A stretch of 64,000 nucleotides of DNA from a virus (lineage: Duplodnaviria; Heunggongvirae; Uroviricota; Caudoviricetes), in the IMG/VR virus record IMGVR_UViG_3300036985_002287, positions 30,613 to 94,612 of that record; one strand, 5' to 3'. A program made the translations under genes and the position numbers. This document shows, piece after piece, positions 1 through 64,000 of this stretch. The notes under the pieces are model-generated. The model saw only the letters and a list, made by a program, of their open reading frames with translations, searched no databases and was not told the DNA's origin. The number at the start of each line of letters is the position of its first letter. The first letter of the stretch is position 1.

Positions 1-109
1 TCTTGGCATTGAAGATAGCTTGTGCAAGTGATTTCTTGCTTGGTGCCTTCGGAGCGGCAACAACAGCTTCAACTTCAGTGGTAACAGCGGTATCTTTAGT
101 CATTTTCAT
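1..109 (-). CDS. hypothetical protein (5' part only; gene runs off left edge)
   Basis: ATG at 109 (or 103) just downstream of AAAGGAA; frame MKMTKDTAVTTEVEAVVAAPKAPSKK... stays open to position 1. Confidence 0.45.
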   Translation of the reverse strand, partial: MKMTKDTAVTTEVEAVVAAPKAPSKKSLAQAIFNAK

Positions 110-204
110 TTCCTTTGTGTGTGTTTAATTGACTCTACTTACTCTACAGTTAACAAACCTCTTTTGCTAACATGTCCTTATTATGCAGGAAGATTACATC
201 CTTG

Positions 205-450
205 TCAAGCCTCCGTCACAACCATTACTTCAAAATCTGCATCTAAATTTACTTTGATCCAGCGTGATGCCTTATGCATATGGCCTTCGCCTTCAGGAGC
301 AATAAATAGCCAAGGACCAAATACGCCAGGTGCAAATAGGATGGTATCGGTCTCTGCCAATACAGTCCATTCATTACCGTGTTCACGCACTCGGTTCTTA
401 CCTTTTTGGGTAATACCCTTTAGCTTGATTTTACTTCCGAGCAAACTCAT
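205..450 (-). CDS. hypothetical protein
   Basis: 81 aa ORF on dominant strand; 4-nt overlap with upstream ORF; opposite-strand ORF 119-475 judged a shadow. Confidence 0.5.
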   Translation of the reverse strand: MSLLGSKIKLKGITQKGKNRVREHGNEWTVLAETDTILFAPGVFGPWLFIAPEGEGHMHKASRWIKVNLDADFEVMVVTEA

Positions 451-644
451 ATTGGGCTCAGACTTTCCGATCTAGGAGATATCTTATTAAGAGTATCTTC
501 GAACGATCCTATCACACTGAAACTATTAGTTTGCAAGTGTATGATACAATTCGACCAATCCGGCGCTATCTCTTCAACCATTGCCACATTTTCAGGTCTG
601 ATGGCAATTTTAGTGCCCATTACAGTTGTAAACGTAAGTAACAT
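447..644 (-). CDS. hypothetical protein
   Basis: 65 aa ORF; junctions overlap both neighbours (644 and 447-450). Confidence 0.5.
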   Translation of the reverse strand: MLLTFTTVMGTKIAIRPENVAMVEEIAPDWSNCIIHLQTNSFSVIGSFEDTLNKISPRSESLSPI

Positions 645-874
645 TATTCGTCCTCCTCATCTTCCAATGCATCTACCAAAGCATCGATGTCGGCATTGTC
701 GGTTTTAATTTTCCTGTTCACATTAACTGTGGCTACAGTGATAGGGCGATAAGCCCATAGTGGACACGACTTGACACTTGTGCAGGCCTCGACCTGTTCC
801 CGCCATGTACCGGGTGTTTTCGGATCGTATATACACATCTTGCACATATCGTTGATAGCTTTGGTGCGACTCAT
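644..874 (-). CDS. small Cys-rich protein
   Basis: 76 aa; CKMC...C...C pattern; AAGGA SD; consensus promoter 899-926 upstream. Confidence 0.55.
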   Translation of the reverse strand: MSRTKAINDMCKMCIYDPKTPGTWREQVEACTSVKSCPLWAYRPITVATVNVNRKIKTDNADIDALVDALEDEEDE

Positions 875-898
875 GTAATTCCTTGTTGCGTTCTATGT

Positions 899-926
899 AT
901 TATAGCAGATGTAGGAAAAATGTCAA
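899..926 (-). promoter_or_regulatory. sigma70-type promoter TTGACA-N16-TATAAT
   Basis: minus strand reads TTGACA (926-921), 16 nt, TATAAT (904-899); 24 nt leader with SD before ATG 874. Confidence 0.7.
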
Positions 927-931
927 TAGGA

Positions 932-1318
932 TTAAGACTTAATCTTATTTAACCGTTTCCACGATGGATAAAAAGTAGGACCCACATCCATAGAAACGTA
1001 ATCTTCTCCCTGCATGTCTTTTTCACCATACTTTATATTTCGTACAGAATTAGCACTGAAGCCAATAATCTGAAGACCTTTCTTAAATTCTTTTATCCAC
1101 AACTTATCTGTACAGATAAGGCCGTGGCCATCCACATTCCGGGAGCCCTGTGTGAACCCGTGTGGCTCGTAGTATGCACGAAGTTCACCAGTGAAAGGAT
1201 CTTCAGGATAGTATTTTAGGCTCGAGTATCCAATTTCGAGTTTGGTAATAAGGACCTCTCGCACTTCTTGCGACCAAAGACCTTTACCATTTGTGAGTGT
1301 GACAATATTAGTTTTCAT
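932..1318 (-). CDS. hypothetical protein
   Basis: 128 aa ORF; 4-nt overlap with upstream ORF. Confidence 0.55.
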   Translation of the reverse strand: MKTNIVTLTNGKGLWSQEVREVLITKLEIGYSSLKYYPEDPFTGELRAYYEPHGFTQGSRNVDGHGLICTDKLWIKEFKKGLQIIGFSANSVRNIKYGEKDMQGEDYVSMDVGPTFYPSWKRLNKIKS

Positions 1319-1656
1319 ATTTGCTTGATAGGCCTCTTCGAAACACGATACCCCATCCTTGCTGCCAAGTCCTTCAGCAAGGCAAGATTGACATCGCCGA
1401 CCTGCTGGTGGCGATTCCAGTGCGTATATGCTACAGGCCTTCCACCATATCCGTCCAATACCGCTAATGTTTGTGTATCAGCATGAACTTGTTCAACAAT
1501 CTGCCCGTATTGAAAGTTTTCAAATCCGTATGATACCGATGATGCCGACTCCCAAATCTTGCGACCTAGTTCGGCGTCTTTTTCCCATACGTGGGCAAGA
1601 TCGTTTGATAATACAACTACAGTTCGAAAGCCCATGTTAGCCAACCTTTCCAACAT
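1315..1656 (-). CDS. hypothetical protein
   Basis: 113 aa ORF; overlaps neighbours at both ends. Confidence 0.55.
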   Translation of the reverse strand: MLERLANMGFRTVVVLSNDLAHVWEKDAELGRKIWESASSVSYGFENFQYGQIVEQVHADTQTLAVLDGYGGRPVAYTHWNRHQQVGDVNLALLKDLAARMGYRVSKRPIKQI

Positions 1657-1843
1657 ATTCCGCTCTCATATACCAGTCCGGAACTGTGGTTGCTGTGTTG
1701 TATTTGGCATTGTATGCACGAGCATATTCTTTTGCTTCGGCCCCATTATCGAAATAGATTGTTTCATCAATCTTGGAACCCCATCCGCGTTCGCTTTCGA
1801 TAATGTCTACACGGAAAGCTGTGTTAAGTTGAACTCTTGCCAT
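1637..1843 (-). CDS. hypothetical protein
   Basis: 68 aa ORF on dominant strand. Confidence 0.5.
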   Translation of the reverse strand: MARVQLNTAFRVDIIESERGWGSKIDETIYFDNGAEAKEYARAYNAKYNTATTVPDWYMRAEYVGKVG

Positions 1844-1853
1844 ATCTTACTCC

Positions 1854-2024
1854 TTATTTTACTATTTCGATTTGGATACACCGTGAACGGGCACCGCTAT
1901 CTTTAGCCATTTCCTGCATACGTTGGCAACTAGCTAGGTCAGCCACAGGCGGGGAATAACTGAGCTGATTACCATTGTGTCCACCCGAAGTGATGAGCAC
2001 CCAGACTAAGAAGATCGATTTCAT
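1854..2024 (-). CDS. small secreted protein (signal-peptide-like N-terminus)
   Basis: Track ORF 1854-2147 trimmed to internal MKSIFLVWVLITSGG... because promoter 2050-2077 and terminator 2092-2120 lie inside the longer version. Confidence 0.45.
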   Translation of the reverse strand: MKSIFLVWVLITSGGHNGNQLSYSPPVADLASCQRMQEMAKDSGARSRCIQIEIVK

Positions 2025-2049
2025 TTTGCTTCCTTGTTGCAATACACTC

Positions 2050-2077
2050 ATTATAGCATAACGCAGCATAAGGTCAA
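2050..2077 (-). promoter_or_regulatory. sigma70-type promoter TTGACC-N16-TATAAT
   Basis: rev-comp of ggtcaa (2072-2077) and attata (2050-2055). Confidence 0.6.
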
Positions 2078-2091
2078 TAGGATATGTACTC

Positions 2092-2120
2092 AAAAGAAAA
2101 GCCCGGGCGATAGGCCCAGG
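2092..2120 (-). terminator. intrinsic terminator of the ncRNA unit
   Basis: minus strand CCTGGGC-CTATC-GCCCGGG (7 bp incl. one G-U) followed by CTTTTCTTTT. Confidence 0.7.
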
Positions 2121-2451
2121 CTTCAATGTCTTTATCACTGACGGCACCAGGAACCCCTAGAACCGCTCTTCGTCACCACCCTCTACGGCGCTGTGTGACT
2201 ACCTATTTTCTAACTTCTCTTTATATTATTGACATTATTATCTCTCCAATGAGCTGATAATAAGCGGCCGGGGTTCTACCCCATCTATATTAGTTTTATC
2301 ATTTTAGTTCTTTGGATATATCTCCTCTGCGAGTGGATAATCGCTCAGTTACCTTTAGCCCTTATTTCATATATCATCTCGACAATTCCTACCACTGGTT
2401 AATAGGCTGTGGAGAGAGGATTTGTGTAGCGTACCGGTGCCATTGCTTCTA

Positions 2452-2577
2452 ACACAATACCATAAAACGAGAAGTCCTTTCTTAGTCTCAGCTACTCCAT
2501 AAATTTAAGCGAGTTAAAAAGTTCCCAACGCTTCTACAAGTCTTACAGTTTCGTCCTTCCGGACTCATCAGTTGTGT
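2452..2577 (-). ncRNA. hammerhead self-cleaving ribozyme (type I topology, long stem III insertion)
   Basis: CUGAUGA-GUCC-GGAA-GGAC-GAAA at 2571-2549; stem III ACUGUAAGAC/GUUUUAUGGU; GUA cleavage triplet (cut 2458|2457); stem I ACACAA/UUGUGU. Confidence 0.75.
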
Positions 2578-3103
2578 AATACTATTTATATCAACTACCC
2601 TTGCTCCGGTCTTGAACCGGACACCGAATGGTCACTAAGGCATGCTTGCAGGACCCGATGACAAAACTCATTCAATGCATCCCCATTTCAAGAGTGTATC
2701 AAAAATTCCTAAGGGGACTCGAAACCCCAAACTGATATATTAAAAGAATACCAGCGCGGCCGTTTAAGACGTAGGATGCAGGCCCACTGTCTCATACAGG
2801 AACTTATAGAAACAAGCTAAAAGGTGAAATAACACTACGGTGCCCTAAGTCAGCGAACCAACATTAGAACCAAACCGGGCCAGGGGACACCTCTCTAGCT
2901 GCAACAAGACTTGACAGAATCCACTTGCAGGTGGTAATCTTTCTCGTCAGCTTGCTTCTATAAATTCCCTACAATAACTAAAGTGAAACACATTATGACC
3001 GGGCTGTTATACTCTCTACTAATACCACCAGGGTATTCGGGTCGTTAGTCCGACTTAGTTACCTATCAACTAATGTATCTCACTTTAGCTATCGTATGTG
3101 TTT

Positions 3104-3132
3104 ATTATAATGCCGTTTACTTACACTGTCAA
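3104..3132 (-). promoter_or_regulatory. perfect consensus promoter TTGACA-N17-TATAAT
   Basis: tgtcaa 3127-3132 and attata 3104-3109 on plus strand; overlaps stop of HD gene; drives the ORF-free unit. Confidence 0.75.
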
Positions 3133-3723
3133 CGGTTGTTCCTTACAATACCGTTCTATGTTTGCCCTTGCCTGTTGCTCCCACCTTTCCCGAGCAAAGT
3201 CGGTATGGTAGATGAATTCACGACAGGTTAGAAACTGCTTTAGGAAGGTAGCACTTTTCGATTGATCTGCTGGATAAGAACCGCCATTCTCTTCAATAAT
3301 GTTTATTTGGTTCTGGATAAAGTCTTCATATGGAAGACAGAGTGAAAAGAGATCAGCATCGAGCAAGGTTCCCAGATCACCTCCTAGATCATCTACCATT
3401 CGCTTATTACTTAGATGAATTTCTATACAAGTATATAGAATCAGTTGTGCAGCCTTATCCACCGCTACCATATTATCGGGCGTCATATCACGCCCTGTCA
3501 GTAGAAGTGCAGCAGCAGAGCATCGTTCGTTAGCATCGGATCCAGCACCCGGAATATAGATAGCATCGTGCCAGTATGCTGCCAGTATCAGTTCAGGTGA
3601 TGCTTTCTCATCGATGATCTGAACACCTTTTACAACATTGAGAGCGTGGCCCCAATTATGATAATGACGACTCTTCCAATTGATATCATACCAATACTGT
3701 GCAGAAGTAGCAATGTCTTTCAT
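3121..3723 (-). CDS. HD-superfamily metal-dependent phosphohydrolase
   Basis: RHYHNWGHALNV...AAYWHDAIY (H..HD pattern); start moved to MKDIATS (ATGA overlap with upstream stop). Confidence 0.65.
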   Translation of the reverse strand: MKDIATSAQYWYDINWKSRHYHNWGHALNVVKGVQIIDEKASPELILAAYWHDAIYIPGAGSDANERCSAAALLLTGRDMTPDNMVAVDKAAQLILYTCIEIHLSNKRMVDDLGGDLGTLLDADLFSLCLPYEDFIQNQINIIEENGGSYPADQSKSATFLKQFLTCREFIYHTDFARERWEQQARANIERYCKEQPLTV

Positions 3724-3938
3724 TTTATTTTCCTTGCTGCCTGTGTTTTCCATCCCTCCAACCAGGCACACCATCTTGCTTGAGTCATTACATCTACAAA
3801 ATTTCTCAACAACTTCGGACCACCGTCTGGGCGTGGATCAACTATTAGTCTATCAGGAAACATAGAGCAATACTCGTTAAATGCCTTGCGGCATACCCTG
3901 AGTTCCTTTAATGATAAATCTGGAACATCTTCTTTCAT
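3720..3938 (-). CDS. hypothetical protein
   Basis: 72 aa ORF; ATGA-type overlaps on both sides. Confidence 0.5.
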   Translation of the reverse strand: MKEDVPDLSLKELRVCRKAFNEYCSMFPDRLIVDPRPDGGPKLLRNFVDVMTQARWCAWLEGWKTQAARKIK

Positions 3939-5332
3939 TCTTCAATCTCCACTTTTTCCGGCTTGATAGCAGCAGCGAACTGAGCTTCAACTTCTGCGAA
4001 ACTATCGGCAACCGTTTTGTCATCGCGGACCTCAATCAATCGTGGTAGGAACAGCGAGTGCTTCTTACCGGCCTTAGTGGAATACATAATACCATTAGAA
4101 CGAATGACAGCAATCTTGTTCATGTATTCGGCGCGGTTGTTATGTATTTCGTTCCGCAAATCATCTGGAATACCCGAAGCATTGACCAAAAGCAGGCCGC
4201 AGCTACTCTCACAGATAAGCGAACCAAATAAGTGAGCAAACTTATTTTTACCTGGTGTAAATCCTTTAATTTCAAGGTCGACGTCAACAACTTCCTTCTG
4301 CTTAACTTGATCTTTGCTTGTACCATCCTTCCAGATTGCGTGACGACTCTTACATACTGTGCCTTCCAACTTACGCCGACGAGCATCACGATAATGTGCA
4401 AGTGCTTCATCGGGAGAATAAACAATCTTTGTTTCAATCAGCTGGATCTGAATAACATCTGTACCTTGTAAGACAGGCTTCATTACCTGTTTTTCAAGCG
4501 AAATAAACCGTTCATGATAAGGAATATTATATTTGCCCTTAGAAACAAATTCTTCTAGCGGAATCTGATCCCAACAATCAAAAACGACCACCTCACCTTC
4601 GCCGAGCGACCCACCTTTGGAAACAGAATTCAAAATCCCATTTCCAATTTGGCGTTCCAACATCACACCGTTACGATACACAGTAAGTTCGCCATGTGTG
4701 CTCGTTCCGTGTGTAAATGTTTTCGCAGCATAATCTTCAATGCCGAGCGCATCCTGAGGCATTACTGTACCACCACGTGAGGTGATTTGAACAAATCCAT
4801 CCTTGCCGACATTCACATAAGCAAACATTCCGTCTGCTTTGATTTGTGAATACACACCTTCGGAATAGTCCCACTCTTCCATATTAGAAGATTCGGGCAA
4901 AGAGCAGCGCATATAAGGAGTGACAGGAATTTCGTAATCCTTGTTTACACCTTTGACAGCTTTGTTTACTGTGGATTCACTAAATCCAGAACCCAAGTCT
5001 TTGATAAGAATCTTGCGATACCAACCATTCCATTGATCATTAGTTGATCGCAGCATGGACATATTGATCGCATCCAGCGCCGCGTGACCTGTTAATACCC
5101 GTTTAGTCAAGCCAACAGCCAGCAGCTTAAACATGTCGAATGGCAATCCTGCTCCATCTGCACCGCTGCGGATAGGAACCTTCTTCACACCAAATGTATC
5201 GATGTTATCCAGCGCATAGCGCAAGCCGGCAAAGAATTCGGTATTGCCTGCCTTAGCTTCACGAGCAATAACACCCTGTTTGAAGAGTTTGCCATTGTCG
5301 GATGCGATTTCTGTAAGTAGTTGGTGTGTCAT
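3935..5332 (-). CDS. ATP-dependent DNA ligase
   Basis: Adenylation motif I KADG (SQIKADGMFAY), EGTVCK (motif IV-like), later K-rich motif; 465 aa. Confidence 0.8.
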   Translation of the reverse strand: MTHQLLTEIASDNGKLFKQGVIAREAKAGNTEFFAGLRYALDNIDTFGVKKVPIRSGADGAGLPFDMFKLLAVGLTKRVLTGHAALDAINMSMLRSTNDQWNGWYRKILIKDLGSGFSESTVNKAVKGVNKDYEIPVTPYMRCSLPESSNMEEWDYSEGVYSQIKADGMFAYVNVGKDGFVQITSRGGTVMPQDALGIEDYAAKTFTHGTSTHGELTVYRNGVMLERQIGNGILNSVSKGGSLGEGEVVVFDCWDQIPLEEFVSKGKYNIPYHERFISLEKQVMKPVLQGTDVIQIQLIETKIVYSPDEALAHYRDARRRKLEGTVCKSRHAIWKDGTSKDQVKQKEVVDVDLEIKGFTPGKNKFAHLFGSLICESSCGLLLVNASGIPDDLRNEIHNNRAEYMNKIAVIRSNGIMYSTKAGKKHSLFLPRLIEVRDDKTVADSFAEVEAQFAAAIKPEKVEIEE

Positions 5333-5333
5333 A

Positions 5334-5768
5334 TTAAACCTTTAGGTATGCGATTTGTTCTTTGATTGCGTGTTTTTGGTCAGGCGTCAGCTTATCCCAT
5401 ACCATATTCGCAACAATGCGGCGATCATTGTATTCGTCTTGTGCTTTCTTAAGCTCGTTTAGCTTTCGTTCAAGTGATTCGAGTTCCCATTCTTCTGTAT
5501 TGTATGTAATGATATCATCAATATAGATTTTATTGGTATGATCTTCACACTCAAATCTAACAGAAGGTCCTGTCTCAGTCAAAGATACATGCGTAGATAC
5601 ACCGAGGTGGCATGCCATTGCTTGAGCATCCATCAACCGTTTAGGAATGGTTGCTTTATACATTGCGATATGCTCGGCCTCATTTAATTCGTATTGTCTA
5701 CGAGTCTCAGCTTCTTCAGCTAAACGCTTTGCTCTGCGGCCGGAAGGGTCGATTACTTTTGTTGCCAT
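5334..5768 (-). CDS. hypothetical protein (probably leaderless mRNA)
   Basis: 144 aa ORF; ATG 6 nt downstream of TATAAT. Confidence 0.6.
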   Translation of the reverse strand: MATKVIDPSGRRAKRLAEEAETRRQYELNEAEHIAMYKATIPKRLMDAQAMACHLGVSTHVSLTETGPSVRFECEDHTNKIYIDDIITYNTEEWELESLERKLNELKKAQDEYNDRRIVANMVWDKLTPDQKHAIKEQIAYLKV

Positions 5769-5774
5769 GTGTAT

Positions 5775-5803
5775 ATTATAGTTGATTCGCTATAAAGAGT
5801 CAA
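5775..5803 (-). promoter_or_regulatory. promoter TTGACT-N17-TATAAT, 6 nt from ATG
   Basis: agtcaa 5798-5803, attata 5775-5780; ATG at 5768. Confidence 0.7.
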
Positions 5804-5808
5804 CAGGA

Positions 5809-6015
5809 TTATTTTAATAATTCCAATCCAAGCCGTCTAATTTCAGCAATGTCTTCGTCACTGTATTTGTCTTCGTCAAACCAACCATAGAAACCCTGAT
5901 GTGTTACTTCATTATCCATCCAGCGTTCTATCTGACCATTTAAGAACACCCTGAAACAACCTTCGTCTGTATCGATATACGCAATCTTTTCTACAAACTT
6001 ACTAATAATTTTCAT
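5809..6015 (-). CDS. hypothetical protein
   Basis: 68 aa ORF; 4-nt overlap upstream. Confidence 0.5.
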   Translation of the reverse strand: MKIISKFVEKIAYIDTDEGCFRVFLNGQIERWMDNEVTHQGFYGWFDEDKYSDEDIAEIRRLGLELLK

Positions 6016-6218
6016 TTTACTTTCCTCGGTTTCGGGAAATATCCTTCGGCAAGGTCGTCAGTGATAGAATTCATAAAGCGTGTCATACTTTCGACATCGC
6101 CGTGTGCCTGGAAAAATTTCTTCTTGGCACCGTCGGCAAACCGTGTAACAGTGATATGAAGATACTTATCGATGTCTTCAGTAACTTCAAAATCAAACAG
6201 TGTCATTAATTTCTGCAT
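6012..6218 (-). CDS. hypothetical protein
   Basis: 68 aa ORF. Confidence 0.5.
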   Translation of the reverse strand: MQKLMTLFDFEVTEDIDKYLHITVTRFADGAKKKFFQAHGDVESMTRFMNSITDDLAEGYFPKPRKVK

Positions 6219-6651
6219 CTTCGGCCTTTAGTTTTCTAAGTCTCAGAACTTCTTTTGTTTCGCCCTTGCTCTTCTTACCATTGCAGGGAGAGCACATAAT
6301 TTGCGTATTGGTAAGATCGTCTGCACCACCCAATGCCCTTGCTTTGATATGATCATGAGTGAATAGAATCTCCTCACCATCACGTACACCATATAGGTTG
6401 AGGTGCCAGGAATCTTGTCCAGGAGATTGCTCCACAGCGAAGAATGTAGCTTCCAAATCGCAGCATACGCACTTCATACCTTTAGCACTCAATCCAGCAC
6501 GAGCAAATGTTCTCATACGGCGAGAGGATACACCTACCCAAATGCCGGATGATCGTTGGATACGGACTCGCTTTTCTTTCCAATGTGTTTTCACATAAGG
6601 AATAATTTCAGAAATGGGTATTACTTCGGATCGAAGGTATCTTTGTGTCAT
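6193..6651 (-). CDS. HNH endonuclease
   Basis: FTHDHIKARALGGADDLTNTQIMCSPCNGKKS = HNH motif; Cys pairs upstream. Confidence 0.8.
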   Translation of the reverse strand: MTQRYLRSEVIPISEIIPYVKTHWKEKRVRIQRSSGIWVGVSSRRMRTFARAGLSAKGMKCVCCDLEATFFAVEQSPGQDSWHLNLYGVRDGEEILFTHDHIKARALGGADDLTNTQIMCSPCNGKKSKGETKEVLRLRKLKAEDAEINDTV

Positions 6652-6657
6652 GCTACT

Positions 6658-6685
6658 ATTATAACATAAGATATAGAAAAGACAA
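6658..6685 (-). promoter_or_regulatory. promoter TTGTCT-N16-TATAAT, 6 nt from ATG
   Basis: attata 6658-6663; weaker -35; ATG at 6651. Confidence 0.5.
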
Positions 6686-6692
6686 ATAGGTA

Positions 6693-6730
6693 GCAGTCGC
6701 GAATGAAAAATTGTTAATCATTCCACTGCC
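6693..6730. repeat. GGCAGTGG...TTCGCGACTGC hairpin element, copy 1
   Basis: gcagtcgcgaa...ccactgcc; related copies at 12314-12362 and 12156-12177. Confidence 0.45.
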
Positions 6731-6809
6731 TGTGCTTTGGTTCTTATGGGTTTAGGATGCTATTTTATAGCAGACGCCCGTAATCCTTTCGGATACCTGC
6801 CCTCACACC

Positions 6810-7697
6810 TTAAATTATATTCTTTGCAACAGAGTCCACGATTACTTTCATATGCTTCGGACCTATATCTACACTCTCCGAAAAATCAATTACGAAGTCT
6901 TTTCTTGTTAGTGGATCTTCGAGATATTCTTTAACTAATTTGTTCCAAAATACTAAATTTTCTTGTCGAGCATCTTTAGGAAGCACAATACAATACCCAT
7001 CTGCATCTTGCCATAGTGGATAAACTTTATTTAGAATAGGAACGAATTCCGAATCGTGTAAAGGTTTTCTATTGCTCAAAGCAAGTAATCGTAACTTTCC
7101 TGCATCTATCATCGGCTTTGCAAGTATCAACGGAAGTATAGCAACGTCGACATGACCACCCATTACATCTGTCATTAACGGTGCACCACCTTTATATGCG
7201 ACCAATGTGGGTGGCCGCCTTCCATTTTTAAGATCTGTAAACTTGAATAGTTCTTCCATTAGAATCTTTTGTGCTGGTGCTCCATAGCCAAATGATTTTT
7301 TGGTGTCTACTTTGCTCAACTCGTTTTGAACTTCTGACAACGATTGTAGGCTATTAGCAGACCCAGTTACAAGTGCAAAGATCGACGTTCTTATCATAGA
7401 TACATATTCAAATTGATAATTAGGGTTCTTATTTTGATAGACTGCTACAGTAGCCACAGTACCAAAACCGATTGTGCTGTCGTCGGCAGAAGCAACTTCT
7501 CCCATCCCTATTAAGCCGTCTGCACCACTTTTATAATTTGCAATAATATTGATTCCTCGTGAATCGGCATATTTTTGAAAATGTCGAAAGGCAATATCGG
7601 CGCCGCCGCCTGGCGGAAATGGTATAATGGCTTTATATGGGTCGGCGTGAGCAATGGCGCATATTAAAATTAACGCTGCGATTATAATTTTTCTCAT
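6810..7697 (-). CDS. TctC/Bug-family periplasmic solute-binding protein (tripartite tricarboxylate transporter receptor)
   Basis: Signal peptide MRKIIIAALILICAIAHA; PFPPGGGADI..., YKGGAPLMTDVMGGHVDV, AGKLRLLAL family signatures. Confidence 0.8.
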   Translation of the reverse strand: MRKIIIAALILICAIAHADPYKAIIPFPPGGGADIAFRHFQKYADSRGINIIANYKSGADGLIGMGEVASADDSTIGFGTVATVAVYQNKNPNYQFEYVSMIRTSIFALVTGSANSLQSLSEVQNELSKVDTKKSFGYGAPAQKILMEELFKFTDLKNGRRPPTLVAYKGGAPLMTDVMGGHVDVAILPLILAKPMIDAGKLRLLALSNRKPLHDSEFVPILNKVYPLWQDADGYCIVLPKDARQENLVFWNKLVKEYLEDPLTRKDFVIDFSESVDIGPKHMKVIVDSVAKNII

Positions 7698-8866
7698 GGT
7701 GTCTTATCGAACTGTCCTATGTTATAAAATCGAGAAAATATCGATTTTGTTGCAATTTTGTTACCTAGCGGATCTAAATCACAATACATGGCATCAATAT
7801 CATCCATCTCGGATGAATAATTATGGCGCCACGCTGCGATCGAATCTTTCAATTCTGGATGAGAATATAACCAGTAGTCCTTATCTTCTCTAAATACACT
7901 CTTAGGCTTCTCAGCCTGAAAGCGACTAAAATCCCAATCTTTATATATTATAGTACGAATAGCATGTTGCGCCAATTCTGCGGCAGCATGGGCTTGATCT
8001 TTTGTTTCTGTATCCCATTTTCTTTGAATGAGAGGTCTCATAGCAGGATTATTATTAAAATATTGGAATACTTGATAGGCCTGCTCGTACACTAATTCGG
8101 GCATATTGGGTGCCCAATAAAATAATTCTAATCCCTCTGTATTCTCGTGATAAGGTGTACTGACTGCAATTATACCATCATTAAATACCATACCAACATC
8201 ACCTTCGTCGTCGGCTACTACAATCGGTTTATCGACCCCCCATATCTCTGCAACCCGCTTACCTGCAGATAACCACTTTTTCTCGTTTTCGGAGAATGTC
8301 TGCATACGCATAAGATTTGCTGCCGAGTGCAGATGCTGTTGTGTTTCAAATAGTGAATCCTTAAAGTATTCAGGACTACATTTATCGACCCATTCGGCAA
8401 CTTCGATTTTTATTTCTGGATGATTTTGTGCAAGCCATTCCAGATCTTTTTTAATCACAAGATCCCATTCACTCATGAAATTGTAGGCGCTCTTGTCATC
8501 TGATCTGACCCGGTGTAGTGGTTGCGCCTTCATGGGCCAGCGAACAAATATACAATCCAGTTTTATATTATTTTTTAAGAAAGTATTCAGAACAGTCCAG
8601 CTATCGCTACCTCCACTGTAATATAACACGAGGTAATCATATGAATCCCTTATCTGTTGAGCTCTTTCTTTATATAATGTTTCTAACGGAGTTTTTCCTA
8701 ATATAGATTTATCGAAATTTAACCATGTATTAAAGAAATAGGAATAGTGTACCCGAGTTTTACTTTTCGATGCCTGCACTAATGCTTCGATCTTATTATA
8801 GTATTTTACATACTTCCCGGCATCATTCTGTGCCCACCATTCTCCATTCTTGTATAAATGTTTCAT
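7694..8866 (-). CDS. PP-loop (SGGxDS) ATP pyrophosphatase-family protein
   Basis: LVLYYSGGSDSWTVL PP-loop motif about 85 aa from N-terminus; 390 aa; ATGA overlap with downstream TctC gene. Confidence 0.55.
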   Translation of the reverse strand: MKHLYKNGEWWAQNDAGKYVKYYNKIEALVQASKSKTRVHYSYFFNTWLNFDKSILGKTPLETLYKERAQQIRDSYDYLVLYYSGGSDSWTVLNTFLKNNIKLDCIFVRWPMKAQPLHRVRSDDKSAYNFMSEWDLVIKKDLEWLAQNHPEIKIEVAEWVDKCSPEYFKDSLFETQQHLHSAANLMRMQTFSENEKKWLSAGKRVAEIWGVDKPIVVADDEGDVGMVFNDGIIAVSTPYHENTEGLELFYWAPNMPELVYEQAYQVFQYFNNNPAMRPLIQRKWDTETKDQAHAAAELAQHAIRTIIYKDWDFSRFQAEKPKSVFREDKDYWLYSHPELKDSIAAWRHNYSSEMDDIDAMYCDLDPLGNKIATKSIFSRFYNIGQFDKTP

Positions 8867-10050
8867 TACGGTATAATCTCCACAAAATCGTATATTGATG
8901 CAGTAGTTACTAATTGTTTATCTTCTACCGATAATTTACTGAACCATTTTACTGGATCACCTTCTGCCATCCGTCTGCCTAAATATTTAACTAATTCGCA
9001 AACGGGCTCGACTACTTCTGTACGATAGCTATCATTCTTAAGGACATAAGCTATATGCAAATTCTTCATGCAGTTACCACGACACCATTCCACGGCTTCA
9101 CATCTATGGCATGGCATATCTGGATGCATCTGCAAAGGGCTATGTGTTAAAGTATTATCGGTAATGGAACCATGCTGCATATCGGGCACCCATGTCATAT
9201 CTGTACACGCAAATATTTTTCCATCAGGGCTTATATTAACTGCATTAGTTGAAGACCGACACTGTGCTTTACCCGAACATTGTGCAGCAGCCGCACCAGG
9301 CACCGCCATGTTACGCGCAATGCCCATTAATGGTACAATAGGGTAGACACCGTCATAGGAATAGAATCTATCTACCAATTGGTCGATCACTCGTTTTTTT
9401 GCTTCCATATGTTCGGGGTAATATACACCTTTTTGTTGAGCAAATTGAAAATGCACCCAATCAAATGTTTCTAATAATTTATCGAAAGCTTCAGAAGGTA
9501 AGTCTGGATCACACCAAGTAACTCTTGCAGTCAGTGTACCTGTTACCCTGGACTGTATTGCTCCTACATTTTTCATAATGTTAGCAAATACATTCTTACC
9601 ACGATACTTATTCGTTATTTGTTCGGTACCATCTATCGATATAAGGAAATTTGTAAAGCGTGATAGCACATCGTCATCTATTTTATTCAATAGTGTGCCA
9701 TTTGTTATAATTTGATATTCCGCAAAAGGAAACCGATCCATAACTTCTGTTATGAACGGCCTGTTCATTAACGGCTCGCCGCCAAAGAATGTGAAATAGA
9801 TATCCTTATCAGACAAGTGAGTATCAACAAATGTCTCTAATTCGTCTAAAGAATATGTAGGTTTTCCTTGAGATGAGAGAATATCTCCTTCGCCTAACAC
9901 ACAGTAAGAACAACTAAGATTGCACTTCAGTGTAGTAGATATCTGGATTTCAACTCTGTTACCACTAATTGCTGGCAGAATTACTGTATCCATGCTCTTT
10001 CTATTATCGATCAACTTCTGTTTTAATAAAATTTGCAAGTTTTGCAGCAT
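8866..10050 (-). CDS. radical SAM enzyme with C-terminal SPASM-like Cys cluster
   Basis: CNLSCSYC (CxxxCxxC), FGGEPLMN, ITNGTLL, C-terminal CxxC...C...C (CHRCEAVEWCRGNC); start may be ATG 9993 (MDTVIL). Confidence 0.8.
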   Translation of the reverse strand: MLQNLQILLKQKLIDNRKSMDTVILPAISGNRVEIQISTTLKCNLSCSYCVLGEGDILSSQGKPTYSLDELETFVDTHLSDKDIYFTFFGGEPLMNRPFITEVMDRFPFAEYQIITNGTLLNKIDDDVLSRFTNFLISIDGTEQITNKYRGKNVFANIMKNVGAIQSRVTGTLTARVTWCDPDLPSEAFDKLLETFDWVHFQFAQQKGVYYPEHMEAKKRVIDQLVDRFYSYDGVYPIVPLMGIARNMAVPGAAAAQCSGKAQCRSSTNAVNISPDGKIFACTDMTWVPDMQHGSITDNTLTHSPLQMHPDMPCHRCEAVEWCRGNCMKNLHIAYVLKNDSYRTEVVEPVCELVKYLGRRMAEGDPVKWFSKLSVEDKQLVTTASIYDFVEIIP

Positions 10051-10216
10051 CCTCGGGAGATAGAATAAGTTCGGTCATCACCCGTTCATTAGTTGGATCT
10101 AATGCTGTATCGAATGTAGATAGGAATCGTAGTTGATATTCATTTGATCGAGGATTAGCATCACGCATCTCTACATAGACTGAATACGATCCGTTTGTAC
10201 TAAGAAGTTGTTTCAT
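10004..10216 (-). CDS. hypothetical protein
   Basis: 70 aa ORF immediately upstream of radical SAM gene. Confidence 0.45.
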   Translation of the reverse strand: MKQLLSTNGSYSVYVEMRDANPRSNEYQLRFLSTFDTALDPTNERVMTELILSPEDAAKLANFIKTEVDR

Positions 10217-10413
10217 CGATCGCCTTCGAATGCGGCCTCCGCCGCCATTACTAAATTGTCATAACCGATGTCATACAATTCGGCAGGATCTAATTCATTC
10301 AGCTCTTCTTCTGTCATATCAAGTCCGTCGTCCCAGCAACCTTCTGTAGCATAGAAGCCATCATCCATGTCGCCTTCGACTACAACGCTATTCCAATCAA
10401 CTTCTTTACTCAT
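10213..10413 (-). CDS. small highly acidic protein
   Basis: 66 aa, D/E-rich (EGDMDDGFYATEGCWDDGLDMTEEELNELD); AGGAG SD. Confidence 0.5.
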   Translation of the reverse strand: MSKEVDWNSVVVEGDMDDGFYATEGCWDDGLDMTEEELNELDPAELYDIGYDNLVMAAEAAFEGDR

Positions 10414-10757
10414 GTTTTACTCCTGTGTATTATATTGAAATACACTGGCAATACTGAGGAGCCAGTTCCGCAGGCAAATACGAGTTCTCGTAGATGAATG
10501 CACCTGGAGCCATTTTCATACCAATATACTTCAATATGATCACAAATAAAAGTGTTCTGGCGACTCCACCACAAAGTCCCAGAACCGGGCTATTAATCCA
10601 TTCATCTAATATCTGTCACGTTTGGCCAAATTAGAACTGACCTACGATTTTTCCAGGCTCCCCTACAAGGGGACTATGAGGCTGATCGTATGCGTACCCG
10701 GCAACTATGGTCTCTTGCCTAACCCACTTCACATAACGGAAAAGTGTACTCCGGGTC

Positions 10758-10961
10758 CTATTTTGAAGAACTTGTATCTTGTTCTAATAATCGTTCTTCA
10801 TATTCTTCTTCGGTCAACGAGTGACTACCATTACAATAACCTGTGGTACTACGACCACATCCGCATGGTTGTTTGTGGTCTGTGCCAAAAATCATATCCC
10901 ATCTCTGCGAGTATTCCTCGTTAGAAACACTCCGGGGTCTTTGCTTACTTCCCTTACTCAT
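10758..10961 (-). CDS. hypothetical protein
   Basis: 67 aa; CGCG...GYCNGSH Cys/His cluster. Confidence 0.5.
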   Translation of the reverse strand: MSKGSKQRPRSVSNEEYSQRWDMIFGTDHKQPCGCGRSTTGYCNGSHSLTEEEYEERLLEQDTSSSK

Positions 10962-11053
10962 TATTATCTTATCCTTTTAAAATTGCGATACTGTGCTTCA
11001 TCCTGATCAGGGCCTATACACAGTGGTGCTCCCGTCTTTCAACATCGCAAACT

Positions 11054-11138
11054 TGGTGCGGCTGGCCGGACTCGAACCGGCACACCTTTCGGCGAGAGAT
11101 TTTAAGTCTCTTGTGTCTACCAATTTCACCACAGCCGC
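11054..11138 (-). tRNA. tRNA-Leu (anticodon TAA), CCA encoded
   Basis: GCGGCTGTGGTGAAATTGGTAGACACAAGAGACTTAAAATCTCT-long variable arm-GCCGGTTCGAGTCCGGCCAGCCGCACCA; class II cloverleaf. Confidence 0.9.
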
Positions 11139-11168
11139 AGTATTCACTAATAAGTATTTATTATATAC

Positions 11169-11501
11169 TTATTCATAGTATATGTCAATATAGGCCAAGG
11201 CATCCATTTCTTCTTGCAGTGCAGTGGCAACGGATTCCTTCACACGCAGCGGATCATTAATCACAACTTCGCGAACCTTATTTGCGATCGAGTCGCGACC
11301 ATTTAGGTACGCAATTAGTCGACCGGATGCAATCGCTCGGCCAACCTTCTTATTGAATACATCAGTTGTATTACACCGAGCAATGGAAACAAGAACCTTA
11401 TTGTTATCGGCTGGCAGAATTGCAATTGTGGCGCCACCACGCGAACTCATTTCCATGTCCATGTTGAAGTACCGATAATGCATAAATTCTAGCTTATTCA
11501 T
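11169..11501 (-). CDS. hypothetical protein
   Basis: 110 aa ORF; AAGGAA SD. Confidence 0.55.
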   Translation of the reverse strand: MNKLEFMHYRYFNMDMEMSSRGGATIAILPADNNKVLVSIARCNTTDVFNKKVGRAIASGRLIAYLNGRDSIANKVREVVINDPLRVKESVATALQEEMDALAYIDIYYE

Positions 11502-11538
11502 TGTGTTCCTTTGTGTGTTAAAGCGTTTATAAGTTTAT

Positions 11539-11567
11539 ATTTTACAGTAAGGCAAGCTGCCTGTCAA
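11539..11567 (-). promoter_or_regulatory. promoter TTGACA-N17-TAAAAT
   Basis: tgtcaa 11562-11567; atttta 11539-11544. Confidence 0.55.
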
Positions 11568-11574
11568 CTATCTT

Positions 11575-12102
11575 TTACTTTGGCCTGTAAAATTTGTGAT
11601 TGTCGATTATTGCCATCACCTCAAATTGTTTTGACCAGATAGGATATTTGTAACCTTTAGCTTTCATCACTTTGTCAGCAAGGTAAAATGTTGCGCCACC
11701 GGTCGGATCGGGTACTGTTCGGTGTGCCACTTTATGTGCTACCTGCATGGCCATTTGCCAACTTTGCTTGTCGATTTCGTTCTTTTGATTCGGTATTTTG
11801 TTTGGGCTAACTGCTATATTTCTAAGTGTAGCGTTATTATTAAATACGCTATACTGCTTAGGCTGTAATACGACCTGGCATAACGTCTTTTTAACCGCCC
11901 TATTTAATGCTGTGTATGCCACAGCTACCTGACCACGCTCCGGCTCGCTACGAGCTTCGCCGTATATAGCAGTAGCCAAACACTTGATCTGCTTCATATC
12001 AACCTTAACTACTTTCGGAGTATGATGCGGTTTAAAACACATTGTCGGCTGACCCAGACCTAATGTGGTAGGCACTAATGCTAGTAAGAGTAATTGCTTC
12101 AT
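11575..12102 (-). CDS. SleB-like cell-wall hydrolase, secreted
   Basis: Signal peptide; AIYGEARSEP...VAYTALNR...PKQYSVFN signature of SleB/Hydrolase_2 family. Confidence 0.7.
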   Translation of the reverse strand: MKQLLLLALVPTTLGLGQPTMCFKPHHTPKVVKVDMKQIKCLATAIYGEARSEPERGQVAVAYTALNRAVKKTLCQVVLQPKQYSVFNNNATLRNIAVSPNKIPNQKNEIDKQSWQMAMQVAHKVAHRTVPDPTGGATFYLADKVMKAKGYKYPIWSKQFEVMAIIDNHKFYRPK

Positions 12103-12109
12103 ACTTCCT

Positions 12110-12138
12110 ATTATATCTTAAATAGGAGTATGAGTCAA
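12110..12138 (-). promoter_or_regulatory. promoter TTGACT-N17-TATAAT, 7 nt from ATG
   Basis: agtcaa 12133-12138; attata 12110-12115; ATG 12102. Confidence 0.65.
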
Positions 12139-12155
12139 TAGGAATTAGAATAAGC

Positions 12156-12177
12156 GGCAGTCACGAAAAGTAGTGCC
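12156..12177. repeat. GGCAGT...hairpin element, short copy
   Basis: ggcagtcacgaaaagtagtgcc; shares TTCGYGACTGCC half with the other copies. Confidence 0.3.
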
Positions 12178-12313
12178 GAACCAGAACCCAATCCGGTCGA
12201 GATGCTTTTCTACTGTCTGTTCCGACATGTATTAGGAACCTTTATAAGAAGTTTACAGCCCTTTCGGGATTGGCTCCACTTATGCCGTGGTGAGCATTCT
12301 TATATTAAAAATT

Positions 12314-12362
12314 GGCAGTCGCGAAAGTAACGATCTTTAACTATCTTGATACTACCACTGCC
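12314..12362. repeat. GGCAGTGG...TTCGCGACTGCC hairpin element, copy 2
   Basis: ggcagtcgcgaaag...ccactgcc, immediately downstream (minus sense) of tRNA 12401-12477. Confidence 0.45.
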
Positions 12363-12400
12363 GGTAATGTTTCTTGACTATCCACATCACCTTTTAAAAA

Positions 12401-12477
12401 TGGTAGGCCGGGTGGGAGTCTAACCCACGATCAACGGTTTATGAGACCGCTGCTTTAGGACACTAAGCTACCAGCCT
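12401..12477 (-). tRNA. tRNA with CAT anticodon (Met or lysidine-dependent Ile2), CCA encoded
   Basis: AGGCTGGTAGCTTAGT...GCGGTCTCATAAACCGT...GTGGGTTAGACTCCCACCCGGCCTACCA; A1-U72 and acceptor resemble E. coli ileX as I recall it. Confidence 0.85.
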
Positions 12478-12482
12478 AAATT

Positions 12483-12674
12483 TTATTTCTTGGTTTTTCT
12501 TGGGTCATCATCCATTAACCCTTGCGCCAATAAGGCATCGCATACACCATTCATGATGATCCACAATTTCCAGTCGGTAGCGCCGCCTTGCTTAACCATT
12601 TCTCTCAATTGTGTATTTGTTTCCTGCAATTCTTGCAGAATTGCATCTAATACTTCTTCTTTACTCTTAGCCAT
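12483..12674 (-). CDS. hypothetical protein
   Basis: 63 aa ORF. Confidence 0.5.
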   Translation of the reverse strand: MAKSKEEVLDAILQELQETNTQLREMVKQGGATDWKLWIIMNGVCDALLAQGLMDDDPRKTKK

Positions 12675-12698
12675 TATATCGCCTTTGTTTGTTATTTA

Positions 12699-12971
12699 CT
12701 ATTTCTTAAACCAAATCTTTGCAATCGCGGTAGCAACTATTAGTGATAAATGGTTGCTACAGAGAACATTTTCGCGTCGTGCAATCTTCGAAACTTCGTG
12801 GCTAAGATAATACCTAACCCAGCTCAACAGACCTTTCGCCTTAGCAAAACTGTCGTGTACATCTTTTCTGCTGTTAAATTCCGCATCACATATTTCGAAT
12901 AATGTATCAACTGCCCCTATCTCAGAGTTCATACAATGATACAATTCGATATGATTTCTTGGAGACAGCAT
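12699..12971 (-). CDS. hypothetical protein
   Basis: 90 aa ORF; 1-nt overlap upstream. Confidence 0.5.
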   Translation of the reverse strand: MLSPRNHIELYHCMNSEIGAVDTLFEICDAEFNSRKDVHDSFAKAKGLLSWVRYYLSHEVSKIARRENVLCSNHLSLIVATAIAKIWFKK

Positions 12972-13273
12972 TATTTGGCCAAACTAATGAAATGTCGTGG
13001 TGTTTTGAACTCTGCATCACCTTTTGCTCGCCATTGCGCCGGTGTCTGAGCTACCTTGGCAATCTTTGCGGCTGGCTTAACCATTTCGCGATTGATATAC
13101 CATGTAAGCATTTTGGCCTTAACTTGGTCTGCTACACTGCCATATTCGGGATCGTGGCTAAATCTAATCGGCGAATCCGCCCATGCATTGCGCGTCATGA
13201 AGGATGCCACTGCCTTCCTGTGCAATTTATTATTCGCATCAAATGCAACTGTGTTCATTTTATGAAGAATCAT
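12971..13273 (-). CDS. hypothetical protein
   Basis: 100 aa ORF; AAGGAAAC SD. Confidence 0.55.
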   Translation of the reverse strand: MILHKMNTVAFDANNKLHRKAVASFMTRNAWADSPIRFSHDPEYGSVADQVKAKMLTWYINREMVKPAAKIAKVAQTPAQWRAKGDAEFKTPRHFISLAK

Positions 13274-13291
13274 TTTGTTTCCTTAGTGTGT

Positions 13292-13366
13292 TGGTCCGGC
13301 GTACAGGAATCGAACCTGTATTAATAGCTTAGAAGGCTACTGTTCTTTCCATTGAACTAACGCCAG
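13292..13366 (-). tRNA. tRNA-Arg (anticodon TCT), CCA encoded
   Basis: CTGGCGTTAGTTCAATGGAAAGAACAGTAGCCTTCTAAGCTATTAATACAGGTTCGATTCCTGTACGCCGGACCA folds as cloverleaf. Confidence 0.9.
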
Positions 13367-13370
13367 AATG

Positions 13371-13484
13371 TTAAAGCTTTGACAAAACTGGTATTACGGT
13401 GAGAGCAACAAACTGCCAATTGACTACAATGTTTTCTGTAATAAATTCCACTATAAATTCCAAAATAGATTCTATCGTCTTCAT
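13371..13484 (-). CDS. possible 37-aa hydrophobic peptide
   Basis: MKTIESILEFIVEFITENIVVNWQFVALTVIPVLSKL; AAGGA SD and promoter 13509-13537 upstream; below ORF-track cutoff. Confidence 0.3.
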   Translation of the reverse strand: MKTIESILEFIVEFITENIVVNWQFVALTVIPVLSKL

Positions 13485-13508
13485 ATAGTCCTTTGTTGCT
13501 ATGTATTT

Positions 13509-13537
13509 ATTATATATAGATTAAGGCTCTCTGTCAA
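13509..13537 (-). promoter_or_regulatory. promoter TTGACA-N17-TATAAT
   Basis: tgtcaa 13532-13537; attata 13509-13514; upstream of small ORF and tRNA-Arg. Confidence 0.7.
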
Positions 13538-13763
13538 TGTCTTTCCAAATATGCAATTCACACATACCATGCTCGGTCCAGCCCGAGTATGCTCGGCCTT
13601 CCAGCCCGATGCATATGAATCCTTTTGGTACACTACATACACAGCCTTTATGATTTTCACTACCTACTGTAGTACAATGAAGATAATCTGTAAGACGAAA
13701 CTCACAATTACAGCAACATCGTCCTGCCGAACTCTCGGGCCAGCCTTGAAAACATTTATTCAT
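13521..13763 (-). CDS. Cys-rich small protein
   Basis: 80 aa with 11 Cys (CCCNC, HCT, CVC, CIG, CELH). Confidence 0.5.
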   Translation of the reverse strand: MNKCFQGWPESSAGRCCCNCEFRLTDYLHCTTVGSENHKGCVCSVPKGFICIGLEGRAYSGWTEHGMCELHIWKDIDREP

Positions 13764-13773
13764 TTCGGATATT

Positions 13774-13798
13774 AAAAAAGGGCCCAGGGACCCTTTTT
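13774..13798 (-). terminator. intrinsic terminator
   Basis: AAAAAGGG...CCCTTTTT GC hairpin with flanking T run after stop of 13814-14014. Confidence 0.65.
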
Positions 13799-13813
13799 AC
13801 TGTTTAGCTGATA

Positions 13814-14014
13814 TTACTTAGCAGCTGAAGCAGGAGCGGCCTTCTTTGCAGCAACTTTCTTTGCTGGCTTCTTAGCAACCACAGTCTTCGTAGCTGCTGC
13901 TGGTGCTGCCGCTGCTGGTGCTGCCGCTGCTGCTGGTGCTGCCGCTGCTGCTGGTGTGGCAGCGAAGGCGCTGAATGCAAATGCCGTAACGATAAGGGCG
14001 ATAACATGTTTCAT
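13814..14014 (-). CDS. secreted Ala/Pro/Lys-rich low-complexity protein
   Basis: Signal peptide MKHVIALIVTAFAFSAFA then (AAAAP)n and KK-rich tail; own promoter and terminator. Confidence 0.55.
   Translation of the reverse strand: MKHVIALIVTAFAFSAFAATPAAAAAPAAAAAPAAAAPAAATKTVVAKKPAKKVAAKKAAPASAAK
13893..13956. repeat. imperfect tandem repeat (about 18-nt unit) inside coding sequence
   Basis: gctgctggtgctgccgct reiterated about 3.5 times; encodes the AAAPAA repeats. Confidence 0.7.
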
Positions 14015-14096
14015 AATTTTTCCTTTTAAAAACGTGAATTACTATTTACAATCTTTATCCGGCAACCTAGCCGAAGATTGGGTGATTTAAGCTACT

Positions 14097-14125
14097 ATTG
14101 TATTATCTTTAACAATTTTTGTCAA
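14097..14125 (-). promoter_or_regulatory. promoter TTGACA-N17-TACAAT
   Basis: tgtcaa 14120-14125; attgta 14097-14102. Confidence 0.65.
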
Positions 14126-14137
14126 CTAATCCTTTTA

Positions 14138-14491
14138 TTAATGCAAAATATGTGGTTCGGAAGCATTGTCTTTTTCTATTATATGATTAATTGCTACATT
14201 CATCATATCACGCATCTTACGCTCATTACGAATGATCATTCGGACAATATTTCTGCAATGTTCGACTGAGATATCCTGTACTTGAAGCATTTCACCTGCC
14301 TCAGTGAACCAAATTTCTTCAGGGAATACTTCACCATCTTGTGCCGTGTAGGTTTTATGTTCTTGCCACTGTACCTTGTACCCCGCACCGTTAGGTAGTT
14401 CCTGAATGTCGATTGCGTATTTGCCTTCGAGCATTAACGGTGCTATAAATTTCTCGAGTTCTTCGGGAGTTTTAATTTCTTTATTCATCAT
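14138..14491 (-). CDS. hypothetical protein
   Basis: 117 aa ORF directly abutting upstream gene. Confidence 0.55.
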   Translation of the reverse strand: MMNKEIKTPEELEKFIAPLMLEGKYAIDIQELPNGAGYKVQWQEHKTYTAQDGEVFPEEIWFTEAGEMLQVQDISVEHCRNIVRMIIRNERKMRDMMNVAINHIIEKDNASEPHILH

Positions 14492-14731
14492 TTATGCTCG
14501 TGTATTCCATTTTTCAATTGCTTCCTCTTTAGAGTCAGCGGACATTTCACACCCGCAGCCACCGGCGGTTGTGGGACAATTAAAACTCCAGCACCACTGC
14601 TCTTTAGGTACTTCTCTAAATGAGTGATACGATCTGCCAAACTCATTATCCTTCCAGCCAGTACCGCTTGGATATAGTGTGTCTCCATCGTCGAGATCAA
14701 CTTCGTGACCGCAAAACGGGCAGGGTTTCAT
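14492..14731 (-). CDS. Lar-family restriction-alleviation-like protein
   Basis: MKPCPFCG...CP...CGC...EEAIEKWNTRA matches the Lar family pattern; start at internal ATG (ATGA overlap). Confidence 0.55.
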   Translation of the reverse strand: MKPCPFCGHEVDLDDGDTLYPSGTGWKDNEFGRSYHSFREVPKEQWCWSFNCPTTAGGCGCEMSADSKEEAIEKWNTRA

Positions 14732-14955
14732 TTTACTACTTTCATAATTTGCCAACAATTACTTGTACCTTCCACACCGTCGTCATATCGTACACAAACA
14801 TTCCCCCAGAAAGATTCGGATCCGTCGTGATGCAGCACTTGTTCGATTATAGTAGCTTCCATCTTTAGTGGTGTAACATATACACGATCACCTTTTTTCC
14901 ACAGTGGCCTTCGGCCCTCGCTGTCAACTCTTTTCATCTTGACGTTCTTTAGCAT
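14728..14955 (-). CDS. hypothetical protein
   Basis: 75 aa ORF. Confidence 0.5.
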   Translation of the reverse strand: MLKNVKMKRVDSEGRRPLWKKGDRVYVTPLKMEATIIEQVLHHDGSESFWGNVCVRYDDGVEGTSNCWQIMKVVK

Positions 14956-15064
14956 CTCTCTTCTGAGCTTGCCGTTCAGACTTCCAGAAAATGCGTTTCC
15001 AGTCTCTTAAATGCTTCCACCATTGCGGCGCAGGCGTGAGCTGCCCTTGTCTTTTTTGTGCCAT
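14924..15064 (-). CDS. possible 46-aa basic Trp-rich peptide (leaderless)
   Basis: MAQKRQGQLTPAPQWWKHLRDWKRIFWKSERQ...; ATG 5 nt after TATAAT of promoter 15070-15098; below track cutoff. Confidence 0.3.
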   Translation of the reverse strand: MAQKRQGQLTPAPQWWKHLRDWKRIFWKSERQAQKRDAKERQDEKS

Positions 15065-15069
15065 AGTAT

Positions 15070-15098
15070 ATTATAGTTGTAATTAAGTTTAATGTCAA
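15070..15098 (-). promoter_or_regulatory. perfect promoter TTGACA-N17-TATAAT
   Basis: tgtcaa 15093-15098; attata 15070-15075. Confidence 0.7.
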
Positions 15099-15304
15099 TG
15101 TCTGAATTGAGGTTTATCGAATTTAGCTAAACTTGCCGCCACAATATCTTTTGCATCACTCTCTGACAAACTGTTTGTTTCTTCCCATTGTTCATTATCT
15201 TCGTTCCAAATAAGAATGCCACCTAGGTTATTGATTTTGTAGAAACCCGAAATAGTATGAACCAATACATATTGAAGAATGATTGCTTTGTGTGCTTGCA
15301 TCAT
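15095..15304 (-). CDS. hypothetical protein
   Basis: 69 aa ORF; ATGA overlap with GGDEF gene. Confidence 0.5.
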   Translation of the reverse strand: MMQAHKAIILQYVLVHTISGFYKINNLGGILIWNEDNEQWEETNSLSESDAKDIVAASLAKFDKPQFRH

Positions 15305-15978
15305 CTATTTATTACTTCTGGAGGTATTCCATGATATAGGTCGATACCGGACTTCTTAGCATAATACATGGCGCAATCAGCGTGATACATCAATGAAGTA
15401 TAATCTTCACCGTGAATTGGGTAAGTAGTCACTCCTACACTGAGACCAACACTAAGATTAGTTCCAGAAATCTCCATTGGCAATTCGACACTCTTTATTA
15501 GATTAATATATTCCACATCAGATAATTCGCCCTTGACTAATATAACAAATTCGTCGCCGCCCAGCCTAGCTGAAATATCACCTTTTCTTAAAGAATCCTG
15601 CATTCTTTCAGCTATGATCTTTAATACGTCGTCGCCCACACGATGCCCGTAGGTATCGTTTATGTATTTGAATTTACATAAATCTATCAATACTAGTTGA
15701 AATTTATCTCCTCGCTTAATAAATTTCTTAAATTCCTTATTAAAGGAACTTCGATTGAATAACCCTGTGAGTGCATCATATTTTGCAAGAGTGACCATTT
15801 CGGACCAGGAAGAATATTGTATAACCATAGGGATAAGTAATAAACATGATACCACAGCATCTACTAAATAATGTAGAACATGTGGCAACACGATTAGTTC
15901 ATGCATAAGATGGATGATAGATATACACCCGGAGAATGCTAGGCATAATACCGTAGCATGAATGATATTTGCTTTCAT
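15301..15978 (-). CDS. membrane-anchored GGDEF-domain diguanylate cyclase
   Basis: Two N-terminal hydrophobic helices; YDALTGLFNR, HRVGDDVL, RLGGDEFVIL (GGDEF) motifs. Confidence 0.8.
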   Translation of the reverse strand: MKANIIHATVLCLAFSGCISIIHLMHELIVLPHVLHYLVDAVVSCLLLIPMVIQYSSWSEMVTLAKYDALTGLFNRSSFNKEFKKFIKRGDKFQLVLIDLCKFKYINDTYGHRVGDDVLKIIAERMQDSLRKGDISARLGGDEFVILVKGELSDVEYINLIKSVELPMEISGTNLSVGLSVGVTTYPIHGEDYTSLMYHADCAMYYAKKSGIDLYHGIPPEVINR

Positions 15979-15989
15979 CTAATATTTAT

Positions 15990-16193
15990 TTAAGATCCAA
16001 TAATTTTAACACGAGATAGGTATGATCGAGCACCCACTAATTCAATCTCTAACTGATCAAGTGCCTTTACAAAGTGCCCACGCATATGCTTTTCGTGAGT
16101 TATCTTTCTAACTTGATTTCCTAACGACCTGACAGAGTCGAATGCCTCTTGTGTTAATCGAAATGCTTCCTCTGCCTTTTCGAGTTCAGTCAT
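15990..16193 (-). CDS. hypothetical protein
   Basis: Track ORF trimmed to MTELEKAEE (8-nt overlap with upstream stop). Confidence 0.45.
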   Translation of the reverse strand: MTELEKAEEAFRLTQEAFDSVRSLGNQVRKITHEKHMRGHFVKALDQLEIELVGARSYLSRVKIIGS

Positions 16194-16371
16194 TTTGAAA
16201 TTCTCTATCTCTTGTTTGATCAGCAAGCCATTCTCCGTATGCAGCCCACCGTTCTGGGATTGGATTACCGCCTATGTCGTAACGTCCGCTGGCAGAAATA
16301 TTCCCTCTTGCATCATAATATTCGTCGTCATATTCATCATCAAGCTCTAGAGCTTCAATCTGTTTTCTCAT
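16186..16371 (-). CDS. hypothetical protein
   Basis: 61 aa acidic ORF. Confidence 0.45.
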   Translation of the reverse strand: MRKQIEALELDDEYDDEYYDARGNISASGRYDIGGNPIPERWAAYGEWLADQTRDREFQND

Positions 16372-16433
16372 ATTGACTCCTGTAAAGTTTATTCTTCAGC
16401 TAACTTAGGAACTCCAGTAGGTACCGGGTCGAC

Positions 16434-16907
16434 CTACGGCTCAGACTCTTCGTGTCTTTCGCGATGATGCCTTTCGCATAATGTCTTAGTCCAACCGTCG
16501 CTGCGTGGCTCACCCGGTGCACCGCACATTTCGCATACGCGGAAAGACATAGATTCGGCAAAATCTATATAATTATGCACTTCATCTGATGCACCATTGA
16601 CATAAAATCGCAAGCCACCAAATTTTTCCTTGACTTGCATAATAGTAGGGAGATCCTCTAATGCATCTGCTACTTCCTTTTCGAGTTTAGGAATGTATTC
16701 GGGATCACCCGAAGGAGTTGGGCACTCTAGTGCAAATTTTAGTCGTCTCTTAGCACTTTCTACCCTGTGTGATATTAAACTGCATAAGGTATCAATTATG
16801 CCGGTCCATCCTATCTCTACGCCGAAATAATCGACATTAGCTTTTTCGTATAGGTCGGGCCAGCGTTTAGCTAAATCTTCAAAATGTTGGTCAATATCTG
16901 GAGTCAT
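16434..16907 (-). CDS. hypothetical protein (leaderless)
   Basis: 157 aa; KEKFGGLRFY and CEMCG motifs; ATG 6 nt after TAAAAT. Confidence 0.55.
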   Translation of the reverse strand: MTPDIDQHFEDLAKRWPDLYEKANVDYFGVEIGWTGIIDTLCSLISHRVESAKRRLKFALECPTPSGDPEYIPKLEKEVADALEDLPTIMQVKEKFGGLRFYVNGASDEVHNYIDFAESMSFRVCEMCGAPGEPRSDGWTKTLCERHHRERHEESEP

Positions 16908-16913
16908 GCTATT

Positions 16914-16942
16914 ATTTTAATACCTTATTATGTAACTGTCTA
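16914..16942 (-). promoter_or_regulatory. promoter TAGACA-N17-TAAAAT, 6 nt from ATG
   Basis: tgtcta 16937-16942; atttta 16914-16919. Confidence 0.5.
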
Positions 16943-16997
16943 TACCTTCATACGCTTATATGCGCGAATTTTGTACGCGATTTTGGTGCAGGATTTC

Positions 16998-17032
16998 TAT
17001 TTTAAAATCCAAATCCCAAATTTAAATCTGAG
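16998..17032. promoter_or_regulatory. 35-nt conserved intergenic element, copy A
   Basis: tattttaaaatccaaatcccaaatttaaatctgag; 31/35 identical to 43391-43425. Confidence 0.6.
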
Positions 17033-17034
17033 AT

Positions 17035-17283
17035 TCAAATCTCGGATTCGTAATTAGGATCGTTGGTCTTACCTTCTTTACAATGTAGCCGACTAATTCT
17101 CTCTGCTGTTGCTGCTAGGCGAACAAAGAGTAATTCATACTTAGATAAGGATACAATATACCCTAATTTATTCTCTCGATCACTTTTCACAACCGATTCT
17201 ATCTTCATGTTCGCTCTACTAAGAAAGCTATGTAATTCTTTTTCCTGATCTTGTGTGATGTCTATTCTATATTTATTTCTCAT
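17035..17283 (-). CDS. hypothetical protein
   Basis: 82 aa ORF. Confidence 0.5.
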   Translation of the reverse strand: MRNKYRIDITQDQEKELHSFLSRANMKIESVVKSDRENKLGYIVSLSKYELLFVRLAATAERISRLHCKEGKTNDPNYESEI

Positions 17284-17633
17284 CGTAACTGGATTCCTTT
17301 TAGTTTTTCAGCCAGCACGTTAGGGTCCGATAAGTCTTCACTACCAGTATGTACTGTAATCTTAATCGTATGCTGATCATTTATTCGTTTTTCTTCTGCT
17401 AACTCTTCTTCAGTGCGTTCACGCCGAATCTTTACCGTCTTCATACCTAACCGGAATGTCAGTGCAGATTCCGCATCCATATCTATAATAGTCTGCCTAT
17501 TTGATGTCCGTAAATTTTCAGTGTCGACTGGATGAATTTCTTCTACCACACTGTATTCGTCGTCATCCAATCTTCCTAAGATTCTACGGAATTTAGTTTC
17601 TTCTTCTGCATCTATTGTAAATGTATATTTCAT
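17280..17633 (-). CDS. hypothetical protein
   Basis: 117 aa ORF; ATGA overlaps. Confidence 0.5.
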   Translation of the reverse strand: MKYTFTIDAEEETKFRRILGRLDDDEYSVVEEIHPVDTENLRTSNRQTIIDMDAESALTFRLGMKTVKIRRERTEEELAEEKRINDQHTIKITVHTGSEDLSDPNVLAEKLKGIQLR

Positions 17634-17869
17634 GTTATTTCCTGTTCGTTATTAACTATGCCCATTATAGGACAAGACAATTTTAGTGCAACCAAGTCAT
17701 TCCTGGTTGCTTTTATCGAATACATTGCTGTCAGCATTCCTGATCCGGAGCCTTCATGCCCTGGTATAAGATCGTAAGATATTGCCTTATGAATTATATC
17801 ATTAGCAGTCAAATATTCCTCTAGCACTGTCGAGTCTTCAAATTTTATTCTAACAAATGATCCACTCAT
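17630..17869 (-). CDS. hypothetical protein
   Basis: 79 aa ORF. Confidence 0.5.
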   Translation of the reverse strand: MSGSFVRIKFEDSTVLEEYLTANDIIHKAISYDLIPGHEGSGSGMLTAMYSIKATRNDLVALKLSCPIMGIVNNEQEIT

Positions 17870-18084
17870 ACCATGTGATCCCTGAAGGTTCCTGCGGGGT
17901 ATTTTAATTTAAGAACTATTTCTAATTCCTCATCGTCAACACAGAATACAAATTGTGTAAGCGGTCCTACTCCTCTAGGATCTATCTCTATTTTTCTAAA
18001 TATAGGCACTCCTACCTCTTCTTTTAACCATTTTTCCTTCATCTGCGCTATTGACGAGATGCATGTATAAGACATAATTCGCAT
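17866..18084 (-). CDS. hypothetical protein
   Basis: 72 aa ORF. Confidence 0.5.
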   Translation of the reverse strand: MRIMSYTCISSIAQMKEKWLKEEVGVPIFRKIEIDPRGVGPLTQFVFCVDDEELEIVLKLKYPAGTFRDHMV

Positions 18085-18845
18085 TATACGCCCTTTATTA
18101 GTTGTAGCATATCGGGAATTCTAGTATGTGAATTCTTACTCCCTAACAATATATACATTCGTTTCCCTACATCAGAATTTAATATCATTACAAGACACCC
18201 TCCTGCTGGATTAGTAAATCCAGTTTTAGATAATTGTATATCAAACTGCGATGTTAGTGGATTCGTATTATGTAATTTAATCAATCTCTTATTTGTCCGT
18301 ATTTCGGCATTAGGCTGACCCGATATTTCACTAATTGTATTATTTAATGTAGCCACCATTAACAATTTCAATAAATCATGTGCTGTGCTAACATTGCCTT
18401 TATCTAATCCGGTGGGTTCTTGATATCGGGTGCTTGTCATTCCTAACTCTGCTGCCTTATCATTCATTTTCTCTACACAAGATGGCAAGTTGATACATAA
18501 TATTTGTGCTGCGAAATTATCCGATCTAACAAGTGCTAGTGTCAATAATTCACGTCTAGATAGATTATGTGTTGTCCTCGGTATGCTACTTTGTACTTGA
18601 CGCTTATTGGGTATAGATAAAGCTTCGGTCAAGTCTTGTTCGGACGAAAGAAGCGCAACCATTAATTTACTGATACTTGCTATAGGGCGTATTGTATCGC
18701 CGTCTTGTTCTTTCAGTATTGTGCCATCCTCTGTAGCCACAATATAACTTTTCGAACTAAAGGGTATTACTCGATGATTGCCTTTGGCCGCAGCATTACT
18801 TATGAGAAGAGCAGATGCACATATAGCTAGAATAAGAGTCTTCAT
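18084..18845 (-). CDS. secreted D-alanyl-D-alanine carboxy/endopeptidase (S11, PBP5/7-like)
   Basis: Signal peptide; SISK (SxxK), SDN, KTG active-site triad motifs in correct order. Confidence 0.75.
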   Translation of the reverse strand: MKTLILAICASALLISNAAAKGNHRVIPFSSKSYIVATEDGTILKEQDGDTIRPIASISKLMVALLSSEQDLTEALSIPNKRQVQSSIPRTTHNLSRRELLTLALVRSDNFAAQILCINLPSCVEKMNDKAAELGMTSTRYQEPTGLDKGNVSTAHDLLKLLMVATLNNTISEISGQPNAEIRTNKRLIKLHNTNPLTSQFDIQLSKTGFTNPAGGCLVMILNSDVGKRMYILLGSKNSHTRIPDMLQLIKGV

Positions 18846-18851
18846 CTCTTT

Positions 18852-18880
18852 ATTATACTACATATATTATTTAATGTCAA
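18852..18880 (-). promoter_or_regulatory. perfect promoter TTGACA-N17-TATAAT, 6 nt from ATG
   Basis: tgtcaa 18875-18880; attata 18852-18857; ATG 18845. Confidence 0.7.
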
Positions 18881-19260
18881 CCTGTGTTCAGGCCTACTGC
18901 CGGTGCCGTCCATAATGGACCTACAGAGGTTGGGCCGTATGTTACGACAGGGAAAGATATTGTACTACCATCATTTATTTGGAAACTAATGCGGCCACCG
19001 CGATCAGTAATATCTAAAAGGTTATCTGTTACCTTAACCATACAGGTGCCTATCGTATCATCTACAGGAATGAATTGTCGAGTTTCGAATATTACGCTTG
19101 CTCGATTTTCGGGATACCAATTAAAGGAGATAATGTTACTTAGTTCCGATCCTACGACCTTAAAGTAACTGGGAACTCCACTTGTTATAACTATCGCTAC
19201 TAGGCCGGAACCTGCAAATGGGCTGGTCGGTAATGCTTGAACTTCGTCTATGGTTGTCAT
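18877..19260 (-). CDS. hypothetical protein
   Basis: 127 aa ORF. Confidence 0.5.
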   Translation of the reverse strand: MTTIDEVQALPTSPFAGSGLVAIVITSGVPSYFKVVGSELSNIISFNWYPENRASVIFETRQFIPVDDTIGTCMVKVTDNLLDITDRGGRISFQINDGSTISFPVVTYGPTSVGPLWTAPAVGLNTG

Positions 19261-19272
19261 CCACTATTTATC

Positions 19273-19530
19273 TTATCGCCGATACTTATTTTTAAGGTCG
19301 TCAGAAATATAGGATATTCGCATATGCTCTGCAAAATATGAATCGCGTAATTTTATAACAGATGCATATGAAGAATTGATTTTACCCCACACTGTGGCCT
19401 GCCCGCTTTCTACATCAGTAAAAAGATGTACAATTTCAAACTCATCCTTATCTAATGCATGAACTTTTTCTAGTAAAATAGACCCGCCGTCTACATCAGA
19501 CAAGAATTCTACCAATATCAGTTCGTTCAT
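19273..19530 (-). CDS. hypothetical protein
   Basis: 85 aa ORF. Confidence 0.5.
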   Translation of the reverse strand: MNELILVEFLSDVDGGSILLEKVHALDKDEFEIVHLFTDVESGQATVWGKINSSYASVIKLRDSYFAEHMRISYISDDLKNKYRR

Positions 19531-19829
19531 ACGCTAATTGATTTTTTAAATATAATACGAAGCAGAGATGGTTTTAATTTAGTGCATAGTGGTTTATACA
19601 CTTCGCCTTCTATCACAAATTCTTGAACATCTAGTTCTTTTATAGCATTGATACAGGATAGTTCTTTATTAAGATGAACGTCAAGATATATTGTATCGTC
19701 AGTTGTCTTTATGACTATTTCGTCTATCGATTGCCTGTTGGTTTCGATTATGGAACGTTCGTTAACAAGCCCATTTACTGATAGAATAGACAGCACTAGA
19801 ATAATTACAATTAAATATTTCACCGACAT
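19527..19829 (-). CDS. hypothetical secreted/membrane protein
   Basis: 100 aa; N-terminal hydrophobic segment YLIVIILVLSILSV. Confidence 0.5.
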   Translation of the reverse strand: MSVKYLIVIILVLSILSVNGLVNERSIIETNRQSIDEIVIKTTDDTIYLDVHLNKELSCINAIKELDVQEFVIEGEVYKPLCTKLKPSLLRIIFKKSISV

Positions 19830-19832
19830 TCC

Positions 19833-19861
19833 TTGATATTGAACATATTATAGTATATAAT
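19833..19861 (+). promoter_or_regulatory. plus-strand promoter TTGATA-N17-TATAAT
   Basis: ttgata 19833-19838, tataat 19856-19861; interdigitated with divergent minus-strand promoter. Confidence 0.55.
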
Positions 19862-19875
19862 ATTATTTTAATCAA
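19847..19875 (-). promoter_or_regulatory. promoter TTGATT-N17-TATAAT
   Basis: aatcaa 19870-19875; attata 19847-19852; AAGGA SD before ATG 19829. Confidence 0.55.
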
Positions 19876-19915
19876 CAGAAGTAAGATAAATAAGTACATA
19901 CTTAACGGAATTCAG

Positions 19916-21055
19916 ATGAGACAGAATGTTTATATAATTTACGATAAGCAGACAGAATATGTTTGTGACAAGATTTGCAAGAAGTTAGATGTAGATGGAA
20001 AATTCATGTCTGAAAATTCCGAATTAACAACCGAAATTTTAGTATCGATAGCAAAGAATTGTAGCAGTAGATACTTCTATATTATTAAAACAGATAAAGA
20101 AATTATATTCGATAAATTTGATTTTTCATATATACCTAAGGTCGTAAAATGGGACAGAAATTATATTCATGTATGGAATAATGATACATCTGTGAGATTA
20201 TATGACTCTGTCGAAGTATTAGACGAACCCGAAATATTTAACGACACTGCACTAAAGAATGGTACAATTAAGATTAAAAATATTGCCGATAAGATATACA
20301 CATATCCGTATTTTGATATAATATTTTTAAGCTACGACGAAGAATATAGCGATGCAAACTATAAGAAATTATTAGATAGATTTCCTAAGGCAAAAAGATT
20401 ACACGGAGTAAAAGGTATCTTGAAGGCTCATAAGATGGCGGCCCGTCTGGCAGAGACCGATATGTTTTATATTATTGATGCCGATGCTGAAATCGTATCT
20501 ACATTTGATTTTTCATACCAACCACAGTCACTCGAAAGGCAATCTGTTCATGTCTGGTACTCGCATAATCCAGTTAATGATTTGGAATATGGGTATGGTG
20601 GCGTAAAATTATTTCCCACACTTGGATTAATAAGATATATAGGTTCTCCCGTAGACTTTACTACCACCGTATCTAAGAGTCTTGTTGTAAAAGAGGAAGT
20701 TAGCAATATCACCCGATTTAACACAGATCCTTTTTCAGCCTGGAGAAGTGGTTTTAGAGAGTGTGTGAAATTAGCATCTAAGATAATACCTAATCATAAT
20801 AATGAAGAAACGGAATACAGATTAAATGAGTGGTGTACTAAGGGAGCAGATAGAGAATTTGGAGAATTTACTATTAAGGGTGCAGTCGAAGGTGCTGTAT
20901 ATGGTAAAATGTTTAGCACTCGCCCTGAACGGCTCTCGATGATAAATGATTTTGCATGGTTAGAAGATAGATTTAGTAGAAATATTAAAATTGTTAAATG
21001 GGATTGGTCCCGTAAAACAAACAAAACATTGACAAAAGACTGTTCCGATTCTTAA
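19916..21055 (+). CDS. hypothetical protein, AT-rich plus-strand gene (possible DxD glycosyltransferase-like)
   Basis: 379 aa; IIDADAE motif; K/I/N/Y/F/D-rich composition; one of only three plus-strand genes. Confidence 0.55.
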   Translation: MRQNVYIIYDKQTEYVCDKICKKLDVDGKFMSENSELTTEILVSIAKNCSSRYFYIIKTDKEIIFDKFDFSYIPKVVKWDRNYIHVWNNDTSVRLYDSVEVLDEPEIFNDTALKNGTIKIKNIADKIYTYPYFDIIFLSYDEEYSDANYKKLLDRFPKAKRLHGVKGILKAHKMAARLAETDMFYIIDADAEIVSTFDFSYQPQSLERQSVHVWYSHNPVNDLEYGYGGVKLFPTLGLIRYIGSPVDFTTTVSKSLVVKEEVSNITRFNTDPFSAWRSGFRECVKLASKIIPNHNNEETEYRLNEWCTKGADREFGEFTIKGAVEGAVYGKMFSTRPERLSMINDFAWLEDRFSRNIKIVKWDWSRKTNKTLTKDCSDS

Positions 21056-21387
21056 CAGTAACTACCTAAGTATCTTTCTACTGTATTATTGATATCGTCT
21101 TCTAACTTATCAGCCTTTATAAAGATTTCTATATCTTTCATTTGTTTAAAGGGATGATCTAGCATATTACATAATGCAGATTTATCTATTAGGACAGGAT
21201 TAAGTAAGTCATCACCTGTCAATTCTACTATATTACCATCTGTATAGAGTACAAGAATCTGATCTATATATTCTAATGGAATTTCTTTAGCATCTATCTC
21301 CCTGACTATACGATCGAATACAGATGGTTTACTTGTTCTACTAATAGCCTTATTAATACTAAAGCTTGTCACTGTTTTCTTTGCCAT
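21052..21387 (-). CDS. hypothetical protein
   Basis: 111 aa; 3' end overlaps convergent plus-strand gene by 4 nt. Confidence 0.5.
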   Translation of the reverse strand: MAKKTVTSFSINKAISRTSKPSVFDRIVREIDAKEIPLEYIDQILVLYTDGNIVELTGDDLLNPVLIDKSALCNMLDHPFKQMKDIEIFIKADKLEDDINNTVERYLGSYC

Positions 21388-21413
21388 ATTATCTCCCGTA
21401 TAGTATATTTATA

Positions 21414-21440
21414 CAAAAATAGGTCGAATGATCGACCTAT
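21414..21440 (-). terminator. intrinsic terminator
   Basis: 9-bp stem ATAGGTCGA/TCGACCTAT, 4-nt loop, followed by TTTTG on minus strand. Confidence 0.6.
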
Positions 21441-21460
21441 TACTCGATGGGATAATATTA

Positions 21461-22186
21461 TTATCTAGCAGCATCTCTCTTTAATTTTGCCGCAACTTTG
21501 GTGCTAATTGCAGAATCCACCTTATCTACTTTGGCCGCTGCTGCTTTAGCTCTGTCACGTTCTCTACGCTTAACCTTTTGTTCTTCTAGCTTTACGGCCT
21601 TTACATCCACCGGTAAAGCTGGTCTTCCTTTACCTGGTCTTGAGCTGGGATCTAATGCGTAAGCCTCCTCGCGCTTTGCTGCTGCATCTTTCTCTAGTAA
21701 CTCTGCTTGAAGAAGTAATCCTTTAGCAATTGCCGATGTATCTATACCTGGAACTGCCGGTATTGTAGGAAGTACAACTGGCTCAACTACTTGCTGACCT
21801 GCTTGTTTAGCCTTATATTCGTCAACCTTCTTATCGATAGTTGCATTAATAAGTGCTAAAGGGACCATGTGTCCTGGTAAAGGAATCATTGTGATATTAG
21901 ATACAGGCTCCTTCCTTAAGAATCCACGTTGATGCAATGCAGTTAAACAATTCTGCCCGTCTGGGAATGTTCTTCGATTCAGAACTTCATAGAATTCATT
22001 TGTTTCGGCTGCTTCTTTGCTGTTAGCACATTGTATCATGTAATCATGATAACTATCCGGGATACGCTCTGTTTCAACAATTAAGCAATTTGTTTCGTCG
22101 TTTGGTAGTTTTCTAAATACAACTGCAACTCGTACACCTGTATTATTTAATGTTCCTACATGCTTTTTTAAATTTTCGATAGCCAT
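21461..22186 (-). CDS. hypothetical protein with Lys/Ala-rich C-terminal tail
   Basis: 241 aa ORF; C-terminal KRRERDRAKAAAAKVDK... basic tail. Confidence 0.55.
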   Translation of the reverse strand: MAIENLKKHVGTLNNTGVRVAVVFRKLPNDETNCLIVETERIPDSYHDYMIQCANSKEAAETNEFYEVLNRRTFPDGQNCLTALHQRGFLRKEPVSNITMIPLPGHMVPLALINATIDKKVDEYKAKQAGQQVVEPVVLPTIPAVPGIDTSAIAKGLLLQAELLEKDAAAKREEAYALDPSSRPGKGRPALPVDVKAVKLEEQKVKRRERDRAKAAAAKVDKVDSAISTKVAAKLKRDAAR

Positions 22187-22195
22187 ATTATCTCC

Positions 22196-22471
22196 TTATT
22201 GAGCCTTCGGCTCTTTTTTCTTTTCTTCGTTCTCTACCCAGGCAAGAAAGCCTGTGAGCTTGTTAAATGCTGTACCTACATCAGCCAACTCAACCGCCTG
22301 AAATGCTCCCCTTCGAGATGCCAAATCAATAATTCGGGCAAGTAGTTGAAGGTCGTTTACTGTTAGCTGCACCGGCTGCGGCTCTTTTTCGGGTAATTGT
22401 AATGAATCATCGGGTAATCCCGACAGTGTTTTTTGTGATAATTTATCAGCATTTACCATTATTGTCTCCAT
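22196..22471 (-). CDS. hypothetical protein
   Basis: 91 aa ORF. Confidence 0.5.
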   Translation of the reverse strand: METIMVNADKLSQKTLSGLPDDSLQLPEKEPQPVQLTVNDLQLLARIIDLASRRGAFQAVELADVGTAFNKLTGFLAWVENEEKKKEPKAQ

Positions 22472-22554
22472 AAAATTAAATACATACTATTCTATATGTA
22501 TTTTATTTATCTCTTCGTGGAGGAAAATGGTATTTTATTGGACGAAAAGTCAAT

Positions 22555-22579
22555 AAAAAGGACCCGAAGGTCCCTTTTT
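22555..22579 (-). terminator. intrinsic terminator
   Basis: AAAGGGACC-TTCG-GGTCCTTTTT on minus strand directly after stop of HNH gene. Confidence 0.65.
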
Positions 22580-23165
22580 AAGTGGCATGCCCAGTTGGCT
22601 GTGGCAGAACAGTTACTAAGTGATCCGGCCAATCCACATAAAACTTCCATTCTTCATCTCTAATATGCAAGGGCAAAGTTTTGCGCTTTGCAAGAATTTC
22701 GTAGTATGTGGGTTTAACAGGCTTCTTTTTTGGCACAATAGTATGATCATCACCCTTATCGCTATTACACGCCTTGCAGGATGTACATACATTGTTCCAA
22801 ACAGTCTTACCACCATGCGAACGCGGAATAACATGGTCGAGTGTTAAGTCGACAAACTTTACCTTACCTGCACGATCCCTGCACCTGCTTGTTGTCTGTA
22901 ACTGGCAGGTAAAATCGTCTCGCAGATACACATTGGCGCGGCTGTACTTCAATGTCTTAGCCCACTTAACCTGTTCTGTCATGATAATGATAGAAGGGAT
23001 AGCCATATCTAAATATTGCGATCTGGCAGTCCAGCTATCGTATGACTTCAATACCTTCACTTTATCAGTGAAAACTAATCTCATAGCGACTTGCCAGCTC
23101 ACAACAGAGAGCGGGATAAGCGATAAGGGCATGCCATTGGCATTTAAAAGTAAGGTATCCGACAT
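22578..23165 (-). CDS. HNH endonuclease
   Basis: LTLDHVIPRSHGGKTVWNNVCTSCKACNSDKG. Confidence 0.8.
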   Translation of the reverse strand: MSDTLLLNANGMPLSLIPLSVVSWQVAMRLVFTDKVKVLKSYDSWTARSQYLDMAIPSIIIMTEQVKWAKTLKYSRANVYLRDDFTCQLQTTSRCRDRAGKVKFVDLTLDHVIPRSHGGKTVWNNVCTSCKACNSDKGDDHTIVPKKKPVKPTYYEILAKRKTLPLHIRDEEWKFYVDWPDHLVTVLPQPTGHAT

Positions 23166-23205
23166 ATTATTCTTAATTTAAAGGATCATTGTGATCCAAT
23201 AGTAC

Positions 23206-23234
23206 ATTATACCGCAGTATAACGTAATTGTCAA
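23206..23234 (-). promoter_or_regulatory. perfect promoter TTGACA-N17-TATAAT
   Basis: tgtcaa 23229-23234; attata 23206-23211; leader contains inverted repeat GGATCA-CAA-TGATCC. Confidence 0.7.
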
Positions 23235-23240
23235 CTCGTC

Positions 23241-23501
23241 TTAAGCAACAAATTCGACATAGTGTTGTAGTTCGGATGGGACACCTTTTAATCTAAGTGC
23301 TACAGCATCTTCTCTTCTATCAAAATCCACTATATATGTTTCTTCGACAATGCGCGGAGTCACAGTTGTTCTTTCGAGTCTGTAACTAACTTCATTATTA
23401 CAAGAATCGTCTATCCAAGCTTTAAAGAAAATATCTAAAAGAGGATGTTTATTTAAAGATTCAGGATTTTTAAGCTTGAATAATAATGAGGTCGAGGACA
23501 T
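23241..23501 (-). CDS. hypothetical protein
   Basis: 86 aa ORF. Confidence 0.5.
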   Translation of the reverse strand: MSSTSLLFKLKNPESLNKHPLLDIFFKAWIDDSCNNEVSYRLERTTVTPRIVEETYIVDFDRREDAVALRLKGVPSELQHYVEFVA

Positions 23502-23544
23502 TAAAAGTATTTATCTATACTTTTAATGTTTGATGAAATTACTG

Positions 23545-23793
23545 TTACAGTACGGGTGTTTTCAGAGGAGTTTTTGTTCCGACGGGACAAAACGTCTCAT
23601 CAACCAATACAAAGATAGGCACAATGATTGTTTCTGAAAATACAATTGCCAAGAATGTATTCCATACACTTAGTTTATAAACAAGTTCTGGATTCTTATC
23701 ATCGGCAATACCAACACAGTGACCAAACTGAGTGGTAGATGTGCAGCCAGAAAGCATAGCGGCTGCTAAGATAATAGCAATAAGTTTTTTCAT
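23545..23793 (-). CDS. small lipoprotein
   Basis: MKKLIAIILAAAMLSGC lipobox; start trimmed to this ATG, 1 nt after VWA gene stop. Confidence 0.6.
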   Translation of the reverse strand: MKKLIAIILAAAMLSGCTSTTQFGHCVGIADDKNPELVYKLSVWNTFLAIVFSETIIVPIFVLVDETFCPVGTKTPLKTPVL

Positions 23794-23794
23794 T

Positions 23795-24997
23795 TCATTT
23801 TTTCCTGTTTTGCGGTGAATGGCTATCTGCCTCATACCAAGCTGTCATACCGAACGGCGCAACCAATTTGCGACCGGGGTCTCCGTGAATAAGAAAGAGT
23901 GTATCACAGTAATCCGGGTCTCCCCAGGATCCGCATGGATATCCATCGGTCATCATAATGAATCTTTCAGGACAAATACCTTTCTCCTTCATGAATTTCC
24001 AATTACACATGAAGTCAGTCCCGCCTCCGCCCTTTATATCATACTGGTCGATATCGTCGAGCGTATCTGGCGTAAACTTTTGATAGTTATAAACCTTTGT
24101 ATCAAAAGTCCAAACTTCTAACTCAAAGTCCATGAACTGTTGCATAATACCTTTTGTTTCGGTTAGTAAATCACGCAGCATATCGTCACTCATAGAGCCG
24201 GAAGCGTCTACGCCTACAGCCGCTTTAACTTTGAAATCGTTCTTTGTAGCAGGCAGATATATGCCGCTTGCTTGCATCTTACGCGAGCAACGATCCCAGG
24301 TAAAATCTGCCTTTACCATAGACTGCAATTTCATATTAAGCACCTCTCTCCAATCCATCTGTGGCTCAACAAGATCCTTCAACAGGCGCCGAACACCTGC
24401 CGGTGTATGTCCGGCGCCTGCAGCCTTAGCCGCTTGCATAACAGCATTGCGAATTTCATCTGACAGAACACGTTGTTCTTCTTCTGTCATCGGCTCACCT
24501 TTGCCATCACCTGGTTCCAAGTGAATATCGAACTCGGGCCAATTGGAGTTAGGATCCTTAAGAAGCAGTTCATACACTTCTTCTGTACACATTCCTTTGT
24601 ACTTTTTATCGAAACATGCAGTTACCCCGGATGTTTTTGGATTAGGTAAAACACCGATGTGATGTTCGTCCAACTCGCAATTAATGACATAGTCAGCAGC
24701 AGCATTCCACATCTTTGGTTTGCGGCTACCTCGTCTGTCCATGTGGTCATATACGCAGTGTTCTACTTCGTGTCCTACCAGGAAGATGCACTCGGGTCGA
24801 TCGAGCTTGCTAATGAAGTCTCTGTTGTAATAGAAGTATCTACCGTCCGTCGCCGCGGTTTTACACCAAGGATCGTCTGTAGCATCCCTCAGAATCAGTC
24901 GTGTTGCAAGTGTTCCCCAAAATGGTTGTTGGAGAAGTAATGAGATTCGAGCCCTTGTCAATTGCTCCAATACTGCTTCGGCACTATTGTTAATCAT
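23795..24997 (-). CDS. VWA-domain protein with N-terminal HExxH metallopeptidase-like domain
   Basis: GHEVEHC (HExxH); MIDAS-like DASGSMSD; standard partner of MoxR ATPases. Confidence 0.7.
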   Translation of the reverse strand: MINNSAEAVLEQLTRARISLLLQQPFWGTLATRLILRDATDDPWCKTAATDGRYFYYNRDFISKLDRPECIFLVGHEVEHCVYDHMDRRGSRKPKMWNAAADYVINCELDEHHIGVLPNPKTSGVTACFDKKYKGMCTEEVYELLLKDPNSNWPEFDIHLEPGDGKGEPMTEEEQRVLSDEIRNAVMQAAKAAGAGHTPAGVRRLLKDLVEPQMDWREVLNMKLQSMVKADFTWDRCSRKMQASGIYLPATKNDFKVKAAVGVDASGSMSDDMLRDLLTETKGIMQQFMDFELEVWTFDTKVYNYQKFTPDTLDDIDQYDIKGGGGTDFMCNWKFMKEKGICPERFIMMTDGYPCGSWGDPDYCDTLFLIHGDPGRKLVAPFGMTAWYEADSHSPQNRKK

Positions 24998-25017
24998 TTA
25001 ATTCCTTTGTTGTATGT

Positions 25018-25046
25018 ATTATACATTTATACAGTTAAACAGTCAA
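25018..25046 (-). promoter_or_regulatory. promoter TTGACT-N17-TATAAT
   Basis: agtcaa 25041-25046; attata 25018-25023. Confidence 0.65.
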
Positions 25047-25050
25047 GTGG

Positions 25051-25072
25051 AAAAGGCCCTTGCGGGCCTTTT
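25051..25072 (-). terminator. intrinsic terminator (weak T tract)
   Basis: AAAAGGCCC-GCAA-GGGCCTTTT hairpin abutting MoxR stop. Confidence 0.5.
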
Positions 25073-26167
25073 TTAATCTTCCAGGATGTATTTACCGTAT
25101 TTTTCTTGGAATGTCTTGAACGTCTTCAGTTGCCGGTGACGAATAGGCAGGTTGTAATCACGTAGTGCAGTCTTAGCACCGAGCACAATCATTTCTGTCT
25201 GGAAATTGCTCATCATGTATGCAAAGAAGTGATCGATGCACTCATGCCATGTGTCCATATTGAACCCGTCTTCTTTTGCATTAGCCTTCGCAACCCATTC
25301 GTTCAGTGTGTAACACATAGAAATAGTCAGCGAATACATTGCGCTCAAGTCCTTAACATTAAGGGACTTTTCCTTACCCATCAGCACATCTTCCGACTTA
25401 GGCATGCGAGCCGAAATCTTTCTATGAGCACTAAACTCTGTTGCCAAGCCATCACCGACAGTGCCAGCAACCAGCGCCGTATTCATCGACTCAGGAATAT
25501 CATCGCTAATCAGTTGCGAAACGAATACCCAAGTACGCGGGGTAGCGAATGCCTTGTCCGGGCTCTTGCTGTCGAAGTTAAACAATTTTTGTTTGTGATG
25601 CGACAAGAAACCTACCACGTCTGGATGGATGCGGTTAGCGATTGCCCATTTTTGCCAATCTTCAAAGTTGGCCGCCATTTCCATGTGAACCAAACGATTA
25701 GCCAACGGACTTGGCATACGATATGTCACACCCTTGTCGCTATCCCTATTCCCTGCACAGACGATAGATACACCTTTTGGCAAGTGATATTCGCCGACGC
25801 GCCGATTAAGAATAAGCTGATATGCAGCAGCTTGAACGCTGGGCGGTGCAGCATTGATTTCGTCCAAGAAGAGAATGGCATTTGCCATATATGTGTCGGT
25901 AGGCAAGTCAGCAGGCTGTGCCCACTTCATTGTCTTTGACTCGGGATCGAAGTACGGAATACCTTTAATATCGGTAGGTTCCAATAACAGCAGACGCATA
26001 TCAATCACAGGGCGACCAGTTTCTTCACCGATCTCTGCAATCAATTCAGATTTACCAATACCAGGCGGTCCCCAAATCATTGCAGGACGACCTACCTTCA
26101 TACAACGAGTAAGAAGGGTGCGTACATCACGTGGACGTTCGACGCGGGAGGTATCAAGTGTAGCCAT
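25073..26167 (-). CDS. MoxR/AAA_5-family AAA+ ATPase
   Basis: Walker A GPPGIGKS, Walker B LFLDEINAA; 364 aa. Confidence 0.8.
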   Translation of the reverse strand: MATLDTSRVERPRDVRTLLTRCMKVGRPAMIWGPPGIGKSELIAEIGEETGRPVIDMRLLLLEPTDIKGIPYFDPESKTMKWAQPADLPTDTYMANAILFLDEINAAPPSVQAAAYQLILNRRVGEYHLPKGVSIVCAGNRDSDKGVTYRMPSPLANRLVHMEMAANFEDWQKWAIANRIHPDVVGFLSHHKQKLFNFDSKSPDKAFATPRTWVFVSQLISDDIPESMNTALVAGTVGDGLATEFSAHRKISARMPKSEDVLMGKEKSLNVKDLSAMYSLTISMCYTLNEWVAKANAKEDGFNMDTWHECIDHFFAYMMSNFQTEMIVLGAKTALRDYNLPIRHRQLKTFKTFQEKYGKYILED

Positions 26168-26207
26168 TTAAATTATTCTCCAAGGGTTAAAAAGTTGCTA
26201 TCTGTAT

Positions 26208-26236
26208 ATTATACGTTTATTGGCAGTATGTGTCAA
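26208..26236 (-). promoter_or_regulatory. perfect promoter TTGACA-N17-TATAAT
   Basis: tgtcaa 26231-26236; attata 26208-26213. Confidence 0.7.
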
Positions 26237-26240
26237 TTGG

Positions 26241-26570
26241 CTACTTTACGTGGCCTGCTAACAATTCCATAATCAATTTGCCTTCCATGTCTTCTTTGAA
26301 GGTTGGCCAAATTTGGTAGAGTCTATCTTCAGTGATAGGCACATAGCCTTTCTTGCGTTTGGAATTAACGAGCTTGTCCAACTCATACCCGGTGACGTCG
26401 GCCTTAAACTGCATAGCTTTGCCACGCGCTGCCCAAAATTTAGCACAATTCCAGCCGACACGCTTGGTCGCCCACTTGCGGGCATTGGGCGTCGGACGGT
26501 ACAAATATCCCCAGATTTTGTCATGATTATCTTCATTGCACCAGCCAATCCAGCCAAATTCAGCAGCCAT
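26241..26570 (-). CDS. hypothetical protein, possibly WGR-domain-like
   Basis: HDKIWGY...AKFWAARGKAMQFK...KLVNSKRKKGY loosely resembles the WGR pattern. Confidence 0.5.
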   Translation of the reverse strand: MAAEFGWIGWCNEDNHDKIWGYLYRPTPNARKWATKRVGWNCAKFWAARGKAMQFKADVTGYELDKLVNSKRKKGYVPITEDRLYQIWPTFKEDMEGKLIMELLAGHVK

Positions 26571-26598
26571 ATTGCACTCCTATCTATTGTATGCCTTA

Positions 26599-26627
26599 AT
26601 TATAGCACTAATAGTGGAACCTGTCAA
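26599..26627 (-). promoter_or_regulatory. perfect promoter TTGACA-N17-TATAAT
   Basis: tgtcaa 26622-26627; attata 26599-26604; AGGAG SD. Confidence 0.7.
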
Positions 26628-26634
26628 CAGGATA

Positions 26635-27099
26635 TTACACGGGCATTTTGCCGTCAATTAACCAAACATAGGTAGGATATGTTACCGTCTCTTCAATAAT
26701 GGTAGAAATAATATTCCAATTGCCGCCACCTAATCCGGCGCCAATTAAAGGGATATGTAATTCGGACACAACATCTTCTAAGAATGACACAGCATGATTG
26801 ATTTGCTCGAAGCAGGACTGTATTGCATCATAACTACAATTTCTTGTAGGCATGCCAAATCCGTCCTGCGTAATTGCATTCCATATGACAAGCTCGGCGG
26901 TAGGACAGAAAGGGTATGCAAAACCTAAATCGAGTCCTTCCTCTTCGTGGATAGTGACATAGTCGGTATACGCTCCGGGATATTTCCTCTTTACTGCTAA
27001 GGCAACACCGGAACCCATAACACCTTGTGCATTGCATCCGTGAACAATATGACCGGATGTCACATCAAGTAAATTGCCAGTTCTATAAATAAGTTTCAT
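26635..27099 (-). CDS. macro-domain protein (ADP-ribose binding/hydrolase)
   Basis: TGNLLD...HGCNAQGVMGSGVALAVKRKYP...IGAGLGGG; start at MKLIYRTG (1-nt overlap with upstream stop). Confidence 0.75.
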   Translation of the reverse strand: MKLIYRTGNLLDVTSGHIVHGCNAQGVMGSGVALAVKRKYPGAYTDYVTIHEEEGLDLGFAYPFCPTAELVIWNAITQDGFGMPTRNCSYDAIQSCFEQINHAVSFLEDVVSELHIPLIGAGLGGGNWNIISTIIEETVTYPTYVWLIDGKMPV

Positions 27100-27395
27100 T
27101 AAATCTTCCTTGTTGTATTTCGAAAATTGTTGTCCCAAACCGGATCAAGTAAAGGTTTAAATTTGGGATAGTATGCATCATGCAAATCGACGAGCGCATC
27201 TATTGCCAATACCGCATCAAATGGAAAACCTTGCCTATTTGGTCGATCAGAATATGTTAAGCTAGTTAATAACTCTCTGCCTGCCTTGTATCCCCAATGT
27301 AAACGCAATTTATTTTGTATATGCGGAAATTTTTCCAAACGCTCAATCAAATTGATTACTTCCTCGTTTTGATTCTTGTTTTGATCTTTTGTCAT
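27099..27395 (-). CDS. hypothetical protein
   Basis: 98 aa ORF. Confidence 0.5.
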   Translation of the reverse strand: MTKDQNKNQNEEVINLIERLEKFPHIQNKLRLHWGYKAGRELLTSLTYSDRPNRQGFPFDAVLAIDALVDLHDAYYPKFKPLLDPVWDNNFRNTTRKI

Positions 27396-27406
27396 ATATC
27401 ATATAT

Positions 27407-27658
27407 TTATTTCTGCTTCAATAATTTACTTATATCACGCAGTTGAACTATCTCATGTGCTGCCTCTTCCAATAGGTCTGCTATGCGATCCGGTTTGTTT
27501 TCCTGAACACTCTTTCTACCCGGAATCTGCCGGCGTATGCGGGCTCGCTCCTTCAGGCGATATACGATGTCCTGTTCCGGCGCCAGCTGTTGTTTGTCAT
27601 AGATTGACACCAGCCGTTCATTGTCGTATACTGATTCTGGGTTAATTTTCTTATTCAT
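27407..27658 (-). CDS. hypothetical protein
   Basis: 83 aa ORF. Confidence 0.5.
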   Translation of the reverse strand: MNKKINPESVYDNERLVSIYDKQQLAPEQDIVYRLKERARIRRQIPGRKSVQENKPDRIADLLEEAAHEIVQLRDISKLLKQK

Positions 27659-27848
27659 CTTCTTGTATACTTTTCAGTATGCTAATTAGTTGTGGGATTG
27701 CTTTGCGGTCCATGTGAAACACACTATTAAATGGCATTCCTTTAACCTGCATCTTCAACACAGTATCGGACGCCCACACATCAGCATACCAAGACGGTTC
27801 AAACTTTCCCTGATGTGTAGTGTCATACTGAGTGATTGTGTGTTTCAT
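27651..27848 (-). CDS. hypothetical protein
   Basis: 65 aa ORF. Confidence 0.5.
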   Translation of the reverse strand: MKHTITQYDTTHQGKFEPSWYADVWASDTVLKMQVKGMPFNSVFHMDRKAIPQLISILKSIQEDE

Positions 27849-28627
27849 TTTATATTACAAGTATTGTTTAAATTTTGCATATCGGCGCATGTATATGCTT
27901 GATAAGAATCTTTTAAAATATCCGGCATATCGATGTACTCGACTCTTGCATTATACTCCTTTGCAATTGTACGAGCAACCAACTCAAAAGATGATGCCTG
28001 CCCTGTTCCCAGATTCCATAATCCACTTTTATTAATATTCAAAAAATCCAGATGAGTTTTTATTACTTTCTGGACTTGAATAAAATCTCTCATAAAATTT
28101 TCACTATTTTTAAATAACTTAATTACACCAGTTTCCTTAGCCTGCTTTGTAAATTTAAAATGTGGGCTTGCTTGATCGCCTTTATGTTCTTCACCTTCGG
28201 GCCCATAGACATTAAAATATCTAAATCCTTGAATAATATTGCCACCGGGATGATCACGCACATATCGTTCAAATAAGTATTTACTCCATGCATACGGAGT
28301 GCGAGGATCCAATCGGGCATCTTCCTTGAATGTGCTGTTTAGTCCGTAAACGCTTGCACTACTCGAATATTGAAAATTAACTCCGTATGTTTTACAAGCA
28401 TTATACAATTGACGACTAAAATCAAAATTTTGTCTCATTACCTTTTCTATATCTCTATCAGTTGTGCTACTGATTGCACCAATATGTATAACCCAATCTT
28501 GTTCCATAACACTAGGGAGATTACTCTCGCCCCATTCATAAGTTGACACAGAATGTCCTGCAGATTCTAGTGCGGTCAACATATGACCGCCTATAAATCC
28601 TTTATAACCAGTTAATATAATATTCAC
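27845..28627 (-). CDS. NAD-dependent sugar epimerase, HldD (ADP-glyceromanno-heptose 6-epimerase)-like, short form
   Basis: ILTGYKGFIGGH Rossmann; GAISSTT...FQYSSSASVYG resembles the HldD pattern GACSSTTE...YASSAATYG. Confidence 0.6.
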   Translation of the reverse strand: MNIILTGYKGFIGGHMLTALESAGHSVSTYEWGESNLPSVMEQDWVIHIGAISSTTDRDIEKVMRQNFDFSRQLYNACKTYGVNFQYSSSASVYGLNSTFKEDARLDPRTPYAWSKYLFERYVRDHPGGNIIQGFRYFNVYGPEGEEHKGDQASPHFKFTKQAKETGVIKLFKNSENFMRDFIQVQKVIKTHLDFLNINKSGLWNLGTGQASSFELVARTIAKEYNARVEYIDMPDILKDSYQAYTCADMQNLNNTCNIK

Positions 28628-28980
28628 TTCTGGCTATCTCCCGGCATAACACGATAATTATCTTCTACACTATCCGGTGTACTAACTTCCAGAATAGTGC
28701 CTGCTTCAAGACAGATAACTTGATGCGGAGATAGTGGTGGATTATGGTGTATCATCCCTGCTTCTAAAGTACATTCAAATATCTGTGCATTACTTGTCTG
28801 AATATATCTGACTAAGAACTTGCCACTCATGATACGCCATGTTTCTTCTTTAACTGAATGAAAGTGCATACTGAATCTAGAATCTTTATCGAAATGCATT
28901 AGTTTACTACAATATTTGTCATTAGATATCCAAATTTCTTCCGATCCCCAACCTTTTTTTACTCGGCCATTTAATCTCAT
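28624..28980 (-). CDS. cupin-fold protein (sugar isomerase/epimerase-like)
   Basis: WGSEEIW...MHFHSVKEETW...G pattern of small cupins; ATGA-coupled to the epimerase. Confidence 0.5.
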   Translation of the reverse strand: MRLNGRVKKGWGSEEIWISNDKYCSKLMHFDKDSRFSMHFHSVKEETWRIMSGKFLVRYIQTSNAQIFECTLEAGMIHHNPPLSPHQVICLEAGTILEVSTPDSVEDNYRVMPGDSQK

Positions 28981-29186
28981 ATATTACCTCTTCCTATTCT
29001 GCTGTAACCTAACTCACTCATTGTGTCACGCCGACCTTCTCGCTTGTCGTTTTCGTATTGTTGAATGACAAGCATGGCAAACTTTTCCAATTCTGATTCA
29101 CTAAAATTCCAGGGCTGTTTATGGTACTTTTCATAATCTCTTTGCCCGCCGGCCTTAAGAGTAAGTTGTCGAATTCGTTCATTCAT
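28977..29186 (-). CDS. MNE-paralog family member (divergent)
   Basis: MNERIRQLTLKAGG...KFAMLVIQQ; ATGAATGA junction with upstream paralog. Confidence 0.5.
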   Translation of the reverse strand: MNERIRQLTLKAGGQRDYEKYHKQPWNFSESELEKFAMLVIQQYENDKREGRRDTMSELGYSRIGRGNI

Positions 29187-29397
29187 CACTAACTCCAAAA
29201 TGTTCTAAAATAGAAGGCCGGACTAATCTTGCCTCACCGTGTGTCGCTGCATGATTACCAATGTCAGCACACTCCTGCACGATAAGTTCGGCAAACTTAC
29301 CAAGTTGGATCATGGCGAACTGATTGTCACCTTCTTGTGTGTGCTTGTCTGCATACGCATAGGCTTGCTTTTGCAGGGCTAAAAGTCGTTCATTCAT
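29179..29397 (-). CDS. MNE / FAELIVRE / HFGV paralog
   Basis: MNERLLALQKQ...FAELIVQECA...EHFGVSDE. Confidence 0.55.
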   Translation of the reverse strand: MNERLLALQKQAYAYADKHTQEGDNQFAMIQLGKFAELIVQECADIGNHAATHGEARLVRPSILEHFGVSDE

Positions 29398-29600
29398 TCT
29401 TCAACTCCGAAATGTTTAAACATCGCAACTACCCCTTCATGATCGTGCCCGCAAAACTCACCACATTCCCGAACAATCAACTCGGCGAACTTTTTCATCA
29501 CAGTAGAGTCCAGAGTATCTTTTGGATCGTACATATACACAGCATCACCCCACACGGCAATACCAGCCTGTTCAGCAAGTAGTCGAATTCGTTCGTTCAT
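29394..29600 (-). CDS. MNE / FAELIVRE / HFGVEE paralog
   Basis: MNERIRLLAEQAGI...FAELIVRECG...KHFGVEE. Confidence 0.55.
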   Translation of the reverse strand: MNERIRLLAEQAGIAVWGDAVYMYDPKDTLDSTVMKKFAELIVRECGEFCGHDHEGVVAMFKHFGVEE

Positions 29601-29770
29601 TCTTCTACTCCAAAGTGTTGTTTAATCACCAACTTATATTCAAGCGCCCGTGGATCAATTGGCGGCTCTACTTTTTCATGAACTAGTTGGTGTCTACCTT
29701 CAGTGTTTGTTACACCAAGTAATACACCATTATGATATACTTCCCATTCGTATCTATTTTCGTCAATCAT
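29597..29770 (-). CDS. 57-aa protein sharing only the HFGVEE tail
   Basis: MIDENRYEWEVYHNG...KQHFGVEE; ATGA overlaps at both ends; below track cutoff. Confidence 0.45.
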   Translation of the reverse strand: MIDENRYEWEVYHNGVLLGVTNTEGRHQLVHEKVEPPIDPRALEYKLVIKQHFGVEE

Positions 29771-29982
29771 TCTTCTACTCCAAAGTGTTCTCTTATAATC
29801 TCTGCACCAGAAATACCGTAATCATTAACACGCAGGTTTTTAACTTGTTCGGCACATTCCCGAACAATAAGTTCGGCAAACTTTTCTTGTTGTTCTACCC
29901 ACGCTTCACAATATTCTCTGCCGTGAAAATCTAAAAACTTAATATCAGCCTGCGTGGCAAGTTCTTTAATTAGTTCATTCAT
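29767..29982 (-). CDS. MNE / FAELIVRE / HFGVEE paralog
   Basis: MNELIKELATQADI...FAELIVRECA...EHFGVEE. Confidence 0.55.
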   Translation of the reverse strand: MNELIKELATQADIKFLDFHGREYCEAWVEQQEKFAELIVRECAEQVKNLRVNDYGISGAEIIREHFGVEE

Positions 29983-30193
29983 GCTTCGGCTCCAGACTAC
30001 CGCGTTCTAACCAAAGCGCAATGGCATTGTTGGATGTGTGGGATACATGTTCAATCCCTTTACTATCCACAAAAATAATGTCTTTACCGTCAAACTTTAG
30101 GTGACCATTCTCTGGTCCGATGATCATGTCATACGAATCATTGTGTGTCAGAAAACCTAACACAACGGGCCGCAGGATTGTATATTCATTCAT
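29975..30193 (-). CDS. small protein with EPKHE tail
   Basis: MNEYTIL...SLEPKHE; ATGAATGA junctions. Confidence 0.5.
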   Translation of the reverse strand: MNEYTILRPVVLGFLTHNDSYDMIIGPENGHLKFDGKDIIFVDSKGIEHVSHTSNNAIALWLERGSLEPKHE

Positions 30194-30425
30194 GCTTCGG
30201 CTCCCGAGGGTCTTTGAAATACAATTTTTGATAATCAGGTGTAGATTTACCCAATGGTTGGATCATTGGTAATGTTCCGCCCAATTCAATTACTTGCCTA
30301 CGCAACTCTGTTATTTCTTCTAAAGAAGCCAGGTATAATGTGTCCCATGGCTTACCGTAGTTCAACGCATTTTCCAATACAGGCACAATGTCCTGGTCTC
30401 TGATTTGTTTTACTTGTTCATTCAT
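30186..30425 (-). CDS. small protein with EPKHE tail
   Basis: MNEQVKQIRDQ...PREPKHE; start trimmed to the MNE ATG. Confidence 0.5.
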   Translation of the reverse strand: MNEQVKQIRDQDIVPVLENALNYGKPWDTLYLASLEEITELRRQVIELGGTLPMIQPLGKSTPDYQKLYFKDPREPKHE

Positions 30426-30624
30426 GCTTCGGCTCCACACCCTCTGGGTTTAACAGTTGAAAACAAAAATACTCCTCGCAATCGCTGCCAGGATCTCTCT
30501 TTTCTTTATGCAGGCGACACCAACCATCGCCGGTGTAGCAACCTTCAGCATCACCGTTGAAGTTATAGTAAGCACAGTGGTCACAGCAAGTGAACCCTGG
30601 AGCGCAATCAGGACATAGTTTCAT
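30418..30624 (-). CDS. Cys-rich small protein with EPKHE tail
   Basis: MKLCPDCAPGFTCCDHCAYY...GVEPKHE; N-terminal extension of track ORF displaced by 30626-30802. Confidence 0.5.
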   Translation of the reverse strand: MKLCPDCAPGFTCCDHCAYYNFNGDAEGCYTGDGWCRLHKEKRDPGSDCEEYFCFQLLNPEGVEPKHE

Positions 30625-30625
30625 T

Positions 30626-30802
30626 TCATTTCCACATTGTGGCTCCGCACTTGGTGCAATCATACGCAGTATCATTATGTCCATGACCAGCAAAACGCCA
30701 ATAGTGTTCACAGGTTCGTTGTTTCTCTTTTAAATCTACTGCTGCTTTAATCTTGGCACGATGATCCAGCACTAGTTGCTTTTCTTCTTCAGTTAGTTTC
30801 AT
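30626..30802 (-). CDS. 58-aa zinc-ribbon-like protein
   Basis: MKLTEEEKQLV...CEHYW...HGH...DCTKCGATMWK; ATGA overlap with upstream stop; below track cutoff. Confidence 0.45.
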   Translation of the reverse strand: MKLTEEEKQLVLDHRAKIKAAVDLKEKQRTCEHYWRFAGHGHNDTAYDCTKCGATMWK

Positions 30803-31275
30803 GTGTTGCCGCCAGCTTCTACAAAATTAATTTTAACACAGAATTTTTCCTTCCAGCTCCTGTAGGCGTGTTTCACAAAACCGTCCGGTCTATTTCGATA
30901 TTCGGTGCTTCTCTTGCGTTCGATATACCATTTAAACAGAAATGTCATCCCGAAGGTCGCAACAACCAGAAGAGTGATAATCATGGTTACTTCCGCCCAA
31001 GAAGAGAAGAACCAAGTACCGAGCATGAAACTGAACCAAACACCGATCAGGACGTGTGCCAGAAGAAAACCGACCAAACCTATTAAGGCAGCGGCTATTG
31101 CCAATAGCAATGCACCGCCCATAACATGCTTGGAGTATGTGCAGATATCTGCACTATCTCCGTATGTATAAAACTCACCGTCGCTATATTCGCAGACGCT
31201 GGGCACCCTGTAGTTGGCTACTTTTGTAGCAAGCAAAAAGTGCCAGCTGTTTACATTAAATGTAAGTGTTTTCAT
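30799..31275 (-). CDS. integral membrane protein
   Basis: Start at MKTLTF (AGGAAA SD; longer track start would include the promoter); three hydrophobic helices. Confidence 0.55.
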   Translation of the reverse strand: MKTLTFNVNSWHFLLATKVANYRVPSVCEYSDGEFYTYGDSADICTYSKHVMGGALLLAIAAALIGLVGFLLAHVLIGVWFSFMLGTWFFSSWAEVTMIITLLVVATFGMTFLFKWYIERKRSTEYRNRPDGFVKHAYRSWKEKFCVKINFVEAGGNT

Positions 31276-31306
31276 TTTGTTTCCTAAAAATAAAGGGGTT
31301 ACACAC

Positions 31307-31335
31307 ATTATAGCGTATAACCCCTAATATTGCAA
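31307..31335 (-). promoter_or_regulatory. promoter TTGCAA-N17-TATAAT
   Basis: ttgcaa 31330-31335; attata 31307-31312. Confidence 0.6.
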
Positions 31336-31357
31336 TAGGTGTTGCCACCTATGTTTC

Positions 31358-32581
31358 TTACTTAGAAGTCTTGCCCTTAGTGACAGACATATCAATACCA
31401 AGTTCTCGCGCAGTCTTAGCAGTGAGCATTTCAACAAGAGCAGCAGCACCGTTTCCGCCTTGGGCACTATTACCCATCACTACACTCGGAACCCAAGCGC
31501 CTTGATATTCACCCATTGCAGTTGCATAAGCCTTTGATACAGTTACATACGCTTCCAGCTTTGCATCCAAAGCACCGTCCGCGTTCATTCGCAGAGACTT
31601 TGCTTGTGCATCACCTTCACCACGAAGAATTTGTTCCTTCTTGTATTGTTCAGCAGCCTTTGCACCTAGCGTTGCCACAGCCACAGCCTTTTCAGCGAAA
31701 GCAATTTCCTTGGCATTCAGTGTTTCTTGTTCCCACTTTGCCTTAGCCGCAGTTGCCTTACCTTGTTGCTCAGTTGTGATCGCATCTTGTTCAGCTTTCT
31801 TTGCGTTGGCGATAGAGATTTGAACACCAGTTGTTGACTGTTGACGTTGCTTGATCTGGTCTTCAACGATCTGGTCGTACTTGATTTCGTTGATTGAGAC
31901 CGGCTGTAAAATGATGCCATACTTCGTAATCTGGGATTCAGATTCACGCATCGGCTGACCCTTGTCATTCATTGCAATCTGCACCACAGCCACTTGCTTA
32001 TCAGCACCAGTGATCGGATCCTTCTGCGTGACTGTGACAGTCTTTGTCAGATACGGACCGTGAATCAACTGATCGTCAATGTACTTCGGAATCTCAGGAC
32101 GCTTTTCAGCCGATGATTCAGTTGAACTCATTGTGGGTCCGACGTTGTAAATAACTTTCTGCATCGCCGGGCGAATCAATTGCTGCTCAATGGCGCCGAC
32201 TGATCCAAAGTCCTTGTGAAGCGCCACGATCTGTTCGTGCTTCAACGGCATCTGCCAGTTCACTGTTCCGGAGATGTTACCGTGACCACCGTCATTGAAG
32301 CGAGTGGAGATTGATTCATCAGTCGTTTTTCCCTGATCTTTCACGGAACTAAACGAGAACTGATCACGCCGTTGATACGTTGTAACTTTGCCGAACGCCT
32401 GGGCTTTCCAACCGGGTTCAGTAAAAGTATTCAGATCGCCGCCAAGTGCCTGAATCACCATGAGGTTCTTCGCATCAAGATTTTCCACCAGCATTGGCAG
32501 ACATATCAGAAGTGCGAAAAATGCAAGCCCTGATAGAGCGCCGACTAGAATTCGGCGCGGGGTAATTGTGGGGGTGTTCAT
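31358..32581 (-). CDS. SPFH/band-7 (prohibitin/flotillin-like) membrane protein
   Basis: N-terminal TM helix, SPFH-like core, C-terminal Ala/Lys/Glu/Gln coiled coil; start at MNTPT (AAGGA SD), alternative ATG 32602. Confidence 0.55.
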   Translation of the reverse strand: MNTPTITPRRILVGALSGLAFFALLICLPMLVENLDAKNLMVIQALGGDLNTFTEPGWKAQAFGKVTTYQRRDQFSFSSVKDQGKTTDESISTRFNDGGHGNISGTVNWQMPLKHEQIVALHKDFGSVGAIEQQLIRPAMQKVIYNVGPTMSSTESSAEKRPEIPKYIDDQLIHGPYLTKTVTVTQKDPITGADKQVAVVQIAMNDKGQPMRESESQITKYGIILQPVSINEIKYDQIVEDQIKQRQQSTTGVQISIANAKKAEQDAITTEQQGKATAAKAKWEQETLNAKEIAFAEKAVAVATLGAKAAEQYKKEQILRGEGDAQAKSLRMNADGALDAKLEAYVTVSKAYATAMGEYQGAWVPSVVMGNSAQGGNGAAALVEMLTAKTARELGIDMSVTKGKTSK

Positions 32582-32604
32582 GTAGTTTTTCCTTGGTAAC
32601 ATGA

Positions 32605-32874
32605 TTAAGATTTGACTATCGATGCTTCGACAATCTTCTGCTCAAGGGCAGCTTGCTCTTGATTTAAATCGAACAGTCGCTTTTGAAGGCGATACAGTTC
32701 GGTCTTTTCTTCCAGTTCGTGTTCAGCTTCCTCAACTGCAACAAGCAGAGGAGTAACCTTACGGAACATAGGAAAGAAAGGGGTGCTGAACAAGAAGGGC
32801 ATCACTATTTGAGTCAGAAACCCAATGAATAGCACCAGTGCCACAAACCCGCCAACCAATTCTAAAAAGATCAT
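32605..32874 (-). CDS. small membrane / coiled-coil protein
   Basis: 89 aa; TM helix then heptad-like acidic helix. Confidence 0.5.
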   Translation of the reverse strand: MIFLELVGGFVALVLFIGFLTQIVMPFLFSTPFFPMFRKVTPLLVAVEEAEHELEEKTELYRLQKRLFDLNQEQAALEQKIVEASIVKS

Positions 32875-32897
32875 ATAAACTCCTTTGTGTGTAGTGT

Positions 32898-32926
32898 ATT
32901 ATATGTAATTGATTATTAATTGTCTA
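32898..32926 (-). promoter_or_regulatory. promoter TAGACA-N17-TATAAT
   Basis: tgtcta 32921-32926; attata 32898-32903. Confidence 0.55.
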
Positions 32927-33152
32927 GTGGATTAAGGTTACTTTTGAAATGGTTGTTTACTACAGAAGCAAAATATTCTCGACGATATCGGTCTTTGGTC
33001 ATAATAACATCGGAGCATTCTTTAACAATTAATCTAGCAAATTCTTCTAATGCTTCTTCAGGGCAAATTACATAAGCAGGTGCTGACCCAGATACTACTC
33101 GAACGAACGGTATACCGGCCTGTTCGGCAAGTTGTTTCAGTTGTTCATTCAT
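32916..33152 (-). CDS. MNE-paralog family member
   Basis: MNEQLKQLAEQAGIPF...FARLIVKECS. Confidence 0.5.
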   Translation of the reverse strand: MNEQLKQLAEQAGIPFVRVVSGSAPAYVICPEEALEEFARLIVKECSDVIMTKDRYRREYFASVVNNHFKSNLNPLDN

Positions 33153-33346
33153 TACCAACCTTCTACGCCGGATACTTCAATCTTAAATTCGCCCTCTTCA
33201 CCCTCGATTGTGGTCCGTATTGTCATAGAAGTGGTTGAACCTATGCCGCTCGAATTATCCTGTTCAATTAAGAAGGTTTCGATATTAGGAAATTTATCCA
33301 TAATCTCTACCATCTTCTTTAAATCATCTCTGTGTATGTACATCAT
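33152..33346 (-). CDS. hypothetical protein
   Basis: 64 aa ORF. Confidence 0.45.
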   Translation of the reverse strand: MMYIHRDDLKKMVEIMDKFPNIETFLIEQDNSSGIGSTTSMTIRTTIEGEEGEFKIEVSGVEGW

Positions 33347-33363
33347 TTAACTCCGAATATTAA

Positions 33364-33807
33364 TTAGATCGAATACTCGTAATTAACGGTATCCGTGTTT
33401 TCCCTAAAAATCGCAGCACCATTCTTTAAATGGAATCGGCGAGCCATAGGCGTTTTAGGACTTAGTGTGACAAATCGTGTTACTGTTGGATATTGTATGC
33501 GAATGCTATCGACAGCCTTTAGTAACAGTTCGGCGCCTGCACCTGGTTTGTAACTCCATATTGTATAAAACACCGCCATAGTTGGATTATCGGTATTAGT
33601 TGATAGTTCGGCAACGTTCTCGGGAATCTCAGAATGGAAGCTGACACATACCATAGCATCAGGCGTACTATTCGATAAATCGTTGGATAGTGCAATAACT
33701 ATACGGCCGTCACTTACTCGGAACTCAGTTGGAATTTCCGGGCGGACAGGATCGTCTTTGATAAAGGATAGAAAGGAATTTAGGGTGTCTTTTATGTAAT
33801 GTATCAT
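33364..33807 (-). CDS. possible GNAT-fold acetyltransferase
   Basis: KPGAGAELLLKAV and ARRFHLKNGA resemble the GNAT acetyl-CoA-binding segment; weak. Confidence 0.45.
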   Translation of the reverse strand: MIHYIKDTLNSFLSFIKDDPVRPEIPTEFRVSDGRIVIALSNDLSNSTPDAMVCVSFHSEIPENVAELSTNTDNPTMAVFYTIWSYKPGAGAELLLKAVDSIRIQYPTVTRFVTLSPKTPMARRFHLKNGAAIFRENTDTVNYEYSI

Positions 33808-33864
33808 GATAATGATATTTATTATCTGCCGCTAAAAAATGAAATATTAGCACGTTATTTGACT

Positions 33865-34062
33865 TCAGTGTATTTTCTTTCTGAATATCTTAGCTTCCAA
33901 AAGTACATAAAAAGCCATAACCAAATTAATCATAGGCACCAAAGAGACGACCGCGCCGATGCAAATATCAACAATAGTGATAGAGCCTCGCTGCTTTCGA
34001 GTGCCGTAGAAAATACACACAAACGAAAGTAATACTGTTAATAAATAAATAGTTCCCATCAT
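33865..34062 (-). CDS. small membrane protein
   Basis: 65 aa, two hydrophobic helices. Confidence 0.5.
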   Translation of the reverse strand: MMGTIYLLTVLLSFVCIFYGTRKQRGSITIVDICIGAVVSLVPMINLVMAFYVLLEAKIFRKKIH

Positions 34063-34200
34063 TTCTTTCCCATCTCATAACGCCACGAATTATACGCATC
34101 GATACCCCAGCGGCGTTTCAACGATTCTTTTCCCATACATTCAATAAGAAGCTGATAATAACAAACTCGGAAATTACTATACTTGCCCAATATAAAATAG

Positions 34201-34452
34201 TCATTCTTCAACTCCAAAATGTCCTTCGAGTGTTCTTATCGCAACGAGTAACCCATCGTCGAATGCTCGATCATACACTTGACCAGCGGTGCCAACTTTG
34301 ATCGCTCTTACTTCTTCAATTTGATTAATACTTTCACGAATGATTAATTCTGCGAATTTTCTGTAGTCAAAATCACGTAACCCCTCGTGATCGCTTCCAT
34401 AAGGGGCAATCAATCCAGCTTTTCTTGCTAGGTCTCTCGTAATATCAATCAT
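34201..34452 (-). CDS. MNE / FAELIIRE / HFGVEE paralog
   Basis: MIDITRDLARKAGL...FAELIIRES...GHFGVEE; start trimmed. Confidence 0.5.
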   Translation of the reverse strand: MIDITRDLARKAGLIAPYGSDHEGLRDFDYRKFAELIIRESINQIEEVRAIKVGTAGQVYDRAFDDGLLVAIRTLEGHFGVEE

Positions 34453-34723
34453 ATACCTTCCAACAGTTGTTGTCATAGTCCCAGTGTCGGGTGTCGTAAA
34501 TCTGCACTTCCACACCGTATCCGAATAAGCATAACTCCAACGACGGTCCGGCGTGGTCGCACCGCACTGACCAATTAAAACTTATCTTGAGTAAGTCATA
34601 CGAATAGCGACAAATTTCAAATTCCCACGCTTTGTGCTCGGTAATCTTACAGGAACGGCAAAACAAGTTTTGGAAGTTTTCCGTGTACCACGGATTGGTA
34701 ATACTAAGTTGTAGATTTATCAT
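34445..34723 (-). CDS. hypothetical protein
   Basis: Start uncertain (ATGs at 34723-34753); track start 34843 would overlap the upstream gene extensively. Confidence 0.4.
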   Translation of the reverse strand: MINLQLSITNPWYTENFQNLFCRSCKITEHKAWEFEICRYSYDLLKISFNWSVRCDHAGPSLELCLFGYGVEVQIYDTRHWDYDNNCWKVYD

Positions 34724-34928
34724 GAAGTTTATTCGCTTCATTTTCATCGCCATCCATAATTTCGAGCGTGCCGTCGAAATTGTAGCCAATGCCTTTGAGC
34801 CAATCCTGAATATGATTAAGCAAGTCCGGCCAAGTCTGTTCACCTGTGATAGTATGCTTTATTTCACGACCTGGGCCAAAGGATGTAACTTCGTCATCCT
34901 CATATATAAGAGTATATTTGCTCGTCAT
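34704..34928 (-). CDS. hypothetical protein
   Basis: 74 aa ORF. Confidence 0.5.
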   Translation of the reverse strand: MTSKYTLIYEDDEVTSFGPGREIKHTITGEQTWPDLLNHIQDWLKGIGYNFDGTLEIMDGDENEANKLHDKSTT

Positions 34929-34929
34929 A

Positions 34930-35478
34930 TTATTTCTCGATTGAAAATTTTGCTATTGCTTCTCTGAGGATATGTTCAACATAGTGGTTGAGAGTCATAT
35001 CAGCTTCGTGAGCTTGCGTCATCAATAACAATTTGGTTTCATCATCCAAATTTAATGTTATCGTTATGCGTGTATCATATTCTTTACCAGCAGCAATGGC
35101 AGTAGCCTTTTTCAAGATATCTTCTTCGACATCTAAATCGATGAACTTACTATCGTCCAGCGATGCTTCAAAATCTACGCCGCGGCAATCTGCCTCTGCC
35201 TTGTGTGCTTCCAGATAGTCCGGATGAATCCAGCGATATTCGCGATGGTTAGCATAGTCCCACGCTTGCATTTCATATACAACTTGAGTCTTTGTATCAA
35301 AGATGACACTTATCGAGCAGCCTGTGTCGTCATGTTTCTGGTTCCAGAAATCCATGTTATAGGCATCCGGACCATAACATGCCCAACCGTAGGTACTACC
35401 TTCAGTAATTTTATACTGAGTGCATTCCATAAAATCTTTAAGAGTAATAATAGTCATTTCGGGTCCTTTATATACCAA
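34930..35478 (-). CDS. hypothetical protein (C-terminal ribbon-helix-helix-like tail?)
   Basis: 182 aa; tail ...MTLNHYVEHILREAIAKF weakly RHH-like. Confidence 0.5.
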   Translation of the reverse strand: MVYKGPEMTIITLKDFMECTQYKITEGSTYGWACYGPDAYNMDFWNQKHDDTGCSISVIFDTKTQVVYEMQAWDYANHREYRWIHPDYLEAHKAEADCRGVDFEASLDDSKFIDLDVEEDILKKATAIAAGKEYDTRITITLNLDDETKLLLMTQAHEADMTLNHYVEHILREAIAKFSIEK

Positions 35479-35642
35479 CCAGTCTTCAACTCTGAGTTCA
35501 ACTTACCTTTTTTCTCATAATGTGTCTTTGTAAATTCAGACATAGTATGAAATTCTGTAATTTTCCGCAAGATTTCTTCAATATTTTTTCCTGCAACTTG
35601 TGTGCTGTATTCTTTGCCCATTTTAATTTCAGCAGTAATCAT
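35454..35642 (-). CDS. hypothetical protein
   Basis: 62 aa ORF. Confidence 0.45.
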   Translation of the reverse strand: MITAEIKMGKEYSTQVAGKNIEEILRKITEFHTMSEFTKTHYEKKGKLNSELKTGWYIKDPK

Positions 35643-36106
35643 TTCGGTTCCTTGGTTAATTTACAAATTAGCATAAATTCTTCATACGCATTTCTCACTG
35701 CCTGGTTATTTAACAGTTTATCAGCTTCTTCCTGCATCGCTTTTACGGCGGCATCGGTTGCTTCTTGTGCAGATGGCCACTGAAGTGCATGTGTTTCTTC
35801 ACCAAACGATGCTGCCAATGCAGCCCATGCAATCCGTTGTTCCTCAGTCAATAGAGTACTTCCTCTAGCTGCTCTTAAATCTGACTCACGCATTATAACA
35901 CGTGAGATAGCATCTTTGCAATATCTACCAGCTGCAATCATCGGTGCAAATGCAGGATCAATGTCGTAATTCCGTTGCTCGCCGTTCTTATATTTCATCA
36001 CTAAGTGATTACCATACGGCATAGCATTATAGAACTTGGTCCTATCGTCATATTCCCTAACAGGAATATATTTACGACCTTCTTTTTTATAGAATATTGT
36101 TTTCAT
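35639..36106 (-). CDS. hypothetical protein
   Basis: 155 aa ORF. Confidence 0.5.
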   Translation of the reverse strand: MKTIFYKKEGRKYIPVREYDDRTKFYNAMPYGNHLVMKYKNGEQRNYDIDPAFAPMIAAGRYCKDAISRVIMRESDLRAARGSTLLTEEQRIAWAALAASFGEETHALQWPSAQEATDAAVKAMQEEADKLLNNQAVRNAYEEFMLICKLTKEPK

Positions 36107-36470
36107 TACCCGTGTATGTTAATGTTATATCTTCAACTTCGGGATTAGCATTCATGGCTAACCAGCGACCCCATACATACATAGCATCGCCATTGTATCC
36201 CGGGTCGCCCGATAATAGATAAACTCGACCGCTACCTGTTACACCTTTGCGTGATTTGACATCAAAGGTTTGGACAGCAGAACAAACACGACCTTCATAG
36301 CCGGCATATCCTACAAAATGGATAGTATCTCCTGTTCCGTGAAAATCCCCCTTAACACGATAGATTCTCCATTGTGTCAGAGTTGTATTTGGTTCCTGTG
36401 TCACATCAGCAGGTTTCCATATGCTAATGCTTTCTAAATGGTCCATAAGTTTTTCAAAATTTGTTGTCAT
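36087..36470 (-). CDS. hypothetical protein
   Basis: 127 aa ORF; AAGGA SD; promoter upstream. Confidence 0.55.
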   Translation of the reverse strand: MTTNFEKLMDHLESISIWKPADVTQEPNTTLTQWRIYRVKGDFHGTGDTIHFVGYAGYEGRVCSAVQTFDVKSRKGVTGSGRVYLLSGDPGYNGDAMYVWGRWLAMNANPEVEDITLTYTGNENNIL

Positions 36471-36487
36471 ATCCGATCCTTTGTCCT

Positions 36488-36516
36488 ATTATAGTACAGA
36501 GTTTAAAACTAGTCAA
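36488..36516 (-). promoter_or_regulatory. promoter TTGACT-N17-TATAAT
   Basis: agtcaa 36511-36516; attata 36488-36493. Confidence 0.65.
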
Positions 36517-37439
36517 TCTTTTAGATCTACCTTGTTCACAACAAAAGGCTCTATTTCCTTAAACTCGGTTTCAGTGGCCTGGTAGAATTTCCATTCATTT
36601 AATTCGACACAAGTTAATCCAGCCCATTTCTTCGGCGCCACACCATGCTGCGAATATCCGCCTGTATTCGACCAGCGACATTGCCATGCGCCGGTATCGA
36701 TACAAGTCTGCCCTACTATAGTAATTGGTTGATGTAATGTTGTATGGCCACAGATGATGTGTGATAGCTCATCATTAAACATACCAGTCATGTCGTTATA
36801 TTTAATTACTCTGACTATCTTATCTCTATTACTTAAATCGCGTTCATACATCTCGTAGAATATACATCTATGCCATGTAAGTGAATCACCTTCATAACAT
36901 GGAACAGTTGCTATTTTTCTTACGTCATCCGGGTCAGATAAAATTTCATCCGAAAGAGGTACCCGTACCTCCGGGAATTCTGCGTGAATGATATGAAACT
37001 TTTTACCATTCTTTACATCTACTGTAATAAGGTAAGGCAATTCCTCTACAAGTGGCAGTAGATCAAACAGGGCAACACTATGATCGGAAGGTATCAGTGC
37101 CGGATTCTTTTTATCGTTTATTGCTTCTATTCCCCATTGTCCACCATTATTAAACCACATACTATCAGTCCCGTGCGGCCAGTGGAATTTTTCAAGCATC
37201 ATCTGTTCATGATTACCTAACACAGCATGAAACCAAGGCTCTCTAATTAGTTCCAAACATTTGAGATGGTCGGGACCTCGGTCGACCAAGTCACCAACGG
37301 AAATCATACGGTCGATGGTAGTATCGAAATTAATATTCTTTAGCAAATTCTGAAGCACATCGTAGCATCCGTGGAGGTCTCCGATCACGAAATCGCGACC
37401 TAATAAATTCGTCTCTAATGTCTTTAATGCATCCTTCAT
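36513..37439 (-). CDS. Ser/Thr protein phosphatase-family metallophosphoesterase (lambda PP / ApaH-like)
   Basis: GDLHGCYD, GDLVDRGP, GNHE motifs in order. Confidence 0.8.
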   Translation of the reverse strand: MKDALKTLETNLLGRDFVIGDLHGCYDVLQNLLKNINFDTTIDRMISVGDLVDRGPDHLKCLELIREPWFHAVLGNHEQMMLEKFHWPHGTDSMWFNNGGQWGIEAINDKKNPALIPSDHSVALFDLLPLVEELPYLITVDVKNGKKFHIIHAEFPEVRVPLSDEILSDPDDVRKIATVPCYEGDSLTWHRCIFYEMYERDLSNRDKIVRVIKYNDMTGMFNDELSHIICGHTTLHQPITIVGQTCIDTGAWQCRWSNTGGYSQHGVAPKKWAGLTCVELNEWKFYQATETEFKEIEPFVVNKVDLKD

Positions 37440-37705
37440 TCTTTAATTCCCCATACTTTCTTTGTAGCTTCTAATGTAAATGCACCACTCGTTGTAATGC
37501 GAGTTAAAAAATCTTCCTCTTCCTGTGTTAGTACGGGAATCGGTCTAATCTCATACCAAAATTCGTAAGAATCGTTTTTACCGAAATCTTCCTCTTGTCT
37601 TGCACACTTATCGCAAAATGGATGATCGCCCGCAAACTGAGTTGAACGAATCCATACAGTGGGAGCATTGCATATTATACAAAATTCCTCTTTTATTTTT
37701 GTCAT
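37436..37705 (-). CDS. small zinc-ribbon-like protein
   Basis: 89 aa; CIIC...CDKC. Confidence 0.5.
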   Translation of the reverse strand: MTKIKEEFCIICNAPTVWIRSTQFAGDHPFCDKCARQEEDFGKNDSYEFWYEIRPIPVLTQEEEDFLTRITTSGAFTLEATKKVWGIKE

Positions 37706-37980
37706 TCTTCAACTCCGAAGTGTTCACTAATGCTATCTCTGATTGTTTGGGCAGTATCATCATTATCCCAATTAAACTCCAATGCGTTCTTATGTTCTTG
37801 GTGGACAATACCCAAACATTCCCGAACAATAAGTTCGGCGAACTTTTCCGGGCTAAACTTAGTTTCGGTAGTAGTTACATAACGATAAGGCGGCCGATCA
37901 TTATCCCATGCACCCGAAATTTCCCGAGTTTCGATTGTGATAATAGATTGTTTTTCAAGTTCTTGCAGTCGTTTATTCAT
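37702..37980 (-). CDS. MNE / FAELIVRE / HFGVEE paralog
   Basis: MNKRLQELEKQ...FAELIVRECL...EHFGVEE; start trimmed (ATGA overlap). Confidence 0.5.
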   Translation of the reverse strand: MNKRLQELEKQSIITIETREISGAWDNDRPPYRYVTTTETKFSPEKFAELIVRECLGIVHQEHKNALEFNWDNDDTAQTIRDSISEHFGVEE

Positions 37981-38303
37981 TTTATTCCTGCTAATACATT
38001 TAACACGTTTTCCTGATCTGCCCATGCTTTTTCCTGATCAACCCTAATCTTCAGATACTCGCGTATGTGTCTGCGATTGCTCCAAATAAACTTTTCGTAT
38101 TTTAACAAACTTTTAGCACACCCTTCGCATCCATAAACAAATAACATACCGGCGAGTTCGATATAACCAAAAGAATCATCGCTATCCTCCGGAAAGCTAT
38201 GATCCTTACCGCAGCCACAATGCACCCACGGGCCACCACCACCCAGGCCAGCATCCCACATCATATCACTGGCTCTATCGGTGGGTTCTGTATAATTTGG
38301 CAT
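37977..38303 (-). CDS. hypothetical Cys-rich protein
   Basis: 108 aa; HCGCG...CEGC. Confidence 0.5.
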   Translation of the reverse strand: MPNYTEPTDRASDMMWDAGLGGGGPWVHCGCGKDHSFPEDSDDSFGYIELAGMLFVYGCEGCAKSLLKYEKFIWSNRRHIREYLKIRVDQEKAWADQENVLNVLAGIK

Positions 38304-38497
38304 TAATCGTCCCCGTATAAAGCATCGCCCAAACTTTGCTCGAGCTCGCTGATTTTATCTTCCAGTCGCTCAACTACTTTATCCTTTTCGTCCTCGAGGC
38401 TAGATAGTTGTTCCTGCAGATATGTTATCTGTCCACGCAGACGAATATTTTCCTGTTGTAGTTCAAATATTCGTTCGTCCTTCAAGTCATCCATCAT
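38303..38497 (-). CDS. small coiled-coil protein
   Basis: 64 aa, heptad-like acidic helix. Confidence 0.45.
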   Translation of the reverse strand: MMDDLKDERIFELQQENIRLRGQITYLQEQLSSLEDEKDKVVERLEDKISELEQSLGDALYGDD

Positions 38498-38973
38498 TTT
38501 ATAAGTCCTTTGCGCTTTCTGCGTTCAATTTCTTTCTTATATTCTTTCGGAGACCATTGCTGCCCGTTGATCCAATATTCTTTTGGATGTCCTGTAGCAT
38601 CAACTGCCGGCCCATCCAGACGATGCAATTTTCCATCTACAAACCAAAACCTACTCTGCTTATGTCTATATGCGGGGCCGTCTTCACGATGAAGTTCACC
38701 GTCTTTATACCAACCTTCGAAATCATACTTTCTACTAATATGTGATGGACCAAAGAGTCTATGAAGTACCTTCTTTTCTGCGAAGGCCGATTCGGGTTGT
38801 GGACTACTCGATTTACGATATATAACATCCATGGCACCTGTGCCAGATCCCCACCAGTCTTCCCACAGCTTACCACGCACATAATAATGCGGTCTAACAG
38901 GGTTCATAAATTCTTTATCGATGGTAAGAGCTTCAATTAGCCGATCACCTTCTCTATCGTCGTGCTTAGTCAT
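38494..38973 (-). CDS. MORN-repeat-like protein
   Basis: Repeats GELHREDGPA / GKLHRLDGPA / WINGQ; start uncertain (38973, 39033 or GTG 39039). Confidence 0.5.
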   Translation of the reverse strand: MTKHDDREGDRLIEALTIDKEFMNPVRPHYYVRGKLWEDWWGSGTGAMDVIYRKSSSPQPESAFAEKKVLHRLFGPSHISRKYDFEGWYKDGELHREDGPAYRHKQSRFWFVDGKLHRLDGPAVDATGHPKEYWINGQQWSPKEYKKEIERRKRKGLIK

Positions 38974-38989
38974 ATTATTGTATTTTACA

Positions 38990-39334
38990 CTATCTGTCAA
39001 AGGTAGAGTATGTCTCCAAGAACCGTTCGACATCGCCACATAATTTTATCGTAATAGCATCACTCTCTGAAAATAATATCAATCTCTTTTTTGTAACAAA
39101 ATAAGGATAATCTATCTTCGACATCGCCCGTTGATGTCTGGATTTAATTGTATCTGGCAATTCGAATGAATAAACAGTAAAGATAGACTTAACAATAATA
39201 AAGCCGGTCAGTGACAATCTCACACCATCAGGATGATGAAATAAGAGTTTATTGAGTTGGTTATCGTCTAACGATGCTGCCGTCTCATGCTTACTCCTGA
39301 CCTCGGTAAATATAGCCGCTTTAAGTGGTAACAT
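38990..39334 (-). CDS. hypothetical protein
   Basis: 114 aa ORF. Confidence 0.5.
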   Translation of the reverse strand: MLPLKAAIFTEVRSKHETAASLDDNQLNKLLFHHPDGVRLSLTGFIIVKSIFTVYSFELPDTIKSRHQRAMSKIDYPYFVTKKRLILFSESDAITIKLCGDVERFLETYSTFDR

Positions 39335-39341
39335 AAACTAT

Positions 39342-39566
39342 TTATAATAACCAACGAACAATACCTACAAGATTTATAACAACAAAGAAATAACTTTGAT
39401 ATATTATAGATTTAGAAGCATCCGAATCTTTTAATAAATAAATTGTTGCTATGTTAGATAAAAGAAATAACAGGAATGCCCAGCCTGACACAGAAATTTT
39501 CAGTGCCATGAGCATCGAGCCTGCGACCGCTCCCCAGAATGATGTGTGATCTAAAAATGATTTCAT
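39342..39566 (-). CDS. small membrane protein (leaderless)
   Basis: 74 aa, three hydrophobic helices; ATG 5 nt after TATAAT. Confidence 0.5.
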   Translation of the reverse strand: MKSFLDHTSFWGAVAGSMLMALKISVSGWAFLLFLLSNIATIYLLKDSDASKSIIYQSYFFVVINLVGIVRWLL

Positions 39567-39571
39567 ATTAC

Positions 39572-39600
39572 ATTATAACACATGATAAGATAAATAGCAA
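39572..39600 (-). promoter_or_regulatory. promoter TTGCTA-N17-TATAAT, 5 nt from ATG
   Basis: tagcaa 39595-39600; attata 39572-39577. Confidence 0.55.
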
Positions 39601-39601
39601 T

Positions 39602-39979
39602 ATGAAGATTAAAGAAGCTATATTAGAACCTGCAATATCTCACTTAATTCAGCTTTGTAAAGAGGAATTAGGTATAACTGAATTGCCACACATCCATCTT
39701 ATAAGTAATCAATCCTTTATTGAATCCGGAGATAAGAAATCTTTCGGTGAGTTCAATGGAAACCACGTTAAGGTAATTACAAAAGGTAGACACCCATTGG
39801 ATGTCATGCGAACACTTGCCCATGAACTAACACATTGGAAACAACAGTTAGAAGGTGACGTGATGGATGGCGAAGACGGCAGTGATGTAGAAAATGAAGC
39901 TAATAGCACTGCCGGGGTAATTATGCGTAAATTCGCAGAAAAATATCCCGACTCTTTCTTAAGTTCTATACCAGATTAA
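39602..39979 (+). CDS. HExxH motif protein (putative small metallopeptidase)
   Basis: LAHELTHWKQQ; start at MKIKEAIL; plus strand. Confidence 0.45.
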   Translation: MKIKEAILEPAISHLIQLCKEELGITELPHIHLISNQSFIESGDKKSFGEFNGNHVKVITKGRHPLDVMRTLAHELTHWKQQLEGDVMDGEDGSDVENEANSTAGVIMRKFAEKYPDSFLSSIPD

Positions 39980-40269
39980 TCATCTGCCTCGGTACACTGT
40001 ACTCCAGTAACTAATTTAAATACAGAAAAATCACTTGTCTTGAACATCTTGTTTAATCTCTCTGCTAGATTAAAAGCATGGCCAGAGTTAGAAAAGGATA
40101 CCTTCTTATACTTAGGACCAGGATAAGAAATTAAGTGGCTTAGTGTACGAAGATTTATAGGCTTTTCTTGATAAAATACAGCATAGATAGCATCAGCATT
40201 CAACACTTGTTCTGCCTTGTATTGTTTGTTAACATTCTCTAAAAGTATGGTGGGTTTTGGTCTCGCCAT
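39976..40269 (-). CDS. hypothetical protein
   Basis: Start trimmed to MARPKPT; 4-nt tail overlap with convergent gene. Confidence 0.45.
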   Translation of the reverse strand: MARPKPTILLENVNKQYKAEQVLNADAIYAVFYQEKPINLRTLSHLISYPGPKYKKVSFSNSGHAFNLAERLNKMFKTSDFSVFKLVTGVQCTEADD

Positions 40270-40353
40270 GTAAGTATTCTCCAATAATATGTATATATTT
40301 ATCAAAAAATACACTTTTAATGAGTTTCTAAAATATCAGATAAATAATAGATT

Positions 40354-40596
40354 ATGAAATTACAAGAATTAATCCGAGAAAACAGATTAGAGCAGGCCCG
40401 ATATAATGCCGAATTCGACAAGGCTAACGGTCAGTGGGAACCTAGCCGTCCCAAAATGATACCTACTTATTCAGTCTTTATAAATGGTAAACACTGGAGA
40501 GATTTTGAATCGGAAGATGCAGCTATGAAATCTGCAAATACAGTGTATAACAAGAAACCCCGTTGCAGGGTAGATGTTATGCCGTATAAAAGGTAA
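40354..40596 (+). CDS. hypothetical protein
   Basis: 80 aa plus-strand ORF ending in the convergent hairpin. Confidence 0.45.
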   Translation: MKLQELIRENRLEQARYNAEFDKANGQWEPSRPKMIPTYSVFINGKHWRDFESEDAAMKSANTVYNKKPRCRVDVMPYKR

Positions 40597-40612
40597 GACC
40601 CGAAGGTCTTAC
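40593..40612. terminator. hairpin between convergent genes
   Basis: GTAAGACC-CGAA-GGTCTTAC (8 bp) overlapping both stop codons; T tract only in minus sense. Confidence 0.5.
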
Positions 40613-40809
40613 TATAGATGCCCGCCGTCTATTATTCGAGTTGTTTCGGCGGGTGCATTGATAACCACTTCGAGTGGTTTTTCTTTTTGTATTAGAAGAC
40701 CCTCAATCTCTTTCAACAATTGCTTCGCTTGTGTCATGGACATCCTGTATTCCACAACATCTTTTTTAACGTTCTGTAAACGTAATTTGAATTTATTTAT
40801 TTCCTGCAT
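40612..40809 (-). CDS. hypothetical protein
   Basis: 65 aa ORF. Confidence 0.45.
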   Translation of the reverse strand: MQEINKFKLRLQNVKKDVVEYRMSMTQAKQLLKEIEGLLIQKEKPLEVVINAPAETTRIIDGGHL

Positions 40810-41299
40810 TGTCTGAATTCTTTTGTTTGCGATTTTTTGTCAAGGCACTTCTCATCTCTAATTCTGTCTTAAATGGGCCTGCATATTCGTATGTTTCTAA
40901 GGTAGAAAATTTAGGACAAAATGCGGGCATCCAATTCTTAGGAAAATGCAAGCAATAATAACCTGCACTATAGTACACATTGCTAGTCGCTTTTTTACTA
41001 AAAAGAGGTAACTTATTGCCTTTTATTAATACCTCGGTAGGACTATCGAAATCTACTGGGTAGCCGTTTATGAAATAATTAGTTACACTTTCTTTCTCTG
41101 TCTTATCAACTACATTTTCAAACACATCTTCATTAAAGAATTTGTTAACTTCTTTTCTATCAACGAATTGTTGTTTTACTCCCTTAACCATTAATACATA
41201 TTGGTTACGGATTTCAGTTAATAATCCTACACGACTATCTTCTGTATCACTAATCACCAGCCAGCTGGTTTCCGTGATCGGTTTTAATTTTACGGACAT
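40793..41299 (-). CDS. hypothetical protein
   Basis: 168 aa ORF. Confidence 0.55.
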   Translation of the reverse strand: MSVKLKPITETSWLVISDTEDSRVGLLTEIRNQYVLMVKGVKQQFVDRKEVNKFFNEDVFENVVDKTEKESVTNYFINGYPVDFDSPTEVLIKGNKLPLFSKKATSNVYYSAGYYCLHFPKNWMPAFCPKFSTLETYEYAGPFKTELEMRSALTKNRKQKNSDNAGNK

Positions 41300-41310
41300 T
41301 CTTTTTCCTT

Positions 41311-42348
41311 TTAAGAAATGTATTTAGCACGAAGCATAGGCATAAAATCTACAGAGTTATCGCCTATCTTCTTTAATCCCCATCTACCACAAAATTTCAT
41401 GAAATGGTGTCCGATCTCAATTGCTGGAACTGCTTTTCTTCCAGTCTCCTCTGCAATGATTTGTAGACATTCTATCTTGATATCGTCCGGTATCTGTGTT
41501 AAGTCTATCAGCATACGATTAAATTCATAACGCTCTCTAACGATTTGTTCTTGTTGGTTATGGTCTACCCATTTCTGCAACATAAAATTATGCCAGCTAA
41601 ATCCTTTGGCTGTCTGATCGCCGAATGCTTCGCGGATACCCACACTCGACTTTGTGCCTTTTTCCCGAACACCGGGGTAGGCACTAAAAATATTGTCTGT
41701 CTTATCCCCGCGGACGCATTTTAAGAACAAAGCATATTCATACCACTTATCTTCACACACAAAGGTAGGATTTCGTTTTCCGGGCTTAATCTTAGCATCG
41801 GATGACAAGATGAATTCGAGTCTCTTCCCGTTATCGTCATAAACTCCATCTTGTTTTATCTGGATGTCCTTGACAGGATCATACAACATAACACCGGGGT
41901 ACCGTAATAACTGAAAGAAATCTGAGTCTGAGCTGATTACTATGTGTTTATCGTCTGGGTGTGCCTCGATAAACATAGCAATCATGTCATCTGCTTCTGC
42001 ATGTTTGTTCTGCAATACAGTTACATTAGTCTTGGTGTCTAAATACTCTACAAGATCATCGAATGCTTCTGTAAGAATGGCATGATCTTCTTGTTCTTTT
42101 TGTGTCAGCAATGCTCTGGCCGCTGTACGATTACCCTTGTAATCGGGGTAGACGTGTTTTCTCCACGAGTGACCTTCTATAAAGAATACAGTATGAGTAC
42201 CATTAAATTTATTGTACTCTTTTTTCATACTGCTAAGAATAAGGTGCAATGCCATCCCTATCATACTATCGATGCCCAATGCAGGATTGGTCATTTTAAT
42301 TTGGCGGTGAAATAGATTTGCGCCGTCTGTATGGATAAATGTGTGCAT
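41311..42348 (-). CDS. 5'-3' exonuclease / flap endonuclease (T4 RNase H / PolA-N family)
   Basis: DGANLFHR, HAEADDMIA, SSDSDFFQL acidic-cluster motifs; leaderless start. Confidence 0.75.
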   Translation of the reverse strand: MHTFIHTDGANLFHRQIKMTNPALGIDSMIGMALHLILSSMKKEYNKFNGTHTVFFIEGHSWRKHVYPDYKGNRTAARALLTQKEQEDHAILTEAFDDLVEYLDTKTNVTVLQNKHAEADDMIAMFIEAHPDDKHIVISSDSDFFQLLRYPGVMLYDPVKDIQIKQDGVYDDNGKRLEFILSSDAKIKPGKRNPTFVCEDKWYEYALFLKCVRGDKTDNIFSAYPGVREKGTKSSVGIREAFGDQTAKGFSWHNFMLQKWVDHNQQEQIVRERYEFNRMLIDLTQIPDDIKIECLQIIAEETGRKAVPAIEIGHHFMKFCGRWGLKKIGDNSVDFMPMLRAKYIS

Positions 42349-42353
42349 GTCTG

Positions 42354-42382
42354 ATTATACTATATTTAAGGGTGACTGTCTA
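42354..42382 (-). promoter_or_regulatory. promoter TAGACA-N17-TATAAT, 5 nt from ATG
   Basis: tgtcta 42377-42382; attata 42354-42359; ATG 42348. Confidence 0.55.
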
Positions 42383-42399
42383 CTGGCTAGATTGTAAAC

Positions 42400-42672
42400 T
42401 TACAACGAGTCGCTTACACTAGGTCGACGCTTAACAACATTGACCTGTTCAAGAAGCGCCTGGTATTCTGCTGGGTGTGAACGCCAATATACTACGCAGG
42501 ATTTCTGGGGGCGTTCGACGTAATGATTGAATAGGATTTCTTGGCGTTTCGGATGGATTTCATGCTGAAGGCACCCGGGGACTGGATAATATTTCCAGCA
42601 GAGTTTCTGATGTTTTGTCATTTTCTCGCCACCTAATCTGGCCTTCATAGCATAGTAGGTCCTTAAGTGCAT
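42400..42672 (-). CDS. hypothetical protein
   Basis: 90 aa ORF. Confidence 0.5.
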   Translation of the reverse strand: MHLRTYYAMKARLGGEKMTKHQKLCWKYYPVPGCLQHEIHPKRQEILFNHYVERPQKSCVVYWRSHPAEYQALLEQVNVVKRRPSVSDSL

Positions 42673-43322
42673 TATTTGTATCCACGTCTACCTTCACCAA
42701 ACGCCTTAGGGGTCGAATTATCGTTTGCATTCCAGCGTCTCATTGCTTCCATGTTGGCATCCGAATCTGCAGTGAAATCACCCGTACCATCGAATTCTTC
42801 TAACGCTACATTTCTGCATACTTCCATAAACCACTGATTAACAATGCTATCTGGAGTCAGCCCTTCATAACCTTCTTTCTTAAGATTCTCTACAAACAAC
42901 TCATTCCAATCTAATTCGAAGCTACCTTCTAATGATTTCTTTCCACCAAAGTCCATGCTTAATACAGTTACCCATGGCTCACCTTTTAATGTAGCAGTTT
43001 GTTTGCCGTGTTCGAGTTCGGTAATCTTTCCTTGTTCCTTTTTAAGGTTCAACAATGCTTGTTTTCTTTCACCGTCGTCTTTAATGAGTGTTAGAAGTAA
43101 GTGATCATATTCGTCCTTGTCTATTACACCTCTTCTTAATTCCAGATCATTAAATCGTTTAAAATAAGTATCCTCGTCGAGCTCGTCTTTGGATAACTCG
43201 AGTAATTTCCGCTCTAATTCGAACCCTGATAATTCATACTCAGCTCTGGCTCGCTCTCTTGTTTTTCCGGCCATCCCCCATGTAAATGGCAATAATGAAA
43301 AGGGTATTAATTTTTTTGACAT
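42672..43322 (-). CDS. hypothetical protein
   Basis: 216 aa ORF downstream of palindrome-rich control region. Confidence 0.55.
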   Translation of the reverse strand: MSKKLIPFSLLPFTWGMAGKTRERARAEYELSGFELERKLLELSKDELDEDTYFKRFNDLELRRGVIDKDEYDHLLLTLIKDDGERKQALLNLKKEQGKITELEHGKQTATLKGEPWVTVLSMDFGGKKSLEGSFELDWNELFVENLKKEGYEGLTPDSIVNQWFMEVCRNVALEEFDGTGDFTADSDANMEAMRRWNANDNSTPKAFGEGRRGYK

Positions 43323-43341
43323 CGTTATTCCTGTGTATAGG

Positions 43342-43365
43342 TAGAAAATTTACGTAAATTTTCTA
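43342..43365. promoter_or_regulatory. 24-nt perfect palindrome (operator-like)
   Basis: TAGAAAATTTACGTAAATTTTCTA equals its own reverse complement. Confidence 0.7.
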
Positions 43366-43368
43366 GGT

Positions 43369-43384
43369 TCAGATTTTAATCTGA
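43369..43384. promoter_or_regulatory. 7-2-7 inverted repeat
   Basis: TCAGATT-TT-AATCTGA. Confidence 0.6.
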
Positions 43385-43390
43385 GAATGA

Positions 43391-43425
43391 TATTTTAAAA
43401 TCCAAATCTGAAATGTAAATCTGAC
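43391..43425. promoter_or_regulatory. 35-nt conserved intergenic element, copy B
   Basis: tattttaaaatccaaatctgaaatgtaaatctgac; 31/35 identical to 16998-17032; carries AATCTGA repeats. Confidence 0.6.
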
Positions 43426-43437
43426 TTTGATATTCCA

Positions 43438-44340
43438 TTATGCCATGCTTACATATAAATGCTGTTGTAGGTTCAGCTTGAATCCATGATCAAGACAGTA
43501 TTTACCTGTGTATTCGTGATTACGTTGATTTTCTACTAAGTTTAATAATCCAGGTTCCCAGAAAGAAATTACCTCATCTACTGTAGATCGTTCTGCCATT
43601 GTGATCTCACCTTTCTCTGCTCGAAGTAATTTAATCTTCTGCGGAAAGTCATTATATACATTCATAGGGGAACAATAGATTTCTTTCTCCGGATTAAGTC
43701 TTTTCCATTCGTGTGCCCATTCCGGGACTGTGCTATATGGACTTACCGGGTCCGCACTCATTACAAACTTAAGGCAGTCGGCCCGCTTAAGAATCATATC
43801 AGTCGGTGCTAAATACTTTGTTGCTACACCGTTCTTTTCCGAACACTTGGGAGAACATACAACAGTGACGTGACTGGCTATATATGGATTGCTTATTGTG
43901 CCATTAGTTTCGATTTGAATTGCCTTAAATACCGGTTCAACACTATCCATAAAACCTAATAAATTAGATTGCAACATCGGCTCGCCACCCGTGATAACTA
44001 AGACAATGTTCGGCCAATGGAAGCTTGGCTGTGGCCGAGGGAAACGAGTCATTGCCCACTCCGGCGGCACTTCTGGCGGTGTCCGTGTAGCCCAATAATT
44101 ACGAATAGTATCAAATGCCTTATGCTGAATTTCATCATATGTCATCCATGTACCGTCATCAAAGAAAGTATCGCAGAAAGAACATGCTAGGTTACACTTT
44201 GCTAATCTGATGAATAGTGCAGGTAGACCAGCATAGGGTCCTTCTCCTTGCAACGTAAAGAACATACTTGTAACATACAAGCTGCCTTTAGGTGCTTTAT
44301 CAAAAAATTTCTTGCCAATTATTGTATTAGTTCCGAACAT
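43438..44340 (-). CDS. queE: 7-carboxy-7-deazaguanine synthase (QueE-like radical SAM)
   Basis: LQGEGPYAGLPALFIRLAKCNLACSFCDT is the QueE N-terminal signature. Confidence 0.7.
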   Translation of the reverse strand: MFGTNTIIGKKFFDKAPKGSLYVTSMFFTLQGEGPYAGLPALFIRLAKCNLACSFCDTFFDDGTWMTYDEIQHKAFDTIRNYWATRTPPEVPPEWAMTRFPRPQPSFHWPNIVLVITGGEPMLQSNLLGFMDSVEPVFKAIQIETNGTISNPYIASHVTVVCSPKCSEKNGVATKYLAPTDMILKRADCLKFVMSADPVSPYSTVPEWAHEWKRLNPEKEIYCSPMNVYNDFPQKIKLLRAEKGEITMAERSTVDEVISFWEPGLLNLVENQRNHEYTGKYCLDHGFKLNLQQHLYVSMA

Positions 44341-44516
44341 TATTCTTTATCCTCGAATTTAACAAGTTTAACTCTGACGCCTTCAAATTCATTATCGAAC
44401 GCAACAGTGACAACTTCCAAAACTTCTTCACAGCCTGTTACGCCACGATCATTTATGTCATTCCAGAACTCATCATCGCCTTCTTCTATAACAAATTCGA
44501 ATATGTATCTTTTCAT
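44340..44516 (-). CDS. 58-aa acidic protein
   Basis: MKRYIFEFVIEEGDDEFWNDINDRG...; AAGGA SD, own promoter, TAATG junction with queE; below track cutoff. Confidence 0.5.
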   Translation of the reverse strand: MKRYIFEFVIEEGDDEFWNDINDRGVTGCEEVLEVVTVAFDNEFEGVRVKLVKFEDKE

Positions 44517-44534
44517 ATATAGTCCTTATCTGTT

Positions 44535-44563
44535 ATTATAGCGATTTTCGATATGTAAGTCAA
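44535..44563 (-). promoter_or_regulatory. promoter TTGACT-N17-TATAAT
   Basis: agtcaa 44558-44563; attata 44535-44540. Confidence 0.65.
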
Positions 44564-44576
44564 GTCACCTATCGAA

Positions 44577-44900
44577 TTATACACCAGATGAGTCGCCCCA
44601 TGTATGCATATATTTAGATAGTCTTATCATCTTATTAACACGGGCTTTTTCTATACCAGAAGCGGTAACACCGAGATTCGCGTTAGTAACCATATCTACC
44701 AACGCCAATACATCTCCTAATTCCATTTCTAAATTTTCAAGATTAGTTGTTGTAGAAGCAGGGTTCTTACCCACTACACCAAATCGTTTAATTTTAGATG
44801 CTGCCTGAATTACTTCGGCACATTCTTCCTGAAGAATATTAAGACATTCTTCCTGATGATCATTTACTTGTTTCAAATTTTTTCTCCCAATTCCATGCAT
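44577..44900 (-). CDS. MazG-like nucleotide pyrophosphohydrolase
   Basis: CLNILQEECAEVIQAASKIKRFG...ELGDVLALV: EExxE/D helices of the small all-alpha MazG family. Confidence 0.6.
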   Translation of the reverse strand: MHGIGRKNLKQVNDHQEECLNILQEECAEVIQAASKIKRFGVVGKNPASTTTNLENLEMELGDVLALVDMVTNANLGVTASGIEKARVNKMIRLSKYMHTWGDSSGV

Positions 44901-45828
44901 GTGATATAATATCTTTTATATTATATTGAGGTTCCCAATGTAATATATTCTTAGCCTTATCTATACATGCCGTCAATATTGCAGGATCTCCTTTGCGAGG
45001 TGCAACATATTCATATATAGGCTCTTTACCAACTACTTCACCTGCATATTTAACTAGCTCTGTTAAACTTATGCCACCGGTACCACCACCTAAGTTAAAT
45101 ATTTCATTACTGAAACCGGCATTAAGGAATTCTATCGCCTGTACGTGACCTTCTGCTAAGTCAGACACATGAATATAGTCCCTAACACAAGTTCCGTCTT
45201 TTGTAGCATAGTTGTTACCGAATATTTGAAATACTTCATTATTCATTATTTTATTACATATAATAGGAATAACATGAGTAGCAGGGCGCTGTGTATATCC
45301 GAATCGACATTCTGGATCAGCACCTGCGGCATTAAAATATCTAAATGTGATATACTTGATACCATATGCTCTTGCATAATCCCTGATCATTAATTCTCCT
45401 GCTGTCTTTGACGATGCATAGGAATTTTCTGGATCATAATACATATCTTCTTTTAGATATAGAGCTCTGCCTTGCCTACCATATAAATTTCCGGTAGAAC
45501 TAAAGACGATATTTTTTATGCCTATAGCGACCATATGATCGAGCATAACCTGCATTTTTACCACATTATTCGTGTAATATTTAGCCGGCTCTGACAGGCT
45601 TTGCGGCACAATATGCTCCGCTGCCAGATGCACTATTGTATCAAATTTAGTTGTATTTGTTTTAATGAAGTCACAATAATCTGATTCAATAACTTCGCCT
45701 GGACCATTCCAGTTCTGTGTATTCTTATCCACAATAGTAATTTTGTGACCTTCTTCGTGTAATTTATATACTACTTGCGTACCTATAAATCCACAGCCTC
45801 CGGTAACTAGAATATTATGTCTTCTCAT
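44860..45828 (-). CDS. NAD-dependent sugar-nucleotide epimerase/dehydratase (GalE-like SDR)
   Basis: VTGGCGFIGTQV Rossmann, YASSKTAGE (YxxxK). Confidence 0.8.
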   Translation of the reverse strand: MRRHNILVTGGCGFIGTQVVYKLHEEGHKITIVDKNTQNWNGPGEVIESDYCDFIKTNTTKFDTIVHLAAEHIVPQSLSEPAKYYTNNVVKMQVMLDHMVAIGIKNIVFSSTGNLYGRQGRALYLKEDMYYDPENSYASSKTAGELMIRDYARAYGIKYITFRYFNAAGADPECRFGYTQRPATHVIPIICNKIMNNEVFQIFGNNYATKDGTCVRDYIHVSDLAEGHVQAIEFLNAGFSNEIFNLGGGTGGISLTELVKYAGEVVGKEPIYEYVAPRKGDPAILTACIDKAKNILHWEPQYNIKDIISHAWNWEKKFETSK

Positions 45829-46202
45829 TAGTTGGGAAAATATTCTAATATTCCACCATTAATATTATCTTCGTAAATCTCTACCTTAATGTATCTACCT
45901 TCATACCTGTATCGAATTTTATCGATAAGCTGTTCTGCTAACATCTCACAGCTCATATAGTCCATTTTTAGTTCTTCCACATATAAGGATTCCAGCCATC
46001 GTCTAAACTGAATGAATTCTATATCACGATTGTTCTGGAATACTTCCACAGTTACAACAAAGTAAAAATAGTGGAAGTGTTCGTGTCCTAAGAAAGATAC
46101 ATCATCCCACTTACCCGTCTTTAAGGTAGGATCTGTTAATGCTTCCGGATACCTATGTGTACCTTCTTTAGTAAATTTTACGTTTATATATCGCTTAATC
46201 AT
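45828..46202 (-). CDS. queD: 6-carboxytetrahydropterin synthase (QueD / PTPS-like)
   Basis: FTKEGTHRYP...LGHEHFHYFYFVVTVE...SCEMLAEQL aligns by eye with E. coli QueD FEAAHRLP...LHGHSFMVRLEI...TSEVLAKW. Confidence 0.65.
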   Translation of the reverse strand: MIKRYINVKFTKEGTHRYPEALTDPTLKTGKWDDVSFLGHEHFHYFYFVVTVEVFQNNRDIEFIQFRRWLESLYVEELKMDYMSCEMLAEQLIDKIRYRYEGRYIKVEIYEDNINGGILEYFPN

Positions 46203-46357
46203 ACAATCTCTTCGATAATACCTAATATCTCTGCAACTACAATCATTGTACCTGCAAAAAACAGATTTCCTGCAGCAAGACTACATCCTGCCACAATGCG
46301 TAATGCGCTCTTAACGAAACTAATTCGTTGATGTAATTTAGGATCTGGCTGTCTCAT
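46199..46357 (-). CDS. 52-aa hydrophobic peptide
   Basis: MRQPDPKLHQRISFVKSALRIVAGCSLAAGNLFFAGTMIVVAEILGIIEEIV; ATGA overlaps on both sides; below track cutoff. Confidence 0.45.
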   Translation of the reverse strand: MRQPDPKLHQRISFVKSALRIVAGCSLAAGNLFFAGTMIVVAEILGIIEEIV

Positions 46358-47142
46358 TTCTTAGCCTTTACTGTTTTCGGTTCTTTCGCAGATAGCGGGT
46401 CTTTCGTAGTACCAGCCGTATATGCTTCAACTGCATCATTAGTAGTCTGAATAGTACTCGTTTTGATGGTCTGGATTTGCGTTTCTTCATCTTCCGGTTT
46501 CAGTTGTGATTTAGCGTCTGGATCAAGTCCTAACTCTGCTTGATTCTTTACATCGCTCAATGGCTTATTTAGCGCCTGTTTGGGCTGCTCTGTTGTAATA
46601 ATAACATCATCTACATATTCACTCCAACTTGTGAAGCGATTGCTATCCGTTACTTCATGATGATTCATACACCATACACCGGGATTTGTTGCACCAAAAT
46701 TAATATCATCAATCTTAATTGTTAAATTAATGTTGGATGTATTTACGTGTGGAATTGCAACACTGAGCACCGGTACAAAGTTTCTGGATTGCCATACATC
46801 CTGATTCAAAATATTAAGTACCATAGCATGTTTATGTGCTGGATAATCTAAAGATACCATAAATCCTGCATTAAGCAAGAACAAGATTTGTTTATCCCAA
46901 TCAGAAGCCAGTGTGTTACCGACCATATACTTTCCGTTTACCATGTCGACAGAATCAAAAGATCTGTTAGCACTCAAGAAGATGTGCTTGACTCCATACT
47001 TTTTAGCATGATCCAAGATAGTTTGTGTATCTTGTAGTCCTACCACAAATAATGTCTTCTTGTTAAATGCAGGTGTCTGCTCAATTTCGGGGCCTACAAA
47101 AAATGTTACGCCTTCATGACCTTTTCTTACAAATTCGCTCAT
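46354..47142 (-). CDS. hypothetical protein in modification cluster
   Basis: 262 aa; no motif recognised; Pro/Lys-rich C-terminal tail. Confidence 0.55.
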   Translation of the reverse strand: MSEFVRKGHEGVTFFVGPEIEQTPAFNKKTLFVVGLQDTQTILDHAKKYGVKHIFLSANRSFDSVDMVNGKYMVGNTLASDWDKQILFLLNAGFMVSLDYPAHKHAMVLNILNQDVWQSRNFVPVLSVAIPHVNTSNINLTIKIDDINFGATNPGVWCMNHHEVTDSNRFTSWSEYVDDVIITTEQPKQALNKPLSDVKNQAELGLDPDAKSQLKPEDEETQIQTIKTSTIQTTNDAVEAYTAGTTKDPLSAKEPKTVKAKK

Positions 47143-47143
47143 A

Positions 47144-48232
47144 TTATTTCCTTAATAATTGGTTTATTAAACCGTATGCTGTGAAGTATTCCTTCAGTAA
47201 ATGCGGGGCCAACCTGCCCTTAGTATCCTTACTAATAATATCATATTGACCCATAGTATTCTTTATCAAAGTTATAATATCGGTCTTATGTTTATAATAG
47301 TTTTCCATGCTACTTGTCCACTCATCTGGATATAAGTATCTTACGTCATACATCTCACTATAACTCAATCTATCAGGTAATAAAGGTATGACACCTAGTA
47401 ATGCACCTTCGAACGGACTTATACCTAATGTTTCTTGTAAATTAGCCGACCACATAATCTTCGACTTAGCTAATAATTTATGATATTCTTGCTTTGTTAG
47501 CTTATTATCCTGGCACACAACAAATTTATACTCGGGTAGTGATTCTGCCAGATCTCTAAATATCTCTACCTGCTTTTCGGGTGCAAGACGATGCGGGAAA
47601 ATAATGATATCTTCTTTTTCGCTAGTATCATATTCCTTAAACAGGTCGGGCATATATTCCATAGGCCATCCGGTGCCTATAATTTTCTTCGACTGAATAT
47701 CATCCAGCATATTGGTACCTAACAGATTCAACATAAACATCTCTATGTGAAAATCCGTAGCAAAATAATTATGATCGAATGAATGGTAGAAGCTACGCTC
47801 TGCATTTCTTACCCACGCAGCAGGTCCTATCAATCTGCCCAGGAAATCGTATGCATCATAACTTCCTGCATGCCACATTCCGTGCAGTGTCCAATTATGC
47901 CCCAACAAGTCATTCATATATCTTAGTTGAACAACAGTGGGATTCCACGCATCTGTAAATAAAAAATGATCGTCGGGTGTTACCTTACCGCTATTATAGA
48001 ATTCTATCCAGTTACACAACTGCGAACTTTTCCAATAATTAGTATCCGAGAAGTTTAAGAACGCACCCGGAGTGACTTGTGTATTTTTTTGAATTCCATC
48101 CACTTGAACAATGTTGAATTTATGTCCGCATTGTTTTTCTAACATAGCAGGAACACGACTGTGCCATTGTCCCGTATATCGCGTCTCTATGGGCTCTATA
48201 CTAAAAATCCAGATTGTCGGTTTTACTTCCAT
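47144..48232 (-). CDS. GT-B-type glycosyltransferase
   Basis: C-terminal QETLGISPFEGALLGVIPLL (E-x7-E-like) and overall two-Rossmann layout. Confidence 0.55.
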   Translation of the reverse strand: MEVKPTIWIFSIEPIETRYTGQWHSRVPAMLEKQCGHKFNIVQVDGIQKNTQVTPGAFLNFSDTNYWKSSQLCNWIEFYNSGKVTPDDHFLFTDAWNPTVVQLRYMNDLLGHNWTLHGMWHAGSYDAYDFLGRLIGPAAWVRNAERSFYHSFDHNYFATDFHIEMFMLNLLGTNMLDDIQSKKIIGTGWPMEYMPDLFKEYDTSEKEDIIIFPHRLAPEKQVEIFRDLAESLPEYKFVVCQDNKLTKQEYHKLLAKSKIMWSANLQETLGISPFEGALLGVIPLLPDRLSYSEMYDVRYLYPDEWTSSMENYYKHKTDIITLIKNTMGQYDIISKDTKGRLAPHLLKEYFTAYGLINQLLRK

Positions 48233-49125
48233 TCAATATATCCTCTAGAATAATTTTGCGGCCTATTAAGCCCCTCATCAAATGCTAGTTTAACTTCTGT
48301 CTCCCTATCATATGACTTTGTCCATAACCCGCTTACATCCAAATCGCCATATCTTAGCAGTTCTTCTGCTAATACCATTGCACTGTAGAATGATTCGTTT
48401 CTCGGACTTGGAAACTTCACATCCACTGCGTTCCAGAGGAACTGTGAGAACGATGTTACTGCTGGCGGATGCTTTTCTGCAGCAAGTACAATTGTAGCAC
48501 GTTCCTTATAAACATTCAAGTTTAGATACTCTGGTTTATCAGATAAGTCTATGATATATTCGAAGCCTTTATTCTGGACATCTTTTAATTGTTTTACTTC
48601 TGCATTATTCTGTTTTGACCAGAAATCTTTGTTGGCTTCGCCGACTACAACTACTTTATTTTCCCAATATCTATCGAGTATTGTATAAACAACTGTTGCT
48701 AAAAATCCTGTACCTAACAATAAAATATCTGCATTTGTAGTCGGCACTATACTCTTTGCAATGTTAATGCCGCAAGCGATAGGTTCTAAAATAAATCTAG
48801 GATTACAATCAGGCACCTTAACAAACATCTTATCCGGGCAGTTATAATAATCAGCAAATGCTGGTTCTCCGCGAGTACCAACATAGTCGCCTTCCTTAAC
48901 AGTTGATATATCTTTACCTACCTTAGTAACTACACCCAGACTTTCGTGTCCTTGTATAGTCTTGGGTAGCATCTGAAATGTACCACAATACATATCGATG
49001 TCAGAACGACAAACACCTGTATAGATAGACTTTACTTCGATCTCATTTGATTTGGGTTCAGGTTTATTCCATTCTTCCTCTATGATGTCTTTGTTGCCTG
49101 TAGTATAGAAAAGTCTTGTCTTCAT
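48223..49125 (-). CDS. zinc-dependent medium-chain dehydrogenase/reductase
   Basis: GVCRSDIDMY (catalytic Cys) and GHESLG motifs. Confidence 0.7.
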   Translation of the reverse strand: MKTRLFYTTGNKDIIEEEWNKPEPKSNEIEVKSIYTGVCRSDIDMYCGTFQMLPKTIQGHESLGVVTKVGKDISTVKEGDYVGTRGEPAFADYYNCPDKMFVKVPDCNPRFILEPIACGINIAKSIVPTTNADILLLGTGFLATVVYTILDRYWENKVVVVGEANKDFWSKQNNAEVKQLKDVQNKGFEYIIDLSDKPEYLNLNVYKERATIVLAAEKHPPAVTSFSQFLWNAVDVKFPSPRNESFYSAMVLAEELLRYGDLDVSGLWTKSYDRETEVKLAFDEGLNRPQNYSRGYIEWK

Positions 49126-49985
49126 TAAAATCTCTCCAAAAATCTATGAATTTCTAAATCCAATGAATAGCTATCGGATGTATTTGTTAACATTTTACCG
49201 TATGCTTCTGCGGGACATAATCCAAACACCCATTCATATGTTGTGCCGTCTTTAAAATACAAAGTGATAGATTGTTTATCATACCCTTCTTTCCATGCGG
49301 CATATAATTTTACAGAAATTCCGTCTATTGTTGCAATTGCAAATGCTGTATCATCTACGTCATATACACCGTTAGGATAAACTGTTCCATAATCTGTAGA
49401 AGAGATTGACGAGAGATCCCATCTCTGATAACTAGATTGTTTAAATACCGATTTCTTTACAGTATCTTCACCAAATAATTTTACAGCAAAACAATACAGG
49501 TGTGGCATTAAATCTCGGGAGATACCTCCAAAGGAAGAATCCTTATCTGTAAACCAACTACCGGGATTAGGAATACGATTATCATTTATCCAATTAATGT
49601 CGACGCCTATTACTTTTTTGCTTCGCATTAATTCCAATACATCGCCATAACTATCTCTGTACAAGTTATTTTTTACTAAATGGAATGTTGTGTTGGTATA
49701 CTTATATTTAAGTCGACTCCATGCCCATGAATCTACAAGGCCCGGCTTCTCTACGAAGATTTGTTTTGTACCTGTCTCTGCCAATCTTTCTGCGATAGGT
49801 CCGTGCGTAAAATTGGGTGTACAAATTACTGCTATATCGTATGCTTTGTTGATTTCCGATGCATCTTTATATATCGCATTATCTGTTCTTGCATCTAATA
49901 CATCTATATCATAACCTAACTTTTGTAATTCGGGCCAATAGACGTTAGCGCCTATTCCACCGAACCCTGCCAATAATGCCTTCAT
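49125..49985 (-). CDS. Gfo/Idh/MocA-family oxidoreductase
   Basis: N-terminal MKALLAGFGGIGANVY Rossmann, ICTPNFTH, FVEKP. Confidence 0.6.
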   Translation of the reverse strand: MKALLAGFGGIGANVYWPELQKLGYDIDVLDARTDNAIYKDASEINKAYDIAVICTPNFTHGPIAERLAETGTKQIFVEKPGLVDSWAWSRLKYKYTNTTFHLVKNNLYRDSYGDVLELMRSKKVIGVDINWINDNRIPNPGSWFTDKDSSFGGISRDLMPHLYCFAVKLFGEDTVKKSVFKQSSYQRWDLSSISSTDYGTVYPNGVYDVDDTAFAIATIDGISVKLYAAWKEGYDKQSITLYFKDGTTYEWVFGLCPAEAYGKMLTNTSDSYSLDLEIHRFLERF

Positions 49986-50231
49986 TTAATCTCCTGAATG
50001 TTTTAATAGATACACTATCATATCTGATTCTTGTAATAGTATTGCTTGTTTTGGATATATAAGATAAGATTTTTTTCCATACGATGATATAGATATAACC
50101 CGTATTAGTTTAGGAGTTACTTTAATTACTGCACCCAATACTAGATTATTGTTTCTACAAAAGGCAACGTGATTTCCTACTGAAATCGCATTGTCTAATA
50201 AATCAGTATGGACTATGCTTTTTGCCGCCAT
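49986..50231 (-). CDS. hypothetical protein
   Basis: 81 aa ORF. Confidence 0.45.
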   Translation of the reverse strand: MAAKSIVHTDLLDNAISVGNHVAFCRNNNLVLGAVIKVTPKLIRVISISSYGKKSYLIYPKQAILLQESDMIVYLLKHSGD

Positions 50232-50499
50232 ACATTGTCTGCAACTCTTTTATTATTTCGTTATCTATTTCTTTGGTTATCTCTGCTGACATAACAGCCA
50301 AGATCTCATCTTCTAAACGCTCGTCGAGTGTTTTATAAGGTTGGCTTAGACGGCGAACAATCTCGTCTGCCCGCTCGTCTTCAGTCATATCTTTGACGTT
50401 CTTAAAATACTCCCGAGGACGGATATCCTGGATGTAATTAATCGATATACTTTCGGATATACCGACAGGCTTTATCTTATCTGTCATAGTCGATAACAC
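50203..50499 (-). CDS. hypothetical protein
   Basis: 98 aa ORF. Confidence 0.45.
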   Translation of the reverse strand: MLSTMTDKIKPVGISESISINYIQDIRPREYFKNVKDMTEDERADEIVRRLSQPYKTLDERLEDEILAVMSAEITKEIDNEIIKELQTMYGGKKHSPY

Positions 50500-50773
50500 G
50501 AATCAACTTATCACCCATCCAATGAGAACAATTTTCATTATCATCTTTTGCTAAGTCTTTGAGCATATTGTCGAATTCTTTCTTAGTGATTTCTCTTCCA
50601 TCAATGATAGTTTCGCCCAAGTGGCGCTGTGTTACTTCTGCGAACATATCAGCTTCACTGCCGGAACTAACCATTGTTACTTCGTCATAAGCATGTTCGA
50701 GCTCATCTGCTTCAATAACATAACGGCATCTAAATGTAGAAATTGTATCTACGATGTATAGTTTCTTTTTCAT
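50477..50773 (-). CDS. hypothetical protein
   Basis: 98 aa ORF. Confidence 0.45.
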   Translation of the reverse strand: MKKKLYIVDTISTFRCRYVIEADELEHAYDEVTMVSSGSEADMFAEVTQRHLGETIIDGREITKKEFDNMLKDLAKDDNENCSHWMGDKLIRVIDYDR

Positions 50774-51000
50774 ATTATTCTCTTATTACTTTTATGCCGT
50801 ATTTTGGCATGTTTTTTTCTTATAGGTCTTATATAAAAATCTGGATCATGCGAATCCGCGAATATTGAGTGGGCACATATAAGCCCGTTCAACATTCCGT
50901 GCATATATTGTACACTAGGGTCGCCGGCAATTACACAATCCGTTTGTATACCGATCATGTTCTCTAGAGTACTAAGATCCTTTTGTAATCTCTCATTCAT
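50770..51000 (-). CDS. hypothetical protein (MNE start)
   Basis: 76 aa; ATGAATGA junction with the DpdA-like gene. Confidence 0.45.
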   Translation of the reverse strand: MNERLQKDLSTLENMIGIQTDCVIAGDPSVQYMHGMLNGLICAHSIFADSHDPDFYIRPIRKKHAKIRHKSNKRII

Positions 51001-52561
51001 CTTCTTCAGCTAAATGTACATCGTCCATATCAGCCATATCTTGCACTGTTGGTAATTCATCAACTGGTTCTGTAGTAGGTTGTCCCCACATATCGACATT
51101 TTCTATAGTAGTAACAGTTTTCTTATCACCAAAACTAATACTTTCCAAGAAGTCCTTATAAGTTTCTAACATTTTATATGGGTCCTTATTATTTGGATCA
51201 AATAATTCCTCAACAAACTTATTAAAATAAATTATATCATTCGGAACAAAATCGCTCTTATTAGAAACCTTACCTTTCTTCCCTCTATACTGATACCAAT
51301 CTCTAAAATCTACACTTGGCAGCGTAGCATGAGCTATGTCTGCCAACCGATTGATTTCTTGAACTGCATGTATATGATTATACACATTGTGGGCCATAAC
51401 AAGAGCATAGCTAGTTGTATCCCAGCTTGTTTTACCTATCTTTTTATTCTTATTTGTATCAGTTGGACCCATAACACAAATGTCACCACTTGTTAATCTG
51501 TCATTAATGGGACTTTGATAAGGCATGGCATATCTTGTATTTTTCAATCCCTTATCATCCAAGCCCTTACCCATAGAATAAGTCAGTCTATCTGACGAGA
51601 AGTGAGTGTAGTCGTAAGATAAAGCATATCCACCTGCTGCAACAAACGGTGATGCAGCATCAAAGCTAATGCTAATGTTAGGATTGTGATACTTCTTAAT
51701 TTGTCTTTCGATGGATGTTAAGTAACAAGCCCAATCGAGTCTGCCAATACCCAAGAAGTGAATCCAGTCTTTACCTTCCAGTAAACCATCATCACGTAAG
51801 TTCAGTAATCGTTCGAGTGTTACTCTCATACGGCGCATATTACAACCTGCAAATGCCCAGCCTTCTAATGTCCTATCACGCGAATAACCCAATGCTTCTA
51901 CTATATCTGGTTGGCTAAACACTTTTACAGATTCGTACCACACTTTGGAATTTTCATTATCGCTACCCGATAATACATTAAGAAATTTTGTAGCACCGGG
52001 AATACGATTCTTCATGAAGTAATGAAGATTACATTCAGTAACATCCAGACATTCTTGAAAACTTGTTAAACCAGTCTTTGCACTAAATGGAGGTTTAGCG
52101 GCAAATGCAGGTACATCTAATGTCATAGACCAATCCGAAGTGTGTTCTAAGTATCGTAGAATTTCTTCTCTTAGCTTATCGCCCTCGGGACCTTTAACAG
52201 TTTTCCAATCTAACTTAATAACACCGGTCGCTACCTGAAACCCGCCCGAATCGCCAACAATAATTGTTTTCTCGCGATTACGCTTATGGATCATCGGCTC
52301 TTTAATATCACATCTATCCAGACGTCTTTCGGCGTGCCCTGCTGAAAATAATCCGTAGCCATAATGATAGTAAGAATTATCAGGTTCTAAAAAGTCCAAA
52401 CCTTGTATACCATGTTCGAATTTTTCCGGCACACGTTCTTTAGGAATAAATGTCGGATCAGAAAGATCCTTTCCTAAGTGAGTAGTATAGAACCCGCTGA
52501 TTGCAGGTAGATACTTAGCCCACTTACCGTCGTCGTGACGCTTTGTTAGATTAATACCCAT
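50993..52561 (-). CDS. tRNA-guanine-transglycosylase-fold protein, DpdA-like DNA transglycosylase candidate
   Basis: IIVGDSGGFQV (TGT catalytic DSGGFQ), WAFAGCNM and IHFLGIGRLD resembling TGT YAIGGL / LMGVG segments; acidic tail. Confidence 0.6.
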   Translation of the reverse strand: MGINLTKRHDDGKWAKYLPAISGFYTTHLGKDLSDPTFIPKERVPEKFEHGIQGLDFLEPDNSYYHYGYGLFSAGHAERRLDRCDIKEPMIHKRNREKTIIVGDSGGFQVATGVIKLDWKTVKGPEGDKLREEILRYLEHTSDWSMTLDVPAFAAKPPFSAKTGLTSFQECLDVTECNLHYFMKNRIPGATKFLNVLSGSDNENSKVWYESVKVFSQPDIVEALGYSRDRTLEGWAFAGCNMRRMRVTLERLLNLRDDGLLEGKDWIHFLGIGRLDWACYLTSIERQIKKYHNPNISISFDAASPFVAAGGYALSYDYTHFSSDRLTYSMGKGLDDKGLKNTRYAMPYQSPINDRLTSGDICVMGPTDTNKNKKIGKTSWDTTSYALVMAHNVYNHIHAVQEINRLADIAHATLPSVDFRDWYQYRGKKGKVSNKSDFVPNDIIYFNKFVEELFDPNNKDPYKMLETYKDFLESISFGDKKTVTTIENVDMWGQPTTEPVDELPTVQDMADMDDVHLAEEDE

Positions 52562-52569
52562 CTTAGATC

Positions 52570-53313
52570 TTACGCCTTGCCAGCTGGCAGAAGATAGGTA
52601 TACTTTCCTATACCACTGTCAATATCAATCTTCAATACGCCCATGTCGGAGAAGCTCATAGTAGCTGTAGCTGTCTCTGTCAATTTCAAGATACTGAGAA
52701 CTTGTGACAAAGGCCACGACCACTGATGCTTCAATGTACCTGTTACATTTTCTGCAAAAGAAATATCCATCTTATCTGCAGGACCCGATCCCACAGCAAA
52801 TACCAATGTACCTTTAGTATTCACACTAACAGTAAATCTCTTTTCTAAAGAACCTAATGCGCCTTGCATATAAGACAGTTCGGTAATTCTCTTCTTCTCT
52901 GGTGTAATAACTACATTCCATGTTGCACCCTTAAATGGTGGAACTTTAATTTGTTCATTAACCATTGACTCGCCCATAAAGCGATAATTTGCAGAAGATT
53001 CGCCGCTGTCAAACTTAACTCCAGTTGGAACAGTAACACCCGCACGAGATTCTGTAACTACTTCCGTAGTTGCCTTTGATCCAGAATATGGTGGAAAGTC
53101 AATAAAGCTCTTTAACACTGGAATGCGAGATAATCCCACAACAGAATCAATACCTGCGATAGGCTGATACATAGTTCCAAAAATAACAACAGTCTTATCT
53201 GCATCTAGTGCTTCAATCTTTGCATCTGTTGCTGTACCTACAATTTTTACCATATCAATAAAGCCTAACGAATTTGTGTGCTTAATGATATCCTTAAATG
53301 AATCTAATAACAT
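52570..53313 (-). CDS. possible sliding clamp (gp45-like)
   Basis: 247 aa, immediately downstream of DNA polymerase; size and loose resemblance only. Confidence 0.35.
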   Translation of the reverse strand: MLLDSFKDIIKHTNSLGFIDMVKIVGTATDAKIEALDADKTVVIFGTMYQPIAGIDSVVGLSRIPVLKSFIDFPPYSGSKATTEVVTESRAGVTVPTGVKFDSGESSANYRFMGESMVNEQIKVPPFKGATWNVVITPEKKRITELSYMQGALGSLEKRFTVSVNTKGTLVFAVGSGPADKMDISFAENVTGTLKHQWSWPLSQVLSILKLTETATATMSFSDMGVLKIDIDSGIGKYTYLLPAGKA

Positions 53314-53333
53314 GTGAGATCTCCCTTTTGTTT

Positions 53334-53362
53334 AGTGTATAATATTTCGTGACTGTTGTCAA
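53334..53362 (-). promoter_or_regulatory. promoter TTGACA-N17-TACACT
   Basis: tgtcaa 53357-53362; agtgta 53334-53339; AGGGAG SD. Confidence 0.45.
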
Positions 53363-53367
53363 ACGTT

Positions 53368-56316
53368 TCAGCAGTTGCTGAAGTCAAACAACGTTTCCAG
53401 GTGTGCATGTTCTTTGTTGGTTCTGCTAAGATCCCATTTAAGCACACCTAATAAATTTTCGACCTTCTTATCGACAATGCCTGCCATCATATCGTCACTG
53501 TCGAATGGCAAACTTAAGAACCATTCCGGTAAATGTGTTTCGTCTACAGGATATGCAATACTAGACAATCTATTTTCGGTTGTTTCTTTTAACTTACAAA
53601 CAATAATCTTTTGGCCGTCGACGATACGCATTGCATGTTGGTCTTGATTAATTTCCTTTAACTTGTTCCATGCAAGACTAGCAGATACATGACCCGGTAC
53701 ATGCAAGTTTCCGGATTCTATACCCTTCAACTTTTTAACACCGGCATCTTCTATCTTTTCTCTATAATGCGTTAATCTATTAACTGCGCGAGGAGTGCCT
53801 TGCTGCCATGGTTTCATGCTTTCGAATGTTTCCTTGAATAGCTTAATCTTTTCTATGACAGCATTCTCGCCCTTACCAGTCAATGTATCCATCAATATTT
53901 CTGATAAGAATTTTTGAACAAACTTAGGTGTATCAGCTCTCTTCAGATCCAGTCCCATTGCCTTTACCTTACCTACTTTGCCACTAGCATCAAGTCGAAT
54001 TCCGTCCTTATCATACATAAGACAAGCATAACGTTTCTTAACAATCCATAATCCTGTTTCGGACACTGTTTCACGAGAACTAGCAATTACACCAGTGGAT
54101 CGCTTAATGGGCACATTTAGTCGTCCTAATAAGAACTCCGGGAATGTTGCAGATACTGCTTTGGCTAAGGAATTGTACAAATCTACAATGCTTTCCTTTG
54201 TCCACTCTATCTCACCCCTGTCAATCTCTTCTTTAAGAATAGGATATGCGGAGAAATAACACGAGTCAGTATCGCCATATACGATGCACTTACCATAATG
54301 ATCATATTCATTTGTTATCATCTCATTAGTCTTAGCAGCCATATGTTTAGTAATTGTTCTGCCAGTTAATGTAGTAGATTGTCCGAGGCGTTGATCAAAG
54401 AATCTGCTTCCAGCATTTAACAAAGCGCCGTATGCGGAGTTCAGGTTAATTTTCTTAACTAACTGCCTCTTGTCCCAGAAACCAATGATAGATTTCAGTG
54501 ACTTCTGGTCACGATGAATTGCTTTACCATCTTTTACCATTAAGTTATGTTGGTTCATATATTGAACAACACGCTTCTTATGACCTTCGGAAATAATTTC
54601 TTTCAGTTTCTTTGGTCTATATGCTTCGGAATCCAGGAAAGGATCTGCCTTTGATTCTACATCACTTATGTCATCGTTCGTAAACAAATCTGCAGAAACC
54701 TTTACGCCGTCGATCTTAGCATTATCTTCTATATCCTGATAATTTACCATGAGACCCTGAAGTATCTTACGCTCGTTATACCAACGAGTTAATAGACTAG
54801 GAATAACACCGTCTGTATCAGTTTTGAATATTGTGCCATTTGCGCTAATGCACCAAGGCTGTCCACTCTCAAATATTAAGTCATGAAGTTCTTTACCTGT
54901 CACTTCAAATTCGGAACCATCTTCCATATCTAATATCATAGATGTGCCGATATCTTGATTATAGAAATCTTCCATCTCTAACACATTAAATCTGTCGTTC
55001 CACCAAGATGCAAATGTATATTTTGCGCCTTTCTTTTCCCAGTCAGCAATTGCCTGATTAGTACGATCCAATCTAATCTGCCCGATAATCATTTCAGGGC
55101 TCATATTAAGAGTTCTAATAACAGATGGATACAGAGACTTCATGTCGGTAGAAGCGATCCATCTATGCAAACCCTTCTTAGGTGTTGCTACCCACCCGCC
55201 TGCTGCTCTAGTTTCTCTATCTTCGCCATGCTTCTTATCCGGGCACACCATATTACGGTTGTGCGCTTCTATAAGAATGTTTTGATCAGTAACTGCCACA
55301 ACACCCATAATTGTCTGAATTAACACACAACTCGAATGTGCAATAGAATTAGCCAAATCAATAAACTGTAATTTTCTATCAAGCTGATCCAGCAGTCGTG
55401 TATCTTGTATGTTATACTCTAAAAACTTCTTAAAATCGTCATTGTATAATTCATCTAGAGTACCTTCATATTGTACTTTAGTTTCGCCTAGTTCAATTTC
55501 TGCAATTGCATTAAGCGCATAACTATGCCGTTCTTCATAGTTGAACTTCTTATAAATTTGCATATAGTCGATAGATATTCTGCCGATCAGATCGTATGTA
55601 AATGCTTCTTTTCCGCCTCTGTCGTATTTTCTTTCTTTAGGCATTTGTTCCCAGAGACATAGCTTTCGGGCCGCTTGTTTTCCTAATACTTTCTTTATAC
55701 GATTAACTACATACGGAATATCATATACTTCCGAATTCCATCCAGATAATACATCGGCATCTTCTACAATGTCCATGAAGGCATTTAACATCTCGCCTTC
55801 ATCTTTGAATAATACAGTATTACCTACCTGATTAGCAATTTCATTTGCTTCTTCCCAGGTATGTGTATCTGGTGGAATAGCCAAACAAATAATTTCATCC
55901 TGCCACTGTAAGTGTACTGATATAGCTGTTATGTAATTATCTGCATCGGCTGGATCAGACCAACCACGTTCTTTATCGAAACTAGTTTCTATATCGAAAA
56001 ATGCTACATTTAATTTAGGTGCTTCGCCACTGTGATAATTATGTTCGAGACATCGAAAGACAGGATCTACGTCAGATTCCCAACTCTTGACATTACTGGA
56101 TAATGTTTTAACAAGTTTTTGTTTTTCGCCAAATGAGCGCGGCGTTACTTTTTTGACTGCGTCGCCAAAAATACTTTTGTGTGAACCACGCGGATCAGTG
56201 ACAAAGAAATGGAAATCAGGTTGGTACTCTTTATAAACACGAGCCCCGTTTATTCTTTCTACTATCCTGATTGTTTCTTCTTCGCCCGATCTCTTGAAGG
56301 AGGCATCAATATACAC
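53368..56316 (-). CDS. family-B DNA polymerase with 3'-5' exonuclease domain
   Basis: FDIETS (ExoI), DMKSLYPS (motif A), KINLNSAYG (motif B), YGDTDS (motif C). Confidence 0.95.
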   Translation of the reverse strand: MYIDASFKRSGEEETIRIVERINGARVYKEYQPDFHFFVTDPRGSHKSIFGDAVKKVTPRSFGEKQKLVKTLSSNVKSWESDVDPVFRCLEHNYHSGEAPKLNVAFFDIETSFDKERGWSDPADADNYITAISVHLQWQDEIICLAIPPDTHTWEEANEIANQVGNTVLFKDEGEMLNAFMDIVEDADVLSGWNSEVYDIPYVVNRIKKVLGKQAARKLCLWEQMPKERKYDRGGKEAFTYDLIGRISIDYMQIYKKFNYEERHSYALNAIAEIELGETKVQYEGTLDELYNDDFKKFLEYNIQDTRLLDQLDRKLQFIDLANSIAHSSCVLIQTIMGVVAVTDQNILIEAHNRNMVCPDKKHGEDRETRAAGGWVATPKKGLHRWIASTDMKSLYPSVIRTLNMSPEMIIGQIRLDRTNQAIADWEKKGAKYTFASWWNDRFNVLEMEDFYNQDIGTSMILDMEDGSEFEVTGKELHDLIFESGQPWCISANGTIFKTDTDGVIPSLLTRWYNERKILQGLMVNYQDIEDNAKIDGVKVSADLFTNDDISDVESKADPFLDSEAYRPKKLKEIISEGHKKRVVQYMNQHNLMVKDGKAIHRDQKSLKSIIGFWDKRQLVKKINLNSAYGALLNAGSRFFDQRLGQSTTLTGRTITKHMAAKTNEMITNEYDHYGKCIVYGDTDSCYFSAYPILKEEIDRGEIEWTKESIVDLYNSLAKAVSATFPEFLLGRLNVPIKRSTGVIASSRETVSETGLWIVKKRYACLMYDKDGIRLDASGKVGKVKAMGLDLKRADTPKFVQKFLSEILMDTLTGKGENAVIEKIKLFKETFESMKPWQQGTPRAVNRLTHYREKIEDAGVKKLKGIESGNLHVPGHVSASLAWNKLKEINQDQHAMRIVDGQKIIVCKLKETTENRLSSIAYPVDETHLPEWFLSLPFDSDDMMAGIVDKKVENLLGVLKWDLSRTNKEHAHLETLFDFSNC

Positions 56317-56568
56317 TTAACCTAAGCCTCCGGCTTTATACAGTTCTTCTAGCTCGTCGAATGCTTCGCGCTGATCATTCATAGTGCCTTTTTGTACAGC
56401 CTTTATCAACTTGTTTAGTTGTGCAGGTTTTACTTCTAACTCTTCTGCTATTGCTTTAACAGTGTCGCTTAAACCTTCCTTCAAGTCCTCACATTCTTGT
56501 AATACTTGAACTCCGTCTGCAACCAATTGTTTCAATCGTGCAATATTTTCTGGTGATAGTTTCGCCAT
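56317..56568 (-). CDS. hypothetical protein
   Basis: 83 aa ORF abutting the polymerase start. Confidence 0.5.
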   Translation of the reverse strand: MAKLSPENIARLKQLVADGVQVLQECEDLKEGLSDTVKAIAEELEVKPAQLNKLIKAVQKGTMNDQREAFDELEELYKAGGLG

Positions 56569-56645
56569 GTTACTCCTTGAATCTTAGTGTTTTACTTAGC
56601 ATTTAAGCTAGTGTAACACCGATCTTTACGAAAGTATAGAGTTTC

Positions 56646-57054
56646 TTAGTTGCAGGCGCATCGGGCAACTTCCTTGCCACGATAATCAGCAATTGCTGCC
56701 TTCACTGCATCCTCTGCAAGAATTGAGCAATGTATCTTAACCGGAGGTAGTGCCAATTCTTCTGCAATTTGCGAATTCTTAATAGTTGCTGCTTCGTCTA
56801 GTGTCTTACCTTTTACCCATTCGGTAACTAAAGAACTCGACGCAATAGCTGACCCGCAACCATATGTCTTAAATTTTGCATCTTCGATGATGCCTGTAGC
56901 GGGATTTACTTTTATTTGGAGTTTCATTACATCTCCGTTAACCGCACGCTGGGGCGCCGACAATGCCGGTTCCAACGTGCGTATTCTCCTTATCTAAATT
57001 CCCGACATTACGGGGGTTTTCATAGTGGTCAATCACTTGTTTACTATAGGACAT
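56646..57054 (-). pseudogene. iscU: IscU Fe-S scaffold gene interrupted by a 7-nt insertion (in-frame TAA after Cys of GAPACG)
   Basis: ATG 57054: MSYSKQVIDHYENPRNVG...GAPACG-stop; removing TAACGGA restores ...ACGDVMKLQIKV...TYGCGSAIASSSLVTEWVKGK...PPVKIHCSILAEDA. Confidence 0.7.
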
Positions 57055-57628
57055 TTTTAGTTCTCCTTCTCTCATGAGCAAGTTTCATGGATATAGATCT
57101 CTTGAGACGTGTTTCTTCGGAGACCTCCTTACCTCTGTTTCCTGCTTGAATCTTTAATTTAGTTTCCGCGGAATGTTGTTTACCTAACATGGGGCCGGGT
57201 TTACCATATCCGTGATGTTTTTCTCCAGAAAACTGTTTTAATTTTGTTTTTTGTTCTTCAGACATAATCCTGCCAAAACAAACATTCTTCTCCCCGAGCA
57301 TAGATTCGCTTTTCTTACGTTTTTCTTCTTCTGTCCAGGCTCTTCCACCCTTAGAATGGCCTATCTTACCCACATTACCTTCGCCGCCATCGGATTTATT
57401 CTGTAATATGCCTGTATTAATATCTTTTCTTCCCCACCACGCAATCATCCTGCGTTCTATCGCCCAGGCACCTATCTCGGATAATTTAGATTCAAGAATC
57501 ACAATTTTCGACTTATCGTTAGGTCTGTTTATGTTTGTGTGCTTTTCCCAGGCTCTCCTGTTTTTACCTTTCCCTATGTAGTAAGGTTTACCGGAGTTAC
57601 CTATATATGCATATACATAGAACATCAT
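57044..57628 (-). mobile_element. GIY-YIG homing-endonuclease gene (Seg-like, NUMOD3-type repeats)
   Basis: YVYAYIGNSGKPYYIGKG (GIY-YIG); repeated G..HSxETKxK motifs; free-standing between sigma-like gene and iscU, overlapping both. Confidence 0.75.
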
Positions 57629-58761
57629 ACACGTCCAAATGCGTTGCCGGTAAGTGCTTCATTTGAGCCTTTATATTGGTGTGGATCGTATCCATGTATA
57701 GGAGAAAAGAGTCCTTTGCGTTCGTTTTCGTCTGCCCTCGGTTGGCCAAAACGATGCATCTGATCCGGCATTACTCTATCTAACCAAGAGACCACGAATG
57801 GACGGATATCTCGATTAGGCTCGGTGTCCTCTAGTGTTCTTATTTGATCATTCAACTCGTCATCATCTATAATTTCTATTAGGTAGATAGATGCTACTGC
57901 TGCTGGAATAGGATTTTCCATTATTCGCTTAACTACTTCGAAATCATCGTCTGTCAACGGTAACTTGTTCACTGATTCATTGACTCTACCTACTGGTCTG
58001 AAATCGTATTTGTCTGGATTTTTATCTTCTCTGCCTAAGAATACGGCGGTGTTACTGGCCTTCCCTGGCGTTTTATATATGTGGCCGGGAACCCTTTTGT
58101 TCGTAGATTTATCGTATATTTCGTAATATTTAACATCTCCGGCAGTAGCATTGTTAGTAATATTAGGTGTAGGAATCTTAGATAACTCCTTAGCCCGGTC
58201 GATATAAGCTGCCTTCATGATTCCCCGTAATCCACTTGCTTCGAGTTGTCTGATTCTTTCTCTGGTGACACCCATTTGTTCCGCAATTTCCTGGTATGTC
58301 ATTTCACCAAATACTCTCATCTTAATTACTTCGGCAATTCTGTCGGGTAGCATTGACATATACTTTTTAATAACCTGATCTCGGGTCATTGGGCTAAGTT
58401 CTTCTTCATATCCGTCGTCAGGTACTGAACTTAGTGGTTCAGCATTATCTGCCGGGTCAGGTCTTAAAGTGGGCATCTGCTCTCCACGATAGGTAGCGCC
58501 ATCCGGATTATATAGACTCATCTGTTGTTTAGGATTTGCTTCAGTTATAGCAATTTCTTTTATTGCTGCTTTGAATTCATCATAGTCTGTCTTCAAATGT
58601 GCTTTTAAGAATTCTTTTCCAGACTTAGATGTTTTAGGATCACATATCTTATCTACATATCCGGTCATGCGCTTTTGCAAGGCATCGATCTTTTTGATTT
58701 TTTGAGGCGATAGACTCTTGTCGGAAGTGCCTTTAGGTAATAGGATTTCTAAAATTCTCAT
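57625..58761 (-). CDS. sigma-70 region-4-like HTH protein (atypical sigma factor or transcription regulator)
   Basis: RIAEVIKMRVFGEMTYQEIAEQMGVTRERIRQLEASGLRGI = region 4.2 signature in mid-protein; no region 2 recognised. Confidence 0.5.
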   Translation of the reverse strand: MRILEILLPKGTSDKSLSPQKIKKIDALQKRMTGYVDKICDPKTSKSGKEFLKAHLKTDYDEFKAAIKEIAITEANPKQQMSLYNPDGATYRGEQMPTLRPDPADNAEPLSSVPDDGYEEELSPMTRDQVIKKYMSMLPDRIAEVIKMRVFGEMTYQEIAEQMGVTRERIRQLEASGLRGIMKAAYIDRAKELSKIPTPNITNNATAGDVKYYEIYDKSTNKRVPGHIYKTPGKASNTAVFLGREDKNPDKYDFRPVGRVNESVNKLPLTDDDFEVVKRIMENPIPAAVASIYLIEIIDDDELNDQIRTLEDTEPNRDIRPFVVSWLDRVMPDQMHRFGQPRADENERKGLFSPIHGYDPHQYKGSNEALTGNAFGRV

Positions 58762-58790
58762 ATTGTATTTATCTTATTTATTGCGTAGTC

Positions 58791-58817
58791 AAAAGAAAAG
58801 GGGCACGAGCCCCTTTT
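58791..58817 (-). terminator. intrinsic terminator
   Basis: GGGGC-TCGT-GCCCC followed by TTTTCTTTT on minus strand. Confidence 0.7.
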
Positions 58818-58832
58818 CAGACATTATCAATA

Positions 58833-59198
58833 TTAGATATTGAATTCTGTAGCAATAGACTTAGGAACTAAGTCGATACTATATTCCTTAGCTTTTCCAA
58901 TGATTGTAGGAAGAGCGAAAATAGCACCTGGCACGGCCACAAGTGCTGCGAATGAAGTTGCCTTCATTAATTCTTTAGCATTTGTATTGGCAGCAGCAAG
59001 TTCTTTTGGAGTTGCATCACCCAACATAGCTTTCTGATAGACACGTGTCATCTCTTGAGCATTGGTAACTTCTGTAGTAATAACAGATTGTACTTTTTCA
59101 AATACAACTTTTGCTGCCTGAGGTGTCTTAGGGATAGATTCAAACATGTCTGTCATAGACTTGATGAAGGCTTGTGGGGTTTTGATAGATGTGAACAT
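58833..59198 (-). CDS. hypothetical protein
   Basis: 121 aa ORF with own terminator. Confidence 0.55.
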   Translation of the reverse strand: MFTSIKTPQAFIKSMTDMFESIPKTPQAAKVVFEKVQSVITTEVTNAQEMTRVYQKAMLGDATPKELAAANTNAKELMKATSFAALVAVPGAIFALPTIIGKAKEYSIDLVPKSIATEFNI

Positions 59199-59321
59199 TT
59201 TTAATTTCCTTATAAAGTGCCATAATTGGCCACTATTGCAATTTACTGCCTCACCATGAGCACAGTTCTTGTAGTGTAACAGTATTTATGTGCGGTCGCA
59301 ACAATTCTGTATAATATCGGT

Positions 59322-59555
59322 TTATAATGTCGGTTTTGGCTCTGTTGATTCTTTAATCTTAACACCAGCACTGCCCGCGCCTAAGAGTGATCCGTATGCT
59401 AGGCCGAAATTTACCATATCAAAAGCACCGCTCTTGTATATTTGGAATCCTGAAAATCCTAAGAAACAAACTACACCAACGATCCATAACCATCTTGCCG
59501 GATCATGCGTCTCGCCGTCCGGGCCTGTGAGTAAATCTTTAATCATTCTATTCAT
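59322..59555 (-). CDS. small membrane protein
   Basis: 77 aa; hydrophobic helices WLWIVGVVCFLGFSGF and GLAYGSLLGAGSAG. Confidence 0.5.
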   Translation of the reverse strand: MNRMIKDLLTGPDGETHDPARWLWIVGVVCFLGFSGFQIYKSGAFDMVNFGLAYGSLLGAGSAGVKIKESTEPKPTL

Positions 59556-59567
59556 TTTTACCTCCTA

Positions 59568-60533
59568 TTATTGCGGAACCTGATAAGAGTATATAATATG
59601 GCACAAACCGCTGCCCGAAGATCCTGCAACAGTTGCTATAACTTGCTCGGAGGCCCCTATTGTGAAGAATATATCGGCCTCATATATACCTGCAGTTTGT
59701 AAATCATTCTCCGTTGTTAACATAAATGCATCTATACCATCTGTAACAGATCCTACGCAAAGTGTAGCTGTAGTGTCGGGTACATCTACTAATACCTTGA
59801 CTGATAGAAGTGTCGAATTCGTAGGAATAAAGGTTCCTATCACAGTTGTGCCATCGACATTTAATGGTACTTCTGTCTGTAAAGATTTCACGGCCCCTGC
59901 TGCTGCGCCTGTTGTTATCGCATTATCTACATAAAATTTATTTGTTAAATCGTTTTCTGCAAGGCCTGTTGCATAGTCAACTGCTGTAGGCCCTATAATA
60001 GACAATTTATTAGTAATTCCTGCCGGCAATGATAGATATAGTGAGCCGAGTATAGAGGTTAATGTTAGTGTAGTATTACCCACTACTTCTAAGGATTCCG
60101 CAGCAGCCGATTCTAATATACCGCCGCCAGTTGTGCCTATTATAACCGACCCATTTCCATTCGGTATGAGTGTTATACTATAATTAGGTGCAATAGATGA
60201 TAGTGTTACACCTAGAGTATCTGTTGCAAGCCTGGCGCCATTTAGCCCGCCTATGAATAATGTACCATTTAGTCCATCCGGTATAAATGCTAATGCAGGA
60301 TCGGTTTGTAAAGGTAGCGTACCTTTGCCAAAAAGAATTTGGTTAGGTTCGAAATAATCGTTTCCAGTACCTCCCGACGGTACATCAAGTATAGTCGTAT
60401 TGCTATTTTGTTCGGCATTAATAAATGCCTTTCTTACCGAATCATATACAAGTGTTTGTCCTTGTTGTATATTCTTTATGAAGAATGTCGGTACATACTG
60501 ATTTAGTAAGGTGTTTTGTCCTACAATTGACAT
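59568..60533 (-). CDS. putative virion / fibre-like protein
   Basis: 321 aa, Gly/Thr/Asn/Ser/Leu-rich beta-type composition; no motif. Confidence 0.4.
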   Translation of the reverse strand: MSIVGQNTLLNQYVPTFFIKNIQQGQTLVYDSVRKAFINAEQNSNTTILDVPSGGTGNDYFEPNQILFGKGTLPLQTDPALAFIPDGLNGTLFIGGLNGARLATDTLGVTLSSIAPNYSITLIPNGNGSVIIGTTGGGILESAAAESLEVVGNTTLTLTSILGSLYLSLPAGITNKLSIIGPTAVDYATGLAENDLTNKFYVDNAITTGAAAGAVKSLQTEVPLNVDGTTVIGTFIPTNSTLLSVKVLVDVPDTTATLCVGSVTDGIDAFMLTTENDLQTAGIYEADIFFTIGASEQVIATVAGSSGSGLCHIIYSYQVPQ

Positions 60534-60545
60534 CGATATTATCCT

Positions 60546-60983
60546 TTATAAACTCAACAGAACACAATCAATTTGTCCATATTGCCATGTACTCCATTGT
60601 GGATTGACAACTACAGGTTGTAAATAATCGCGAGTTAATACTGCTCTCAGAAATACAAAATTTCCAATAAATGTGACTGCCATAGACCCGGTATCTCCAC
60701 CATTATTTCCTGTAGGTGCATAAGGGTCGAGTGGATATGGAATGAAGGGGGTATTAACGTCACCGTTTGGATTTAACTTAATCCAAAACCAATCTTCAGG
60801 TTGCGGATTTATGGCAAGAGTTCCTTGTATGCCAAATCCACCTACAAGATTTTGATATATTACTTGAACTGTGCATACTCCGTTGTCGTACCCGTAATAG
60901 GCATTTCCGCGAATAGGTTCCCCGATAACATTCCAATTTGTGCCTGTATTAGATAGCATCATTATACTTTTTCTGATAGCCAT
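60546..60983 (-). CDS. hypothetical protein
   Basis: Start trimmed to MAIRKS (GAAGGAA SD). Confidence 0.5.
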   Translation of the reverse strand: MAIRKSIMMLSNTGTNWNVIGEPIRGNAYYGYDNGVCTVQVIYQNLVGGFGIQGTLAINPQPEDWFWIKLNPNGDVNTPFIPYPLDPYAPTGNNGGDTGSMAVTFIGNFVFLRAVLTRDYLQPVVVNPQWSTWQYGQIDCVLLSL

Positions 60984-61040
60984 TCTTGTTCCTTCTTGTT
61001 CTCTATTATTTATCATAAGTAGACAAGAATTATAACCCAT

Positions 61041-61066
61041 AAAAAAGCCGCCTACTGGCGGCTTTC
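61041..61066 (-). terminator. intrinsic terminator
   Basis: AAGCCGCC-AGTA-GGCGGCTT followed by TTTTTT on minus strand after ClpA-like gene. Confidence 0.75.
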
Positions 61067-61079
61067 TATATTAGCTTAT

Positions 61080-63296
61080 TTAATTTAATATTTCTTCTAA
61101 GATAGGAGATATAACGTCAATACTCAATGCATCTCCTACAATGTCATAATCGACGTTTGCTCTACCGCCATTTCTTAATTTTCCGAATAAGATTTCTTTA
61201 GACAGTGGCTTTTTAACTTTCTCTTCAAACAACCGTTCAAATGGTCGCGCACCCATCTTAGGATCATATCCATTCTTAGCTAACCAGTCACGTGCTTGTT
61301 GAGTAACATTTATGCTAATATTCTTAGGAGAAAGCATTACGTCAAGCTTCTCTACCTCGGCGTTAACAATTAAGTTCATGCCAGACATAGTTAATTTATT
61401 AAATGTCACTATACCATCTAATCTATTTCTAAATTCCGGAGTAAAGAAGCGTTTAACTTCTGCTTCTACTGCATTACTATTGTCCTGATTGCCAAATCCG
61501 ATTTTTAATTTTTCAGTTTCGGCGGCACCCAGATTAGCCGACATAATAATTATCACATTTGAAAAATCAATTGTCTTACCTTTAGACGAAGTAAGCCGGC
61601 CGGCATCCATAACTTGTAATAATACACTAAGAACGTCCGGATTAGCCTTCTCAATTTCATCTAACAGTAATACACAGTTAGGATGTGTATCAATCGTCTG
61701 GATTAGTTGTCCCTCACCCATCTTACCTTCGCCGTGTCCTACATACCCGGGAGGCGCACCAATAAATTTAGATACAGTATGCTTTTCCATATACTCGGAC
61801 ATATCAAATCTAGCAAAATGTACACCCAATGTTTCGGCAAGTTTACTAGCCGTATAAGTCTTACCAGTTCCTGTAGGGCCAGTAAACAAGAAACTACCGA
61901 TGGGCTTAGATGGATTTCGTAATCCTGCCTTAGACATAAAAATAGCTTCGACTAATTTATCAATTGCTTCATCTTGTTCATATACCTTGTCCTTCATACG
62001 CGGAGCAAGATTCTCGAGTGAAGTATTCTCTTTCATATCAATCATATCAACAGGCATATGTGCAATCTTTGCCGCCTGCTGCACAATAGTATCGATAGTA
62101 ACGACTGTCTGATCCATCAGTTTAGTTATCGCGCCAGCTGAATCCATAATATCGATTGCTTTGTCAGGGAAGAACTTCGACTTCAGATATCGGTCAGCTA
62201 AATCCACGCACATATCTGTGGCACCTTCCTCGAAAGTAACACCATGGAATTTTTCGTATTGATAAGCAATACCTTTAAGAATTAATTTAGTCTCTATTGC
62301 GGACGGTTGTTCAATATCATATTTTTGGAAGCGACGAAGCAATGCTTTGTCCTTCTCGAAGTGTTGATGGAACTCGTCGTATGTGGTCGCACCTACACAA
62401 GTTAATTGTCCTTTGGCAAGCATAGGTTTCAACAAATTGCCTGCATCCATTTGACCACCACCTGCGGCGCCCGCACCTAAGATCATATGAATTTCATCAA
62501 TGAACATAATGCAGTTGCCCATTTTCTTAACTTGCTCTAAAACACCTTTAAGACGTTCTTCAAAGTCTCCACGGAATTTTGTGCCAGCAATCAGTGCGCC
62601 AACATCTAAACTATATACTACTTTGTTCTGTAATGCTTTAGGCACTTCTTTATTAACAATTTTTAATGCAAGTCCTTCAGCAAGTGCTGTCTTTCCAACA
62701 CCGGGTTCGCCCACGTAAACTACGTTATTCTTTCTGCGTCTAGCAAGAATTTCGATAGTATCCATAACTTCTTTTTCTCTACCGATTACAGGATCGATAG
62801 ATCCGTCAGTAGCTTCCTTATTCAGATTACGTGCATATTGATCTAAGAAAGTCTCATTAGGTCCTTGCTTTTCTTCCGACTTACGCAGTTGTCCCATAAT
62901 CTTTTCTCTGGTAACACCGTGTTTACCTAAGTAATAGAATGCATGACTAGTTTCTTCACTAAGGATACTCAGTAGAATACCTTCGTTAGTCAATTCTCTG
63001 CGACCCGAAAATATTACTTGAGTTAATGCACGTTGAAACGTGCGATTTAATACTGATGTACGCTTTGCCGGCACATCTTTGAGTGCATCAGGTTTCTTTA
63101 GTGCAGGATCACCCAAAAATTGGACAGTTTCGACCTTAATCTTAGCCGGTTGTCCGCCTACTGCAAGTATAAGTTCGTTAACTTCTTTCTCATGCAACAG
63201 AGATAATAGCATATGTTCTAAGGTTACATATTCGTGATTATTGTCATTAGCGAGAGTCACTGCTCTCTCGATCATCTTTTCTACTTTTTTAGTCAT
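61080..63296 (-). CDS. ClpA/ClpB-family double-AAA+ chaperone (ClpA-like length)
   Basis: Clp_N repeat; [15 protein letters not shown] and [15 protein letters not shown]alker A motifs; 738 aa, no long M-domain. Confidence 0.85.
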
Positions 63297-63303
63297 GTTT
63301 ACC

Positions 63304-64000
63304 TTAAATATTTATAGATTCTCTGTGATTCAAAGACTTCATAATGTCCTTCTCTGCGTCACTTAAATTTTTAGGAATACTGATATTGATCCTAACCAAG
63401 ATATCGCCCTGCCTATCTATCTCGGGATTGTTCATACCTTTCCCACCTAATTTAACTATTTGCCCGGGCTGAATACCTGCCGGTATTGTAAACTGTAGTT
63501 TAGCACCGTCTATATGATCGAGTATAGCCTCCACGCCCAGAGCAGCTTCAGCGGAATTAATATTTACATCGACTAATAAGTCGTCGTTCGCCCTCTTAAA
63601 TTTATAATGAGGTTGAACATCTATACGGTATAATTTATTATCAGCGAAGAATCGTGTACCCGACCGTACTCCTCTAGGAATAGTCAAAGTAACTGACGAA
63701 TCGACCCTAATTACCTTACCCGAATAAGCATCTGCTAATGAAATATTTATAACAGTTATTTGTTGGCGGCGCTGAGTGCCACTATAGGGGTCGAATGATG
63801 CATTAGTTCCAAAGAATGATTTAAGCATATCTTCGACATCTCGTTGGTTAGTCGTACCATGTGCCCATTGCTGTGCATTTCCACCAGATAGACCTTCGTG
63901 ACCGTGTATATCGTACTGTCGACGCTTCTCGACATCGGCAAGAATTTCGTATGCCTCTTTAACTTCCTTGAAGTTAGCTTCGGCGGTCAGTTTTTCGGGC
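63304..64000 (-). CDS. DnaJ/CbpA-like J-domain co-chaperone (5' end beyond window)
   Basis: Frame stays open upstream of track ATG: ...FKEVKEAYEILADVEKRRQYDIHG (end of J domain), then DnaJ C-terminal beta-domains; no Zn-finger CxxCxGxG. Confidence 0.75.
   Translation of the reverse strand, partial: PEKLTAEANFKEVKEAYEILADVEKRRQYDIHGHEGLSGGNAQQWAHGTTNQRDVEDMLKSFFGTNASFDPYSGTQRRQQITVINISLADAYSGKVIRVDSSVTLTIPRGVRSGTRFFADNKLYRIDVQPHYKFKRANDDLLVDVNINSAEAALGVEAILDHIDGAKLQFTIPAGIQPGQIVKLGGKGMNNPEIDRQGDILVRINISIPKNLSDAEKDIMKSLNHRESINI

What the first reader, a model, noticed from the sequence alone, without database searches (positions are those of the whole stretch)
43438..52561. DpdA-like transglycosylase, QueD, QueE and MazG-like genes interleaved with a glycosyltransferase and three sugar redox/epimerase genes: possible novel (glycosylated?) 7-deazaguanine DNA hypermodification
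Directly downstream of the polymerase and putative clamp, a single co-oriented and mostly overlapping block encodes the following genes in order:
- a 522-aa TGT-fold protein with the catalytic DSGGFQ motif (DpdA-like)
- four small ORFs
- a Gfo/Idh/MocA oxidoreductase
- a Zn-dependent MDR dehydrogenase
- a GT-B glycosyltransferase
- a 262-aa unknown
- a 52-aa hydrophobic peptide
- QueD
- a GalE-like epimerase
- a MazG-like pyrophosphohydrolase
- a 58-aa acidic protein
- QueE

Established knowledge is that phage DpdA with FolE, QueD, QueE and QueC installs preQ0-type 7-deazaguanines in DNA as anti-restriction. QueD plus QueE without QueC stops at 7-carboxy-7-deazaguanine. Here no QueC or FolE is recognisable in the window, and sugar-nucleotide enzymes plus a glycosyltransferase sit between the que genes. 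That interleaving suggests, by inference only, a sugar-decorated or otherwise extended deazaguanine, or two co-regulated DNA modifications. I am not aware that such a combination has been described.
Basis: partly seen in the sequence, partly recalled or inferred. Interest (0 to 1): 0.8.

Follow-up and report, generated by a model that had tools for sequence, protein, structure and literature searches.

The report
Deazaguanine DNA-modification genes with a glycosyltransferase
An uncultured giant phage carries a tight gene block for replacing guanine in its DNA with a 7-deazaguanine, and a sugar-transferring enzyme travels with that block in several unrelated phages, so the DNA base may carry a sugar, which has not been reported for any purine.

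Summary
The block is real: 16 co-oriented, mostly overlapping genes on the minus strand (43438-52561), just downstream of the polymerase and a clamp-like gene.

- **Confirmed calls:** QueE, GalE, MazG, Gfo/Idh/MocA, the Zn-dehydrogenase and a GT4-type GT-B glycosyltransferase.
- **Correction:** the "QueD" is not QueD. It carries the DpdL signature (LxxxHxHxF instead of CxxxHGH) and is homologous to phiST DpdL, the predicted CDG decarboxylase of a phage whose G is fully replaced by 7-deazaguanine.
- **Missing genes:** no FolE, QueC or canonical QueD lies in the window.
- **New link:** in six cultured phage groups (PA5oct-like, Phosso, ACP17, BCSR5, BUDD, X1) the glycosyltransferase lies within 3 kb of DpdL. 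It is there in 38 of 39 metagenomic relatives.
- **Variable genes:** GalE is frequent. Gfo and MDR occur in only 15% of relatives.

A sugar-bearing deazaguanine is plausible but chemically unproven. I found no publication describing one.

The parts
50993..52561 (-). DpdA-family (TGT-fold) base-exchange enzyme, 522 aa. Motifs: DSGGFQ at 52235-52252, TLDVP at 52109-52123, HFLGIG at 51743-51760, SFDAASP at 51647-51667. Disordered acidic C-terminal tail.
49986..51000 (-). Four small ORFs (76, 98, 98 and 81 aa) of unknown function. They are variably conserved in relatives.
   Evidence: No significant Pfam hit, only PHROGs of unknown function. Present in 18-56% of 39 related loci.
49125..49985 (-). 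Gfo/Idh/MocA sugar oxidoreductase, 286 aa. Accessory gene found only in a sub-lineage.
   Evidence: Pfam PF22725 and PF01408 above cut-off. PDB relatives: inositol 2-dehydrogenase and DgpA. Present in 6 of 39 related loci, always together with MDR.
48223..49125 (-). Zn-dependent MDR dehydrogenase, 300 aa. Accessory gene found only in a sub-lineage.
   Evidence: Pfam ADH_N 1.8e-11. phrog_2640. PDB alcohol and polyol dehydrogenases at 1e-10 over the GroES-like domain. GVCRSD and GHE motifs present.
47144..48232 (-). GT-B (GT4-like) glycosyltransferase, 362 aa. HRLAPEK (R-x4-K) at 47573-47593 and E-x7-E at 47408-47434. The N-terminal acceptor domain is unique to the family.
46354..47142 (-). Orphan conserved protein, 262 aa: a core of about 175 aa plus a variable lysine-rich tail. 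It is specific to this module.
   Evidence: 39 of 39 related loci. 891 homologues and 667 clusters at 50% identity, with no Pfam or PDB match. Among cultured phages it occurs only in PA5oct-likes and ACP17 gp122.
46199..46357 (-). 52-aa hydrophobic ORF, unknown function.
   Evidence: No significant family. Present in 6 of 39 related loci.
45828..46202 (-). Motif LGHEHFHYF at 46065-46091.
   Evidence: L38, H42, H44 and F46 are invariant. The DpdL signature LxxxHRHxF versus QueD CxxxHGH is taken from PMC10516641. Homologous to phiST CGPG_00067 (2e-8) and ACP17 gp125 (9e-29). No Pfam PTPS hit.
44860..45828 (-). UDP-hexose 4-epimerase GalE, 322 aa.
   Evidence: TIGR01179 302.8 bits against a cut-off of 262.3. 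Pfam Epimerase 1.5e-48. GGCGFIG and YASSK motifs. Present in 31 of 39 related loci.
44577..44900 (-). MazG-like nucleoside triphosphate pyrophosphohydrolase, 107 aa.
   Evidence: Pfam MazG 30.5 bits against a cut-off of 22. phrog_4856 5.5e-19. A MazG-like gene also sits in the phiST cluster.
44340..44516 (-). 58-aa acidic ORF, unknown function.
   Evidence: No family hit.
43438..44340 (-). QueE (7-carboxy-7-deazaguanine synthase), 300 aa. CNLACSFC at 44173-44196 and TLQGEG at 44239-44256.
   Evidence: phrog_2076 1.7e-47. The five best NCBIfam matches are all QueE models. PDB QueE 6nhl 2e-12. Homologous to the QueE of ACP17, BCSR5 and Phosso at 1e-47 to 1e-105.
52570..56316 (-). Upstream context: family-B DNA polymerase (53368-56316) and a clamp-like protein (52570-53313). 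Their position upstream of the DpdA-like gene is conserved in all relatives.
   Evidence: The Phosso homologue is annotated as a sliding clamp.

Best explanation
The block is a phage module that replaces guanine in phage DNA with a 7-deazaguanine derivative. It very likely also uses a dedicated glycosyltransferase.

Proposed steps:
1. CPH4 comes from the host or from genes outside the window. No FolE or canonical QueD is in the window.
2. QueE converts CPH4 to 7-carboxy-7-deazaguanine (CDG).
3. The DpdL-type T-fold protein processes CDG. In phiST this family is predicted to decarboxylate CDG to 7-deazaguanine.
4. The 522-aa DpdA-family enzyme swaps the free base for G in duplex DNA after replication. 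Its gene lies directly behind the polymerase and a clamp-like gene.
5. MazG trims a nucleotide pool.
6. The GT4-type glycosyltransferase transfers a hexose onto the base or onto a precursor. GalE supplies the UDP-hexose epimer. In this sub-lineage Gfo and MDR further tailor the sugar. The orphan 262-aa protein is an unassigned partner.

What is shown: the folds and families, the conserved motifs, and the gene linkage.

What is inferred: every chemical step, the acceptor atom of the sugar, and that the product ends up in DNA.

My confidence by layer:
- About 0.85 that this is a deazaguanine DNA-modification module.
- About 0.6 that the GT belongs to it.
- About 0.4 that virion DNA carries a glycosylated deazaguanine.
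For: **Enzyme identities**
- DpdA/TGT fold and invariant catalytic-type motifs.
- A 29%-identical homologue in Vibrio phage 2.275.O sits beside QueF, YhhQ, QueC, Gat-QueC and FolE.
- QueE identity.
- DpdL signature and homology to phiST DpdL. phiST DNA has dG fully replaced by dDG (PMC10516641).
- The GT retains R-x4-K and E-x7-E and has a GT4 fold.

**Linkage of the GT to the pathway**
- The GT lies 0-2.8 kb from DpdL in PA5oct-likes, Phosso, ACP17, BCSR5, BUDD and X1. These genomes are 156-469 kb.
- In PA5oct, ACP17, BUDD and BCSR5 the GT also sits next to a TGT-fold gene. In ACP17 and BUDD that gene is a different, DpdA3-like family.
- Among 39 non-identical IMG/VR relatives, DpdL and the 262-aa protein are present in 39, the GT in 38 and GalE in 31. 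There are 15 different gene orders.
- In BUDD and BCSR5 the GT is joined by a PIG-L-like deacetylase, which fits real sugar chemistry. That hit is sub-threshold.

**Experimental context**
Against: - No chemistry is known for any phage that carries the GT. The PA5oct base was not identified.
- 7-Deazaguanine has no hydroxyl group, so the acceptor for a GT4 enzyme, which normally makes O-glycosides, is unclear.
- DpdL activity has never been demonstrated, even for phiST.
- A 27%-identical GT homologue in the PhiXhv/Ep032 phages sits with GlmS and a BshB-like deacetylase and has no que genes nearby. The wider GT family is therefore not exclusive to deazaguanine clusters.
- Many DpdL phages, phiST included, lack the GT.
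- The N-terminal acceptor half of the GT model has low confidence.
- No source of CPH4 is encoded in the window.
Confidence: 0.5

Rival explanations
1. The module makes plain 2'-deoxy-7-deazaguanosine DNA, as in phiST. The GT, GalE, Gfo and MDR do something unrelated, such as modifying the host envelope, glycosylating virion proteins or blocking superinfection. They merely share an early or middle transcription unit with the modification genes.
For: - phiST reaches 100% dDG without any GT.
- Jumbo phages are known to carry surface-polysaccharide clusters (PMC7824862).
- The PhiXhv phages have the GT without que genes.
Against: - The GT stays within 3 kb of DpdL in six cultured phage groups, although the neighbouring TGT-fold genes belong to at least two divergent families.
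- It stays in 38 of 39 relatives despite gene-order shuffling.
- There is no flippase, polymerase, lipid-carrier transferase or other envelope gene in the block.
- There is a single GT rather than the several paralogues typical of surface-glycan clusters.
Confidence: 0.3
2. There are two independent DNA modifications. Deazaguanine replaces G, and the GT glycosylates a different base such as a hydroxymethyl- or hydroxy-pyrimidine, as in T-even, RB69-like or TET-type systems.
For: - All known DNA glycosyltransferases act on hydroxylated pyrimidines (titles and general knowledge).
- Some jumbo phages carry several modification systems.
Against: - No thymidylate-synthase-like hydroxymethylase, TET/JBP dioxygenase or cytosine methyltransferase was found among about 55 window ORFs, nor in the clusters of ACP17, BUDD, BCSR5 and Phosso.
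- The T4 alpha-GT match is no better than matches to dozens of unrelated GT4 enzymes.
- Only 64 kb of a much larger genome was examined.
Confidence: 0.07
3. The GT and DpdL act on free small molecules, making a glycosylated deazapurine or pterin metabolite. The sugar never reaches DNA.
For: - T-fold enzymes bind pterins and purines.
- Bacteria make deazapurine natural products (listing).
Against: - The 5zer score is not distinguishable from other GT4 hits.
- A DpdA-family base-exchange enzyme is always present in the module, directly behind the polymerase and a clamp-like gene.
- A glycosylated free base could itself be the DpdA substrate, which would merge this rival with the main explanation.
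Confidence: 0.08
4. The TGT-fold enzyme acts on tRNA, either host tRNA or the phage's own, rather than on DNA.
For: - The fold is shared with tRNA-guanine transglycosylases.
- The window encodes three tRNAs.
Against: - The top structural match is the DNA enzyme DpdA, and all viral structural neighbours are DpdA-type proteins.
- None of the three phage tRNAs (Leu-taa, Met-cat, Arg-tct) has a GUN anticodon of the kind that receives queuosine.
- DNA of the relative PA5oct is restriction-resistant at G-containing sites.
Confidence: 0.05

Closest known systems
Cellulophaga phage phiST dDG system: DpdA3 + DpdL + FolE/QueD/QueE + MazG-like (Cui et al. 2023, PMC10516641)
   Same: - It has QueE, a DpdL-type T-fold protein with the LxxxH-x-HxF motif, a TGT-fold DpdA and a MazG-like pyrophosphatase.
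- The cluster lies next to the DNA polymerase.
- There is no QueC.
- The predicted route is CDG to 7-deazaguanine, followed by post-replicative base exchange.
   Different: - phiST has no GT, no 262-aa protein and no GalE, Gfo or MDR.
- Its DpdA3 is 259 aa and only remotely related to the 522-aa protein (hhalign 94.9%, 21% identity; Foldseek E 1e-3).
- phiST encodes its own FolE and QueD. The window does not.
Acidovorax phage ACP17 and Pseudomonas phage PA5oct clusters (sequenced phages; the modified base is chemically uncharacterised)
   Same: - Both have the same GT family (38-45% identity), DpdL (49-57%) and a homologue of the 262-aa protein.
- ACP17 QueE is closely related to the window's QueE.
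- PA5oct has the same DpdA-like family (48%) in the same place behind the polymerase and clamp-like gene.
   Different: - ACP17 uses a DpdA3-like TGT protein (gp123) and encodes FolE and QueD.
- Neither phage has Gfo or MDR in the cluster, and GalE is not in the cluster.
- PA5oct QueE belongs to a different QueE lineage (no phmmer hit to the window's QueE).
T-even and RB69-type phage DNA glycosyltransferases acting on 5-hydroxymethyl- or 5-hydroxy-cytosine
   Same: A phage-encoded GT-B enzyme uses an NDP-sugar. In the known systems it decorates a non-canonical base in DNA after replication as an anti-restriction measure. The sugar chemistry diversifies between related phages.
   Different: - The acceptor here would be a purine analogue with no obvious hydroxyl group.
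- There is no hydroxymethylase.
Glycosylated queuosine in eukaryotic tRNA (mannosyl- and galactosyl-queuosine). Recalled from my own knowledge, not checked here.
   Same: It is a precedent for a sugar attached to a 7-deazaguanine derivative in a nucleic acid.
   Different: That case is RNA, not DNA. The sugar goes on the cyclopentenediol hydroxyl of queuosine, a side chain this phage cannot make because it has no QueC, QueF, QueA or QueG.

Membership tests
TGT/DpdA superfamily | TGT-type (beta/alpha)8 barrel fold | tested here: met
TGT/DpdA superfamily | Conserved acidic catalytic-type motifs: DSGG(F/Y/L)Q, and the later Asp in (F/Y)D(S/A) | tested here: met
   D104-S-G-G-F-Q109 and S299-F-D301-A-A-S-P. 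D104 and D301 are invariant in 22 sequences. hhalign aligns them to DSGGLQ and ISYDSTTH of DpdA3-like proteins. Their equivalence to the TGT catalytic Asp residues rests on my knowledge of TGT, not on a residue-level superposition.
TGT/DpdA superfamily | Sequence match to Pfam PF01702 (TGT) or to solved TGT/DpdA sequences | tested here: not met
   No Pfam, PHROG or NCBIfam hit. No PDB sequence hit, even with a 22-sequence profile.
TGT/DpdA superfamily | Structural Zn site (CxCxxC...H) | not tested
   No such motif is obvious. C362, H391 and H396 are conserved, but their geometry was not examined.
DpdA3 subfamily (phiST CGPG_00065, ACP17 gp123) | Detectable sequence-family membership | tested here: inconclusive
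   hhalign gives 94.9%, E 4e-8, 21% identity over 175 columns. An HMM of four DpdA3-like proteins hits PA5oct (2.6e-8) but does not hit the window protein at E<1. tblastn of the window protein does not reach phiST or ACP17. Foldseek ranks the nt-1 protein (1.9e-8) above phiST DpdA3 (1.1e-3). It looks like a separate clade.
DpdA (function) | Exchange of guanine for a 7-deazaguanine base in duplex DNA | not testable with these tools
   Indirect evidence only: PA5oct DNA resists G-containing restriction enzymes.
QueD (6-carboxytetrahydropterin synthase) | CxxxHGH motif with the catalytic Cys; match to Pfam PF01242 | tested here: not met
   The motif is L38-G-H-E-H42-F-H44-Y-F46. Leu is invariant where QueD has Cys. 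No PF01242 hit. hhalign to three phage QueDs gives only 42% probability.
DpdL (predicted CDG decarboxylase) | LxxxHRHxF motif in place of CxxxHGH, and homology to phiST CGPG_00067 | tested here: met
   The motif definition comes from PMC10516641. L, H, H and F are invariant in the family. The middle residue is R in most members and F in the window and PA5oct. phmmer to phiST DpdL gives 2e-8 and to ACP17 gp125 9e-29. tblastn 3e-11. Locus tag confirmed.
DpdL (predicted CDG decarboxylase) | Decarboxylation of CDG to 7-deazaguanine | not testable with these tools
   This has never been shown experimentally. Heterologous tests of phiST and ACP17 DpdL failed.
QueE | Radical-SAM CxxxCxxC cluster plus the QueE N-terminal motif, with best matches to QueE models | tested here: met
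   C49-x3-C53-x2-C56 and F-TLQGEG. The three best PDB hits are all QueE (2e-12 to 2.5e-6). The five best NCBIfam hits are all QueE models, but below the equivalog cut-offs (71.8 against 200). phrog_2076 1.7e-47.
GT-B / GT4-like glycosyltransferase | GT-B fold with the nucleotide-sugar-binding motifs R-x4-K and E-x7-E | tested here: met
Phage DNA glycosyltransferase (T4 alpha/beta-GT type) | A co-encoded pathway that makes a hydroxylated pyrimidine acceptor | tested here: not met
   No hydroxymethylase, TET or related gene was found in the window or in the related clusters.
GalE | Score above the TIGR01179 equivalog cut-off; GxxGxxG and YxxxK motifs | tested here: met
   302.8 bits against 262.3. 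GGCGFIG and YASSK.
MazG | Pfam PF03819 above the gathering score | tested here: met
   30.5 bits against 22. EExxE and ExxD motifs. Substrate unknown.

The most novel reading that the evidence does not exclude
Phages of this clade, together with PA5oct, ACP17, Phosso, BCSR5, BUDD and X1, put a sugar on a 7-deazaguanine in their DNA. That would be the first glycosylated purine-type base in any genome.

The sugar might be joined by an unusual bond, because 7-deazaguanine offers no hydroxyl group. Candidates are a C-glycoside at the electron-rich C7 or C8, or an N- or O-glycoside on the pyrimidine ring.

The lineage-specific tailoring genes (GalE, Gfo/MDR, a PIG-L-like deacetylase) would then diversify the sugar in an arms race with modification-dependent nucleases and glycosylases.
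Probability: 0.35. Interest if true: 0.9.

Novelty: new variant of a known kind. Interest (0 to 1): 0.72.

Why it matters
- **Chemistry:** every DNA sugar modification known so far sits on hydroxylated pyrimidines. A sugar-bearing 7-deazaguanine would extend DNA glycosylation to the purine side and would imply new enzymology for the acceptor bond.
- **Abundance:** the module is not a curiosity. The DpdA-like family has at least 1,497 clusters at 90% identity, and the GT family saturated the 8,000-candidate limit. Members lie on contigs of up to 388 kb.
- **A tractable model:** the module occurs in PA5oct, a phage studied for therapy whose G modification is known to exist but is chemically unidentified. 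The question could be settled by one LC-MS run on an available phage.
- **A possible explanation for a published failure:** DpdA + DpdL from ACP17 gave no dDG in E. coli. The GT and the 262-aa partner were left out. This link is my inference.
- **Practical consequences:** such DNA affects sequencing and restriction mapping of these phages. It is also recognised by END nucleases and possibly by deazaguanine-specific glycosylases.

Tried and rejected
- **Whole-block DNA search:** megablast of the block against 50,697 phage records found nothing.
- **GT:** PDB sequence searches with a single sequence and with a profile gave nothing.
- **T-fold protein:** PDB searches with a single sequence and with a profile gave no significant hit. 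A Pyrococcus PH0634 chain appeared at E 0.9. hhalign against three canonical phage QueDs was weak, at 42%. The T-fold assignment therefore rests on homology to phiST DpdL and on that paper's HHpred result.
- **262-aa protein:** homologue search, an exhaustive profile search of 1.84 billion representatives, a Pfam scan of ten distant members and a PDB profile search all failed to link it to any known family.
- **FolE, QueC, QueF and QueD in the window:** searches with phage queries and Pfam scans of about 55 ORFs were negative.
- **FolE elsewhere on relatives' contigs:** I scanned IMG/VR with a FolE profile.
- **Promoter and terminator scans:** counts do not exceed shuffled expectation.
- **Literature:** searches for a glycosylated deazaguanine in DNA found none. 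The library lacks many subscription-journal papers.

Full report
**1. What is there**

The region 43438-52561 holds 16 ORFs, all on the minus strand. Transcription runs from the 522-aa gene (50993-52561) down to QueE (43438-44340). Neighbouring ORFs overlap by 1-41 nt or are 0-1 nt apart. The exception is a 60-nt gap before the 58-aa ORF. A family-B DNA polymerase (53368-56316) and a 247-aa clamp-like protein (52570-53313) lie immediately upstream.

The window belongs to an uncultured phage. Megablast against 50,697 phage records finds nothing, while proteins 99-100% identical occur on metagenome contigs. The nearest cultured relative is the Pseudomonas jumbo phage PA5oct, at 43-57% protein identity across this region.

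**2. Gene by gene**

*522-aa protein.* It has no hit in Pfam, PHROGs or NCBIfam, and none among PDB sequences even with a profile.
- Against predicted viral structures its neighbours are all DpdA-type proteins. They include the Vibrio phage 2.275.O homologue, the Achromobacter phage Motura TGT, a Vibrio phage nt-1 protein and phiST DpdA3.
- D104-SGGFQ, D149 and D301 (in SFDAASP) are invariant across 22 family members. A profile-profile comparison aligns them with DSGGLQ and ISYDSTTH of DpdA3-like proteins (94.9%, E 4e-8).
- In Vibrio phage 2.275.O the 29%-identical homologue sits directly upstream of QueF, YhhQ, QueC, Gat-QueC and FolE.
- I conclude it is a DpdA-family enzyme. It is too divergent to file safely under DpdA3, and it may be a separate clade.

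*QueE.* This call is sound. The CxxxCxxC cluster and the TLQGEG motif are present. The three best PDB hits are all QueE, and the five best NCBIfam hits are all QueE models.

*GalE, MazG, Gfo/Idh/MocA, MDR.*
- GalE passes the curated equivalog cut-off.
- MazG and Gfo/Idh/MocA pass Pfam cut-offs.
- The MDR protein matches Zn-dependent dehydrogenases over its GroES-like domain, with the Zn ligands present.

*362-aa protein.* It is a GT-B glycosyltransferase of GT4 type.
- R-x4-K (HRLAPEK) and E-x7-E are invariant.
- Its N-terminal acceptor half is strongly conserved within the family but modelled with low confidence.

**3. The correction: the 'QueD' is DpdL-type**

- The 124-aa protein has no PTPS/QueD hit.
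- Its family has an invariant L-x3-H-x-H-x-F motif. Most members read LxxPHRHxF. The window and PA5oct read LGxxHFHYF.
- Cui et al. 2023 define exactly this change, from CxxxHGH in QueD to LxxxHRHxF, as the signature of DpdL. DpdL is the T-fold protein they predict to decarboxylate CDG to 7-deazaguanine in phiST, whose DNA has dG completely replaced by dDG (PMC10516641).
- The window protein is homologous to that very phiST protein, CGPG_00067 (2e-8), and to ACP17 gp125 (9e-29).
- So the window has QueE and DpdL but no CPH4 synthase. It also has no FolE, QueC or QueF among about 55 ORFs scanned. Those functions must come from the host or from the rest of a genome that is probably well over 150 kb.

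**4. Is the sugar machinery part of the pathway?**

*Cultured phages.*
- tblastn finds the GT family in 22 records and DpdL in 29.
- All 17 records that have both place them 0-2.8 kb apart. They fall into six groups: PA5oct-likes, Phosso, ACP17, BCSR5, BUDD and X1.
- These genomes are 156-469 kb. A random placement within 3 kb has roughly a 4% chance or less per genome (my arithmetic).
- The neighbouring transglycosylase is not always the same family. PA5oct has the window's type. ACP17 gp123 and the BUDD 'queuine tRNA-ribosyltransferase' are DpdA3-like and are not hit by the window protein.
- ACP17 reads QueD, FolE, a homologue of the 262-aa protein, DpdA3-like, GT, DpdL, QueE.

*Metagenomic relatives.*
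- Among 39 non-identical IMG/VR loci with at least 9 kb downstream of the DpdA-like gene, the 262-aa protein and DpdL are present in 39, the GT in 38 and GalE in 31.
- QueE is present in 22 and MazG in 12. Some copies probably lie beyond the flank.
- Gfo and MDR are present in 6, always together and always between DpdA and the GT.
- Fifteen different gene orders occur. Linkage that survives rearrangement argues for function rather than frozen synteny.

*Tailoring genes.* In BUDD and BCSR5 the GT is accompanied by a PIG-L-like deacetylase (E 4.7e-5, below the cut-off) and a PAPS-reductase-type ATP-pyrophosphatase. This echoes the GT4 plus deacetylase pairs of mycothiol and bacillithiol synthesis, a parallel I draw from my own knowledge.

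*Evidence on the other side.*
- A 27%-identical GT in the PhiXhv/Ep032 phages sits with GlmS and a BshB-like deacetylase and has no que genes nearby.
- Many DpdL phages, phiST included, have no GT.

My reading is that the GT is an add-on to the DpdL branch in some lineages. GalE is a frequent helper. Gfo and MDR are sub-lineage tailoring genes.

**5. Mechanism and its weak point**

The proposed order is:
1. CPH4 is supplied from outside the window.
2. QueE makes CDG.
3. The DpdL-type enzyme processes CDG.
4. The DpdA-family enzyme exchanges the base into DNA behind the replisome.
5. The GT transfers a sugar from a UDP-hexose.

Every chemical step is inferred. The weak point is the acceptor. 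7-Deazaguanine has no hydroxyl group, and GT4 enzymes normally make O-glycosides. There are three possibilities:
- the linkage is unusual;
- DpdL or the orphan 262-aa protein creates a different handle;
- the GT acts on a precursor.

MazG may deplete a canonical nucleotide, but nothing here tests that.

**6. What is already known**

- Iyer et al. 2021 noted a 'deazaguanine synthesis/incorporation system' in PA5oct (PMC7824862).
- A 2025 preprint showed that PA5oct DNA resists five restriction enzymes whose sites contain G, and that it is attacked by nucleases sensing hypermodified DNA. The preprint did not identify the base (PMC12191111).
- Cui et al. 2023 described DpdL, DpdA3 and dDG. They reported that ACP17 and phiST DpdA + DpdL gave no dDG in E. 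coli.
- None of these papers, and no other paper I could find, mentions the glycosyltransferase or a glycosylated deazaguanine in DNA.

**7. Verdict**

The deazaguanine DNA-modification reading is strong.
- The sugar link is supported by conserved linkage across lineages but has no chemical evidence. The CDG end-point argument falls away.
- This is a new variant of a known kind of system. It is abundant and directly testable on cultured phages.

Noticed in passing
window 27845-28627 (-): A second NAD-dependent epimerase/dehydratase (260 aa, Pfam Epimerase 8.8e-26) lies about 16 kb from the block. The phage therefore carries more nucleotide-sugar enzymes than the block alone.
   Followed up: no
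window 6810-10050 (-): A radical-SAM/SPASM protein (394 aa, 8866-10050) is followed by a 390-aa protein with no family hit and by a TctC-like periplasmic binding-protein homologue (295 aa). This is an unexplained three-gene set.
   Followed up: no
window 15301-15978 (-): A phage-encoded GGDEF diguanylate cyclase domain protein (225 aa, Pfam 6.2e-40). It may manipulate host c-di-GMP signalling.
   Followed up: no
window 23795-26167 (-): A MoxR-type AAA+ ATPase (25073-26167) sits next to a metallopeptidase-vWA protein (DUF2201_N + DUF2201, 23795-24997). Iyer et al. describe this pair as typical of 'group 2.2' jumbo phages.
   Followed up: partly
window 26635-27138 (-) and 33364-33807 (-): A Macro-domain protein (167 aa) and a protein matching the malonyl-CoA decarboxylase C-terminal domain, Pfam MCD (147 aa). 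Both are possible counter-defence or modification enzymes.
   Followed up: no
window 57625-63828 (-): A protein with sigma-70 region 4 (378 aa), a ClpB-like double AAA+ chaperone (738 aa) and a protein with a DnaJ C-terminal domain (174 aa) lie upstream of the polymerase.
   Followed up: no
window 6193-6651, 22578-23165, 57044-57628 (-); 11054-13366 (-): Two HNH endonucleases and a NUMOD3 homing-endonuclease-like gene. Three tRNA genes: Leu-taa, Met-cat and Arg-tct. The polymerase gene is intact here, whereas in PA5oct it is split by a homing endonuclease.
   Followed up: no
L090 7383-8956 and L091 7137-8975 (Xanthomonas phage BUDD, Burkholderia phage BCSR5): In these clusters, three genes lie directly upstream of the GT gene: a PAPS-reductase-type ATP-pyrophosphatase, a PIG-L-like deacetylase (sub-threshold) and a small conserved protein. 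This suggests a different sugar or linkage chemistry from the one in the window.
   Followed up: partly
L093 5750-8984 (Xanthomonas phage PhiXhv-15): GlmS, a BshB-like deacetylase and a 27%-identical homologue of the GT form a cluster with no que or TGT genes nearby. This may be a different glycosylation target.
   Followed up: partly
L002 13699-14811 (Vibrio phage 2.275.O): The gene after the DpdA-like homologue is not a GT. It is a 370-aa protein with a weak Amidoligase_2 match (E 1.8e-4), next to a full preQ1-type gene set. This hints at yet another deazaguanine derivative.
   Followed up: no
window 50993-51120 (-), residues 480-522 of the DpdA-like protein: A disordered, strongly acidic C-terminal tail (…DMADMDDVHLAEEDE). 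Given the gene's position behind the polymerase and clamp-like gene, it could be a docking tail for the replisome or SSB. That idea is speculation.
   Followed up: no
window 44535-44563 (-): The best sigma-70-like match in the region (11 of 12 positions) lies in the only sizeable gap of the block, just upstream of the 58-aa ORF and QueE. Overall promoter-like counts do not exceed shuffled expectation.
   Followed up: no

What the first reader, a model, noticed from the sequence alone, without database searches (positions are those of the whole stretch)
56646..57628. Phage iscU split by a 7-nt insertion at the first catalytic Cys, adjacent to a GIY-YIG homing-endonuclease gene
The minus strand from ATG 57054 encodes MSYSKQVIDHYENPRNVGNLDKENTHVGTGIVGAPACG and then hits TAA. 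The sequence ...GCG TGC GGT [TAACGGA] GAT GTA ATG AAA... returns to a perfect IscU reading (ACGDVMKLQIKV...TYGCGSAIASSSLVTEWVKGK...PPVKIHCSILAEDA) if 7 nt are removed. As I recall the E. coli IscU sequence, the two halves together match it closely. The interruption falls in the GAPACGD motif, just after the first cluster-ligand Cys. A free-standing GIY-YIG (Seg-like) endonuclease ORF ends 11 nt inside the iscU start and itself overlaps the upstream sigma-like gene by ATGA. Possible explanations are a true pseudogene, an assembly or sequencing error, a repair scar or immunity mutation at a homing-endonuclease cleavage site, or recoding. Separately, a phage Fe-S scaffold would make sense for a genome that carries at least two radical SAM enzymes.
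Basis: partly seen in the sequence, partly recalled or inferred. Interest (0 to 1): 0.65.

Follow-up and report, generated by a model that had tools for sequence, protein, structure and literature searches.

The report
Short ribosome-hop cassette in phage iscU
The 7-base "break" in this phage's iron-sulfur scaffold gene is real, and it looks like one copy of a widespread, conserved element that probably makes ribosomes hop over a stop codon and that travels with homing-endonuclease genes, which would be a short natural counterpart of the phage T4 gene 60 bypass.

Summary
On the minus strand, iscU (57054-56646) reads ...GCG TGC GGT TAA C GGA GAT GTA..., and removing 7 nt restores a full IscU.

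It is not an artefact: five independent assemblies carry the identical junction. It does not behave like a pseudogene. About 85 related phage alleles carry an insert at the same codon, always laid out as Gly codon, stop (TAA, TAG or TGA), 1-4 spacer nt, Gly codon, then the Asp codon. In an unbiased scan, 56 of 56 inserts ended in GGN. Sequence after the stop stays under purifying selection.

The insert comes with two upstream signals that intact alleles lack. One is a covarying 10-bp stem-loop whose 3' arm ends in the take-off codon (66/66 versus 0/92). The other is a fixed GGAG (85/88 versus 1/99).

The element is tightly linked to an HNH-like endonuclease gene directly upstream (50/67 versus 0/87). 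The window's GIY-YIG-like gene is an occasional substitute, and it also occurs beside an intact iscU.

Best reading: a homing-endonuclease-linked, short-gap translational bypass cassette. This is untested experimentally. It is a new variant of a known kind.

The parts
56941..57054 (-). iscU segment 1: codons 1-38 (MSYSKQ...GAPACG), ending in the take-off Gly codon
   Evidence: Together with segment 2 it forms a full IscU. Its nearest relatives are other cassette-bearing alleles (L136 at 92%).
56986..56991 (-). Shine-Dalgarno-like AAGGAG (GGAG core at 56989-56986), 4 nt 5' of the stem
   Evidence: GGAG lies 45-49 nt upstream of take-off in 85/88 interrupted alleles and in 1/99 intact alleles. 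It occurs in two codon registers (AAG GAG and AAA GGA GAT), so it is conserved as nucleotides and not as amino acids.
56972..56981 (-). 5' arm of the stem (CGCACGTTGG)
   Evidence: It pairs with 56952-56943. Window fold: -27.5 kcal/mol, z = -2.85. RNAalifold gives the same structure. Covariation is shown.
56957..56969 (-). Inner 5-bp hairpin (CCGGC AUU GUCGG) at the top of the stem-loop
   Evidence: It is 96.7% paired across 30 alleles, with one-sided changes only, so it is weaker evidence than the outer stem.
56943..56952 (-). 3' arm of the stem (CCAGCGTGCG). Its last G is the first base of the take-off codon.
   Evidence: All 10 outer pairs form in 66/66 distinct interrupted alleles and in 0/92 intact alleles. 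Three positions show compensatory changes, and 0 of 500 shuffles reach the observed values.
56941..56943 (-). Take-off codon GGT (Gly38)
   Evidence: It is always GGN in the family.
56938..56940 (-). In-frame stop codon TAA, in the A site at take-off
   Evidence: TAA, TAG and TGA are all used in the family.
56937..56937 (-). 1-nt spacer (C)
   Evidence: The spacer is C, A, G or T, or 3-4 nt (TTA, ATTA, ATTT, AACC), in other alleles.
56934..56936 (-). Landing codon GGA (Gly)
   Evidence: In a scan that left these bases free, 56/56 IscU-context inserts end in GGN. Chance hits outside IscU have arbitrary triplets there.
56646..56933 (-). iscU segment 2: resume codon GAT (Asp39) through the stop (DVMKLQ...ARCACN*)
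   Evidence: The frame is open and conserved in all interrupted alleles. pN is 0.14-0.17 while pS is about 0.78. A population variant has 9 synonymous and 0 nonsynonymous differences. Nearest relatives outside its own population are intact alleles of the same phage clade.
57044..57628 (-). Free-standing GIY-YIG-like (Seg-like) homing endonuclease gene. It occupies the slot usually held by the HNH-like partner.
   Evidence: NUMOD3 E = 2.9e-8. phrog_314 'homing endonuclease' E = 4e-6. TIGR01453 E = 1.3e-7, below its cutoff. Homologues are annotated as Seg-like or group I intron endonucleases. The GIY-YIG signature residues are conserved. L002 shows an insertion scar.

Best explanation
The 7 nt belong to a roughly 60-nt programmed translational bypass ('hop') cassette written into codons 22-38 of a functional phage iscU.

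Proposed mechanism (inferred): a ribosome reaches Gly38 (GGT) in the P site with TAA in the A site. The peptidyl-tRNA-Gly lets go of GGT, the mRNA slides 7 nt, and the tRNA re-pairs with GGA. Decoding resumes at GAT (Asp39), giving the exact wild-type IscU sequence ...APACG-DVMK....

Two upstream signals found only in interrupted alleles probably promote this. One is a 10-bp stem-loop whose 3' arm ends in the take-off codon. The other is a GGAG 4-5 nt 5' of that stem. By analogy with the 5' stem-loop of T4 gene 60 and the stem-loop plus flanking SD proposed for phage Hau3, refolding of the stem at the mRNA exit, anchored by GGAG pairing with the anti-SD, could pull the mRNA forward by the short distance needed.

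Why the insert exists (inferred by analogy with MobA and gene 60): it interrupts the conserved GAPACGD-coding sequence, which is a likely target of the HNH-like homing endonuclease normally encoded just upstream. That would make the carrier immune to its own enzyme. Endonuclease gene plus cassette would then spread into intact iscU alleles by break repair with co-conversion.

In this window the cassette has been kept, but the neighbouring slot holds a GIY-YIG-like endonuclease gene instead.

Shown here: the anatomy, its conservation, covariation, selection, mosaicism and linkage. Inferred: hopping itself, its efficiency, the role of each signal, and protection from cleavage.
For: 1. The junction is real and stable: five independent assemblies carry it.

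2. The anatomy is conserved while details vary. There are 17 junction classes, all laid out as GGN, stop, 1-4 nt, GGN, GAY. All three stop codons are used, and insert lengths are 7, 9 and 10 nt.

3. In the unbiased metagenome scan, 56/56 IscU-context inserts end in GGN.

4. Take-off GGC lands only on GGC or GGT, and take-off GGA or GGG lands only on GGA. The published gene 60 homologues follow the same rule.

5. A 9-nt in-frame variant (L055) and the 6-nt in-frame J2 inserts cannot be decoded by frameshifting.

6. There is purifying selection after the stop. pN is 0.13-0.19 while pS is 0.55-0.86 among interrupted alleles. Within the window's own population there are 9 synonymous and 0 nonsynonymous differences. 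No interrupted allele has further lesions.

7. RNA structure: the outer stem forms fully in 66/66 interrupted alleles and 0/92 intact ones. Compensatory pairs are CG/AU/UA, UA/CG/GC/AU and GC/AU. None of 500 shuffles reaches the observed values, and slid registers pair at only 31-41%.

8. GGAG sits at a fixed position in 85/88 interrupted alleles against 1/99 intact ones.

9. An HNH-like gene lies directly upstream in 50/67 against 0/87 alleles (p = 3e-26). The cassette persists in 17 alleles without it.

10. Mosaicism: segment 1 groups with cassette alleles, and segment 2 groups with local intact alleles.

11. A second site in the same gene (J2) has the same architecture, with the endonuclease gene on the facing side.

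12. The element is absent from the iscU genes of 185,579 representative cellular genomes.

13. Precedents: gene 60/MobA, and Hau3 10-nt blocks with mass-spectrometry-proven bypass in E. coli.
Against: - There is no experimental evidence. No junction peptide, reporter assay or cleavage assay exists.
- In the window, and in 32 of 85 alleles, take-off GGT and landing GGA are not read by the same standard tRNA-Gly. Landing would need a wobble mismatch or a four-way-reading tRNA-Gly(UCC).
- The GGAG is about 45 nt from take-off. It is useful only if the stem-loop brings it close, and the exit-side geometry is tight.
- At J2 the landing codon is CUN, not CCN.
- In the window the landing codon creates GGAG-N6-ATG, so some re-initiation at Met41 is physically possible.
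- The +1 frame is open across every 7- and 10-nt insert, so frameshifting is excluded only by the in-frame variants, one of which is a single contig.
- Alleles are phylogenetically related, so the counts overstate the number of independent events.
- iscU is dispensable in this clade, since many relatives lack it.
Confidence: 0.7

Rival explanations
1. Split gene ('gene in pieces'). Translation ends at TAA to give a 38-aa N-terminal peptide. A separate C-terminal fragment is initiated internally, either at Met41 using the GGAG made by GGA+G, or at an upstream TTG/GTG served by the AAGGAG. The two pieces then assemble into a working scaffold.
For: The window has GGAG-N6-ATG at Met41, and also AAGGAG-N10-TTG in the C-terminal frame. 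An SD-like motif precedes ATG41 in 50 of 62 ATG-bearing interrupted alleles. Endonuclease-split phage genes that still function are known, for example nrdA and topoisomerase subunits (described).
Against: - 14 of 76 interrupted alleles lack ATG at codon 41. ATG is not enriched compared with intact alleles (82% against 89%, p = 0.2).
- Only 19 of 66 alleles have an SD-spaced start in the C-terminal frame, and some alleles (such as L354) have neither option.
- J2 offers no start codon at all.
- This model does not explain the invariant landing Gly codon, the covarying stem that ends in the take-off codon, or the requirement for a stop.
- The fragment would lose Asp39, and Cys37 would be separated from the rest of the protein.
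Confidence: 0.1
2. Programmed +1 ribosomal frameshifting at GGT-T. This would produce IscU with two extra residues (APACG-NG-DVMK), or three extra in the 10-nt variants.
For: Insert lengths of 7 and 10 nt are both 1 modulo 3. A stop in the A site, often followed by C, is the classic +1 context, as in prfB (own knowledge). The +1 frame is open across all 7- and 10-nt inserts.
Against: - The 9-nt insert at J1 (L055) and the 6-nt inserts at J2 are in frame yet share the same cassette architecture.
- There is no consistent re-pairing codon, because GGA-T, GGC-T and GGT-T all re-pair poorly.
- The would-be inserted residues vary (N, R, D, E, S, EL, EF, RT), like non-coding sequence, while the final GGN is invariant.
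- Extra residues between Cys37 and Asp39 would alter the cluster-binding loop.
Confidence: 0.08
3. Dead gene. The insert is only an endonuclease-immunity or repair scar that inactivates a dispensable accessory gene, and it spreads by co-conversion with the endonuclease gene regardless of iscU function.
For: iscU is absent from many close relatives and is decaying in some. L087 lacks it, L097 is truncated, and L135/L138 are frameshifted. The insert travels with endonuclease genes and a conversion tract. Divergence between interrupted alleles could partly predate acquisition of the cassette.
Against: - About 100 interrupted alleles have no additional stops or indels.
- Within the window's own population there are 9 synonymous and 0 nonsynonymous changes after the stop.
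- 17 alleles keep the cassette without the HNH-like gene.
- A scar does not need a landing Gly codon, a stop of any type, a covarying RNA stem or a fixed GGAG.
Confidence: 0.08
4. Assembly or sequencing artefact.
For: None beyond the prior expectation for a frame-breaking indel in metagenomic data.
Against: The junction is identical in five assemblies from five samples made by three pipelines. The same and variant junctions occur in more than 100 other contigs.
Confidence: 0.01

Closest known systems
Phage T4 gene 60 / MobA translational bypass cassette (Manning & Atkins, bioRxiv 10.1101/2022.08.31.505936; Atkins et al. 2016, PMC5009743)
   Same: - A Gly take-off codon is followed directly by a stop, and a Gly landing codon is followed by the resume codon.
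- The take-off codon is involved in a stem-loop, there is an SD-like element, and the exact wild-type protein is restored.
- The insert sits in a highly conserved active-site-coding stretch next to a free-standing HNH-type homing endonuclease gene.
- The cassette sometimes persists after the endonuclease is lost or replaced by a GIY-YIG enzyme.
- There is mosaic, co-conversion-like inheritance.
   Different: - The gap is 7-10 nt, not 50 nt.
- The stem-loop lies entirely 5' of the gap rather than spanning take-off, stop and gap.
- The SD-like element is 5' of the stem, about 45 nt upstream, not 6 nt 5' of the landing site.
- The host gene is iscU, not the topoisomerase II large subunit.
- The gene is not split into two ORFs with added tails.
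- No KKYK-type nascent-peptide signal is evident.
[quoted passage not shown]
- No sequence homology is apparent.
Candidate short bypass in the Streptomyces phage Hau3 / StrepC.1 terminase gene (PMC10732093)
   Same: - Short frame-disrupting blocks (10 nt) lie inside a conserved phage gene.
- A 5' stem-loop with a flanking internal SD has been proposed, and a landing codon directly precedes the resume codon.
- Bypass, not +1 frameshifting, was shown by mass spectrometry in E. coli when UAA was placed in the A site.
   Different: - Hau3 uses the rare sense codon UUA as the slow A-site codon and is proposed to be regulatory.
- It is known in three genomes only.
- It has no homing endonuclease link and no covariation support.
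- Here the A-site codon is a true stop, there are about 85 alleles in 17 junction classes, and the RNA structure is supported by compensatory changes.
Synthetic 'stop-hops' in E. coli (Weiss et al. 1987, as summarised in PMC5009743)
   Same: Matched codons flank a stop, peptidyl-tRNA re-pairs a few nucleotides downstream, and a slow A site is important.
   Different: Those were engineered constructs with low efficiency and no dedicated signals. The review states that natural in-frame stop-hops are not known. The J2 inserts and the 9-nt J1 variant here are candidates for exactly that.
Mitochondrial 'byp' elements of Magnusiomyces capitatus (as summarised in PMC5009743)
   Same: Many short inserts in conserved genes are bypassed in translation. 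[quoted passage not shown]
   Different: Byps are 27-55 nt long, rely on an unassigned A-site codon and relaxed mitochondrial decoding, and have no endonuclease partner. They are spread over many genes rather than confined to defined sites in one gene.
Other mobile-element tolerance strategies in the same gene: inteins, and endonuclease-split genes
   Same: These are other ways for a mobile element to interrupt an active-site-coding sequence without killing the gene. Inteins occur at the second ligand Cys of iscU in L101 and L303.
   Different: Inteins act after translation and carry their own endonuclease domain. Here the interruption is 6-10 nt and must be dealt with by the ribosome.

Membership tests
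IscU / NifU_N Fe-S scaffold (host gene) | Full-length match above the curated threshold | tested here: met
   After removing the 7 nt: Pfam NifU_N E = 1.5e-54 over 2-125/127, and TIGR01999 iscU 221.7 bits against a cutoff of 192.4. Neither fragment alone is full length.
IscU / NifU_N Fe-S scaffold (host gene) | Ligand and partner motifs: Cys37-Gly-Asp39, Cys63, His105-Cys106 and LPPVK (residue roles from own knowledge) | tested here: met
   GAPACG|DV, YGCGSAIASS and LPPVKIHC are all present in the window and in every interrupted allele. The junction falls between Gly38 and Asp39.
Programmed translational bypassing (gene 60 type) | Take-off and landing codons able to pair with the same peptidyl-tRNA, with the landing codon directly 5' of the resume codon | tested here: inconclusive
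   Both codons are always Gly (56/56 in the unbiased scan). 53 of 85 alleles have identical or wobble-related pairs. The window and 31 other alleles have GGT then GGA, which needs a third-position mismatch.
Programmed translational bypassing (gene 60 type) | Stop or slow-to-decode codon directly 3' of the take-off codon | tested here: met
   TAA in the window, and TAA, TAG or TGA in all alleles.
Programmed translational bypassing (gene 60 type) | mRNA structure involving the take-off codon or lying 5' of it, supported by covariation | tested here: met
   A 10-bp stem ends on the first base of the take-off codon. It forms in 66/66 interrupted and 0/92 intact alleles, with three compensatory positions. 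Its placement differs from the gene 60 take-off stem-loop.
Programmed translational bypassing (gene 60 type) | Internal SD-like element about 6 nt 5' of the landing site | tested here: not met
   The conserved GGAG is 45-49 nt 5' of take-off, and 4-5 nt 5' of the stem. This placement resembles the SD 'flanking the stem-loop' proposed for Hau3.
Programmed translational bypassing (gene 60 type) | 50-nt coding gap in the topoisomerase II large-subunit gene, with a MobA cassette and a nascent-peptide signal | tested here: not met
   The gap is 7 nt, the gene is iscU, and the partner is a different HNH-like family or a GIY-YIG-like gene. A nascent-peptide effect cannot be tested here. So it works like gene 60 but is not a member of that cassette family.
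Programmed translational bypassing (any type) | A single polypeptide spanning the gap is actually made | not testable with these tools
   This needs mass spectrometry of a junction peptide or a reporter assay.
GIY-YIG (Seg-like) homing endonuclease (window ORF 57628-57044) | GIY-YIG catalytic domain recognised by a curated model | tested here: inconclusive
   - There is no Pfam GIY-YIG hit. TIGR01453 gives E = 1.3e-7, below its cutoff, and only over the linker.
- A homologue hits LEM-3_GIY-YIG at E = 1.7e-4, below its cutoff.
- The signature residues YxY...YIGKG..R...E...N are conserved in the alignment with annotated Seg-like and group I intron endonucleases.
- There is no PDB sequence match.
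GIY-YIG (Seg-like) homing endonuclease (window ORF 57628-57044) | Free-standing, sporadically present between conserved genes, with DNA-binding NUMOD modules and an insertion scar | tested here: met
   - NUMOD3 E = 2.9e-8, and phrog_314 'homing endonuclease'.
- It is present in the window, L002 and L097 but absent from most syntenic relatives.
- In L002 the last 14 codons of the sigma-like gene are duplicated on the far side of the insert.
HNH homing endonuclease (cluster C0, the cassette's usual partner; not in the window) | HNH (beta-beta-alpha-metal) domain recognised by a curated model | tested here: inconclusive
   - Pfam HNH is below threshold in 9 of 12 members (best E = 0.0099).
- The members share an invariant D-H-I-I-P...N...N-R-x-K-W motif, a CxxC...CSxxC zinc finger, and WNKG (NUMOD-like) repeats.
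- There is no PDB sequence hit, and hhalign to the L002 HNH protein matches only the repeat region.

The most novel reading that the evidence does not exclude
Phage iscU genes carry a second, independent and widespread family of programmed translational bypass elements. These are short-gap (6-10 nt) 'stop-hop' cassettes with their own covarying 5' stem-loop and SD-like signal, mobilised by HNH-like homing endonucleases at two different active-site-coding positions of the same gene.

This would be the natural short-distance counterpart of gene 60 that the recoding field has long presumed to exist. The in-frame J2 and 9-nt variants would also be the first natural in-frame stop-hops.
Probability: 0.65. 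Interest if true: 0.9.

Novelty: new variant of a known kind. Interest (0 to 1): 0.82.

Why it matters
Efficient programmed bypassing has rested almost entirely on one system, T4 gene 60 and its homologues in a single gene. The authors of the 2022 survey still call that cassette 'unique'. The 2016 review says shorter natural counterparts were 'long presumed', and that natural in-frame stop-hops are unknown. The only short-gap phage candidate, Hau3, is known from three genomes.

If this iscU element hops, it offers several things:
- A compact cassette of about 60 nt, rich in natural variants, for working out how a ribosome takes off, moves a few nucleotides and lands. The 17 junction classes and the natural compensatory mutants amount to a ready-made mutagenesis series.
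- A second case in which a homing endonuclease appears to use recoding to place an immunity insert inside an active-site-coding sequence. That would suggest a general strategy alongside introns and inteins.
- A practical warning. Gene callers split or truncate these genes (45+93 aa or 109 aa calls), so similar elements are probably being filed as pseudogenes elsewhere.

Tried and rejected
- **Close cultured relatives:** megablast against cultured phages found nothing. The polymerase is at most 43% identical to any cultured phage.
- **First exact junction search:** it found nothing in viral contigs because I had included ATGAA, which L136 lacks.
- **Internal initiation of the C-terminal fragment:** not conserved.
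- **+1 frameshifting:** cannot decode the in-frame variants.
- **Suppressor tRNA or readthrough:** the window encodes only tRNA-Leu(UAA), tRNA-Met and tRNA-Arg(UCU). Readthrough cannot restore the frame of a 7-nt insert.
- **Other hop-like interruptions in the 64-kb window:** a scan gave 36 candidates, and all but iscU are ordinary gene boundaries or non-coding frames.
- **Cellular iscU genes:** 35 pattern hits in 185,579 representative genomes, none in an IscU context.
- **Rfam:** no match in 56600-57700.
- **PDB sequence searches:** nothing for either endonuclease. hhalign of the HNH-like family to the L002 HNH protein aligned only the repeat region.
- **Structure prediction of the HNH-like family:** not possible under the tool's input restriction.
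- **Errors of my own that I corrected:** two extraction offsets (fixed), and regex register artefacts of 1 and 4 nt at site 3.
- **Not explained:** why the J2 landing codon is always CUN rather than CCN.
Full report
**1. The observation**

On the minus strand, iscU starts at 57054 and reads MSYSKQVIDHYENPRNVGNLDKENTHVGTGIVGAPACG. It then meets TAA at 56940-56938. The local sequence is GCG TGC GGT TAA C GGA GAT GTA ATG AAA. Skipping 7 nt restores a 133-aa protein. That protein matches Pfam NifU_N end to end (E = 1.5e-54). It passes the NCBIfam IscU equivalog cutoff (221.7 against 192.4 bits).

The genome is a divergent T4-like jumbo phage with no close cultured relative.

**2. It is not an artefact**

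The exact 194-aa neighbour protein is encoded in five assemblies from five samples: two Logan, one ENA and two JGI. All five carry the identical junction and are 99.86-100% identical to the window. Gene callers split the gene into 45+93 aa, or call a 109-aa ORF.

**3. Relatives**

The syntenic contig L002 has the gene order sigma-like, GIY-YIG-like, iscU, DsbA-like, polymerase, at 83-89% amino-acid identity. Its iscU is uninterrupted (GCATGTGGT-------GATGTA). This defines the insert and shows that this endonuclease gene does not require it.

A survey of 80 syntenic loci shows that iscU is an accessory gene in flux. It is absent in many, intact in many, truncated in L097, frameshifted in L135/L138, and intein-bearing in L101.

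L136 is a much more distant phage (polymerase 78% identical). It has the identical junction but no GIY-YIG gene and no ATG after the junction.

**4. A recurrent, conserved element**

Degenerate pattern scans recovered the same site interrupted in many contigs. In an IscU context the layout is always Gly codon, stop, spacer, Gly codon, Asp codon.

- There are 17 classes, for example GGT TAA C GGA, GGT TAG A GGA, GGA TGA C GGA, GGC TGA G GGC and GGC TGA ATTA GGT.
- One class has a 9-nt in-frame insert, GGT TAG TTA GGT. It came from the unbiased protein search.

Those patterns forced GGN at the landing position. I therefore scanned the metagenome collection with the four bases after the stop left free.

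- 56 of 56 IscU-context hits ended in GGN.
- Chance hits outside IscU carried arbitrary triplets.
- The same pattern found no IscU-context hit in 185,579 representative bacterial and archaeal genomes.

Take-off GGC lands only on GGC or GGT. Take-off GGA or GGG lands only on GGA. Take-off GGT lands on GGA (32 alleles), GGC or GGT.

**5. Selection**

Every interrupted allele rebuilds into a complete IscU with all motifs intact. Among interrupted alleles, pN is 0.13-0.19 while pS is 0.55-0.86, on both sides of the stop.

Within the window's own population, one variant differs at 9 sites downstream of the stop, and all 9 are synonymous.

**6. The insert is the tip of a structured cassette**

Interrupted alleles share an invariant CGCA-N-G about 40 nt upstream. 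It is conserved as nucleotides across different amino acids (codons NCG then CAN). It is complementary to the Ala-Cys-Gly codons just before take-off.

The window RNA folds into a 10-bp stem (56981-56972 with 56952-56943) plus an inner hairpin, at -27.5 kcal/mol and z = -2.85. RNAalifold on 30 diverse alleles returns the same structure.

- Three outer-stem positions show compensatory changes: CG/AU/UA, UA/CG/GC/AU plus wobbles, and GC/AU.
- No outer-stem pair is broken.
- 0 of 500 shuffles reach the observed pairing or covariation.
- Slid registers pair at only 31-41%.
- All 10 pairs form in 66/66 distinct interrupted alleles and in 0/92 intact alleles.

A GGAG sits 45-49 nt upstream of take-off, which is 4-5 nt 5' of the stem. 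It is present in 85/88 interrupted alleles and 1/99 intact alleles, in two codon registers. Rfam has no match.

**7. A second site with the same design**

Thirteen distinct alleles carry a 6-nt in-frame insert, CCN TAA/TAG CTN, between LPP and VKIHC. Some also carry J1.

They have their own SD-like GAGGAGG and a stem whose 3' arm runs into the take-off Pro codon. L200 carries a triple compensatory change, GGGCAAA paired with TTTGCCC.

The landing codon there is CUN, which is near-cognate for tRNA-Pro through a G-U pair. I cannot explain why it is never CCN. Readthrough remains possible at that site.

**8. Link to homing endonucleases**

I classified the immediate neighbours of 169 iscU genes.

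- One roughly 200-aa family has a zinc finger, WNKG repeats and a DHIIP...N...NRxKW motif. Pfam HNH is below threshold in 9 of 12 members.
- This family lies directly upstream of iscU, on the same strand and ending within -26 to +3 nt of the ATG, in 50/67 J1 alleles and 0/87 others (p = 3e-26).
- It lies directly downstream of iscU in 8/13 J2 alleles and 1/130 others (p = 3e-9).
- Each insert therefore lies about 100 nt from its endonuclease gene, on the facing side.
- Seventeen J1 alleles lack the gene, so the cassette outlives it.

The window's GIY-YIG-like family is a rare alternative occupant of the slot. In L087 a Vsr-like ORF replaces the whole GIY-YIG + iscU module.

**9. Mosaicism**

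Upstream of the junction, the window's iscU is closest to other cassette-bearing alleles (L136 at 92%). Downstream, it is closest to intact alleles of its own phage clade. In L055 the downstream part is 95% identical to an intact allele. This is what co-conversion during homing would produce.

**10. Interpretation**

The only single mechanism that decodes the 7-, 9- and 10-nt J1 inserts and the 6-nt J2 inserts into wild-type IscU is translational bypassing. In that mechanism, peptidyl-tRNA leaves the codon before the stop and re-pairs at the landing codon.

- Internal initiation is not conserved.
- Frameshifting fails on the in-frame variants.
- A dead gene does not fit the selection data or the dedicated signals.

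The design parallels T4 gene 60/MobA. [quoted passage not shown] It also parallels the Hau3 terminase, which has 10-nt blocks, a 5' stem-loop with a flanking SD, and bypass shown by mass spectrometry in E. coli.

The review literature states that short natural counterparts were long presumed, and that natural in-frame stop-hops are unknown.

I found no report of this element. That search covers open-access papers and bioRxiv only.

**11. Caveats**

- Nothing here is experimental.
- The window's GGT-to-GGA pair needs a wobble mismatch on landing.
- The role of the distant GGAG, and the exit-side folding model, are inferences.
- The HNH and GIY-YIG assignments rest on motifs and sub-threshold matches.
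- Alleles are related by descent, so the counts are not independent events.
- Only 7- and 10-nt inserts were searched for systematically.
- The claim that the insert blocks cleavage is by analogy only.
- My statement that Gly or Pro-Pro followed by a stop and then C is a weak termination context is from memory, not from a tool.

Noticed in passing
L104, L121, L193-L206, L294, L296 (e.g. L104 around 4057-4062); not in the window: A second interruption site in phage iscU (J2). A 6-nt in-frame insert, CCN TAA/TAG CTN, lies between LPP and VKIHC. It has its own SD-like GAGGAGG and a covarying stem-loop, and the HNH-like gene lies downstream of iscU. Several alleles carry both J1 and J2. The landing codon is always CUN rather than CCN, which I cannot explain.
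   Followed up: partly
L101 1-310; L303 (iscU region): Inteins are inserted at the second ligand cysteine of iscU (...KTYG | C-intein...SHN | CGSAIASS). All three ligand-motif-coding sites of this small gene are therefore targets of mobile elements.
   Followed up: no
window 57625-58761 (-) compared with L002 2263-2838 and L087 3219-4142: The sigma-like gene is 378 aa in the window but 191 aa in L002 and 307 aa in L087. Residues about 64-256 of the window protein are a lineage-specific insertion holding the only recognisable Sigma70 region 4 domain. L087 has a different insertion at the same place.
   Followed up: no
L002 3414-3464: The last 14 codons of the sigma-like gene (GTNDPITGNAYGRR*) are duplicated between the GIY-YIG-like gene and iscU. 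This looks like a scar of endonuclease-gene insertion at the sigma-like/iscU junction. The window lacks this 53-nt segment.
   Followed up: partly
L087 4194-4943 (replaces window 57634-56651): A relative that is 90-93% identical at the nucleotide level, with an almost identical polymerase protein, has neither iscU nor the GIY-YIG-like gene. In their place is a 249-aa ORF with an N-terminal zinc finger and a C-terminal Vsr-like motif (IIEIYGDYWH). The slot is a hotspot holding at least three endonuclease types.
   Followed up: partly
L097/L166 4820-4933: Beside an 89%-identical GIY-YIG-like gene, iscU is cut down to residues 1-35 (an intact-type allele with no cassette). The deletion starts exactly at the GAPACG codons and joins sequences with GCGCC-like microhomology. 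This is suggestive of a break at that site but is untested.
   Followed up: no
L002 4194-4871; L094 and L143 (polymerase in two pieces): There are further mobile inserts nearby. L002 has an HNH plus NUMOD3 gene between the DsbA-like gene and the polymerase gene. Insertions of about 640-1640 nt split the DNA polymerase gene at about residue 685 in L094 and L143.
   Followed up: no
window about 61000-64000 (-), from the gene table of L082: DnaJ-like and ClpB/Clp_N-AAA chaperone genes lie a few kb upstream of iscU. In many other iscU-carrying phages an IscA-like gene (Pfam Fe-S_biosyn, E = 2.3e-17) follows iscU. Phage Fe-S assembly modules therefore vary in content.
   Followed up: no
window 53368-56316 (-) compared with L087 5253-8201: The DNA polymerase genes differ by about 10% at the nucleotide level yet are nearly identical as proteins. 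This indicates very strong purifying selection, or recombination among closely related co-occurring phages.
   Followed up: no
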